A stretch of 64,000 bases of DNA, from contig NC_087436.1 in assembly GCF_036321535.1 (NCBI RefSeq), positions 42,410,001 through 42,474,000 on the forward strand, in the 5' to 3' direction. The translations under genes were made by a program, and so were the position numbers. This DNA comes from Camelus dromedarius. Its lineage: Eukaryota. Under the pieces are notes generated by a model. That model was given only the letters and a program-made list of their open reading frames with translations, was not told the origin of the DNA and did not search any database. Below, one piece after another: positions 1 to 64,000 of the stretch. The first letter of the stretch is position 1; every line of letters begins with the position of its first letter.

Positions 1-669
1 ATTGGCTCCCAGGAGATGCTGATGCTGTTAGTATGGGCTGTATAGTTGTTTCTATCTTAAGAGAAGATATTTCTAAAACCAGTTCATGTTTTGCTTTCAA
101 AACTATGCAACCTCTTTTTTTTTCTGGACTTAGATTATATGCGCTCTCTTTTTAGATGCATTTCATTAACACTCACTGTTTTTAGTGAGATCTTAAAGCA
201 AGGGTCAAAATTTTCTTTAAATTCTGGCTTAATAAAGTAACAAAAGCAGGCTGGCTGGAAACATGTATACAAATAGAATTTGCAATCACTATAAATATGA
301 AATAAGTATCTGCGATATGTAAGCAGAGCACCCAGAGAAAAGGTATGCTGCTTTCACAAACCTTAAATCATTCCAGACTCTTCAAAAGACCAGCAGAGCA
401 TCATAAAAATTATATAACACAGCACACAGACATACACATTATAACACTTACCATGATTTTGAAAATTCTCCAAGAATATGTGATATGAAAATCATAACGG
501 TATAGAAGTGAAATCATGCAGATTGTTGAAATGTTGAAATACATATTCATTTTATACAATGTCACTGGGGAATAATTCATTACACTAATAAAAAGAAAAG
601 ATTTACTTATATAATAATTCTATGACTCTATGAATATTATCAAAATTCCTTAAAGAGATGAAAATGTTA

Positions 670-1620
670 AGAACAAAAAACAAAAAGAAATTCTAGAGAT
701 CAAAAACATTGTAACAAAAATGAAGAATCCTTTGAGGGGCTTATTAATAGGCTGAACACAGCTGAGGAAAGAATTTCTGACCTTCAGGATAAGTCAGCAG
801 ACAATTCCAAAACAGAAAAGCAAAGAGAAAAAGGGCTGAAAAAAAAAATGGAACAGAACATCCAAGAACTGTGGAACAAATACAAAAGGTGTAACATATG
901 CATAATGGGAATACCAGAAGGAGAAGAAAGAGAAAAGAAATATTTGAAGCAATAATGGCTGAGAATTTCCCCAAATAGTCAGATACCAAATCACAGATCC
1001 AGGAAATTCAGAACACTAAGCAGGATAAATAGCAAACAAAAAAATAAACAAAAAATTGCAAGTAGACATATCATAGTCAAACTGCAGAGATCAAAGATAA
1101 AAAAATCTTGAAAGAGCCAGAGGGCAAAAACATATTCCCTAGAGGATCAAAGATAAATATTACATCCAACTTCTCCTCAGAAACCATGCAAACAAGAAGA
1201 GAGTGGAGTGAAATATTTAAAACGTTGAGAGAAAAACTCACTAACCTAGAATTCTGTATGCTGTGAAATATTCTTCAAAACTGAAGGTGAAATAAAGATC
1301 TTCTCAGACAAGCTAAAATTGAGAGAACTTGTTGCCAGTAAACCTCCCTTGCAAGAAATGTTAAAAGAAATTCTTCAGAGAGAAGGAAAGTAATGTAGGT
1401 CAAAAACTCGGAATTATGTAAAGAAAGAGCATTGCGGAAGTAATAAGTGAAGGTAAAATAAAAACTTATTTTTCTTATTGATTCAACACCTAAAAGTTTG
1501 TCTCAAATATTAATAGCAACAATGTATTTGATTATGTATGCTTATATGTGGCTTATGTGTGCTTATGAATAAGTGAAACAAATGACAGCAATGTCACAAG
1601 GGACTAGAGAGAGGAATTAT
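670..1620 (+). mobile_element. Old L1 (L1MC/L1MD-type) ORF1 remnant plus start of inter-ORF region
   Basis: Degenerate ORF1 motifs (gctgaggaaagaatttctgacctt; gagaatttccccaaa; tcagaaaccatgcaaacaagaagagagtggagtgaaatatttaaa; aacctagaattctgtatg), A-rich sense strand, many stops. Confidence 0.85.
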
Positions 1621-1684
1621 AATAATTACTGTTTTTCAAATTGAGATACAATTGACATTAATTTGAGAAATTAGAATTATTCCT

Positions 1685-2055
1685 ATTTTTTAACTGAGGT
1701 ATAACTGACATTAATTTCAGGTATACAACACAATGATTTGACATTTGTATACACTGCAAAATGATCACCCAATAAGTCTGGTTAACATCAATCATCACAT
1801 AGAGTTACAATTTTTTTTCTTGTGAGAGAAACCATTGAAAAAAATTTTTAGTTTTAAAAAATAAGCACTGAAGAATTCACTGCATGTATAATTCTTGTTG
1901 TAATGAGAATTTTTAAAGCTACTCCCTTAGCAACCTGCAAATATACAATAAAGTATTATTACCTATAGTCATCATGCTGTACATTACATCATCCCTAGGA
2001 ATGGATGTTTGTACCTTTTGACCCCTTTCACCCATTTTGCCCACCTCCTACCACC
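1685..2055 (-). mobile_element. Antisense L1 3'UTR fragment (L1MA9/L1_Art-like) nested in the old L1 cluster
   Basis: ttttaactgaggtataactgacatt...tatacaacacaatgatttgacatttgtatacactgcaaaatgatcacc...cttagcaac...tatagtcatcatgctgtacattacatc is the reverse complement of a eutherian L1 3' end. Confidence 0.8.
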
Positions 2056-3810
2056 AAATCAATTTAAAGAAAAGAAGAGCAACAGAGAAAAAATTAACAA
2101 AAGTAGAATAAATTCTTTCATTTTTAAACTCTTAATTGGTCTAAAACATAACTGTTTATAGCAATAACAGTAGTAGTGTATTAGGTGACTATAGCATATG
2201 GACAAGTAAAATCAATGACAACATTGTCATAAGGGATGAGATGAAGTAATTCTGTATTGCTCTGCACCACATGGAAGTGGTTCCATGTTATTTAAAATTA
2301 GATTTAGGTTATATAAAAATACATATTTTAAACTCTAGGGCAACCACTAAATTTTTTAAAGTGAAGTGTAATTTGACACACTGAGAGGAGATAAAATTTA
2401 GTCATGTAAAAATGTTCAATTAAAACCAGAGAAGGAAGAAAAAGAAGGGGAAAGAGAAACAAATAATAAATGTCATGAGTAGAAAACAGTTACAAACATG
2501 ATAAATATTAGTTCAATTGTATCAATACTCAACTTTAAATGTGAAACAGCCTATATGTACATATTGGAATAGATTGTCAGTGTGGGTACAAAAATATCCA
2601 AATAAGTTTTCCACACTAATATCACTTTAAATATAAATGCTCATATAAGGTAAAATGAAATGTATGGGCTCAGACAGTCCATGCTAACACTAATCAAAAG
2701 AAAACTGAAGGGCTATATTAACTTCCAACAAAGCAAACTGCAGAATAAGGAAGATTTTTCAGGCATAAAGAGTGGGCATGGTATAATGGTAAAGGGGTGA
2801 TTCTCCAACAAAAAATAATGAACCTAATAATGTATTCACCAAACAAAAGAGCATCAAAATAAATAAGACAAAAATGGATGGAACTTACAGAAAAAACAGA
2901 CAAAGCCACTACTATAGTTGAAGACTTCATCAACCCTCTATCAGTTATTGATAGATAAAGTAGGCAAAAAAAAACCTAAAAATATAGATAATGTGAACAG
3001 TACTATAAATCAAATTGATCTAATTCACATTTATAGAACACTCCATCCAACAGTAGAATATATACATTCTTCTTAAACTCAAATGGTGTATTCACCAAGA
3101 TAGATTGCAGTATAGGTCATAAAATACATCAAAACAAATCTAAAAGAATAGAAACCATAAATAGTATATTATTAGAACAAGCTTAAATTAAGTTGGAAAT
3201 CAATTAAAAAAAAAAAAAGACAAACTTCCCAAATATTCAGAAAATAAACAGCTCTTTATATATAATCTATAGTTCAAAGAAGAAAGTTTATGAGAAAATT
3301 TTAAATACTTTAAACTAAAAGAAAATAAAAATATCCTCATCAAAATTTGTCAAAAATAGCAAAAGCAGTGCTTGGAGAGAAATTTATAGCTTAAACAAAT
3401 TTATTAGAAAAGAAAAAAGGATCTTAAATCAATAACTGAAGCTTCCAATTAGGAAACTGGAGAAAGAAAAGCAGAAATTAATGAAATTGAAAAAAAGACA
3501 ACAATATAGAAAATAACCAACAATAAAAAAATCTGGCTCTTCCAAGGACCCATAAAGTTTATAAAACTGTAGCCAATCTAACCAAGAAAAAAAGAAAATA
3601 TGTAATTTACCAATATCAGAAACAAAAGAGAGTTCATCACTACTTATTGTGGACATTAAAAGGATAATAAAGGAATGCTATGAGAAACTTCACACCTACA
3701 AATTAAGTAAAATGAACCAACTCCTTAGAAGACACAAAACTGTCAAAATTCACACAATAATTATGAGAGAAACTAAGTCAATAAATTAACAATTTCCCAA
3801 AAGTAAAGCA

Positions 3811-4200
3811 AAAAGAATCTAAAAGCACTGAACTCATAGAAACAGAGAGTTGAATGACAGTTGCCAGAGGCTAGTGAGGTGGGGGAAATGGGGAGATGTT
3901 GGTGAAATGGTATAACTTTTCAGCTATGCAGGATGAATAAGTTTTGGAGATAATGTATAGCATGGTGTCTGTAGTTAGTAATACTGTATTGTATACTTGA
4001 AAAAAATTTGTTGAGAGTCGATCTTACATGTTCTCACCACAAAAGAAAACTGGTAATGATATGAGGTGATAGATATGTTAATTAGCTTGACTGTGGTGAT
4101 ATTTCACAGTGTACGTTACATATATCAAAACATCAGGTTGAACAACTTAAATACATACAATTTTTATTTGTCAAATTATCCCCCAACGATCAATAAAATA
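3811..4200 (+). mobile_element. 5'-truncated L1 3'UTR (L1MA-type) nested in host ORF2, with ~10-bp TSD
   Basis: gaactcatagaaacagagagttgaatg...gttgccagaggc...aattagcttgactgtggtgat...caataaa tail; flanks aagtaaagca (3801-3810) and aaataaagca (4201-4210); host ORF2 resumes at 4211. Confidence 0.85.
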
Positions 4201-4754
4201 AAATAAAGCATATGGCTCAGATTGGTTTACTGTGAATTCTACACAACATTTAAAGAAGAAATAATAGAAATTCTCAGCAATCTCTTCTAGAAAATAAAAG
4301 CAGGGGACACTGATTAACTCATTCTAGGATGTCGGCATTACTATACAAAGTTCAGATCAAGATACTGCAAACAAACAAACAATGCCCCCCCCAAAAAAGC
4401 CAACAACAACAACAAAAAACCTTACAGACCACTCTCTCATAAAGATAAATTAAAAATCCCCAACACTTTATTAGCAAATTGAATCCAACAGTATAAAAAA
4501 TAATTATACATCATGTTTTAGTGGGATTTATTCCAGGTATGCAAGAGTGGTCCAATAGTTGAAAAATCAGTCAATATAATCCACCACATCAATTGCATTT
4601 AGAAGAAAAATCATATGATCATATTAATTGATGCAGAAAAATTATTTGGCAAAATCCAACATTCATTCATGATAAAAGTTCCTGATGTAGGAATTGTACA
4701 CAAAATATACAAAGACTCTTAAGCTCAATAAGAAACAAACAACTCAATTAAAAA

Positions 4755-5585
4755 CATCACTAATCATCAAAGAAATGCAAATCAAAACCACAATGAGATA
4801 ACATATCATACCTGTCTGAATGGCTACCTTCAAAAAGACAATAAATAATAAATGTTGGCAAGGATGTGGAGAAGAAGAAACTTTCATGCACTGCTGGTAG
4901 GAATGTAAGTTGGTACAGTCACTATGGAAAACAGTTAACAAAATTTAAAAATAGAACTACCATATGATCCAGCAATTCTACTCCTGGGTATATATCTAAA
5001 GAAAGTGAAAATGCTAATTTGAAAAGATGTATACACTCCAATATGAACAGAAGCATTCTTTACAATAGTCAAAATATGGAAGCAACCTAAGTGTTCATCA
5101 ACAGATGAATCAATAATGAAGCTGTGGTATATACACAATGGGATACTACACAGCCATAAAAAACGATGAAAATTTGCCATTTGCAGCTACGTGGATGACT
5201 TGGAGGGTGTTATGCTTAACAAAGTCAGACAGAGAAAGATAAATACTGTATGTTTTCACTGATATGTGGAACCTAAAAAATAAAATAAATGAATGAATAA
5301 AAAAAAAACAGAAGCAGACTTACAGATACAAGGAACAAATAGTGGTTCCCACTTGGGAGAGCGGTGGGGATAGGGGAAAGTTGGGGAAAAGAATTAAGAA
5401 GTACAAACTATTAGGTATAAAATAAACAACATATAAGGTTGTAACATATAGCACAGATAATATAGCCAATATTTTATAATAGCTTTAAATGGAATATAAT
5501 CTTTAAAAGTACTGAATCACTATATTGTACACCTGAAATTAATATAAAATTGTAAATCAACTATACTTCAATTTTAAAAATTAAA
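4755..5585 (+). mobile_element. 5'-truncated L1 (ORF2 C-terminus + 3'UTR, L1_Art/L1MA-like) nested in host L1
   Basis: catcactaatcatcaaagaaatgcaaatcaaaaccacaatgaga...ccatatgatccagcaattctactcctgggtat...tgtaaatcaactatacttcaatt; host motif caattaaaaa|tgggcaaaag is split around it. Confidence 0.85.
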
Positions 5586-7964
5586 TTTAAAAATGGGCAA
5601 AAGATCTGAACAGACACCTTATCAAAGAAAATATACAGATGGCAAATAAACATGTGGGAAAATGCTAAATAGCATTTGTCAATAGGGAAATGTACATTAC
5701 AGTAATACATCAGCTCTCATTTGAAACCTATTTAAATGGCTAAAAAATAGGAAATCTCATACACTGCTGGTGGGGATATAAAATGGCATGGTCACTTTGG
5801 AAGAGTTTGGCAGTTTTTTACAAAGCTAAATATACTCTTACCATATAATCCAGAAATCGCACTCCTAAGTATTTATCCAGCTGATTTGAAAACTTATGTC
5901 TATACAGAAACCTGTACAATGTTTCTATCAACTTTATTTCTAACTGCCAAAAACTGAAAGCAAACAAGATGTCCTTCAATAGGTTAATTGATAAACTACG
6001 ATATATCCACACAATAGAATCTTTTTCTGCAATAATAAGGAATGCACTATCAAGTCACAAAAAGACACATATGAACTTCAAGTGCCTTTGCTAAGTGTCA
6101 GACACTAGTCTGAAAATGCTACTAACTTTATGATTACATTTATATGACATTCTGGAAAAGACAAAACTACAGATCGCAACAGCAAACAGATCAGTGGTTG
6201 CCAGGGACTTGGGTTAGGGGTTAAGGTTGTTGAATAGGTAGAGCACAGAGGATTTTCTAGTGTGGTGAAATTATTCTATGTAATAATGTTATGGTGGCTA
6301 CATTACATTCTATATTTCTCAAAACTCAGTACTTTATAGCAGAATGAGTAAATCTTAATGTATGCAGATTTAAAAAAATCATTTACAGGGGATCTCAGCA
6401 TAGAACACTGTGACAAAAACATTTAACTGCATTATAAATGTATAAAACAGCCTTTCTGAAAGAGTGGGTAAAAAAGTTGCTGACCAAAGTAACTTTGAAA
6501 ATGAATGGAATCAGTAAGACTCAAAAAAGGCAAAAAGAACTTCACATGAGTATAAAACCCAAGTTGAAAAAGTTGTTTCCTACAGGGATATGGGCTAACA
6601 TGTGCACTGGAACTGAGTAATTAAGTAAATGGATGGTAGCTGATCAGAGCCCCAGGAATGGGAGATTTCGACAAGCTAGAGGAGAAGGCTTGAATGACCC
6701 ATGAGGTAACTAATGATAGTCAAAAACTACACGAACTCACTTCTTGGCTTAATGTAGACACAGATGGAGATATCAATATAAATGTTTATGGAGATATAAA
6801 TGTTTCTATTAGCTGAAAGTGTCTAGAAGCAATGACATTCTAGTAGCAACAAGCATACTAGTTCCCAGATTTTGGTTTCCAGTACCATTCTCTAATAAAA
6901 GAAACAAAAGCTTCTGGGATAAATGGTTTATTCTAAAACTGGGGCAGGAAATATATAAGATGAACTTAAAACATCTTAGTGCCAAAAAGTACTTTTAAAA
7001 AACCCCACAATGATGGGGGTATATCAAAAAGACACAGCAGTCAACTGAAAGAACTTCGAATGACCAAAGCTAAAACAATTTGAACAATAAGTAATTAACA
7101 GTATATTATAACCTAAATTATAAAATAAATATTCCTGAGTCCACACGGATATAAATAACTGATTAAATAAATAAATAATTGAGTGAGAAGAGACAAATCT
7201 CCTATGCAGTAGAATGCAAACAATTATTGTAGATGACTCCAACCTTAAGAAGATAGAGCATTAACTCCCCACTACTTAAGTATGGGCTGTTCATAATGAC
7301 TTTCTTCCTAAGAGTAGATATAGAAAGGCAGAGAAAAGAGTAACTTTACAGTCCAGAGACCTGAGAAACATTTCCTCAGGTCACCAAGGTCAACAGCAAC
7401 AGTGATACATCATGTAGATAGTATGTACTCTTGATATGATGTGATGAGAATGGCACTTTACCTCTGTGGTCTTTCTACCAAAAACCTAAAACCACACCCT
7501 AATGACAAGAGAAACATCAGACAAATCCCAATAGAGGGAACCATATTTAACCACTACTCCTCAAAACCATCAATGTCATAAAAAACAAGGAAATTCTGGG
7601 AATGTGTCACAGCCAAGAGGAGCCTAAGGAGATGCGATGACTAAATATGACATGGTATCCTAGATGGGATACTGGAATGTAAAAGGACCATGAGGTAAGC
7701 AATTAAGGACATCTAACTAATAATCTAACTAAAGTATGGACTTCAGTTAATAATTATGTACCAGCTGGTTCATCTGTTGCGACAAATGTACCATACTAAT
7801 ATGCAATGTTACTAACAAAGGTAATAGTAATCTCTTCACAACTTTTCTTTAAATACATATTCTAAAATAAAAAGTGTATTAACATTTTAAAATTTTTATA
7901 TAAAAATCTTAAATTTTAGATATATAGATCTATAAAAAACCTTATGTATCAACTACTAAAATTT

Positions 7965-8070
7965 CCTCATTTTACCACACAGGAAACTGACCCCCAGAGG
8001 AACTCACTAAACCAAGATCACACAAGTCCAGAACCCTTGTCTGTTACTACCGAGCTTTACCACTACGCCT
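7965..8070 (-). mobile_element. MIR SINE fragment
   Basis: cctcattttacc...ggaaactgacccccagagg...ccaagatcacaca core in reverse orientation. Confidence 0.6.
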
Positions 8071-11000
8071 GTTAACAGTGAGAAATTTAAGTTTCTTCAA
8101 AATTTAAAGTGTGAAACACATTAGAGCAATATGGAAGAAGTTTACAACATGCTTTATAACTCTTTTTAACGTAATACATTGATTTTAATTCTTCCTAAAG
8201 TATGTCTTGTTGAACACATTGGGCTCAAGGAAAGCCATAAGTGTTTAAAAATCATGACCTTAGTATTACATATAAGACAGAATGATTTATTCAGAGTAGC
8301 AAGACTTTAAGTCATGCTGCCCTCTGAGTCAGTCTGCTCCAGGGATAACTCTGTAAGATGAGCCTAACTTTCAGAAGAGACTTCTGATTAAAGAAAAGAC
8401 ATGAGTGCTCAAAAAAAATATCCTGTGCTTTTTATTTCTCTGCCTAATAGAGAAATAATTGTCTTAGGAAACTGTGACCCTGAGGAGTTACATGAATTCC
8501 TTGTGGTAATTTATTAAGTCAGTGGCATAATTCCTTGTTAGTTCATCTAGTTTACATTTCTAAATCCTATATGCCAGAATCCCACTAAAATTACTGAAAT
8601 GTAATTTGATGGCATCAAATAAAAGTGAATCCATTAGGACCCAAGAAATAACAGATCTTCATGGAGGGCCCACAGGAGAACAGGGAACATGCTTTGTCTT
8701 CTTTCAATACTTTTTTTCCCTCAGTATCTACTCTGACTTCTTCCTTTAAAAATTGAAAAGTTTAGTTTCCAGAAGCAAAAGTAATGAAATGACATGATAC
8801 CCTTCCAGCCCTACAGAAATATTAAATCTATTTTGTTAGGTTAGCCAGTAGGGAAAGCATTCAGTATTGCTCAATTATTCTCATCCATCTGTTCAATACA
8901 GTGAAGTGACCTTCCTAGTCCTTCTCTCCATGAAAAGAAACAATGTAGAGAAAAATTCAGTAGGTGTCACAAAGATAAATAATAAGGGAAGTAGATTATT
9001 ATTAAACCTCATGAATAGTCCTTAAAAATGTTTCTATATTTTGAATCTAAATACGATCGAGTACTGTGGGGCAAACAACAGTTACAAAACAAGAACAAAA
9101 ATGTTATTTTTAAGCCTTAAACGAGGAGCTCAGCTTATAGGGCTGCTTCAGCTTCTGTTCTTCTATTTACTGTGTTATGATACAGACTCTATAGGACTTA
9201 CATCTGGTGAAAAAGGCTTTAAAAAAAAGAAACTCTGAGGTCCATTATGTTCACTTCTTTGGTGATAAAACTATATTTCTAGGTAACTTAAGTGAACAGT
9301 AATTTTAACACTTCTTTAAAAAAATAAAAATTAAGAAATTAAACTTCAGTATTCTAAACCTTCAATATTTTTTCTGTATCTTTATGAAGTCCATGAAATA
9401 CTGCCTTTTTCTTTTTTTTCCCCATGAGTGGTCTTTCTATTAACCTTAGTCACTGATCTGCTTTCTTTCTTCCAGTCTCCTAAAAGTCTTGATTATTATG
9501 GCACCTGTTAAGTTATTTCACTAACACCAAACCAATTCTATGCCTTCACCTCCCTTCTCAATTTAATCTAGCAACTCCTTTCTCTGTAGACTTCATTCTT
9601 TTTTCATACCAGGACCTTTCCCCTCTTCTTTAATTCTACAAATCATTCTTTAACTTCGTGAAGTTCATATTACATATTCAGTTTAAGGGCTTAAAATAGC
9701 ACACATAATACTAAATTCCATTTTCCCCCGTTCAACTTAACCTTTTAGGCCCCGTGGGCCAATTCCAGTAAAGACTGTGAAAATCTGGCTCATTTATTAC
9801 ATTTTTGTGAGTGAATAAAAGGTTTAAACGAACTGAAACCATACTAGAAAGGAAAAGCCCTAAAAATGACATGCTTTGCTTCCTCCATATTACACTGATG
9901 GGCTGATTGACAATGCTGAACACTCTTGCTAGGTAATAAAATTAAATGGATACAGCACACGGTGAGGCTGGTCAAGAAAGATTGATGGCTATATTAAGTT
10001 GAAGTTTTCTCTTTCCTTCAAAAAGCCAAAGTAAATTAACAACTGAAAACACAAAGCAGCCTTTCTTTCTTCCTCCCTAAAGTAAAGTTTCCAAAAACTA
10101 GAACACGGTTGCCTAGCTCATGATTATTTAAAGCCAAAATCATCCATATATTATGCAATGACGTGTATGTGTAACATCATGATATGATACAACAGATTTA
10201 GGTAAAATAAAACCTCAACAAAATCTTCTTGTGATGCAATACCAAAATAATCCATTAAGGAAAGAATTCAAATATAAAGTTAACCACTTTCACCTAGTAA
10301 CGTATTTGAAAAACTCATTTTGGTAAAATATATAACATTTCTACGTAATAGGTGAATTTCTCTTTGAGAATTTTTGCATACCTATTTTTTTTTTTACTTT
10401 GTATGCATCTGTATCTTTCCAAATTTCTTACTCATATTGCCTAAAGCACCTCAGCCTTGATTCTACATTAACAGTTATAATATTCAGTTTAATGTGTTAT
10501 ATTGACAATTATGTAGATATATATATATATTTACCCATTTAAACATCTTTTCTGGATATTTTGAAACATTTTCATAAATTTGTAACCAAAATCCAAAGAA
10601 ATATTATATATTTTATAAGTATTAATAAAATTATTACTTCATACCAGACCATCAAATGATGCCTTTTGTGCAGCTCTGGGAAATCTAAGTGACTTCTGTA
10701 CAATAATAATTTTCATTTACATTTAAGGAATAATAATAATACCATTTTGAATAGTAACAGGAAAGTTACAGTTTATAATTCAGAATATTTAAGAAATATT
10801 TTGTTACACTGAACACATTTTTATTTGACTAAAGATAATAGATATTTAATTATACACATTTACTATAATATATACCATAAATACTGTAATAGTTATGTAT
10901 TTCAGTATGTTATATAATTGATACTCTATATTATATATTTTTTAAAATTTAAAAGATAAAAGAAAGTAAAATGAATAATAATAAATACAGACCACACCAA

Positions 11001-11749
11001 CCATGAGAATCACTTGTAACTTTAGGCTATTTTTTCCAGTTATTTATCTATGCAGAGGGTATTTTTCTGAATATAATTTAAATAAGTCTATACACATATA
11101 CACAGCTGTATGTCATGTTTTTATATAATACTTATATTACTTGTTTTTATGATTTTCTTAAACATACATTTTAGTGGTAGTGTCATACTTAACACCTATA
11201 AAAATTCATAATGAATGCATGAATCAAGAGGTGTTTACTAAGGCTGATAGGCTGGCAAGTTTTCCATCTTTTACAAATCTAGTTCTTTATTTTAATTTGA
11301 TTTCCTTCTGACTTTTAAAGATATTTAGCCCTCTGATTATCTAAAGTAAAATTCTAACTTTACAGATTTTTAATTTTGAACTTATTCATAAGATACCTAT
11401 CCATTTATCAGATTAAAAAATCATCTTGGCAGAAATGAAATTTTTTTTATATTTTTTTATTGAGTAATAGTTATTTTACAATGTTGTGCCAAATTCTAGT
11501 GTAGAGCACAATTTTTCAGTCATACGTGAACATGTATATATTCATTGTCACATTTTTTTCGCTATGAGCTACCACAAGATCTTGTATATTTTCCCCTGTG
11601 CTATAGAGTATAATCTTGTTTATCTGTCCTACATTTTAAAATCCCAGTCTGTCCCTTCCCACCCCCTGCCTCCTTGGCAACCACAAGTTTGTATTCTGTC
11701 TATGAGACTGTTTCTGTTTTGTATTTATGTTTTGTTTGTTTGTTTGTTT

Positions 11750-12118
11750 TTAGATTCCTCATATAAGCGATCTCATATGGTATTTTTCTTTCTCTTTTTG
11801 GCTTACTTCACTTAGAATGACATTCCCCAAGAACATCCATGTTGTTGCAAATGGCGTTATGTTCTTGGGTTTTGTGGCTGAATAGTATTCCATCATATAA
11901 ATATACCACCACTTCTTTATTCAGTCATCTGTTGATGGACATCTAGGCTGCTTCCATGTCTTGGCTATTGTAAATAGTGCTGCTATGAACATTGGGGTGC
12001 AGGTGTCATTTTGAAGTAGGGCTCCTTCTGGATTTATGCCCAGGAGCAGGATTCCTGGGTCATATGGTAAGTCTACTCCTAGTCTTTTGAGGAATCTCCA
12101 TACTGTTTTCCACAGTAG
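11750..12118 (-). pseudogene. L1 ORF2p C-terminal segment (123 codons downstream of the CCHC knuckle), two in-frame TGA
   Basis: Manual translation LLWKTVWRFLKRLGVDLPYDPGILLLGINPE...DTCTPMFIAALFTIAKTWKQPRCPSTDD*IKKWWYIYMMEYYSA...VILSEVSQKEKEKYHMRSLI*GI matches the mammalian ORF2p C-terminus; no indels. Confidence 0.9.
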
Positions 12119-12261
12119 CTTTCCTTGCTTCCCTCTCCCACTCTTAATGATTTAGATGTCTTCTTTTACAATTTTGTGTTTATTCTTTTTGTAATTCATG
12201 GCAGTTATCTCCTTTCCAGTTATGAGTTTCTCATTTTTGTAGCATCCTGCTTCTTTTCTAT

Positions 12262-13164
12262 TTAGAGTAGACCTGTCAATATTTCTTTTAGCATGGGTTT
12301 AGTGTTGCTAAACTCTTTTAGTTTTGCTTGCCTGTGAAGTTCTTTCTCTCTCCTTCTATTCTGAAGGATAGCCTTGCTGGATAGAGCATCCTAGGCTGCA
12401 TCTTTTCTTCATTCAGGACTTTGGATATATCTTGCCACTCCCTTCTGGCCTGTAGTGTTTGTGTAGAGAAATCAGCTGAGAGCCTTGTGGGGGTTCCCTT
12501 GTAACTCACTCTTTGTTTTTCTCTTGCTGCCTTTAGGATCATTTCTTTATCCTTGACTCTGGCCATTTTGATTATGATGTGTCTTGGTGTGAGTCTGTCT
12601 GGGTTCTTCCTGTTTGGGACCCTCTGAGCCTCCTGTACTTGGATATCTGATTCTTTCTTTAGGTTTGGGAAGTTTTCAGTCATGATTTCTTCAAATACCT
12701 TTTCAGTCCCCTTTGTTCTTTCTTCCCCTTCTGGAACCACTATTATGCGTAGATTGGCATGCTTTATATTATCTCATAGGTCCCTTATATTGTTTTCATT
12801 TTTTTTTAATTTGTTTTTCTCTCAGCTGTTCTGATTGGGTGCTTTCTGTTGTCCTGTCTTCTAGGTCACTTATTCGTTCCTCTGCATTATCTAGCCTGCT
12901 TTGCACAGCCTTTAGGTGAGCTCTCATCTCAGCAAATGAGTTTACTAATTCTACTTGGTTCTTCTTTATAGCTTCTATTTCATTTTTCACATATTTTATA
13001 TCTCTAAACACTGTTTCTTTAAGTTCCTTCAGTACTTTGATCACTCCTCTTTTGAAATTTTGATCTAGTAAGCCATCAATGTCTATTTCCTTGATCAAGC
13101 TTTCAGGGGATTTCTCTTGCTCTTTTAATTGGGAGTGGTTCCTCTGCTTCTTCATATTGCTCAT
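12262..13164 (-). pseudogene. L1 ORF1p (~300 aa; coiled coil, RRM, CTD), disrupted by two frameshifts and one nonsense codon
   Basis: ORFs 12796-13164 (…SRLDNAEERISDLED…) and 12318-12740 (VPEGEE…ENFPNL…QEAQRVP…TPRHIIIK…ILKAAREK…LSADFS…ARREW…LYPARLSF); extra A in A9 run 12799-12807, TGA at 12776-12774, missing A near 12323; restored end KQKLKEFSNTKPMLKEILTGLL*. Confidence 0.95.
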
Positions 13165-14493
13165 ATCTCTATCAGTTATCTAGTTCTCCTGGAGATGGTG
13201 TGCTCTTAATGATTTTATCAAGAGATCTTTGTGTCTTTGCCCTGTTTTGCAAACTCAGCTTGCTGTTTCTAGAGGCCCTCTCTTCGCGACCTCGCCTGTG
13301 CTGCTCCCAGTAGCTGTCAGATAGCAGATTGCGCCCTCTCCTAACACTGGGTCAGGAGCTGAGCTCTTACCTGGTGGGCGGGCGGGTCACTCCCCCTCCC
13401 CCTCCCGATACCACAGTCAGATGCTGTGCTTGGGGGAAGGCAGATGGGTGGATCGTGCCCCCTCCCAGCACCATGGTCAAGTGCTGCGTTCCTGCCAGGA
13501 AGGGGGGGGTGGCAGCCCACCCTCTCCCAGGGCCAGTGGCTCTGCTGCTCTGTGCAGCTGCCCGCTCTGCCTCGGGTCAATGCTCCGAAGGTGGGCTCAG
13601 GGAAGACTGCGGAACGGCCCTTCCCCTGCTCCATGCCAAATCTCAGCTCCTTGTTTGTCTTGGTGGGGCAAGTTCTCTGAGGTGCCAGGGCAGAAAAATC
13701 CTATCTGCCTTGGGCTGTAAACAAGTCTCAGTCCTGCCTAGGAGGTTGAGGAGCCCCCCGGTGCAGATTCAGGGCTCGGCCGGCCCCCACCTGGGCGCTG
13801 CACACAGGAGGACATGGCAGCTGTGGTTAGGCCCTGCCTCTCTTTTCACGAGAAGTGCCAGTAATGGCGGCACAGGTCTGAGGAGACAAAGGCTACAGCA
13901 CCCCTCCCACCAGGGCACACCAGTTGTGTTGCTTTGCTTTTTTCGCAATTTATGGGGGACAGAGGTTGTTCTGCTTCATATCCCCTCCCAGCCATGGCGT
14001 GCAGCACCCTGCAGTCCCCCGGGGCTGCCTCAGTGCAGCCGCCCCAGTCCTCTGCCCGGCTTGGGCAGACCATAATGGCCCCAGCTGCTGGCTCGCACCT
14101 TGGGCTGGGTGTTGCAGGGACCCTTTGTGCCCATTTTACTCAGTTCTGTTGGTCAAGGGGTTCTCGGGGCAGATCTGAGCCTCAGAGGCTCCCCTTCCGC
14201 CCTGCTGGCCTCTCCGTTGGAGGAGGGAGACCCAGCGAACGAGCACCAGTACTCCTTTGCCGCTCCCTCCTCACAGGATCGGTCCGGCACTGTTTTGCTT
14301 TTTCTTCTTTCTTTTTTCCTTTTCTCCTACCAGATTTTTGGCATCTTTGCCTTTCGAAGAGGGTGATGTTCTGTCAGAGTTCGGCAGGTGCTCTGGTTGG
14401 CTGAGTAGGTCCATAGATGTGAGTTTTGGTGTATTTGTGGTAGAGGGTGAGCTACAAGCATCCTTCTACTCCGCCATCTTGCTTCTCTCCCTC
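13165..14493 (-). promoter_or_regulatory. L1 5'UTR internal promoter, GC/CpG-rich, with YY1 site
   Basis: Only strongly GC-rich kilobase of the window; caagatggcgg (plus strand ccgccatcttg, 14471-14481) is the canonical YY1 motif about 13 nt from the L1 5' end. Confidence 0.85.
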
Positions 14494-15204
14494 GAAATTT
14501 CTTTTAATGCCCTGGGTGCACTGAAGGGTTGGTGAAGCAAACAGAATCATGCATACGGATCATGACATTCAACATGAAATGACTGGAAGACCCTCAGGTA
14601 ACATAACTGTGCAGTTTGGGGTCACATGTTACATAACTTGAGTTCCTGACACCAGGCACTTGAGGTAAAAGTGACAATTATATAGTCACATAACATTTTA
14701 ATCATCAAATACAATTCCAAAAGTAAGTTGAACTTCATGACCAAGTAAACAATGTGATGTGGTTAAGGAGAAGGGTGAGTTAATTCAGAAAACTCTCCAG
14801 ATCCATCTTGAACTTGAATGAAAGGAGAGGAATGAGATACGTTAGTTTCAGTATATAGACCTGTTTAGATAGACTAATTTGTGGGCCTTCAGTGTCAAAT
14901 GTTCTTTGTGGACTCATAAATTGAGTCATGCTTAATTTTGTCCAAGAAACATTTCCTACCTTATTTAGAAATAGGGCAATATTAGTTAGCACTTATAAAG
15001 TCTCACAGAACCAAGGATGATGCCAACACATTCTTCTATCAATTCACACTTGAATTTAATATTTAGTTCCAATGTTTGCTTATAAATGTCTTATTTACAT
15101 TAGATACTTACAGTGCTGTTTTTCTTGTTTTCAAAGATTTATTGCAAAGAGGTTAAGAAGGCAAACAATATACAACTGTTTAAACAAAAAATCTTTGCCA
15201 AGCC

Positions 15205-16006
15205 AAAACTGACAAACCTCTGGCCAGGCTCACCAAGAAGAAAAGAGAGAACACAAATAAACAAAATAAGGAAGGAAAATGGAGAAATTATAACCAATAC
15301 CACAGAAATACAAAAAACCGTAAGAGAATACTGTGAACAACTATATGGAAACAAATTGGACAACCTAGAAGAAATGGACAAGTTTCTGGAAACATACAGT
15401 CCACCAAGACTGAAACAAGAAGAAACAGACCACTTGAACAGACTGATCACTAGAAATGAAATAGAATCAGCAATAAAAAAAAAAAAAACTCCCTATAAAC
15501 AAAAGTCCAGAACCAGATGGCCCCACTGGGGAATTCTACCAAACATACAAAGAAGAACTCATACTGATCCTTCTCAAACTCTTCCAAAAGACTGAAAATG
15601 AGAGAGCATTCCCATACTCATTCTATGAAGCCACCATTACCCTGATACCAAAACCAGACAGAGACAATATCAAAAAAGAAAATGACAGGCCAATATAATT
15701 GATGAACATAGATGCAAAAATCCTCAACAAAATATTAGCAAATAGAACCTAACAGCACATAATAAAAATCATACACCATGATCAAGTTGGATTCATACCA
15801 GGGACACAAGGATGGTTCAACATACACAAATCAGTGTGATACACCACATCAACAAAGGAAAGGCCAAAAATCATGTGATCATCTCAATTAATGCAGAAAA
15901 AGCATGCGATAAAATTCAACACCCATTTATGATAAAAACTCTTACCAAAGTGAGTATAGAGGGAACATATCTCAACATAATAAAAGCTATTTATGACAAA
16001 CCCACA
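15205..16006 (+). mobile_element. Young L1 ORF2 internal fragment (linker + N-terminal RT), no 3' end, no polyA, no TSD seen
   Basis: TQINKIRKENGEIITNTTEIQKTVREYCEQLYGNKLDNLEEMDKFLETY (ORF 15113-15595) and [36 protein letters not shown]…[10 protein letters not shown] (ORF 15812-16018); stops abruptly at gacaaacccaca. Confidence 0.93.
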
Positions 16007-16613
16007 TTTCTAATTTAAGTCCACAACCTTAAATTTTTGTCAGAAACTAGAGGTTCCTGTTAGTCAATAGTTAAGCTGTACCAATGTTTTTGAAAATCAA
16101 TTAAATCTTCACAACCCACTTTTTTATTCCAGCTGCTACTTCCAAGGAAATATTTACATTAGAACATAGAAAACTATCACATAACGAAGAGTTCGTAAAG
16201 AATTGGGGACAATCTCCTACAAACCATAGTGTATAAGATGTGTTCTTTTTGTCTAAATCCAAGGGGAAGGTCTAAAATTCCCCCTATCTAAGAAGGATGA
16301 GGCATACATCAACAGTGCTAAGGAATGTATATATTTTTGTTTTGGCTCTAGTTTGCAGGTGTTAGTGGGGCATGTTTTCATAGGAAGAAAGTGTGTTTCC
16401 TGAGTTTTCAACATTTGTGGGAAAATGTGTGAAAGGACACAGAAACAAAAATACTACAGCAGGAGAATAACAGTCCAAGTGAGTTATTTTTCCCTTTATT
16501 AAAAAAATTGAAAACACTACTTTCTTACAAGTTAAATCTTGAACGAGACAGTCAAGAATACAGAGTTAGAAGACAGACATAGCTATGTTCAGGTGAAGAC
16601 CAGGACTGAAGTA

Positions 16614-17032
16614 CAGGCATACTTCAGAGATATTGTGGGTTCTGTTCCAGACCACCACAATAAAGTGAATATTGCAATAAAGTGAGACACAGGATTTTTG
16701 GTCTCTCAGTGCATATAAAAGTTATGTTTACACTATACTGTAGTGTATTAAGTGTGCAATAAAATAGTATTAGGTCTCAAAAAACAACATACATTCTCTA
16801 ATTAAAAAATATTAACCATCAACTGAGTCTTCAGCAAGTTGTAATCATTTTGCTGGTGGATAGTTTAAAATATTACCAGAATTACTAAAACTTAACACAG
16901 AGATAGGAAGTGAGCAAATGTTATTGAAAAGAGAATGCCAATAGACTTGCTTGATGCAGGATTGCCACAGACTCTCATTTTGTAAGAAATGACTATCTGT
17001 GAAGCATAGTAAAATGAAGCAAGGTATGGCTG
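16614..17032 (+). mobile_element. Internally deleted Tigger1 MITE (Tigger1a_Art-like, TcMar-Tigger)
   Basis: TA then TIR caggcatacttcagagatattgtgggttctgttccagaccaccacaataaag…; right end …gacttgcttgatgcaggattgccaca…aaggtatggctg. Confidence 0.85.
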
Positions 17033-17044
17033 AATAGCCTTAAA

Positions 17045-18340
17045 CAGATCAGAAATTCTTTCTAGACCAAGGAGAGAGCCCAGGAAAAGGTCCATATATG
17101 TGGATACAGTGTAAAACAAAAGATATAGTGCAGGGAAAGGAGGGAATATTCAATAAATTGTGCTGAGAGTAGTAGTTAACCAGAAGAAGAAAGAAATTGA
17201 ACATTAATCTCACAACAGTATAATGATCAATTTTAGGTAGATTAAAGGCTTATAAAAGGCAAAACTTTAAACCTTTAGGAAGAAAATATAAGAAAAGAAT
17301 TCCTTTGTTGTTTACTCCACATAAGAATTTTTTTCCAAGGGAACACAAAAAGTACTGCCCATTAACATGTTAATAAATGTGCTTATATTAAAATGAAGAA
17401 CTTCCATTCAATAAAATATATCTTTCTTCCCACCACCCACACTTGTAAAAAGAAAAATTACAAACTACAAACCGGAGTCAGGTATTTGTTAATACGTATG
17501 ACTGGCCAAGGATTCATAAACCAGAATATATAAAGAAAATGTTCAAATAAGGTTTTTAAAAAGACAAAAAAAATCTAAAAAGAGAATGAGTAATAGAATA
17601 GCCATTTCACAGAAGAAAAAGCCCAGATGAATAATAAATATATAAAAATATATTCAACCTTAGTGATTAGGGAAATGTAAATTAAAACCAAAATGATTTA
17701 TGTGTACTAGACCAGAAAAAAATATTTTAACTATCCTGAGCTTTGGAAAATTTGTAGGTGAACAGGAACTCTTATGCACTGAGGTGCGAATGTAAAATGA
17801 TACAATCACTTTGGAAAACAATTTAAAATTATTTTTTAGTGAATATTCACATACACAAAGCCCATCAATTCAACTCCTCAATATATGCTCTAGAGAAATT
17901 AATGAAAATGTGTATCAAAAGACAAATGCAAAAAAAACTTAGTACCATTCACATCACTTATTTATCACTACTCATTATGGAAAAATATTGAAAGCAACAC
18001 CAGCATCCAAAAATAGGAGAACTGAGCATAAATTGTAATAGTTCACACAGCTGAATATCACACAGCAATGAAAAAAAGCCATATGGAGTAAAATGGATGG
18101 CTCTTAGAAACATACTTTTGAATGGGAAAAGTCATAAAAACAACATATATAGGATGATACTATTTTTACAAAGCTAAAACACAAGCAAAACTAAGTAATA
18201 TATTATTAAGAGATGCATACATGTGTGATGAAACAATTTTAACAAATATAAAGAAAGCAATAAACACAAACATAAACATACTGGTTATCTTCCAGGTGTG
18301 GTGGGGATATATAGGAGAATGAGACAGTGGAGAAGCCACT
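17045..18340 (+). mobile_element. Old L1ME-type ORF2 3' part and 3'UTR
   Basis: attcaataaattgtgctg; ttaggaagaaaatata; ccagaatatataaagaa; attagggaaatgtaaattaaaacca; tacaatcactttggaaaaca. Confidence 0.75.
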
Positions 18341-20029
18341 TACATGTATACAACATGTAGTCTTTCGTTTATCCAAATTATATAGTAATATAAAACTGGA
18401 CCAAACAAACTTTATAGCCTAATCAGAACCGGCAGTCTAGGAGCTTATATAAGGGGCCTTTGTTTGAAGTGATACGGGTTCCTAGAATTTCTGAGGCATA
18501 TTTTTCCTCAGAGCATCATCTTTGGTAATACATAGTTGGCTTCTTAAACAATGGCAAAGGGAGGCACAAAAGCTTACCATAGTCGGGGAACTTGCATGCT
18601 TCCAGTGCCAAAATTCTCCTCTGCAGTGCTTAGTTAACTCAGCCTAACCTGGGTTCTTTCCCAATTTGAGGGATGGCCTAACCTGGGTAATGTTACAGAA
18701 TTATACCCTAATTTTCTCAACCCTATTTAAATTGAATTTATGATAATGAATTTGGTTATAAGCTAGTATTTTTTGTTTAAATGTATCATGTCCAATTATT
18801 TTTACATATAGCTAGCTCTATTTATAATATTATTATATTCTTCCAATTAATTGAAGCATTATAATAAAAATTGCTGTTTTGTTTTCTTATTAGAAATCAC
18901 AGACCAAATTAATTATAAGAAGGAGGCCAAATCAATTCCAACCTTACCAAATTAATTAGGATAAATCAGTGTTACCTATCTTTGTTTCTCATTCTTTGAG
19001 AATTCATGTGCATAGTTACAAAATGTATAAAATTTTTAGCATATTTTATGTATCTTTTTTTTTTTTTCTGAGCACATTCAACCAAGGATTTATAAGAATT
19101 CTACTCTTGTAATTTTCCTCTAGGTCCTGTTAAAAATCCATGAATATGGCTTCTTAAATTCCTATTGTTGCTTTCTTAGCCAGGTTGGGTTTGCATATTC
19201 CCAATCACGTCAGTGCTACATTCTCAATGATGTTGTCCTCTTTTCTTGCATATTGCACATACCTTCTCTACAAAAGATTAGGCTAGGTATCCCAGGGTAC
19301 AGAAGGTTACACCATATGTAGCCAAGAAGTATAGTGAATAGGGAGGCTTAACATGCCTGTACACTTCAGCACAAGAGGGAGGCACAGGCCCTAAACTAAT
19401 GGCAATATGACAAAAATTCTTCCAATGTAACCAAATGCTGAGTTCAGCTCCTTTAGAGAGCAAGCATTCACTGGAAGGCCTGAGGTAAACTCCCCAGTTG
19501 AAGGGAGAACAAAAGAGAGGTCTGAGCCTGTGTCCTGCTTTGGGCCATGAGTGGGAGGAAGAATAAACAGAGGAGAAACTTGCAGAGCAGACAGTTTTAT
19601 AAAATGGTTCTAATTGGTTTGCTCAAGAAGAGGGTATACTAAAATAGGCTGTGGATGGCTTTTTAGAATTCTAATTTTTTGAGATTCCTCTCAGTGGTCT
19701 ATAAATTGATATCAATGAGGAACATCTGTCATGAGAATAATACTTGTTTAACCCTAGTTGTGACCAGAGACAACAAAGAACAACAGTAAAAGTAAGAACA
19801 ATAGTGAATTAGCAGAATTTGTGCATTCAGTATAGTAACTGGTGAGAAGTCGTGATGATGGAACTCCAGAAAACCTCAGTATCTTTCATTTCTTTGATTG
19901 ACTTTTGCTGCTTTTTTCCAACTCACAAGTATGAAAAAGTAAACCCTACAGACTATTTACAGAAGATACTTATATAATATTTTAAACCCTTTGGTCTGAT
20001 TCATTGACTAGATTTCAATTTAAATGCCC

Positions 20030-20242
20030 TTCCTCCATCTGCCCACAGTACCATATAGATCTCTCAATGTAGCGTTTATGCATATCACTGTAAGAACATC
20101 TGACTGCCTCCCATCAGAATGGAATGCAAACTCTATGAACATAGCAATCATATCTCTGTTGCTTACCATGGTATCTTTAGACTTTAATGAAGTTCCTAGA
20201 ACATGAGTGTTGCTTAGAAAATATTTTTGCATGAATGAATAA
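20030..20242 (+). mobile_element. L2 3' end
   Basis: gaatgcaaactctatgaacatagcaatcatatctctgttgcttaccatggtatc…cctagaacatgag…tgaatgaat tail. Confidence 0.65.
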
Positions 20243-20604
20243 GTGACAGCATTCTGAAGATGATTCTACTTAAACATAAGCACAGTGACGTCAATCATTA
20301 TTTCTAAATTGTAGGTTATACAGTTTTCTGAAACTATCTCCAATCATACATTCAGTAGTATCCTGTGTTCAGTTTATCCAAATGCTCACAATCTCTGCAC
20401 TGCCTCATTCCATGATACTTCACACATCAAAGTCTAAATAAGATGCCCCTGGGTTTATGCATTACCAGCCCAATGGCCACACACGGCACCCTGACCTATG
20501 CTGGCCTAGAGTACCACTGAAGACCATAATGGAAGAACGGGGGCACACAGTTTAAGAGCACAAAAAAATGTGTGTTTTAAAAAGAGTAATTTTCATTAGA
20601 TATG

Positions 20605-20635
20605 TTTTTTTTTGGGGGGGGAGGTAATGGTTTAT
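20605..20635 (-). mobile_element. Possible tail-only remnant of a camelid tRNA-derived SINE (Vic-1-like)
   Basis: T-run + ggggggggaggtaat resembles my recollection of the reverse-complemented tail of camelid SINEs; body absent, too short to be sure. Confidence 0.2.
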
Positions 20636-21740
20636 AAGATGTGACTCTGTCCTAGTTAAGATTCAACAAAATTATCAATTCAACAAATGTTTTCCCACTT
20701 TCACTCGAATTATATCAACCATTGTAGAGAACATGCAGTCCTGTTCATTCAGCTTTTATTCACATCTCCAACTACAGTTGTGACCCCTTCTTCTGAAATC
20801 ATTCTAATTCATTTTGTTTACACAACTCTCTGACAGGGCATCCTAACACATGAAACAGGTTACCATTTTACACATACATGTTCTCATTCCTAAAATCTTG
20901 GGCTACTGCACATCTTGTTGTGTCCTCCTAAACACTCAGCTCTGCGATTTATGAGAGGGGGTACAGACTACTTAAAAGCTGAGGGGCCTGGCCTCAGGCA
21001 TGACTGGATCCAGGGATTGTATCATTATTGTCAGAAGCTTTTACTTTTTCTTCTGTCCAACTCTCATCTCTTCTTTTCTTTATCTTTATTCTTAATTTTC
21101 TCTACACGATGAACAAAAAGGCTTTGATACACCCTCATTTCCACCCTCCCTTTTAAATGTGTACATAGGATTCATACCTACATTTCAACCACTATTAACC
21201 TTAGTCATTTTATTGAAAAAATTCATATGCCTATCATCATACTGCAATAAAAAATCCCTTTAGAGTACTCAGAATTGAGGTAGAACAGAGTATCGAAATA
21301 GATTTGTCCTAGAACCCAAACTCTCAGAAATATCCTACATGCACAGTGTCTTTCATGCTACAGCAGAATGATTCTTTTTTTGAAGCAGTATAGTAAATAA
21401 AACCTGTTTCACCACATTCAGATTATGTTATGGTGCAGAATAATTCACTCGCTTTCCTTCCTTATCAGTACACACTTTTGTTTCTGTGCTTGGAAAAATT
21501 GGTGTGAAGTCTGTTTCAAATGGAATGTTTCTGTGTGCTGCATCTTTCTGGAAACACGGATTCCTGAGGTAACGAGGGAGGAAAGTAATCATATCAGCAA
21601 CTGTGAAAAGAAGCCCTTTTTGCCTATGTATGGTCATATACAATTTCTATAGTAAATAGCTTAGGTTATTATTTCTGCAACTTAGCTGTTTATGTAAAAT
21701 AGAGGCTTATTGTTCAAGAGTTGGTATCTGTGTTTTTCAG

Positions 21741-21863
21741 CTGCTGCTTCTCTTTGGAGAACTGTCTGAGGGATGAAAAACAGAAAGCACAGTCCCAGAT
21801 GGCAAATGCCGCATTTATATTGGCATGAAAACACAGAAAGCACATCCAGCACTTGCCATCCTG
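21741..21863 (+). other. Candidate 123-nt exon (non-coding or 5'UTR/first coding) in a repeat-free island
   Basis: Acceptor tctgtgtttttcag| (AG 21739-40), consensus donor ctg|gtaagt (GT 21864-65); upstream donor gag|gtaacg at 21569; all three frames contain stops. No transcript evidence available. Confidence 0.3.
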
Positions 21864-22599
21864 GTAAGTGCCCCGAGAGCAGGCGCAAGCCCAGACAGTA
21901 ATGCACATCTCCCAGCTAATACGTGCTTAGGTATGCACCAGGCACACCCCAATGTGTCACACCGTCTTCCACTGTCCTGGTTCTTCCCAGTGAACGGGTC
22001 AGAATGGAGACGACATGATGGGGGGGAAGTGACATCGCAAAATGAAGAAGGCTCTAAGGCAGCCAAACTAGGGTTAAAGGATGCCTGTCTAAGTGGAAAG
22101 TGTGTGAAAAAGCAGCTCTGGTGTCATTTCTTGCCAAATACTCTCAGCAGCTCATGGAGATCAGAAATATGCCTGAAAGGGAAATAAGTATCTGTGCAAC
22201 TTTGATTTGATAAGTGGTGCGTCTATCAAATCTCTATTTCAAATTATGCTGCACCATTCCAGGAGGGTATCATTGTTCCCTCCTCTTGAATTCTCCTCTG
22301 CTGACACCTAGCATCCTGTCAGTCATTAGCGCAGATGACTCTGTGTGGCCATACAGGTGCTGAGTGCAGACAACTGTCTCCTGGCTTTAGGATGGTTGTC
22401 AGCACTTATGCCATTTCTGTGGCTCCGTCATCCTTCAGAGGCTGCATTCTCCTGAGCATGGTGGGAAAATTTATACCTTCACTTAATATTTTGAACTATC
22501 TTTTATAAATCAGAAAACTCATGATACTCTTTATGAGTTCATTTATTGTGCATCGTGAATTATAAATACTTTAATGTTGTTATATAATAGGTTGCATGC

Positions 22600-23176
22600 T
22601 GTATTAGCTTTTCGATTGATGCCCCACACCACTGCCATAAATTTAGCAATTAACAAAAATCCTCCCATTCATGACCTAACAGTTCTTCGGTCAGCAATCT
22701 GAAGGGGTCTCATCAAGGTGCTGGCAGGGTTGCATTCCTATCTGGACTCTCTGGAGAGAATCTGTTTCCTTGCTCATTCAGGTTGTTGGCAGAATTCTTT
22801 CTCATTATAGGATTGACATCCTCCTTTCACTGGTGACTGTTTAGAGCCACCTGAATTCCTTGACTCATGGCCTCCTTCCGTCTTCAAAGCCAGCAACTCT
22901 AGGCCAAGTTGCTCTCATGCTTCAGATCTCTCCTGTTTCTTCTTTCCCGGTCACATTTCTCACTGAGTCCTCTGTCTTCCTCTTTCATTTAAGAATTCAT
23001 GTGATTACACTGGAACCACCCGGGTAATCCTGGGTAATTTCTCCTTTTTAAGGTCAGCTAATTAGTAACTTTAGTTCCATCTGCAAAAATCCCTTTTGTT
23101 ATGTAAGGTAACATATTTACAGGTTCTGAGGATTAGGGTGTAGACATGTCGGAGCGCTGTTATCTGGCCTACCACA
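22600..23176 (-). mobile_element. MLT1D/E-type MaLR solo LTR
   Basis: tgtattagc…tcaaggtgctggcagggttgcattcc…gagaatctgtttccttgc…cttcaaagccagcaa…gtgattacactgg…aggattagggtgtagacat…cctaccaca; TG…CA termini. Confidence 0.85.
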
Positions 23177-24789
23177 AACACTTACAAAAATCTCTTATTT
23201 AAAACACTTACTCACATAAAGACTGATTTTCATAAATTGTTACATATAATAACCCCAGTCAGTGATATGTACATAATATTAAACTTTTCCCTTTGACTTC
23301 TTTTCCTACAAAATACTGGTTATTATTTTTCTCTGTTGGAAATATCTAGGAAGGAGCTAAATTTCTGTAACTCTTTGTTTCAATCCCTGAAGCTTCTCAG
23401 GGGATAAAGTAAAAAAGAATTGTTTGACATTTGTAGCTTATTACTTTACTGCATTCATTTAGCACATTCACAAACCCTTCCAACAATCTTGAAAGGTTCT
23501 TCTAGCAGTCACCTAGCTAATGCCTTTCCTTCTGCCTCACCTCATCTACTTCTTGGCAGATATTACCTAAATTTAGCTATTCTCAGCAGAGAGGAATCTC
23601 CATGCTTATTTAATGACAGCATGGCTCTGAAGCTTCAGTCTGTCATTTTTTTTGCTCATGCATATCATACTTTACTGTCAGGAAATCTTTCTTTGTATTT
23701 AACCCAAAGAATTCCTGACATAATTTAAAGATTTTTAACTTCCTCTTTTAAAAAGTAGTGGATTCATCCCTTAAGTGCTAATGAAATTTTATAGTTCTTC
23801 TGATCTCTTCTCCCTAAAAAGTATTTTCAAATCCCAGAAGTTTCAGTAGCATCAAAATAACACCCGTAGGAAATCACTACTATTAAATATTGTGTAATGC
23901 CAAAATACATTTGTCAATAATACTATGACAAATTATTAATGAACAGAATCTTTGTGAGTAGAACTTGCTAGTCAAAATATCAATATAAAAATGCAACTAA
24001 GAAACATAAAACTATTTTTGTGCCTCTAGTTAACAAAGAACAAATTTTGTGTAAGGAAATGTGAATTCTTTTGACTCCACCACTAATTTTAAAAAACATA
24101 CTTAATTAAAAAACAGGTGTTGGCTAGCTCCTATGAATTCTTTCTGTGTCCAGGGAGTGGAAATGACAAGGAAATTCTACAATTTGGATTAAGAAATACT
24201 TAGCTGCAGAAAAAGAAGGCTACTAGGAGTCACGTCAAATTCCTTCTAGTCTAGAGAATTCTACACTTATGAATTCCTACAGCATTTTATCTGAACTTCA
24301 TTGATGGCGCTTTTCACTAAGTATATTGTGCAATAATTGTTGTGAATATGTGTATCTTATATGGAATAAACTTTGGAATCACAGAGCCATTGATATGAGT
24401 CCTGATTTTAGCCCTCCAGTTCATGTCAAGCCCTTTTCATATAGAAGATTAAAACAGAGTTTCTGCTCTCAGCTTAGTTTGGAACTCCAGTTCAGTGAGG
24501 ATAAAGGCTGTATTGGAAATATTCATAGGTGTCACATAAGCTCAGAGGCAGCTAACTGTCTGCCAGTAAAGATTTATGCAGGAGGTAACTGCAATGGTTT
24601 TAGCAAGGTGAAGAAAGACCTGGGGGCAGGGTAGGTGTCCTTGTAACAGGAAACAACACAAATAAATGTAGGGAGATAGCAAACATCCTTTTAGAGTGGT
24701 GTTAAGGATGCTTATAATGTGAGGTAAAAGACTATAAAGGTAGAGAGGTAGGCAAGAACCTGATGCTGGATTCCCCAGTGTACTAGACT

Positions 24790-24975
24790 AGAGCAGGGAT
24801 CCTGACTTTTTCCTAAAGACTGCGTGGCCTTGGGTAATGCTGTGTGGCCTCGGATTCGGTCTCTGTAAAATAGAGATAGTGCCTATGTCAGATGCTTTTT
24901 AAGAAAAGTAACATAAAACATGCAAAGAGCTTAACAAATGCTTGTCAGAGAGCAGGTATCCCAAAATGCTAGCCA
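24790..24975 (+). mobile_element. MIR SINE
   Basis: gtggccttgggtaa…gcctcggattcggtctctgtaaaatagagatagtgcct…atgcaaagagcttaaca. Confidence 0.65.
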
Positions 24976-27455
24976 TCTGTTTCTTTTATTCATGTCATTT
25001 CTAGGGAGTCTAAGTACATGGGTCTATTCTTGGGAGAATTTTCAGTGGTACTGACCCTAAGCCCATGCTCCTTCACTGATGCTATCACTAGTTCTCCATT
25101 CTTCTGAGCATTCTTGGTGCTCAGTTCTCTCCAGGCTTCTTCTGCCATGGACACTGCACTCCCATGACTTTGGAGAAGCAATTATCCTTCAAGTGTTTTT
25201 AGGTCTTCAAGCTAGGCAAACCTACTCTTTACAAGAGAACATGGATAACCTACTCCTCAACAGGTTGAATTATTTTTTCAGTTTTAAAGTCTTTCCTATT
25301 GAGAAATATATAGCTTTTTTTTTTCACACTCTGGGCTAGAATCCACATAAGTGATACCATACTGTTCTATCCACTCCATCACTGGGCATGTGTATTTGGA
25401 TTTTCTTTTTCCCTAATTTAATAGTCCCCTAAGTTCCCAGAGCTCTACCTCTCCCTAGCAAATACAAAAAGCAGACCACCTCTGTGCTCCCCTGACCACT
25501 GCAGGACATCTGATGTACAGTTGAAAACCTGTTTTCAGTCTCATAATCCTCTTCACCATTTCTCCCAGGGATCCTAGGGATGCTTGTGAAAATGAAATCT
25601 GATGTAGCCTCCTTTCTTATACAAGAACTCCTTAGGTAGGTACGGCCAATACATCTACTTTTCTGTATATACTTCTCATTGTGCTTCACACATATAGTAA
25701 GCAGTCAGGAATTCTAGTATATATTACCAGAAGAGGAAAGAAAGGGAGAAAAAAAAATCAATCAATCAATCAATCTGTCCTGGTGCATACTAAAGCACTC
25801 AATAAATATATTTTAAATAAGAATGAATGATTAAGTACATACAAAGTTTATCCCATTTAAAACTATAAATTATCTTAAGATTAAATCACTGAAAAAAATG
25901 AGACCAGTATATGAGCAGAAATTATTAAATTCCAAGTCACATGTTTGAGATGAGTAGTTTAAAATAGTAATAAAGGGAAGACAATGAAGTCCAAGAAAGT
26001 ATATGAAGAAGTTGGAACATAATTTGTACCTTAAAGGACAGGTAAGCAGTGATTTTTAATCTCTCCATATATTATAGGGATAAATGTGGGGTTGAGGGGA
26101 AGAACCAGTAAAGGCTTAGGAGCAAAAATACACAGAGAGCATATCTGAGGATCCAAGTAACCTGCTGCATGTTCTCCACCTTTAACACAGAACTCACTAA
26201 TCTTGGTAGATTACTCCATTCCACTGTTCTCCACAGCCATGAATTCAAAGGCTTGAAAATTATACAGCTCTTTCCCTGCCACAAACCTGCCAACAGTGTC
26301 ATCAATTACTTTCACCAAGGACAATGACACAGTAACTGTTCTACAGTTCAGCTGAGATTGATCATATGCCTCACAGATCTGGAGATAAAGACTTTAGACC
26401 AGTGATTTATTGGTGTAGATTCATGTGCATTTTTTTCAGCATCCCACAATAATACATTACGCAGTTAGTCTTTTGCTGTGAACTGTGGGAAGATATATTG
26501 AACCATACATCAGATTGAGCAGAGCAACAGGCCTTTTACTAAACATGAAATCATGATCCAATTTCTGCAATAAAAAGTGATTCAGTGATTCTTTAGCAGC
26601 ATTCCACATTTGGAAAGCTAGGTGAATGAAAGGAGATTATATAATAAAATTAACCAGTGAGCAATTACTCATATGCACAGGATTATGGAGAGTAATAGTG
26701 AGGATATCTTTTTAAGTACCTTGGTGAGATTAAAATGACAACTAAAGAAACTAAGAGACTAGACTCGGACAATGAGTATGAACTTGAAGATACAATTAAT
26801 TAGAAGGCCTGTGAAATCAAACATCTGTAGCTCTCCTGCCAGAACAGAAAATGAGGGGAAAACATACACAATTTTAGAACAATTTATCTATCGTCCATTT
26901 ACTGATCTATCACATCTATAATTTTAACTTACTGCCTTCTGATGTTGCTTTACTTCCCAAAGATGCCAGCCTTTACCAATCCTAGAGTAAAATTATCAAC
27001 CATGATGTTAAAATTGCCTTATTGGTTCTATTTATTTTATATTCACTCTAGATCTTAGTAAAAATAATTATACAGAGTATATGATTTTACCTCAAACCAA
27101 TATGACTATACTTTTCCACATTTCATTGAAGAACAATATACATACAGAAAAGTGCACATTTCGTAAAGTACTCATAGCCATATAAGGGTTCTGCACAGAA
27201 ATCATGAAATAGTCCAAAGTATTCTTCAATGAATATTAATTAATGAAAAGATCAAAACATCTAATCTACATCATTTATGACAGTAAATGCTGAATAAGGC
27301 TCACAAAGCTATGGAAATTGAACTGAACTTTCAGAATATTTCATCTTATAACTGCCTCCATTAAGTTTATTATTATTGGAAGTCACTGCAACAAACCCAG
27401 GGAAATCGCTCTTTGTTGTTGAATTAGAAATACATCACAAACCTAGATTCTCAAC

Positions 27456-27905
27456 TGTATTAGCTATGTATTTCTACATAACAATGTGACCATGCACTTT
27501 GCAGCTAAAAACAATACACATGGATTATTTCACAGTATCTGTGGGTCCTGAATCCAGGCATGGTTTAGCTGAGTCCCTTAAAAATTGTCAGATAGGACTG
27601 GGTTCTCATCTGGCGTCACCTAGGAAAGGATCTACTTTCAAGCTCATAAAATTATTGGCAGCTTCTAGTTCCTATAGGCTACCAGACTAAGGGCCTCAGT
27701 TTTTTTGCTGGCTGTCAGCCTAAGGCTGTCCTTAGTTCCCTGCTGTCTGGTCCTTTTCATATGGCATCTTACTACAACACGGCAACTTGTTGATGCAAAG
27801 CCAACAAAGGAGAAAGTCTCTTAGCAAGATGGATATTTCAATCTCATGGAAGATAATCACGTGCCTCCTGTCATCTTTGATATTATTTTGTTGACTATCA
27901 GCAAA
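27456..27905 (-). mobile_element. MLT1F/G-type MaLR LTR
   Basis: tgtattagcta…tttcacagtatctgtgggtc…aatccaggcatggtttagctg…aggatctactttcaagctca…agggcctcagttttttgctggctgt…caaagccaacaa. Confidence 0.75.
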
Positions 27906-27984
27906 TTGAGGAGTTTTTAATTCAGAGAAATTAAAAACTTATACAAAAGGGTCCACAATAAAATCTCCCAAATATGCTTATTGA

Positions 27985-28110
27985 CACAGTTAGGCTAGAC
28001 TAAATCATGCTGTGATAACTAACAGTTCCCAAAATATCAGTAGTTTAAAACAAAAATGTTTATTTTCCACTTATATCAAATAAATGTTCATCACAGGTCA
28101 ATTAGGAATC
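27985..28110 (-). mobile_element. MLT1J/K-type LTR 3' fragment
   Basis: agttaggctagactaaatcatgctgtgataactaac…aaaatatcagtagtttaaaacaaaaatgtttatttt. Confidence 0.5.
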
Positions 28111-29416
28111 TAACCAGAGAGTTAAACTCTAGTAGCCACACAATACAGAATATACCTGCCCAGAATTTTCCAGAAATATAGATATGAAAAATAATCTTTC
28201 AACAAGGTAAATTATTTGTGAATAATTCTATTGAAAAGTAAACCTCATATAAATATTAAGCTTCGCTTTATATTTTTCAAATGAATCAATTTACAAATGA
28301 TTTTGAGGAACTTGCCCACTGTATACAATTACATCATAAACAGATACATCATAAACAGAGCCTTTTAGTAACCAAAATTAAGTAAATCATGAAAATCTCC
28401 CAAAGATCCTGAGGAAAGATAGACATGGAATTAATTAATTAATTACTTTTAAATAAAGATAGACATGGTGAAAGAATGAAGAATTCTTAAGATGATTTAC
28501 AGTCCTCCTGCTTGTACGCAATGAGGTGGGCTGGGTGGACATGTCAGATTTCTTTCAACGTGAAAAGTATGATTATATAACTTCAAGAAATAATGCAATT
28601 AGAATGGGTTTCTAGAAATAAATAGTGCTTTCCTTACACAAAAAGGTGATGAGTGTTTCTGTCCAACATGAAAGAATTATGCTGTCAAAAAGCCGTTTGT
28701 TTGAATAACTACATCTTCATTTTGTTAAGTAACCGCTTTTCTTTGGGCATATCACCAATAAAATTCCAGCACTGAAGAAAATTATGTAATAAATAATTAT
28801 AAAACTTGACAGAATGCCTGTCTTATATAAATTTGCTCAGGGAATGATTGAAAACAGAACTTAAAATAGTTCATCTAGTCAGAAGATTAATAAATTATGA
28901 ATGATGCTACAGATTTAAAACAAGGAATGCCAAAATAATTAAAGCCATGGAGATGTAATTTATAGGATTATCTATATAAAATGTAATGTTTCTGAAAATA
29001 TTTTAGGTTCTGAATTTATCTTTAAAAGACCTACTTTAAAGGAGTATATACTCTATGATTGATTACCATAATTAGTATCAGTTAGTGTTCCTACTTTATT
29101 AATTATCATGGCACTATTTCTGTCTGGGCCAAATTGAAATTTACAACCTAATCCTCACCACAACACCATGTGATGACTGAGGCTTAAAGACTAGACAACT
29201 TTATTCAAAATGTGCAGGCTAGAGAATTGTTTTTTAAATGGTAAAGCTATCTAGGACAGGATGAAGACTGAAGGATGGGACTGAACTGTGAGGAGAAATT
29301 AGAGGTCATTTGAAGGAGGCTAATCTGGCAAAGAAGATGATGAGAAGAGTCCACAATGATGGCATAATTAAATGAGGACCTTGTATAAAGACAAATGAAG
29401 TTTCCATGAGAGCATA

Positions 29417-29611
29417 TAGTGGTCATTTTCAAAGTGTGGCCCCCAGAACAAAAGCATCAGCATCACCTAGGAACACGTTAGAGATGCAAATTCTCAGGCC
29501 CCACCTCAAACCTACAGATACAGAACTACAAACAGAAACTCCAGGGGCTGGGGTGGGAAGCCATCTGTGTTTTTGGTGATTCTGATTCACTCTCAAGTTT
29601 GAGACCTGCTG
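29417..29611. mobile_element. MER5A hAT-Charlie MITE
   Basis: tcaaagtgtggccccc…gcatcagcatcacctagga…gttagagatgcaaattctcaggccccacc…ggtgattctgattcactctcaagtttgaga. Confidence 0.85.
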
Positions 29612-29744
29612 GTATAGAGTCATGGAAACTAGGGAAGGGAAAAATAAAGATGGAATGGTTCACATGCTGAATGCTACTGAGAGCTTGAATAAAATGAAGA
29701 CAGGAGAGCGTCCATTAGAGCTGAGCATGGAGGTCACTGGGGAC

Positions 29745-30248
29745 TGTTATGCAAAAGACACAGATACACATATACTAGTCTCTAGGAAGTATTTATTAGG
29801 GAAAGCGTAGAGGCAATAGAGTCAGTAGGATGCACAAGTTACCTTTCTATTCATCATACAATGGGCCAGATGGACAAAACATGGAAAGTGCTGTATGAGA
29901 AGGACTCTCTCTCTCTCTGTGGTACATATATTTATTGGACAGTTAAGAAAAGTCAAGGAACTGGAGCCAACCACGTAATAATGGAAGCTTCCTGGCTGTG
30001 GATATGGCCTTGTAAGACAGTAACTTAGGAGAGGTCACATACTAATGTCACTTATGAGATGTAGAGACCTTGTGTTCTTTTGATGGGCTTACCCAGTGCT
30101 GTGGAGCCAACTCTTTGGCAAGTCACCTAGAAAGGGAACAGACAGGGCAACTAGGACCATGAACCAAGGCAACCCAAAAAATAAGAAATATGTCTCTACT
30201 ATGTGACCTTGAAAGCACCAGATTATAGACAAAAGTCTGGCTACATCA
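29745..30248 (-). mobile_element. Unclassified ~500-bp LTR-like insert
   Basis: Starts TGT, ends CA, tttatt (reverse AATAAA) about 45 nt from left end, interrupts L2; no TSD visible. Confidence 0.4.
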
Positions 30249-31869
30249 TAAGGAAGTAAACAGTATTGGTAGCACAAAAATATGTGTGGCCAGGATTTTT
30301 TTTTTTAAATATGGGAGATACTAGACCACACTGGTGTGTTGAAAAGAATAATTCAGTGGAGAGGTAATACTGGTATTTCAGGACTGAAAGAGGACACTCA
30401 GGTTAGCCAAGATATTTGAAGAGATACACAGAGCTGGAATCTAGAGAACATGTAGAGGGAATTGTCATGAAGGTTGAATTGGGAAAGAAGAAAAAGAAGA
30501 GTCTGGATGTTGTAGGTTTTGAACGCATTTATTCCTATCTGCTAATTTGATAATCTCTTGGTCTGGACCATCTCTTTCTAAGACCATGGCTTGACTGTGT
30601 GAGACACCAAGTTTTCTGTCTATGGAGAGATTGAGAAGCAGCATTGGGTCTCAGGGTGTCATCAGAATCAGATGACTCAACAGCAGCTGCCACACCCCTG
30701 AAAACTGAGTCTAGGGCTTAGTGTGTTTACAGTGCTGCCCTCCCTGTTCTATGCATCACAATGCAATGGCCATCCATGCACTGAATAGGGTCAGGAATCC
30801 ATCCACCAGTCCATGTACTTGGAGGCTATTAGATCAAAGAACTATTTCTTGACTTTTGTACACAAGTAAGAGAAATAAGAGAAAATGGACTTAATCCTCA
30901 TAGGTAATGATCACCTTCACACAGGGCATAGTTTATTTGCTTAGGTCAAGATGTAGGAACAAAAACATTCTTTCTTTCCCTCTTAAGATTTTCTTCCTTC
31001 TGTTTCCATTGACTTATACACGAAGGTGAATGGAAGAGAAATTACGAACTGCAGTACTAAGAACATGTGAAATTTCTTACTGAAGACTCATTTTTGAGGA
31101 CATTGTGGAGTTACACTGTGCACTCAGAGCTTATGTGGTGACAGAGTTGGAAATACCCAAAAGGATTGAGAGTATAAAAGTATAAAATAATGCACTATAA
31201 TCCCACTCCATTATTCCTTTTGTGGAAACAGGACAAAAAATATTGGGGGTGTATACTTAATCTTTACAGAAGAAAATTCATTTAATTTTCCCAATAACTT
31301 GAAGCTCTCCATAACACGATATTAAGGCAAATGAATTTTTAATTGCTGTTTTGCAGTGCTTCATGTATGCTATGGCATGTTTTTAAAGTGATTTATTGAA
31401 TGTGATAAGTGAAAATAAGCCATAACACAATTTGCCTGGCAGAACTGTCTCACCGACAATTATAAATCATGTGTAACCACTTGGAATGTAACACTGTATT
31501 CTGAGTGAAATACAACTGTACAGGACATTACCCTCTCTCATTGTATAATATTTACAGATAACCAACAGCACCTGGAGCATGAGATAAAGTCTGAGTCCTC
31601 TATTATTTTATATTTCAACACCCTGAAGGCAGAAACATAAATTGAAGTGCATGGTTCTTCAAGAGTGATGTCAGGCTCTCTGTAAAAGTTCAATGACCTG
31701 AGGAATTAGCAGTGAAGATTAATAGCCTATTATACTTCAAAATAGACTTTTTGCTCAAATAGAGTTAAATTTTCCCACACTGTCTGCCACAGATAGTTAA
31801 GAAGAGTATTTCTCTCATTTGACTTTGTTAATCATAGAATCATGCTGACTGACCTATTGTAAATTCATG

Positions 31870-32362
31870 CTGACTATTTTCAATTGTGATCTCAAAGTTA
31901 CTTGACAATCTGATTCTTCACCCCTAGATGATAAATTAGTCCACCCCTTACAACTCAAATTTCAAATCTCGCATCTTCTCAAATTCTCTTGCCTAACTTT
32001 CCTACACACTCTAGATCTTCAGGTAGCCTTGCCTTCTTGTTTACTGAAGACATTATTGTTAAGACTATTAAGCCGAAACTCTCACTTCACTCATTATAAT
32101 TATATCTTTATTAGGTATTCTTTGCTTGTGTCTCAAAGGAAAAAATTATCTGTTTTTCTAATGAATTCCTATGGCATTTTGTTCCACTAATATGGTACTT
32201 ATTTTGCGCTTATTGTGCTGCAATTACTGCATGCATGGTTAAACCTTCTTGTCTATTACACACTTCCTGTGTATAGAGGCCACACCTAATAAAAATAAGT
32301 ATCTCCCACAGTGCCAAGCCTTGTAAGCAAACAATTCTTAATTAATATTTGCTAAATGAATG
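31870..32362 (+). mobile_element. Degraded L2 with 3' end
   Basis: ccttgccttcttgtttactgaaga…; gtatctcccacagtgccaagc…aatatttgctaaatgaatg tail. Confidence 0.55.
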
Positions 32363-32614
32363 TATCTGGAAGAAATGACAACATCCTGGCTTCTATTACC
32401 ATTCTATTTGTTTCAAAATAAAAATAGTGTAAAGGTATTCTACAGGCTGTATAATTTATTTTCAAATTTAGAAGCCAATAAAAGGAGAGAACAATAACTA
32501 CCTTGTTTAATAAAGGATCTCAGAGAAGGAATTTTTAATACAAATGGACAATGATGAATGATTCTGAATCTATCAATTGCCATTTCTTTTAATTACCTTA
32601 GCGTAGGTATAGCC

Positions 32615-32910
32615 AAATTCCCTAAGCCTGTGTGCCAAAGTATGCATTTGGAACACGTGTCTCACTCATGATGGTAAGGGATGTTCTGTAAGGACAACTT
32701 TGAGATCAAGAGGTTATGTTAAATAGGATGATCTCCTCCAGAAGATTCATCTTATACAGTAAGCTATTAAAGAATCTAGAATCTTGTGGTAAAAAAAAAA
32801 AAAAATCTCATTTAACCCAGCATTTCTAGAAATCCAAAATTCTACTTTGTCACACATTAATATCTAATAGGACATTAGTATTTAATAAATGATAGTTTGG
32901 GAAATTCCAT
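32615..32910. mobile_element. MER103C-like hAT-Charlie MITE
   Basis: agattcatc…gctattaaagaatctagaatcttgtggtaaa…tttaacccagcatttc…agtttgggaaa. Confidence 0.55.
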
Positions 32911-32999
32911 CTTGAAACTTGGAGAGAGTGATATGGCTTTATGTGGCTATGCAGTCTTTTAAAACAAATTCTCTGAGATCTATACTGTCATGAATTATT

Positions 33000-34050
33000 A
33001 ATGTATTCAAAGACTTTATTAAGCACCACCTATGCATCAGCCATTCTAATAGACACTAAGAACACACACAAACAAAATGGGCATGGTCTCGTCACTCAGG
33101 AGTTTTGGCTTAATTAAGACGCAGTAATTCTTTCCAAGATCTGAAGAAATAGACTTCATTAGACAAGTAAGCTGTGGGAGGCAGAGCATTCCCTATAGAG
33201 AAAAAAACATGTCCGAAGGCCACTTGGTGGGAAGGACTGTGGATGTTTAAGTCCAGCATGGCTAAAGACAGAGCACATAAGAGGATGGTGGAGACAGAGC
33301 TGGAGCAGTATGCATGGACAAAAACATACAGGGCATTTTAGGCAAAATTTTAATCACTGTTTTTATTTGAAAACTAATGGAAAGCCATTTAGTTATCATC
33401 AACGGAAAAGTGATATGCATTCTAAAATGATTGCAGCTATAATGACAGCAATTTGGATGGGGACAAAAGGAGATATGGGCAGATAAATTAGAAAGTTAAT
33501 TTAGTAGCTCAGGCAAGAAATAATGACAGCTTGGTGCTATATAGATTGAATTATATTCCTCCCAAATTTATATGTTGATACAGTAAAGCCCCCATGTGAC
33601 TATATTGAAAATAAAGCCCTGAAGGAGGTGACTAAGGTTAAATGAGGTCATAAGAGTGGATCTTTGATCCAGCAGAACCAGTGCCCTTATAAAAGTGGAA
33701 GAGATACAAATATCTATCTCCTTCTGCCATGCAAAGACACAGTGAGAAGGTGGCTGTCTGAGGGCCAGGAAGAGAGTGCCAAGGAAATCAAACTCTCTTG
33801 AAACCTTGCTATTGAACTTTTCAGCCTCCAAAACTGTGAGAAAATAAATTTCTGTTGTTTAAGACACTCAGTCTATGGTATTTAATTTTGGCAGCCCAAG
33901 CACACTAAAACACTTGGACTAGGGTGTTGGTAGTAGAGATGAAAAAGAGCATACTAATAGGACAGATGTATAGGAGGTAAATATCAACACAGCAGATGAT
34001 ATAGAAGTAAGAGGGGAATGTCAAGGATGAACTTTTGGTTTCTGATTTAT
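33000..34050 (-). mobile_element. L2 3' region interrupted by MLT1A
   Basis: tttattaagcaccacctatgcatcag…aggcagagcattcc…atggaaagccatt…caggcaagaaataatgacagcttgg|actagggtgttggtagtagagatg. Confidence 0.75.
33535..33912 (+). mobile_element. MLT1A/MLT1A0 solo LTR with perfect 5-bp TSD
   Basis: tgcta…aaatttatatgttga…aggttaaatgaggtcataag…cagcctccaaaactgtgagaaaataaatttctgttgtttaag…ctaaaaca; flanked by cttgg (33530-33534) and cttgg (33913-33917). Confidence 0.93.
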
Positions 34051-34779
34051 TAGTTTTCTCTTACACATTTTTTTCTCCTGAAATATTTATAGATCTTGAA
34101 TGCTGGTCTTTATTTCTTATTGTATTATGGTATTCAGTTCCTATTTGCTATTTGCTCAAATTTCCATGTTTTCTCACCTCAAGGCTTTTGTACATTCTGC
34201 TTCTTTTGCTTCAAGCATCTATTACTCCTCAAGTTTCATTTCACTGGATAATCTCTACTCAACCATCCTTCAACACAGTGATCAAGCATCAGATCCTCTA
34301 ATATTCCTCATATATGTGCCTCTAAGTACTTATCATTGCCATTTTAACTGTCTGTTAATTCATCTCTTTTTCCGATGACAATGAAAATACACTGTGATGT
34401 ACTGGAGAAGACGATGATTAAGGTAACTAGATGGACAAGCAGGAGGCAGTCAAGAAAAGAAGAGGAATAAAGGTCATTCTATCATTTTTGCATCTACAGC
34501 AATTCCTGTAATACAGCATGAGACAGACCCACTAGATCATTGCTAACTGGATTAATAAAGATGAGTGAAACATACATTTATATTTTATAGTAGTTTATTT
34601 AGGCCATCTCTTATGTATTTATATCAGGATAATATTACTCAGTTTGCATGCACATATGTATGTGTATGCACACATGACTGTGTCCACTCTGCTGGTAGAA
34701 ATCTAAATTAGAATAACTTTTCTGAAAGCAAAGCTGCCAGTTTTATTGGACATTTCTACCCTACTTGAAATTCCTCTCA

Positions 34780-35240
34780 ACTCCACCTCTCACTCTTGAC
34801 GCTGCTACCTGCTTTTGTTCATGTACAATCAACAGCCCTTTGCCTCAAGCCTTACTGTCTCTCTCTTGCTTCAGGACATAGGGCTTGTGTGATGCTCTGG
34901 TGAGGGTTTTCAGTGAGAACTTTCTCAGAGCAGCCTGCAAGCAAGATGGAGTTAATGCCTGAGGGGCCACCCTGACCAATGGAGAAAAGATGAAACTTAT
35001 TCCCTGGGCAGACAGCACTAAGAATCATTTCCTACAGTTCCTCATAAGGTGCCAGGAAATTTAGCACCTGTGCCTGAAGTGGTGGACATTCAATAATACA
35101 TGACTGTTTCATGTTTCCCTCCTTCCATGTTTCATTACCCTGTGCTGGACTCCTACTTCCTGGGATCGTATTTCCAAATTACCTTTCTAGACCCAGTCCT
35201 CTGTCTCATGTTTAACATTCAAGAGAACCTACACTAAGAA
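34780..35240 (+). mobile_element. LTR16-type ERVL solo LTR
   Basis: ggagttaatgcc…ccctgaccaatgg…ctcctacttcctgggatc…ccaaattacc…gtcctctgtctca…gaacctacactaaga. Confidence 0.7.
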
Positions 35241-35999
35241 AGAGTCGGTAATATATAAAAATTTAAGGGTGTATATTTTTTATCCTTAGAATTCCATTCT
35301 TGGAATTCTTCTAAGGTGAGAGAGGAGAATTGAGACAGACACAAAAGATCTACATTCAACTATAAAAGACACTCCTTAAATCTCCAGTTTTGAGATTGCT
35401 ATTAAACAGATATCTAAATATCAGAGAGATATTGCTGAGGGTCTTTCTCAATGATGCTTATAATGACAGCCATAACTTTAAGTAAATTTATATTCTGTCT
35501 TGCTTTGTTTATGGGCATGTATTAGTTTCACTAGAAAAAAAGTAAAATAAACCTTTTCAATTTATAATTAAAAGAGGTTCACTGGAAACTTCCCAGATCC
35601 TATGAATATAGGTATATGTGATAATTTTATCTTGTTTTATAATTCTTCATGAACTAAAATACAATACTGTTAAAATATTTTCACAAATTTTAGTTTATAC
35701 ACATCAATCATTATCTTTAGAAAATGAGAATAAGCTTTTACTGGGAATTATTTTATTTTATACAAGAACAAAGGATAAAGAAAGTTGATAATTATTCTTT
35801 GGGATACCACAAGAGTGCCAACAATCCTTTTAAAGCTTAAAAATCTGAAAAAATATCACTGTTATATTAGCAAAATGTTTGCACAGAAACTTGCAAAAAA
35901 AAAAACAGAATGGAGGTCTAGAATTGAAGAATTTTAAGGTAATTTATTTGGAATAACCAATTTTTAAAATTTCCTTTAAAGTCAGCTATCCAGAGACTT

Positions 36000-37255
36000 G
36001 ACCAAGTTTCTTCTAAAATGTGGATAATAAAATTTCTCTGTAAGTTTCAGTAAAATTCAAATTTTAGTGAATTTGTTACATGTATTCTTTGTCCCTATTC
36101 ATTGTCATAATATTCTTAATAATATTTTTGGATATTAAGTTATCCTGTCAACTGTCTTCAATGTTCATTGCATAATTTTTTCATTGGGTCTTGCTTCCTT
36201 TCTGATTTTTAAGAGTTTATTTTTATACTAGGAAATTACCTAATGTCAAATATGATTCTTAAAAACTTTGCAATTTCATTAACGAGTTAATTAAATGTTT
36301 GAGATACTCATTTTATACTTGTATATGTCATCTTATTAATTTTTCAAAAATTATACATCAACATGTCTTTCCTGTAAAGTGAGTGACAAATAATTTTTCT
36401 AATTTTACAGCTGTCTTTTGACTCTTTTAAGGATTTTTTTGCTATATAATTTTAAAATACTTAATATAATTTGTCAGTTATTTCTTAGCTTTGTGAACTT
36501 GGGGTTTTTTTATATTATTCAAAATCACTCCACTTCCTAAAAAAATTACCTAAACATAAAACTAGCATTCTATAGTGTGTGCTATGGTCTTTAAAAAAAA
36601 AAAATTTACATCTTTCTTCTATCTGCAATTGTATCACATATATGGAATTAAGTGTATAATCTGCTTATCTTTTTCTTAACACCTTGTAAATTTTCACAAT
36701 AATTTTATAATTATTAAGTAACTCATCTTTACATGTCTAGTATGAAATAGTTTTGTTATATTCCAAATTTCTATGTGTCTTTAAGCCTATTTCTTTTCTG
36801 CCTTTCTGTCTGTGTAATCATGAGTCAGTACCACACTGCTTTAATGGCTCAAGCTTAATTTAAAGCTTTATTCTCTGGGAAGGCTAGCTCCAGACAGCTC
36901 CTTTACTCAGCTTTCAAAGGTTTCCTGCCTATTCTCCTATATCTACTATTCCAGTTAATCATTAATATCATCATATCAAGTTTTAAAAAAAAATCTCTTG
37001 TTTTATCAGGATGACACATTTTATAGATTAAATTAGGAAGAATTCACATCTTTACAGCATTAAAAACTATTATCCAAATATTAGGTGTGTCTTTTATTGA
37101 TTCAAATATTTTTAAGTCCTTTTCCCTTATCAGCAGCAAGAGAAAAATCACTTACCTTTATAGTCTTTCAAGGATTCTTTTCTTAGATTTAATTATTTTT
37201 TATACTCTTTGTTGCTCTTGTTTTCTATTGAATTAGTAGCTTTTACTTTTGCTAA
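36000..37255 (-). mobile_element. Highly degraded L1ME-type fragment
   Basis: T-rich; tgagtcagtaccacactgctttaat; tttatagattaaattaggaagaattcacatctttacagcatt. Confidence 0.6.
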
Positions 37256-37259
37256 AGTA

Positions 37260-39540
37260 TGAATAGAAGAAAACTATTTAAAATTATGACGGAAAAAAAC
37301 CCAGCAAAGCTCATGCAAGTTGGTAAAATGCTGAAGTTATTAAAAACAGAAAGAACAGAGGGTGCTTACCATCACCATTTACATTCAACATCTTTAGGCT
37401 ATTCCAGCAAATTTAATAGGCCAAGTGAAAAACTTATTCTTATACATAATTGGCCAAAAGTAAATAAAACGAATTCTACTGACAACATGTAAAGTTTGGC
37501 AGGTGCCGAATAGTCACTCCTACCACTTTTTTTGCTAAAAAACTAGTCTTACTTGGTAACCTCCCATTTCCTTGATACTCATGGTTAAGTCCTATTGGTC
37601 TAAGTCAGTCATGGGGTTCCATCTGCATGATCAGCTACTGGTTTTGGTAGAGGCATGTAACACAAGTGTCAACAATTAGACACGATCAGAAATCTGCTGG
37701 CAATATTTGGGAAAGTAATTTTCTCAGTCTTGAGAAGGTTTCTCCCATGATGTGTGCTCTGTGTATTACTCTAATAGGAATATCACTGTGTGACACAAGA
37801 AACCGTGCAGTCATCTTGTAATAACGAGAGTTGCTAGCTGAGAGGAAGCTGACACAGTGACAGGAAACACTGGGAGGTAAAGAACCCACATCCTTGTGTC
37901 ACTTAACTAAACAATGTCAGATCTCTTCTATGTATGAAACTCATTTTGTCTGTGGAAATTAATTTTCCTTCTAGCCTAAAGCTATTGAAGTGGGATTTTG
38001 TTTGTGCTCCTTACAGAATATATTGCTATTATACTTAGAAAAATCCAATAACTTCTAGCAAAAATAATACAACAAAAATCAAAACTACTGAATAAGAAAA
38101 TGTTGGAAAATGTCTGATATAAGGTACATTTGTAGAAAACATTAACTTTTCTCTAAAGGAGCAATATCCAGGTCAAAATTTTTTTAAATTTAGGTTCATT
38201 CACAATAACAAAAGAAAAATATAAAATACATTTAACAATTGGCATAAAGGTGTATATATTTTAAAATTATAAATCTTATTAAGAGGCTTAAATAAGAAAG
38301 TATATTTTATTTTCTGGGCTGCGAAGGCAAGCATTTGTTTTACTTTCAATAACATAAAAATTTAATATACATTTAATTAAAATCCCAAATGATTATTAAT
38401 TGAATAGAATTACTTTAAATTTAAAATCTGTATGTTACTGATATGAAGGAAAAAAAGACCAAATATATCCACTGAAATAAATACACAGACACATCCCCAT
38501 GTAGACACATCCCCACACAGACACATAGATGTAATCTATGATGAAGTAATAATTTCAATTCAGTTAGCAAAAGATGGTTTATGTATAAATAGTGCTACTA
38601 CTACTGGCTCTCTGCCTGGAAAAAATAAAGATCCTATCATACACCATTTATAAAATCAATTCCAATATATTAAAATTTAAACATAAAATGTTATTTAAAA
38701 AGTAAATTTAAAAAGAAAAGAAAAGAAAATTTAGGAGATTATACATATGTAACCTAGACATCAGGGAGACTTCCAACTAAGACCAGTAAAACAGAAGTGC
38801 TAAAGACAGACATCCTAGATAGATATACTGACTATATAAAATTGATAACTTCTGCATCACTTCAGATATAAACAAAAGCAATAGACCAGGAATAGATTGC
38901 AAAATATTTCAAGGATGCTTATTACACACACAGAGTTTAATCCTATAATAAAAAGTCCTTTATGAAATGAAAACAAAAGAAAGCTAGTAGAAAAACAGGT
39001 CAAAGTGATTAATAGAAAGTGTCCAGCAGAACTAATAAAAAGGATTAAAAATATATGCTCATCTCGTAAGTAGCCAGGGAAACAATAATTAAAGTAATAG
39101 TGATATATAACTCTTATCATGACCAACTAGGTTAAAATTTAAGAGTGATAATAAATTGGTTCAATCATTTTGGAAAATGGCCATTAGCTACTTGATTGAT
39201 TATTAGCTACATAATGCTTATAAATGCTGGCCCAGACATAGGGGGAGCCAATATCCTCTTGTGGGTTTCATTTACACAGTTCTCACCTAATGAGAGCCCT
39301 GAAAAAACTGCCTCCTGAGTAAACTTCAGTGGAGAGGTAGAAACTCTAAGAAAGAATCCAACGAAAATACTAGAAAAAAAATAGTAGCTGTTCACTACAG
39401 CACTGTATAAACTTGGCAGTGATTTGGGGGAAGAGGATGGTTGGAAACAGAATGCCCAGCAATTGAAAAATGATTGAATAATTAGTAAATGAGCCATTTC
39501 ATGAAATCGTCTGCAGCCGTTAAAATGAATGAGTTGATGA
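37260..39540 (+). mobile_element. Highly degraded L1ME-type ORF2 3' half, interrupted by MLT1
   Basis: accatcaccatttacattcaacat; tatacttagaaaaatccaa; aaaagatggtttatgtataaatagtgct; cataccattttataaaatcaattcc; ttcactacagcactgtat. Confidence 0.65.
37488..38015 (+). mobile_element. MLT1J/K-type MaLR LTR
   Basis: ttggtctaagtcagtcatgg…ggcatgtaacacaa…gaaatctgctgg…gcagtcatcttg…gaggaagctgacac…taaagctattgaagtgggatttt. Confidence 0.65.
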
Positions 39541-40237
39541 AAATAAAACGTCCTATTTCAACTCTTTGGTCTTTATTTTTGTGGCCTAAAGCGGTCAGTT
39601 TTCTGCTTTTGAAATATCCAAGTACATAAATAAATATGCCTCTCTAAAATCTACTTTATTATTCATGCTTATTTGCTCTTCTATATTCATAGTGTCTGTT
39701 TGTTCATCATGGGCTCATGTGATAAAGTTTCATGTAACTGTTGTTTTTCTATGGATTTTTTGCCTTGTATTTTATCTAGTTTTTGATTTATGAAATTTGA
39801 GGCTATGTTATTAACTGGATGAATGATCAAGCAAGATCTTCACAGTTTGTTTTCAGGACCACTTGTAAGATATTTTAATCTTCATTTTTACTTTGTGAAA
39901 AGTATCTTCATTGCTAATTTATTTGTGTTTGCATTTGCTTAGAATGCTTTTGCACATCCTTTTGCTTTCAATTTTTTCTCAACTATTTTATTGTAGATGT
40001 ACTTTTTTATATGGTAATCAGATATTGATTTTGATTCAGAGAATATTTCTTTTTAAAAATATGTTTATATCATTTTAAAACTTAAAACAACAAATAGTTT
40101 TACCTTAATTTTGTTATCTTACTTTATATATTCAGTGTTAAATGCTTTATTCATTTTCTTTATTTTCTCATTTGGTTTTCATTTTCTTTGAGGTATATGT
40201 GTATTAGTATGTGTTCTCCATTTGATAATCCTTAAAT

Positions 40238-43200
40238 GTTTTTTTATTGTGATAAAAACCACATAACATAAAATATATCTCCCTAACCTTATTAACCATT
40301 TTAAATTAGAAGTAGTAGTATCTATTTTGTCCATTGTTGTGCAACAGGTCTCTAGAACTGTTTCATTTTATAAAACTGAAAATCTATGTCCACTCAACAA
40401 CAGTTCCACGTTTTCCTTTCCCCCAAGCCCCTGGCAACCACCATTTTACTTTCTATTTATAAGAGTTTGACTATTCTAAATACTTGATATAAATAGAGTT
40501 ATAAATATTAATCTAGTATTTGTCTTTTTATGACTGGCTTATTTTACTTAGTGTAATATCTGCAGTTTATTCATGTAGTCATATGTGGCAGTATTTCCTT
40601 TCTTCTTAAGACTAAATGATATCCTATTGTATCTAACATCTTTTCTTTATCCATTCATCTGCCTATGGATATTTAAGTTGTTTCCACACTTTGGCATCTA
40701 TTAATAATGTTGGAATAAACATGGGGGTGCTAATATTTCTTCAAGATCTTGATTTCAATTTTGGGGGGGATAATAATCCAGAAGTGGGATTGCTGGATCT
40801 TATGGTAGTTGTATTTGTAATTTTTTGAGGAAACTTCATACTGTTTTCCATAATGACTGCACTATTTTACATCCCCACAAACACTGCACAATGGTTCTGG
40901 CTTCTCCACATCCTCATCAACACTTGTTATTGTCTGTTTTTTAATAATGTCATCCTAACTGGTGTGAGGTGAAATCAAACTATGGTTTAGACTTTAATTT
41001 TCCTAATGATTAGTGATGTTGATTATCTTTACCTATGATTACTGAACATTTGTATTTCTTCTTTGGAGAAATGTTTATTCAAGTTCTTTGCCCATTTTTA
41101 AATGAAATTTTTGTTTGCTTGTTTTTGAGTTATGGAAGGTTCTTTATATATTCTGGATATAATCCCTTATCAGATATATGGTTTGCAAATACTTTCTCCC
41201 ACTCCAGAGGTTGCCTTTTCACCCTGCTGATTATTTTCTTTGCTGCACAGAATTTTTTAAGTTTTATGTGGCTCCATATGCCTGTTTTTGCTTTTGTTTC
41301 CTGTAGTTTTGGTGTCATATCCAAGAAATCACTGCTAAATTTAATATCATGAAGATTTCCCCTATGTTTTCTTCTAAGAGTTCTTTAGTTCAGGTCTCAT
41401 GTTTAAGTCTTTAATCAATTATAAGTTAATTGTTGCATATAATATAAGGTAAGAACTCAACTTCATTTTTTTACATGTGGATATCCAATTTTCCCATCAC
41501 TGTTTATGGAAGAGACTATCTTTTCTCCGTTGATAGTGTCAGCAATTTTCCAAAGATCATTTAACCATACACGTGAGAATTTACTTCTGGGTTCTGTATG
41601 TTGTTCCATTGGCCAATGTGTTTTCTTTATGCCAGTAGTATACTATTTTTCTTAGATTACCTTAAGAGTTTGTCAATTTTGCTGATTTTTTCAAGGAAAC
41701 AACTCTTAGGTTTATTGATTTTTTTCTATTTTCTTACAATTTCTATGCTGTTATTTATTATTTCATTCCTTCTGACATTGGGTTTAGTTAGCTCTTCATT
41801 TTCTAGTTGCCTGATGTGTAAAGTTTGGTTGTTTATTTAAGATCTTTCTTCTTTTTTAATGTATTTACCAGTATAAACTTCCTCTTAATACTTCTTTTGC
41901 GATATCCCCTAAGTTTTGATATGCTGTATTTTTATTTTCATTTGTCTTCAGATATTTTTTAATTTTCCTCATGATTCTTCTTTGACCCATTGGTTGTTCA
42001 AAAGTGTGTTGTTTAATTCTCATATATTTGTGAATTTTCCAATTTTACTTTGATATTGATTTCTAGTATTATTCACTGTGATTGGAAAGGATCACATGGT
42101 ATGATTTCAATATTCTTACATGTGTTGAGATTAGTTTTGTGACTTAACACACGATCCATCCTGGAAATTGTCCCACATATGCTTGAGAAGAATGTTTGTT
42201 CTGCTGTCTTTGTGTAGAGTGCTCTGTACATGTCTGTCAGGTCTAATTGGTCTATGGTGTTGTTCCAGTCCTCAAGTTGTTTCCTTGTTAATCTTCTGTC
42301 TGGTTGATCTATCCCTAATTGAAAGTGGAATATTGAAATCTCTTACTATTGTCATTTTACTATCTATTTCTCCTTTCAAGTCTGTCAGTGTTCGCTTCAT
42401 ATATTTGGGTACTCTGCTGTTAGATGCATATATAACAATTTATAATTGTTATATCTTCCTACTGTACTGATACTATCATTATATAGTATCTTTGCTATGA
42501 CAGTTTTTGACTTAAAATCTATTTTGTCTGATATAAGTATGGCCACTTCTGCTCTCTTTCGATTACTATTTGTATGAAGTATCTTTTTCCAGCCTTTCAC
42601 TTTCAGCCTGTTTTCATTCTTATATCTAAAGTGAGTCTCTTTTAAGCAGCATATAGCTGGACCTTGTTTTATTTTTAAATCCATTTAGCCACTGTCTTTT
42701 GATTGAGGAGTCTGATCTATTTACATTTAAAGTGATTACTGATAGCAAAGAACTTACTATTGCCATTTTGTTAATTGTCTTCTGTTTGTCTTACAGTTAT
42801 TTTGTACCTATTTTCCCCTCTTGCTACCTTTGTGTTTTATTGATTTTTCTGTAGTGGCGTGCTTTGATTCCTTTCTCATTTTCTTTTGTGCAAATTCTAT
42901 AGGTATTTTCTTTATATGGTTACCATGGGAATTAAATATTCTTTAGTTCTAGACTTTCTGTTTGGTTCTATTTTATAGCTTTTATCTCTTTGCTGATAAT
43001 TCTCATTTTGTGAATGTGTAATTACCCTGATTTGCTTAGTTGTCTATCCATGTTCCCTGTGGTATATTGAGCTTCTTTAAGAAAATTATATGCAATACTT
43101 GTCAGGTAATTCATATATCTCTGTTTCTGTAAGGTCAGTTTCTGAAAATTTACTTGGTTTCTTTGACTGGGCCATGTTTTTCTGCTTCTTCATGTGTCCT

Positions 43201-43780
43201 GTTATATTTTGTTGGATTTTGTGTTTGGAAAAACACCCATCTTTCCCAGTCTTTATGAACTGGCTTCATAGAGGAAAATACCTTCACCAGTCAGCCCAGC
43301 TAAAGATTCTGGGGGCCTCTCACACCCTTTGTGGACATGCACTGTCTCTGGGCTTGGGCATTTAGCTTCCAAACTGGAGAGTCTGGACAGTTTCTTTGTC
43401 AGGAGCTGGTCATCTCTTACTTCACCTGGTGTCTTTCTGTAGTACTGCAGGTTCTCTGGCACTACCACAAGCTACTCTTTTGTTCTCAATGGCCCCCATG
43501 CTTACAAAGCATGTCAGTTCCTCATTCCAGAGTCAGGTCAGAAACTAGATCCTTGGGCAACTCCCGGTAAAGTCCGAACATTGGACACTTGGTCTGCTTT
43601 TCTCTTTTTCTCCCATGGATAAGCTGCAAAGTGGTCTCCCCCCACCCCCACCCCACTCCCTGCTCCATCACAGCAGGCAGCTCACTTCTATCTGCAGTAT
43701 TATAAGTTCTCTGGTGCTGCCAAAGGCCACTAAGCTCTTTTGTACTTTCTTGTTCTCATCCAAAGTATGCCGGTACCAAG
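40238..43780 (-). mobile_element. L1MA/L1MB-type element with internal deletions (3'UTR, ORF2 C-terminus, EN domain, ORF1 N-terminal piece, 5'UTR-like part)
   Basis: T-tail at 40239; ORF 41130-41324 (DMTPKLQETKAK…IKLKKFCAAK…RVKRQPLEWEKVFANHISDKGL); ORF 42397-42684 EN (ICCLKETHF…RLKVKGWKKI…AEVAILISDKIDFK); RT core missing at ~41645, most of ORF1 missing at ~42935. Confidence 0.9.
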
Positions 43781-45194
43781 TCAATTCTTAGAGGCTGTTT
43801 TTGGTTCCTTCAGAGTTACTCTTTGTAACTCTGTCTAATATACTTACCTATGTATTTATTTATAAATTAGAATCCCTTTGAATTCCTGACACAGAAGAAA
43901 ATGAATTGCATTTATGCTTTGTTCTAATCATCTGTCACACAGTTCCAAATTTTCATTAGTCAATCATTTTACATTTTAATGTTCATAATACAATAGTTTG
44001 TTCCACAAACCACAATTTCTGTAAGTTTGGCCTTCATCCAAAATTTAAGAGTTATCAATGCCTTTTTCACTTCTTCATTTATATTGTGACTTCATCATTT
44101 TAGTTACTTATTTCGATGCAAGTCCTGATTAATTTTGCCATCAAGTATTGTATTTTTACATTCAATAATGATACAAGTGCTAAATGTCTTAAGTTCTTTT
44201 GTGTTTCATAACGTCTGTTGTCTATATTGGAATAATAGCTTGTTTAGTTATATAATTATTTGATTGCCATTTCTTTCCACTGTGTTTTCTAGACTAATCA
44301 CCCCATCTTCTAGCACTGAAGAAGTCTGGGGCCAGTCTGCTTTTCCCTTCATAACTGCCTCACCATTTTTTTGTATAAACTCTCTCCTTGAGGTGTGACA
44401 ATTTCATCAAGGTATTTCCAGGGATTAGTTTCTCTTTATCAGTTTTTCCTGGAACACAACTTGTCTTATTTCAAAAATGCTCCTTTTATAATACAGTTAA
44501 CTGTCTTATTGCTTTTTTTTTTTTTTTTTTTTGCTTTGCTTTGCTTTCTTTAGGGAAAAAAAAGCATAAATTGAATACATTTTGTCTATCTTTCATACAC
44601 ATCAATTCATCTGTAATCATTTTTATTTTCTATATTTAAATAATTTTAATGACAATTTACAAAATTCCTCCATTTCCTTAACAATTTTTCAGCAGATTTA
44701 ATTCTATTTTTTCTGCTTTTAAGATGACTTCTATTTTTGTGATGCCCTTACTGTAACTTTTATTATTTTCCAACATCTGGGAGATCATCTTTCACTCTCT
44801 CCTATTATCTGTTCTTTCATCTAGTCCATTCGTGTCTTCTTTGATTATTATCTCTTATTAGAAATCATTTTCAATTTTAAATATATGTTCTCATTAATCT
44901 TTCTTTTTATTTAATCTTTAGTTCATTTTCTTTTCTTCCTTTCATTTTGTAGTATCATATGTAACTCCTTGCTTATGCTTGAGCTCATTACTTAAGTAGT
45001 TATTTCATCTGGGCTAGTCATCTACTTAAGACTGTTTCAGGGCAAGGCCAGTAGAGGTAACTGGTCATTTGAAATAATTTTAATTTGAATATATCTGCCC
45101 CAGTTCACTTATTCTAATAAGTTTTGTTCTATATCCTTGGGATATGGCATTCATTGGGGGTGGGGGATGCTCTAAAGACATGCTACTATCTTCA

Positions 45195-45365
45195 GTTGGA
45201 ATCCTGGCACTCCACTTGTCAGCTATGTGATAGAAAGTCATTTAACTTTGCTGTGCCTCAGTATTCTGGTCCCTAAAATTGGGATAAGGATGACAATACC
45301 TGCTTTGTAGGGTGGTTGAGAAGCTTAAATGGGTGAGTAAATGTATAGTGTTTAAAATGGTGATT
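45195..45365 (+). mobile_element. MIR SINE
   Basis: gaatcctggcactccacttgtcagctatgtga…tttaactttgctgtgcctcagt…aaaattgggataa…tagggtggttgagaagcttaaatg. Confidence 0.8.
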
Positions 45366-46401
45366 TGCATTTTTTTTTTTTTTTGCCTAATTGATTTTGA
45401 TCTAGAAGACCATCTCCTCTCTTCACCATGTGGCTACTGATCCTTTTATATTCGTATTCTAATGATTTCATTAAAGTACTTTTAATTTTTAATTAATTTA
45501 TGTTCTTAATTGATAGAATATTTCTAATCTATTCCAGACTAGGTAGGATATAAGTAAAAAGGAATAAATAATTGAATTTTTTAAAAAGATCAAATTGTAA
45601 GCATGGGGTACATATATGGGATTGCTGAGTATTTTTTCTTCCCTTTTTTATATTAATTAATGTCCCATTTTACTATTAAAATTTGAGAGCAACCTAGCAT
45701 CACTGTATTTATTCCCCCAAAATAAGAAACTATTTTATTTTTCTCAGGAGACTCATGGGGGAAACAAGCTGTATCCCCACAATGTTTAACCAAAATGAGG
45801 CAGCTACAAGCAGGGCAGACCACCATCCCCCGCTCCTGACACGTGAGGTTGAATAAAGAGAGAGTGTATCACCCCAATGTCAACACCATGGAAATACAAC
45901 CATTATTATAAACAATAAAACCACCCACAAACAAAAGGTTGTCTAAAATATATGATCATAATTATTCTCCCTGCTATTTAAACATAGTGGATATGGTATC
46001 CATAATTGCAAAATGTAATTTTTATGCTTAGTATTATTTTTCATATTACTAATGTATAGGAATTATCAATCCATGAATAAATGCCAGATGAAATGTATAT
46101 ATGTAATTATCAATATAATTCATTTTATCAAATAAGCCAAATCCTGAATCTTCTACCTCCTAAAACCACTTTGCATTTATGGGTGTTTTAGGTTTCTACT
46201 ACTATATTATTTAATTCTTCATTTGATCTATTAGTCATATGTAGATTTTTTAATCTTTGTGAAATTTTCTTCTTGCTCACAGTCTAAAGCCTGTTGCTAT
46301 GACTTCTTCCTTATCCTTCCTTATTTGTTTAAATTAGTATGGTTGCATATTACTCTTATTTTCTCCTATGAATTATGAGTATTATTAAAAGGCACATTTT
46401 T

Positions 46402-46896
46402 CTCCCTTCCTCCAGCTTTACTGAATATAACTGACATACAACACTCTGTAAGTTTAAGGTGTATAACATGATGATCTGATATACAAATATTTTGTGAAAC
46501 TGTTACCACAGTAAGATTAGTTACGATTAGTTATCATCACACATAATTACCTTTGTGTGCTTGTGTGTGATAAAAACATTTAAGATCTCTTCTCTTAGCA
46601 ACTTTCAAGTATTCAATCTAGTATTGTTAACTATAGTCACCACACTGTACATTGGATCCTAACAACTTATTTATTTTACAACTGGAAGTTCATTACCCTT
46701 TGACCAACATCTTATTTCCCCCATCCCCAGCTCCAATCTACTCTATCTATGTTTTTTAGAGTCCACATATAAGTAACACCAAACAGTATCTTTGTCTGAC
46801 ATTTCCTTGGCATAACGCTCTTAAGTTTCATCCTGTTGTCACAAATGGCAGGATTCCCTTCTTTTTTATCATGAATATTCCATTGTATGTCTATTC
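46402..46896 (-). mobile_element. 5'-truncated L1 3' end (L1MA9/L1_Art-like) with 9-bp TSD
   Basis: agctttactgaatataactgacatacaaca…ctcttagcaactttcaagt…gttgtcacaaatggcaggatt; flanks cacattttt (46393-46401) and cacattttt (46897-46905) followed by aaaa. Confidence 0.85.
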
Positions 46897-49792
46897 CACA
46901 TTTTTAAAATGCATGTAGAACTATTTTATGTAAAATATTGTTTTTTTATAGAGAATATCCCAGACAAATGCACATCCTTTTTATTGTTGGAAGTAGACCC
47001 CATGATATCTTTCTTGTTATGAAATGAAATGATGAAAAAAGAAAAGAAAAATAGGAGGAAGAGGATGAGAAGAACAAGAAAAACAAAGAGAACATGGAAA
47101 AGACGGTGATAGCAATTATAGGTCTTATGCAGTTAATATGTTTTTATATGAACCAAAACCAAAAAAATTTGTGGTCAGGTATTACCTTTTATTTCCTATT
47201 TAAAAAATGAAAATGAACTGTCTTATACAAATATATGTAACACTCTAAACGTGCAAAGGTAAGTCTATTGTTAATACCTTTTACACCCAGTATAGCTAAT
47301 GGTCAATATGTATGTTAAAAATGGTATAAAATTTTAATTAAATTAATATTCAAATACTACACAGCCATGATTTTATATTTATTTTTCTAAAAATCTATCT
47401 GATGTTAAAGAACTTGCATAAATATATGACTAATCATGCTTATTTTTTTATTTTCCAAAATTATGTAATATGATTAAATAATCAGCTCTTCCAGAGCAGT
47501 TAGGAATACAAAGGCTTCATTCCTAAGTAGCATCATTTTGTAAGAAAATTCTGGAAGATGAGTAGAGGGGGAACTAATGAAAGAAAGAAGGTGAAGGAAA
47601 AGAAAATGAATAGACGTTTACTGGCAACAATCAAAATTCCTGTCCTGCTATTTTAAACAGAAATGGAGAACAACAGAACTCTTAATAGACTACAAATCAC
47701 TTGACAGGACAAGAGATAGCCTGTAACAAGAACTGAGTATCAACCTAAGCAAAGTTACTCACTAAAAGAAAAGAGAATTAAGATTAGCATCCTGGGTTTG
47801 ACCTAAAAATATTTAACACTTCAACTGAGGTGGAATAGAACTCACTTACTTCTAGCAAGAACTTCCTTTGTCCTGTGAACTCATAGCACTTACACATCTC
47901 TTTTTGTAAAATCCTACACTTCTTTGTGACATCTCATAAATTAGATTATTATTTAACATTTTGTAAGAATTCAAAATGCTATGGCACCTATTTTATAAAC
48001 CTCTCTCCAGTAGGGCTCTTCTTGCTATCTTGAAGCACACCTACTATAACGATGTATACCTCCTGCCATAATTATCTCTATGTTCCCATTCCACTCAGAC
48101 ATTTATTAATGGACACAAAAGATTGTTCAGGCCTTCATATTTGTTGTTCCATCTCTGATTGCTAATTAAGCAAGAGCTGGCCTTTAACAAGCCTTTCCAT
48201 CCTTCCCGTTCCTATTCTTTTTCTTTTCAGACATTAAGTTTTTTCTTGCAAAGTAAACCATTTATTCATGTGATAGGCTTATAAAAAATTTGTCATCCTA
48301 TCTTGCTTCTACCCTGAGCTCCAAATTTCCAATATTGTGATATTTAATTGCAATGATAAATATGTAGACATGAAAAGTTATTGTCTCATTTTTCTTCTAC
48401 AGCTAAAGATTCTCACTGTGTACCTTTTCTCTGGGATCTGACTACATTTAGAAGTCTAGAAAGCATTTTTTGTATTTTTCCTTTGACAAGGTGTTTCAGA
48501 GATACAACTCTCTCCTTGGTTCACATTTTGATTTATAGGGACTACAGATGTTTAAATTTTTAGATCCTAATTTTCCTTTCTCTTATATGTTCTCACCCCC
48601 CAAACTCACATAAACACAGCACTTCTGCAAATATACATTGAACAGCTACAGATTACTGATTAGCAAGAAGCTCTGTGAAACAGGAAGGGAAAAGAATATA
48701 AGAAATGTGGCCTCAATAAAAAAATACAATCCCACTAAAACATTTTTAGTCTGACCTTATGTAGAACCTACTTAAGTGTTATCAGAATATTCCCATCCAG
48801 AAGACTGTGATGGAAATTTAATCTTTGAATTTATGTAAACTAATAATATATGTGCACACTCACTTTCATGTGTATATATCAAATGATGTCCCCATAAGCA
48901 TACATAAATAAATATCTAGTATGAAGAGGAGCAATACTGAATCGTATAAAGCTAATAAAATTTACAGATCACTGAAAATTAGGTGGTAAAGCAATGTGAA
49001 ATAAAATTCTGAATTAAATTAACATTTTCAAAAAATATAGATTTACAAATATACTATAAATCGGAAGTGAAAAACTGGTGACCTGCAGGAAAAATCCATC
49101 ACACAAATTTATTGCAGTTATTCAGATGACCACGTTGGTCATCACAGCTTCTTAAACTTAAAATAAAATTATTTGTCAACATTTAAATATATGTGAATTC
49201 CCACGAAATCTAAATAGCTGGCCTTTTAAAAAATCAAATTTCCAGCAATACTGGCCCTTAATTCCCAAAAGATGATACTCAGCTGGAGCTATGCTGGAGC
49301 TTGTCCTCATGGTTTTAGGGCATTTCTGTCTTCCTATTGCTTCTGCTGGCCTGAGGACAAGTGTCTGTTGCCTAATGGTTTTACAGATGAACATTTAAAA
49401 AATGTTCTGATGTCGATATTCTGTCAAAAATAGGAAAAAAAAAAGATCAGCAGAGATGGCTATGTATTTCAAAATAAGGTGGGCGTGAGAGAGGGGAGGA
49501 GCATATGGTGGAAACATAGACTTTCTACATGTTCAATATCAAGCAATAAAGGAAAGTTTTGTAAAAAAGAGTAGTCTTGCCTGCTGTACTCATTTATTCA
49601 TGCCATGCAAAATTGTAAACTTTGTTTTAAAAGACGTATCTGTTCCTGTTTCCCTATCAGATCAGAAAGAATAAACAGAAATATTCTAACACTGCCAAAT
49701 TCACATTCACCTTGTTTATTATTCCTTACCCAACTCTACTTCTATTTCACCACTTACGTTAAAAATACTACCATGTGTTTTAACTCCATAGC

Positions 49793-49975
49793 AGGGGTTT
49801 TCAATGCTGGCTGCACACTAGACTCACCTGGGGACTTTAAAAATATTGCTGCCATGCCCCCACCCCTAGAGCCGTTCTTACTTAATATGTATAGAATGTG
49901 GCTTTTGCATAGTGTTTTTTTTTTTAAAAAAGCTCCCTATGCGATGCTAATGGGCATCCGCAATTAAAATCTCTG
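49793..49975. mobile_element. MER5B-like hAT-Charlie MITE
   Basis: caggggttttcaatgctggctgcacactagactcacctggggactttaaaaa…ccccacccctagag…aaagctccc…gatgctaatg. Confidence 0.75.
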
Positions 49976-50111
49976 CTCTAAGGACTGAGCCGCCTTTTAA
50001 GCACTGAGTACATGCACCCTCTGCTCTCTCTCACTTTGCAAATTTCATGAGTGCATCTAGGCACTTAACCTGCTTAGGTCTAATATATTTCTTTATAAAA
50101 TGCTGTAGGAA

Positions 50112-50555
50112 GTGTCACAGGGCCAGTTCTTCCAAAAGTCAACCCAAGACAAGGATTCCAATGAAAGAATATAATATACATGCTTCCAGGAGTAATCAGA
50201 AAGGCTGTGAGGAGAGAAGAATAAGGGAAATGAGACAAACCAAGCACAGGTGAATTTTCAGAATAATTGGTTTGATACCAAGAGGAGCTTTGAGGTGTAA
50301 ATTACACCTATAGTAAGATCACACTATGCATGAAAAGCAGCTGGGCTTTTGAACTCCTGCACCAGTCATTGACTTTGGGGGCTTCGGAAATAGAGCACGT
50401 CCCAAGAACTCTCTGTACATCCAGCAACCTCTACAGGTGAGAAGATGCCACTGCAACCCTCCAAAGGTCACAAGAAAGCACTCAGAAGGTGGGGGATGAG
50501 TGCACAGAGCTAGAATGTGGGATCCTAGGGGCACCGGTGTGGGACACCATGCTCC
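50112..50555 (-). mobile_element. LTR33-like ERVL solo LTR
   Basis: acccaagacaaggattc…gcagctgggcttttgaactcctgcaccagtcattg…gggatcctaggggcacc. Confidence 0.55.
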
Positions 50556-51724
50556 TGCAGAGGGAAGGTGCAGGATGGTGGTGGAGGGCGTGTTGGTGTT
50601 GAACTAGAAGATCTCCAAGACATTTTTCAGGTTAAAGAAAATAAGTAAAGCTACAAAATGTTATTTGAAACAAGCCCTTTGGATCTTTTACTTGTAACTA
50701 ATAAACATTTAAAGATTTTACTTTGTCTCTGCCTCAATAATCTTTTGATTCCTGTTTTGGTAACTGCTTGACAGTTTGACAAGGATACTAATACCTAAAA
50801 CTTAGTCCTTTCAAGCAAGATTAAGGAAATACTTTAGTGCTTTAATAAAGAAAACATTCTTCAGCATGATACCTGTTGGGTCTTGATGCTATGTATTTGT
50901 AATAAAATTTGGAGTTATGTAACATGACCAAAGATTTACATAAATGAACATATATATAGAAGAGATGATATATTTTTATAGTTGCCAAATACTTATTAAA
51001 TAATTATAAGAATATGTAAAAATAATTAATGCATTAAGCAAAAGACATCTATATACAATTTAGCCTCTGTCATCTGTTTTAATCAGAAGTCCCATAACGG
51101 ACTGTCTAAGACTTATGTTCAGATGATTTAGGCTTAACTGCAATTACATTTTCTCACTTGCAGAAAATGCAGAGAACAGAAAGCAAGAACAGATCTTCAG
51201 GCAGTTTAAATTCTTTTGATATGAAAAACTATAATAAATGAAACACAACATTTTCACCCAAAATGAAAAATGATAACTCAGTAATTTACCCTAAAAAGTA
51301 CTGTAGTAATCCCAAGGATAATATTTTCAAGCATATTAAATTTGACTTTCTGAGACAATAATGTCTTGGAAGAGCACCAGTGTTATAGAAATTCACAGTA
51401 CAACCTCAACATTAGCCACAGAAAATAAATCTAGGAATTCTGACCCAGTTTTCTGACCACAGTCTCTGCAACTTTACCCCTTTTAAAAATACATCAGAGT
51501 TGCTTTTTGCTATTGTCAGCAAACTGCCAAAATACCTACATTAAATAAATAGGACAGGACTAGAACATAGTCAAAAATTAAATTCCTTGACATTCTTTTC
51601 TTTAAATTAGTAATTAAGTGAAATAAATTAACACTAAATAAATAATGTTAAATAAATTAACATTGTAAGAAAAATGGATATGCATGCCTGTGTGTGTGTT
51701 AGGGGAAGGAAATAATTTATGTAT

Positions 51725-51935
51725 CTATTTGCCTGCATTATACCATGTATATCATATCAATTATTTCATTTAATACAACAGTCCTAATAAATATGCTAAG
51801 AAAATTACAGGGTAGGAAACATATTAAACAGGTATAATTATTTGCCCCAGGTGACAGAGCTATTAACTCTGAAGTTGAGATCAAAATCTCAGTCTGTCTG
51901 CCTTCAAAGTTTATGTTCTTTTTTTACTACGCCAA
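51725..51935 (-). mobile_element. MIR SINE
   Basis: ttatttcatttaatacaacagtcct…ttacagggtaggaaac…taattatttgccccaggtgacagagcta…agtctgtctgccttcaaagt. Confidence 0.65.
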
Positions 51936-52689
51936 GCAAAGAAAAGAAGGTATGTAGTTCAAAAATATAAGAACACCACAAAACTTTCTGCCTTTTCTGA
52001 GATCAAAATCTACTTTTACAAGTTCTGGTTTAGATTTAGGTGAACTGAGTCAGTCTCAATGGTCCTTCTTCTTTGAAAATTTTCACTTTTTACATTGCAA
52101 TGAAAGGAGTCTTTTTTTTTTTTTTTAATTTTCTCTTAAGAGGAATTAGAACATTTATGAGAAAAAGGAGGTAAAGTTGCCAGCTGACCTTGTCCTCCAA
52201 CCCTGTTCCAAGGGCAAGAATGGAGGATTCATGCCGGCTTCCTGACATCTGAACTGCTTTATGCCTGAATAATGAATTCTGAAAACAACCCACACTTTCT
52301 TTGTTACTTGTATTTTGTTTAAGAAAAAAAACATAAAAAGGAATAGGAAATCATTGTTTCCTTGATACTTTTCTGGACTTTGGCAGCACTGACAGGAGCA
52401 TGTGTTTCCTAACAAAAAACAGACACAATCTCAGGTGTTCTGTGTTTTGAAATGACAACTGAAGGTAAGGACAGGATTGCTAATCAGGACCCCAAGAGCA
52501 AAGGCTGTCAGTAAAGAGTGACTTTTGATGTGGAAGACAGGATTTGACTATTTCACATTATATACATGTTCTTTCTTCCAACGTTGACATCTTCTTTTTT
52601 GATAAAGAAATTGAATTTCTTTCATTCTGCTCTAGAAGCATATTTTCTTCATTTGATCTCACTGACGTAAACAAGGTTCCTGTGTGGAA

Positions 52690-53015
52690 CACAGTAATAT
52701 CTGTGACAAGCACCTGCCAAAATCCAGGAAGACAGAAGAGTGAGCAAAACAGATAGTAACTCTGCCTTCAGGGAGCACACAGGAAATAGGAGGAAAGGTG
52801 ATAAGCAAAATAAATAAAATACATAGTATGTTAGACAGCAATACATACTATGTAGAGAAAAAAACAGAAAAGGATATGAAAGGCTGGGGGCTGAAATTTT
52901 ACAAAGATGGTCAAGGAAGGCTTCTTAAAAAGAAAGTGACTTTTTAATAAAGAAAGTGGGAATGTGAATATTTGGGAAAGGGAATTTTAGGTAATGTAAC
53001 AGCATGTACAACAAC
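52690..53015 (-). mobile_element. L2 3' region
   Basis: gaagacagaagagtgagcaaaacagata…ctctgccttcagggagc…atggtcaaggaaggcttct…gaattttaggtaatgtaacagcatgtaca. Confidence 0.7.
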
Positions 53016-53027
53016 CAAATGGAAACT

Positions 53028-53681
53028 TGTGAAGCAGCCTAGCAGATGGGTAAGAGATTGTACTTATTTAGTGGTCCCACTGGAAGACACTCAAGTTACA
53101 AAACCTTGGGTAATTATTAGTTAAATCCATTTCACCTGCAACCTGCCTTCACTAATCAAGGTTGTTTTCATTGTTGCTATAACAGGCTTGCATGTCCCTC
53201 AAGTGGCACATAGTCTAAACAATAAGATGTTTGCCAGGGTTGTCTTCCAAGAACTTGGAGTGAGCTGTATCTAGTTGGAGCTGAGCCTGTTAAGATTAGA
53301 TAGTACTACCCACTCTCCAACTGGGCACATGTGAGTGTCCACTCCATAACCTTCTGTCAATCAGAGGACAGAAAACTCCAACCTCAGACTGTGCTAAGCG
53401 CCTCCATTTTTGAACGTGTGGAGGTTTGTAGTTTAGTTACCCTTACATAGAACATTTTTCCAATCACCTTTTGGGTGCTTCCCACTCTCAGACAGCCCTG
53501 TTTCTTTATTCTTTATCCCATAAATACCCAGAGCCCCTTTTGTTTGGGGAGGCAGATCTGAAACTTGTCCAACTGTCTCCTCACTTGGCTACCTTGTGAA
53601 GAAATCCTCTCTGCTGCAAACCTCGGTGTCCCAGCATTTTGGTTTGCTGTGTATTGGGCAAGATGAACCTGGTTCAGTAAT
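53028..53681 (+). mobile_element. ERV1 solo LTR (MER34/MER39-like)
   Basis: TATA-like cataaatacc, tttggggaggcagatctga…tgtctcctcacttggctacctt…tgctgcaaacctcggtgtc…gggcaagatgaacctggttcagtaa 3' end. Confidence 0.75.
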
Positions 53682-53795
53682 GGTCACACTAGTGAGGAGA
53701 TAGTAAGCTATATATTCTACTAAACCCCAAATACAGATATCTTTGGCAAGTTTCCTCTGTTGCAAGTAGCTCAGACATTTAAACAAGCTTAAATT

Positions 53796-53826
<31 letters not shown>

Positions 53827-54094
53827 GGAAATGTTTTGGAAGACCTCTAGAGTATTTCAAGAAACCAAGAGTAATGGGGCCACAACAAATGCCAATATGG
53901 AAGGGAAAACAAACAAACCAGTGACAGAATATTCATTACAAAAGACAAATCATCATCTAGACAAATTGTCACTGAAAGCCACCTCTCTTCTATCTAATTG
54001 CTTTCAGCTAAAGTGTGTTGAGTAGCTTCACCTATGACTGTGTTTGGCTTCTTTCTCCATTGCTACTTCTCTGAGCTGTGACCTCCTGGCTCCT

Positions 54095-54235
54095 AGTATA
54101 ATGGAACAAAGTTTGCATTCAGAATCAGAATTCCTGGATCTGAGTCTCATTTCCCCTTTTCCTACCCCTTTTCACTAGTGCACTTTAGGCAAGTTGCTTC
54201 ACTGTCTTAGATCTATTTATTCAATAACCACCATA
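54095..54235 (+). mobile_element. MIR fragment
   Basis: tagtataatggaa…gaatcagaattcctggatctgagtc…actttaggcaagttgcttcact. Confidence 0.55.
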
Positions 54236-54329
54236 ATATTTCCATTCAATTTCCCTTCAATTATAATATTTTATGGTTTTAGTAAATAAAAAAAGTTAAT
54301 TAATTGTGTTCCACTTAGAATCTACCCTT

Positions 54330-54740
54330 AACATGAGATCACTCAAGAAAAAGTGAGAGAATGAAAGGAGGACTGAAAATATTACCTTTGTGAAAACTTA
54401 TTTTTAGAGGGTAGAAGGAAAAGATGAGGAAGGTAGAGAAGAACCAGAGGAATAAAAATAATCACAGAAAGTAAGAGAAAGACACAGTTATTAAAAAAAA
54501 AAAAAAAAGCGATGGAGATCAGTAGTGTCTTCTGAGTAGATACGGAAGTCAGTCACTCAGAAATAACCATTAAAACTGGTGACAAGATTATCTGATGAGC
54601 AATGAGGAAAAACAGGCTTGGAGAGAGAAAGAGGGAATGAAGACTGGGTGCTAGAGATGGAGAAGCCAAATTGCAAAAAGATCTTAAAGTGAATGGGTGA
54701 TGATAGAAATGAACACCTATTTTTGAAAATTTGCTTTAAC
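54330..54740 (-). mobile_element. Degraded L2 fragment
   Basis: atgagatcactcaag…aaggtagagaagaaccagagg…atggagaagccaaattgc. Confidence 0.5.
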
Positions 54741-55694
54741 TTCTTTAAACTAATTGGAATACTGATCATAATCCTTTTGACAAACTCCTTTTTTTCAAAC
54801 ATGACTACAGTCTAATGGCAATAAGTATATTTCATGGGCAGAAGCCATGCATAATTAACAAATCCAGACAATGATATTGTGTGTTACCTATGATCTCTAA
54901 GACTTTTTTCCATATAATTGTGAAGATAGAAAAATTCCTAATGAGAAGGAGATGCTCTCTCATTGAAACTTTCTGTACCTTGAAAAGCAATCAAGGAGAT
55001 TAGTTTAAATAGCACCTTCCCTGCTGTACTCAGTGTGGTGGACATCTTGTTATGTGATCAGGATACACGTACTATGTTATTACCCCCCTAGGATATCATT
55101 ATTTTTAAGTATGAGGAATTGAAAGATAATAAGCTCTTCACTTCTCCTGAAATTCCACAGCTTCACATAATCAGAAGGTTCAGGGTTTTTAGTTATTTAT
55201 TTGAAAGAGAAAAGAAAATGACTTTTTAATAATTGGATTTATCAGCTCTAAAGTCAAGTGGGTACAAAATCCAGGGGTAGCTAGTGCAATGCAATAGATA
55301 ATCCTCCATTTTTATTTTCCAAACCAAAGGCATTTATAAGTTTATTCAAGCATGTAATGGTTATGGGATTCATTTTTTTCTCCTAAAATGGATTATATTT
55401 CATAACAACACCATTAAGATCTCTCTGTTTGTATCTTGATCAAACCAGATTTATTATTTTTCCCACTTATATATAAAGAGGTAGATTTGGGCTTCATAAA
55501 AAAAAAAAGAAAGCTCTACAGGTTTGTATTTATTTTAAATACCAGGTTTAGGAAAAAAATTCACCAAACGTTTAAATAAAAGCATAGAATCTAATCCTTT
55601 CTTCGTCATTTCCTTATCCTTTCTATTCTTTCTCTGTCATCCTCAAGCTGGATGGAGTCATAATATTTTTATAACTATAAGTGAATTTAATAAT

Positions 55695-55832
55695 CCAGTT
55701 ATAGATTTTTTATGAAATCCTTTGAGAAAGATATGTTACAAATACTGTTCCTAGAAAAATGCATAAGCACACATAAAAATAACGTTTGCATACAATCTCA
55801 GGGTTCTCCAAATCCCAGGATAAGAACCCTAG
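55695..55832. mobile_element. hAT-Charlie MITE (Charlie4z-like)
   Basis: cctttgagaa…cctagaaaaatgcat…tttgcatacaatctcaggg…cccaggataagaaccc. Confidence 0.6.
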
Positions 55833-56099
55833 ACCTAATCCAACCCTGTAATATTTATAAATAAATAAAGTCTCTAGAAGGATACTTTTTCCAGACAATC
55901 ACACAATTTTCCAACATCAATACAACTGATAGGTAGCATGGTGGAAATTCAAAGCTGTGTGTGCAAACAACCTATTCAACACTCTTTTCCCATAAGCATG
56001 TTCCATACAAAATTAATTATAATTATTCAGTAAGTTTTAGCCATATCCAGAGTAGAGTCCACACAAGAGACTGAGATCGATGCACAAGGAAGTCAATAG

Positions 56100-56310
56100 A
56101 GAGGAGCTTCTGGAGCCAAGCAGGCCTGACACACCAGCGGTGTGACCCCGGACTGGGGATTATCTGATACAAATACCATCTGCTCAAGAGGCATAGCTCT
56201 AAAACCTACCTAATGGGGCTTTTGGAGAATTACACATGCTAATAGATGAAAAGAGTTCATCAATGTGCTTGGAACATAATAGTAAATAGGTAAGTTAGCT
56301 AGTAGTAGAA
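56100..56310 (+). mobile_element. MIR SINE
   Basis: ttctggagcca…gtgtgacc…acctacctaatggggcttttggagaatta…gtgcttggaacata. Confidence 0.55.
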
Positions 56311-56790
56311 CTACTATTACTAGGTTATTTGGAAGTTAAATTGGCAGGAGCCCCTGCCTTCAAGGATTACCAGGTTGATTAGGTTACGTATAACTTTTAA
56401 CAACACAAGCCATTAACAAGAGCTATGACAAGTTCTCTAACTTCCAGTCCTAATATTTACAGGGTTCTAAGAATGGTACTTCAAGCCCCTTGGAGTTTGG
56501 TTCAGGTGTCTGAGGTGAGCATGTATGAATACACCTGTTTATTTCTTTTTAGGCTTACAATTTTAATTCAAGAATCAGTCACCAGATGAGCAGTTATGGC
56601 TTTACGCTATAGCTATATGACCGTGCGTCCAAGTTTCCTCACATTTTTAGATAAGTAAGAGCCACTGTAAGCTAACAACCTGTATTTTTACTATTAAAAA
56701 AAAATAGCAAAACATTATGGCCAATCATTTTAAATAAACATAATCTATGGCAAGATTTTATAATTCAAACACTGGCTTTTGTGGCTATCC

Positions 56791-57186
56791 TGCTTTAAAA
56801 GCAGATAGCCCCCTCACCCAAAATTTGGTTCATGTCAAGGCCAACGACATCACACACATCAGGAGGGTATGAAGTGGTTTGTTAGTTACATAATTAAGGC
56901 TTTTCTGAGCAGAGCAGGGTGGGCTTCCCAAGTAAGCCTGAAATGGCTTGTGAGAGCAGAAAGAAACAGGGAGGGTTGGGGGTTTTAACGCAATTGGGGA
57001 GTGGGGCCGGGTGCCTTCCCATATATGGGCAGGAGCTTCTATGGTTTGAATCAACAGGAACAAAGGAGGGAGCACCTGGGCTTCCTTATCAGCTTGCCCA
57101 GAGCTGGGGCACAGAGGAAAAGATACGGTGGGCTTAAAAGCTGTCAACAGTAACATTTCAAAAAAGGGAGTCAGTCTTTATTACTC
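56791..57186 (-). mobile_element. LTR47-like ERVL solo LTR
   Basis: cacccaaaatttggtt…gagggtatgaagtggttt…caaaggagggagcacctgggcttccttatcagcttgcccag…gcttaaaagctgtca…ggagtcagtctttattac. Confidence 0.75.
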
Positions 57187-59319
57187 TATGTATGGTGAGG
57201 CATCATCACAGTAAAATTAACCATTATCAGTGCTTAACCACTTTCAATAGGTTATTCTAATCCTATTGAGAGAAAACATGAAACTCATCTGGGTGCCTGA
57301 AGCCTCCTTTGGAACAGTCTCAACTGTCAGGGCCACATAAGCTAACAATTCTACTGAAACTTAAGTTTCTTACAGCCAAACTAGGCTCTGTTTTTGCAAG
57401 TGCTTTAGCTACGTTTCTGCAAGAGGAAGAAGCTGACCATTTGCAACTATCCCCTCATATAATCAGGGAAAATAAGGAACAGCAAAAATGATGGCTATGC
57501 TTGGCATATTCATTTATGACTATCTTTTTCTAATCAACAACAGATTTTGCTCACATTTCAAGGATTTAAAATTCAGTAGATTTAACTTCTTATCAAATTA
57601 TATAGATTCATCTAAGTTTATTTCTACTTTTAAAAGTGCCAGATACTTTTTCTTGCTGAACATATTAAAAATAGCATGCATAGCTGCACAACAAAGAGAT
57701 GGCAACTGTGAATAACAGTGATAGACAATAGTTTCTTCCCACTCTAAGTGTCAAATGACCATATGGTACACAACATACATGTTTTAGGGCCTCAGAAGAG
57801 ACACAAACTTGCTTGAAATGGACTGAACAGGGGAGATCTGAAAGAAGATTTAGAGACAGTCAATGGAATGAGGTGGAGGAAATTTCAGATAAGGAGTGAA
57901 GCATAACACTTACATGCATGGGTAAGTGAAAATATAAGACCCCCAGTTTGAAAGCAATATATGTATGTATACCTGTGTTTTAAGTATACTAGCACTTAAG
58001 TTCTAGCATAAAATAACAGCAGAAAGTAACTATCTTTTCCTTACATAATTCAAAGACCATGTATATTCTTTACATTATAGAGAAAATCCTTTTTGAAAAA
58101 GTCATTAGAAATCAGCTGAAATTGCCATATCTGCTCAAAAACAAAATCTACAGAACAAAAATACTACATGAGAACTATGAAAGTTATAGAGATTTCACAA
58201 GCACTTTTGAGACTAAAGAAAGGCTATTAAATTTATAGCACAGGTAGAAGAGAAAGGCTACCTGGGAATTAAGCAGGCTCCCTAGAGAACAGTAAAATCT
58301 GTCAAGAATCATGTCTGTTTGAATTCAACCTCACATTGGTGGTGCTTAAGCTAGTGCCTGAAACATAGTAGGTGATCAATAATTTTTTAATGAATTAATA
58401 AATGAGTTTTCTTGGGAATAAGTGCAAAAGGCTTGGCACTGTATAATACTGAGCTAATAAAACCTCTTGCAGAATCTGGTTAGAGTCTAAATTCAATTCA
58501 AATCCTTTCAAAAATGAACTATGTGTCTGCAACCTGCCAGTCATTTTAATTAGAAGACAAGCCACTCCCATTAGAAGGTGATCTTATTCTTGAAAATAGT
58601 AAATTACTGTTATGATAAAAGCATTATTCTGAGAAAATGCACTGTGTGAACACGGGAACTATTGGAATTTGTTTCCAGTCTAGAAGTGCAGGTGTTTTGT
58701 GTGTATTAGTATTCAGGCAAGACTGCTATCAAGAAAACGGAGAACAGAAAGTTCTCTTCAGCACACTAAGTGGAACATATTATTACCAAAGGAAGTTCCT
58801 TCCCTTTGCTTTAGAATTATTTTTCAATGGGGTTTATTATTCCCTGTGTAGTGTATAAATCACACAAATTCATTTCAGAAAATCTGAAGTAAACTCCTCA
58901 AAAATATAGTTAAGATGGAAACTCATAATCCCTTATCTCTGAGATAGCTGCCATAGACACATAATTACATATATTATATAGATAGCATGTATATAGTATT
59001 TATAATTATCAAAGCCAAATATTGAAAGTGAGTCTACCAAATCTCTACATTCAGTCTTCCCATCCACCCTCTCCCCAACCATATGTGCCAGCTTTGGCTG
59101 ATACAGTCTGTTATTTTCAGGTATTATTCTCTGGGTCCAGGGGCATTCATCAATCACAATCCTTCTCACCAAAGGGGTTAACACACTAAGAAATACACAC
59201 AGGAGCTGTATAGGAACTAGAATGTGGTGTTAACTTTATTTTCCAAAGTATACAGTTTTTTGGTAAAACTAACTTTGAGAACACAGCTTGACTGAAAGAC
59301 CAAAATGGAACACTTTGAT

Positions 59320-59590
59320 TCATTTAGTCAAAAAGTACTTACAGAGATATGCCAGGAACTATCCTAAGCACTGAGAGTCGAGCAGTTAACTTACATTCTT
59401 ACAGAGCTTACATTCTAGGGAAGAGACAGACAATGAGAAATAATAAACTATATGGCATATCCAGGAATGGGTATTTTGCTATCTTAAGTAGGGAGGTTTG
59501 AAAGGTCTCTTATAAAAGGGACATTTGAGCAAAGGCATGAAATAGCATTCCAGGTAGAGGGAACAGTGAAAGCAGAGGCCCTAGGCTGAC
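59320..59590 (-). mobile_element. L2 3' region
   Basis: tcatttagtc…atgccaggaactatcctaagcactg…gagcttacattctaggg…gcattccaggtagagggaacag…aggccctagg. Confidence 0.7.
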
Positions 59591-61639
59591 ACATACCTGG
59601 TTTTTGACCTGTCTTTCTGAATTGGATTGCTTTACCTATATACCTGGGGACCCACAGCCTACTACAGTGGGGCACAGAGCAGCATCACAATTCCTGCCCT
59701 TCCCACTCAGCCACTGAATCTTGCTTCATTCTAGTGCACGGCTTATAGGAAAAGGAGCAGAGAAATGGTTATGTTTTACCTGTACTCTATATAGAGTAAG
59801 AATCAGGATCTAAGGCTACGCTGGAAAAATGTCCTTTTATCCAATCTTACCAAGTACAAAAAGGCATCTCCCTTCCCATGGAAATGAGACAAACATAGGA
59901 AAAGAGATAGGAATCAGAAGTGACCCCCAAAGTTAAGAATTAAATGTGATTCCCTTTACCTCTGAATGTGCAGAATGAATAATAAGTGTCTTCCTATTTT
60001 AACATTATTTCATATTATATATCTTCTTCAGATATTCTAAAGTAATTGACTTTTTTATTCTAAGTCAGCATGAGTAAAACTCTCTCTGAAATAAGAGAAT
60101 TACTCCTACTATCTTCCCTGTGACTATTGTTCAACCACTTGGGTTACTCAGTTGTACTAAATAAATATGTGAATAATTCTCTACATAGAGAATAAAATCT
60201 TCGCAAAAATCTGAGATTCCTTTTCAAATGTCAACAGTTACCCACATCCTTTTTATGAGAAGTTATTTTTCACTTTTTTGAATGCAGTTGAAAAGTGAGA
60301 GAAAGGGGCTGCTGAGCACTGACTCAGAACTCACTGACTGTAAAAAGAGTCAGATGTGGATAAAGTATGTCCTTTAACCAATCTGGGAAGGAGCCAATAT
60401 TGTGGGCTCTACTTTCTTCTCCATTTGGAATCTGAGCAAGCCAAAGAGAAACAGACATAGATGGGATGAATAGAAGATCATGTATGTGTCCATTTTGATA
60501 ATTTTGATGAAAAAATAATTAGCATTCCAAAATAACCAACTATGCAATCAACACATATCTCCAAGGAAACTCACAATTTAGCATTTCAAAATGTTTGAAC
60601 AATTATAGAGTCAATTTTCTGTACTAATCACCAGTTTTCATACAGATAACTTCAGAATAATTCTGAACATCAAATGTGGTAGATAGGAAATTGGACTTCT
60701 CATTAAACTAATGTAGTTAACTGTATCTAGTCCTAGAAGAACATTTACTCACAAAAGAAACACTCTAGGCTACATCATTTTATGTACCATTTCAGCTCTA
60801 GTTCCTAAGAGGAATTTTTTTTTCAATAAAGAAAGGAATTCAAGTAATGTTGAAACATTCTTTAGACAGCAAATTGTCAAATTAGAAATGAGCCTTGTTC
60901 ATCTCATTTTATGGAAACTGAATGATGTTATCTCCTAAAAAGCATCCTGAAAGCATGTTTTCAGAAATCCTTGGGAAAGAGTTGTCTAAGCCCATATCCA
61001 TGACTCTCTTTCTCTCCCTATCCTGTCAGAGACGGCTCAACTTGTATTTTGCGTGAAACTTATTCCTGGAAAATAATAGGGCTCCTAGGCACATCTGAAG
61101 CTTCCATTCTAGAGAGAAGAGGGCGGTCAATGCCAGGAGATGTTAGCATTAGAATGCCCCTGCCTCCTACCCCACAGGAGGACTCAGGTTCAGAGGTCTG
61201 AGAGACGGTGTTCCTCCCCAACAGCATCCGAGCAAAGATTTCTGACCTCACAGCTGCCAGCGTGTTCCAGCTCAGAATGCTGAACAGATTTCTTACCACA
61301 TACAGGTGAACCACTCAGCCTGCTCACAATATGTATGCCATTGGATTATTTCTTGATCAAACAAGCAAGTGCTTACAACAATAGTAAAGCAGGGATTATG
61401 GGAAAATTAAAACATTAATAGTACTTGATGATCAATTTTAAAGTATCTTATGAGGACCACAACATGGTTGGATTTTCTTATGCTTATTATTTTTATTGGG
61501 GATTATATATAGTGTAAGAAGTTAGACCAAACCAAGTGTTCAGAAAAGTGATTTCCATTGAGGATGTATTTAGCTGGAAAAATAAAAGACAATCTTGAAT
61601 GAGCTGTAATGTAAATTCTTCAGATTTTACAACACAGCA

Positions 61640-62280
61640 AAATGAACAATCAGAACTACAAAAGAAATAAAGTTTTAGGAAAGAGAAATATGTTTTCAAA
61701 ATTTTTAATTTTAATAATGAAACTTAAAAATGCTGTAAATCAAATTGTATCTTGGGATGTCAAGGGAAAGCATAAAGCCGAAACAACAGAAGCCACAGAT
61801 GAAAAGATAAGAGACATGGAACTAATTCAGGGCTTCCTAAAAACACGCAGGGCTAGCTGGGCAAGAAGCAATAATCAAACAGATAATGGAAGAAAACTTG
61901 CCTGACAAATAGATTTAAATCAACTAGAAAGGCTCACTGAGTTTGAAATAGGGTTAATTTCAAAAGTGGTAGCTAAGGAATTTGCTGAATAACAGAGATA
62001 AAAAGAAAATATTATAAGCCTACAGGTAGAAATAATAGATTACTTACAGAAAAAAGAAAATCAAAACAGCACCAAATTTCTCAGGTAAGCAAAGAAAATA
62101 GATTGCCAGAGGAAGGAACCGTGATCCATGAATTATATCCTAGCTATTTTTTATTCTTATACAAAGCAAAAGACATACATTTGGGGACATGCAAGGAAGC
62201 TAAAATTACTTCACTTTCATAATAATTCTAAGTAACTGAGAAAGTTCGGAAGAGTGAAAATTAAACCAAGGCAGAGATCT
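61640..62280 (+). mobile_element. Ancient L1/HAL1 ORF1 remnant
   Basis: gaaaagataagagacatgga; ataatggaagaaaacttgcctga; gaaaggctcactgag; agagataaaaagaaaatattataagc; catgaattatatcctagc. Confidence 0.6.
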
Positions 62281-62289
62281 CTATCAGAG

Positions 62290-62462
62290 TGTCTTAAACT
62301 GCTTGGGCTGCCATAACAAAATACCAGAGGCGAGGGGCTGGTTTTCTTACAGTTCTGGAGGTTGGACATCTGAGATCAGGGTGCCAGCATGGTTGCTTTG
62401 TATAGAGATGGCTCTCTTCCTGAGATGCTGCCTTCTCTCTGTGTCCTCACATGGCAGAGAGC
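62290..62462 (-). mobile_element. MLT1A-type LTR, 3' half
   Basis: tgtctta…gggctgccataacaaaatacc…cagttctggaggttgg…tctgagatcagggtgccagcatggt…ctctgtgtcctcacatggc. Confidence 0.85.
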
Positions 62463-63480
62463 AGGAAAGTAGCCATCTATAAGCCAGTAAGAGAGTTATC
62501 ACCAGAACTGACCATGCTGCAACCCTGATCTCGGATTTCCAGCCTCAAGAACTATGAAAAAATTAAGTTTTGTTATTTAAGACACTCAGTCTGGGGTATT
62601 TTGTTATGGAAGCCTAACCGGACTAAGACGGCTTTCGGTACTGGGAGCAGGGTAACAAATACCTAAAAATGTGGAAATGGCTTTGGAACTAGATAATCAG
62701 TAGAGGCTGGAAGAGTTTTGAGTGCATACTAGAAATATGTACATTAAGTGAAATTCTGGTAAGGTCTCAGACATAAGAGAGGAATATGCTACTGGAAACT
62801 GGAGGAAAGGTGATCCTTATTACAAAGTGGTGAGTATTACTTGGCTGAACTGTGTTCTAGTATGTTTTGTTCTAAACTTGCGACTGATAAAAGTTGGATA
62901 TTTAGCTGAGGCGATTTCTAAGCAAAGTGTTGAAGGTGTGGCTTGACCCCTTCTGACTGCTTATAGTAAAATACAAAAGGAGAGAAATGAATTGAAGAAT
63001 TGTTAAGCAAAAGGGAATCAGAACTTAAAGGTTTAGTGAATTCTCAGCCTATCCACACTGAAAAAAAAAAAAAAGAAATGTGTTCTGAAGGGAATACTAA
63101 GAGAGTGGCTAAACAACCATTTGATTAAAAGATCATCTGTGCAATTTATAAACTTAATCAGCTATCTCAACAGAAGTCAAGATAGAAAAAGGATTACACC
63201 AGTAGAGATACTGCCAGTTTGAACCAAAGAGGGCAGAGAAGGCAGGACAGAATTTTAAAAAGCTATCAGACTTCTTGGATTTCACACGACAGGACCATAG
63301 AGCTATTCATTTCCAAATGTATGCTATTCTTCATGAGAAAGGAAGAAAGACCCAAAAGTGATTCAGAGATTACAAGGGCTGCTACTTTCACCACAGCCCC
63401 AGAGTGCACAGGCCTGGGGGAGCAAGGCTAATTCCAACTCAGTTTCAAAGGGCAACTCACCATCCAGCAGAGCTACAAGG
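62463..63480 (+). mobile_element. MLT1A-type LTR 3' half (to 62630) followed by MaLR internal sequence
   Basis: gccatctataagcca…accatgctgcaaccctgatctcggatttccagcctc…ggtattttgttatgg…gactaagac then ggtac…taacaaatacctaaaaatgtggaaatggctttggaact…agaggctggaagagttttgag…tggaggaaaggtgatcct…tttctaagcaaagtgttgaagg. Confidence 0.88.
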
Positions 63481-64000
63481 GGGGGACCACTGAACAAAGT
63501 AAGAAGCAGTGATAAATCCCCTGAGATTATTCCCATGGCTTCTAAGGAGCCCCTCCATCTCCTTGCTTTGCCTCCAGTTGGTGAACTTAGATTTTTTTTT
63601 TTTCCCTTAGTGTAAGCATGGTTGTTTTCTTTTGTTTTTTTATGAAGCTTTCATGCCAAGTCTCTTGAAACATGCCTGATAGTTGCTGAAATAGTAGGCT
63701 CCTTCTATAGTGGTTCACAACTCTTCCAGCACATTGGTAGGCTGCTGGAACGATGTGGGAAGTCAGATGGTATTCCTTGCTGGCATCATTCTATTCACTG
63801 CCCTAAGATATCTCCTTCTTTAAGTGTCCACTAATGTATTCTTATTTCCCATTTCTAGTTGGTATTTTTAACATATGTTAAAACAATCTCAAGGGCTCTC
63901 CTTTCCATTTGGGTTGCAGAGAACGAGTATCCACTAGGTATCAAAAGTTTAATACAGCATCAAGTGTAGGCTTTATCTTAGACCCTATGATGAGCAAATA

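Follow-up and report, generated by a model that had tools for sequence, protein, structure and literature searches.

Bao and Jurka (2010) are said to have described HAL1 families with an ORF1 that was under selection in the master lineage. As far as the available text of three sources goes, HAL1s are ORF1-only derivatives of L1 that have no functional ORF2 and that arose several times independently in mammals (PMC5753468; PMC5786205; PMC13756887). According to the accessible part of PMC2241872, rat RNHAL1 is 98% identical to an active L1 over its 5' 2,600 bases and is present in about 7,500 copies. In the pig, HAL1_SSc (the Repbase name; L1A6 in PMC6501411) is described in the available portion of that paper as an element of about 3.0 kb (3,016 bp) made of a 5'UTR, an ORF1 of about 900 bp and part of the inter-ORF spacer. 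The camelid element described here resembles the human HAL1, rat RNHAL1 and the families of Bao and Jurka in being derived from L1 and in carrying ORF1 only, and differs from them in keeping 123 C-terminal codons of ORF2 together with the whole native 3'UTR, and in being decayed.

The element lies in a 64-kb stretch of dromedary DNA, the whole of which was analysed and is referred to below as the window. Positions 11437-14505 of its minus strand hold a 3.05-kb camelid L1 insertion with a complete 5' end, which runs from its first base at 14493 through the 5'UTR, ORF1, spacer, a joint, the ORF2 tail, the 3'UTR and a short A-tail to the target site duplication (TSD) (Table 1). This bears out the original prediction of an ORF1-only 'half-L1' with a full 5' end and a 5'UTR of ~1.3 kb. 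A YY1-like motif at 14481-14471 (minus strand), at the start of the 5'UTR, is taken by us to be a candidate site, and imperfect tandem units are found near 13380-13490. The two TSD copies (14505-14494 and 11448-11437) are identical at 11/12 positions, or at 12/13 when the preceding T is counted, whereas only 8 of 10,370 control 12-mers from the flanks reached 11/12 anywhere in a 41-nt interval at the 3' end. The TT immediately outside the 5' copy is what is expected of an L1 endonuclease site, and the target, predicted earlier as TTTT/AA, reads TT/AAAA on the minus strand. The 3'UTR matches the 3' end of an older L1 in the window at 71%.

Table 1. Features of the element (positions in the window)
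Feature	Position	Strand	Remarks
TSD, 5' copy, 12 bp	14494..14505	-	TT precedes it, L1 endonuclease-type site
L1 5'UTR	13165..14493	-	1,329 nt, 58% GC, CpG o/e 0.33
ORF1, 300 codons plus stop	12262..13164	-	ATG 13164, stop 12262, 903 nt
Inter-ORF spacer, first 142 nt	12120..12261	-	final ~40 nt alignable by eye with intergenic regions of pig L1
Joint, spacer to ORF2 (probable deletion)	12119..12120	-	probable 1-nt (A) microhomology
ORF2 tail, last 123 codons including stop	11750..12118	-	two nonsense codons
3'UTR	11449..11749	-	AATAAA at 11461-11456; A-tail short, interrupted
TSD, 3' copy	11437..11448	-	11/12 identical to 5' copy

ORF1 carries the three simple lesions that had been predicted. 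The frame shifts by +1 in an A-run near 12801-12810, meets a nonsense codon at 12776-12774 and shifts by -1 near 12320-12330. The second piece of ORF1 matches the Pfam families Transposase_22 (PF02994, E 1.8e-26) and Tnp_22_dsRBD (PF17490, E 3.3e-14); the weak coiled-coil matches of the first piece to IFT57, ACBP4_C, Bacillus_HBL and FPP fell below the cut-off and were put down to chance. The closest ORF1p is an intact protein of 300 aa (P0007), to which the two pieces are identical at 96/120 and 138/157 residues. A domesticated gene of the L1TD1 kind would be expected to have an open and conserved ORF1 frame, and the two frameshifts and the nonsense codon speak against this. Scans of DNA in non-animal collections confirmed no ORF1 locus.

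Similarity to ORF2 starts at 12120/12119 and spans 123 codons to the stop, as foreseen by the original prediction, which had placed a clean jump at ~12119 after ~140 nt of inter-ORF sequence. The tail is 83-86% identical over 119-121 aa to five camel-type ORF2 tails, and its best named relatives are Camelus proteins. Camel ORF2 tails have the last Cys of the CCHC motif four codons before the place of the joint, and tblastn with five L1 proteins revealed no endonuclease (EN) or reverse transcriptase (RT) similarity between the TSDs. The joint thus removes the remaining spacer, EN, RT and the CCHC motif, in agreement with the absences noted earlier. With neither ORF1 nor ORF2 intact the element is not an autonomous L1; the autonomous camelid L1s (Repbase L1-2_Vpa and relatives) share the ORF2 tail at the identity given above and differ in the domains that are missing here. 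Judged from sequence, the camelid origin and the HAL1-like anatomy of the element hold. Three of the HAL1 features that we tested are present, namely an L1-type ORF1 over its full span with lesions, an ORF2 reduced to its last 123 codons that lacks EN and RT, and L1-type insertion marks (a complete 5' end, an A-tail and a TSD at TT/AAAA). Dispersed copies that share the joint are hinted at by one indirect second locus (see below), so that the element is a probable, not a proven, member of the HAL1s. The spacer also holds an ATG (12199) in good context, in frame with the ORF2 tail across the joint (window 12199-12152, minus strand); a stop interrupts this frame in the present copy.

The copy had also been called young, and this part of the original prediction is not supported by our analysis. 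Two codons of the ORF2 tail are nonsense, and 7 of the 59 tail positions compared do not have the majority residue. The 5'UTR has a CpG o/e of 0.33, ORF1 is broken in three places, interruptions mark the short A-tail, the TSD copies have a mismatch, and the element and the candidate second carrier of the joint discussed below lie ~10% apart. From general substitution rates we infer that the insertion may date back tens of millions of years, perhaps to before the split of camel and llama. The copy is inactive and has no current function.

The window contains other L1 remnants. On the plus strand, 746-5978 holds an older L1 in fragments, with pieces of ORF1, EN, RT and the 3' part, and another ORF2 tail occupies 5579-5978. 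Fragments of older L1 are also present on the minus strand (40639-46723), one short piece near 46453-46723 being inverted, and 17495-18168 (plus strand) is a very old 3' remnant of L1 ORF2. An isolated 0.8-kb piece of L1 ORF2 (linker and start of RT) at 15208-16006 (plus strand) lacks a 5' end, a 3' end, an A-tail and a visible TSD, and is possibly a repair-type capture; twin priming was considered as a link between it and the element and was rejected, the piece being outside the TSD. A pair of 94-nt repeats (33818-33911 and 62536-62629) is 79% identical.

In order to find further copies, nucleotide patterns were searched for. Within the window the joint pattern occurs in the element itself only. 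It gave 0 and 0 matches in the non-animal DNA collections, and a 22-mer of the spacer gave none in the prokaryote genomes, none in the viral ones and one unrelated match in metagenomes; these collections are uninformative about camelid copies. The plasmid collection gave no match. The loci with an ORF2 tail, 9 plus 1 non-camelid L1 contaminants, served only as controls of normal context. They (L002-L011) are contaminating mammalian L1 DNA in nine bacterial assembly records, where the contigs are short, and in one contig of the viral collection. Twenty of the 23 sequencing runs listed, under two organism labels, contain a share of 0.71-0.74 of the words of window positions 9500-16500, which fits a divergence of ~1% and a partial absence of the element alike.

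Since the joint happens to be in frame, carriers could also be sought among proteins. Out of 23 Camelus-named proteins with an ORF2 tail, 2 start after the joint, 20 show the normal CCHC context and 1 differs. The exception is a dromedary gene model of 941 aa (KAB1270384.1; P0128), in which residues from an L1 5'UTR of the element's type, homologous to the 5'UTR described here, are followed by Arg-Lys and then by the ORF2 tail. When all GT-AG pairs in 11900-14500 with a spacing of 60 nt or more were considered, exactly one gave the P0128 peptide (donor 13254, acceptor 12123). This reading requires direct fusion of the spacer's last five bases to ORF2, giving Arg-Lys. The Arg-Lys needs a 7-base pattern that the element's joint matches in full. 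When the same donor was joined to normal ORF2 contexts, none of six gave the Arg-Lys peptide, these controls being the two older L1s of the window and those 4 of the 10 fetched loci whose sequence extends across the joint position, all older or non-camelid. Further on, P0128 repeats a peptide, and this too can be accounted for by a single GT-AG pair, here between two L1 tails, which supports P0128 being a spliced model over L1 DNA. Thus two residues of one predicted protein hint that P0128 is a second carrier of the joint.

Against the element, P0128 aligns in four ungapped blocks that are 73-80% identical; two more blocks are poor without gaps (9/23, 39%, and 5/14, 36%), and small introns of the model or indels probably interrupt them. 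In simulations a protein identity of 80% corresponded to ~10% DNA divergence and one of 98% to ~1%, so that P0128 represents a different locus and not the orthologue. Asn at position 37 of the tail is found in the element and in P0128, and otherwise in 2 of 19 other 59-aa tails; within this 59-aa tail the two have no private substitutions in common. The joint is seen in 1 of 21 informative Camelus ORF2-tail proteins, a proportion to be read with the fact that normal tails, with their in-frame ATGs, are more readily annotated. Among the best 150 cluster representatives, the 149 further ones, nearly all of them non-camelid, showed by eye no spacer-like residues before the tail. A search with the junction peptide (near lengths) gave two matches, both in normal context, and tblastn of 242 proteins against the spacer gave nothing convincing. 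The idea of a family thus gains one indirect second locus. Separately, a RefSeq isoform of Bactrian camel GTF2F2 (XP_074234302.1; P0130) was seen to end in a whole L1 ORF2 C-terminal part, which is either an exonised L1 or an annotation artefact.

The joint itself recalls the SpIREs, which in the available text of PMC5860796 are L1 insertions with intact ends, a TSD and an internal gap ending at AG. Here too the deleted part would end in AG; CAG precedes the joint position in both older L1s of the window and in 2 of the 4 fetched loci that cover it, and camel proteins have a Gln codon there. However, SpIREs are described in that text as losing 5'UTR/ORF1 sequence and as dead ends, whereas our element keeps its promoter and ORF1, and a GT donor is unsupported. 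Spacers of pig L1 consensus sequences (PMC6501411 supplement) could be aligned by eye as far as the joint, the last 22 bases without a gap. By eye, none of the 8 pig matches shown has GT directly after the joint position, the pig serving as a proxy for the camelid parent. This suggests a deletion at a 1-nt microhomology rather than a splice. A joint not made by splicing would hardly be expected to arise twice at one and the same base, and two carriers would therefore imply common descent.

Taken together, we consider it likely that the element is a dead member of a camelid HAL1-type family, non-autonomous and moved in trans by L1. One L1 would have lost ~3.7 kb (an estimate from pig spacer and ORF2 lengths) by deletion or by a template jump at the 1-nt microhomology. 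The deleted master would have kept the internal promoter and made an ORF1p that coated its own RNA, and ORF2p of intact L1s would have reverse-transcribed this RNA in trans at its poly(A) tail. As proposed for rat HAL1 in the accessible part of PMC2241872, the master's own ORF1p may have made the RNA a good substrate. The copies, the element and the dromedary locus among them, would then have inserted and decayed neutrally, each to ~5% from their common ancestor. Both trans-mobilisation and a function of ORF1p are proposed here by analogy with published HAL1s.

It would also be conceivable, but improbable, that SpIRE-like insertions recurred without any master, by splicing of full-length L1 RNA from a donor in the spacer to a CAG acceptor late in ORF2. 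The joint does fall at the CAG (Gln codon) of normal ORF2, where the element reads AG as at an exon end; the carriers have no private substitutions in common; the Arg-Lys of P0128 could equally stem from a full-length L1 with a tiny exon in its spacer; and in human, spliced L1 insertions repeat at fixed sites, as the available text of PMC5860796 has it. Such splicing would however require GT after the joint in the parent spacer, where the pig homologues shown have other bases, and the acceptor has almost no pyrimidine tract; the donors of human SpIREs in that same text (PMC5860796) are in the 5'UTR. It is the pig spacer alignment that disfavours the spliced insertion which the original prediction had allowed for.

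Internal deletions at short microhomologies are a familiar by-product of L1 insertion, and a one-off deletion of this kind, by a template jump in reverse transcription with the P0128 residues due to chance, would fit the 20 of 21 informative camel proteins that are normal and a second carrier known from protein alone. We hold it to be quite improbable, as the joint matches the 7-base pattern of P0128 completely while none of the six normal contexts yields it, and for a camelid ORF2 to do so about three specific changes, as inferred from the residues, would be required. No better are the chances of a full-length L1 deleted after its insertion, any spread of the joint then being due to segmental duplication or gene conversion and not to retrotransposition. 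Local rearrangement could be indicated by the isolated 0.8-kb ORF2 piece, 0.7 kb past the 5' end of the element and on the other strand, but this piece is outside the TSD, both ends and the TSD are intact, and the carriers are ~10% apart, close to the age of the L1 subfamily itself. The second locus likewise disfavours a post-insertion deletion unique to this locus, one of the outcomes that had been named as refuting the prediction.

The pig, also a cetartiodactyl, has a HAL1 of similar size but of different make-up. Pig HAL1_SSc has another type of 5'UTR and spacer, and its 3' third, as far as can be seen by eye in the part of the source available, is AT-rich, without an ORF2 coding tail and with only a short L1-like end; on these sequence comparisons the two appear to be of independent origin. 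No camelid HAL1 was found in the literature searched, although Repbase/Dfam and the supplements of PMC8605555 may already include the element. The term HAL1 has no occurrence in the available text of PMC8605555, a survey of Camelus transposable elements. Repbase has alpaca L1 entries, and L1-2_Vpa, which is given in the accessible part of PMC6726744, was the only one of our guessed entry names that we met in the literature. One Repbase camelid L1 consensus may already be the element.

The more far-reaching version, an uncatalogued and camelid-specific HAL1 family that began with a single precise deletion and was amplified to many copies, is in our view rather unlikely, yet it would make this family the main L1 parasite of its lineage. 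The annotated SINEs of the Camelus lineage are almost all ancient MIRs in the available table of PMC8605555. In this version the master, which unlike pig HAL1 kept the ORF2 C-terminus in frame with the spacer ATG, may have made a small second protein from that frame, or have needed this RNA segment for capture by ORF2p. The element reveals no new mechanism. If confirmed, it would be one more case of an ORF1-only L1 parasite that arose independently, here with the breakpoint resolved to the base and the parent family in the same genome. It would allow a direct test of whether ORF1 kept in cis lets such elements spread, by comparing selection on the master's ORF1 with the decay of the ORF2 tail that was kept. 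Camelid repeat annotation, in which copies of this kind are taken for fragmented L1 and find their way into gene models, would be corrected as well.
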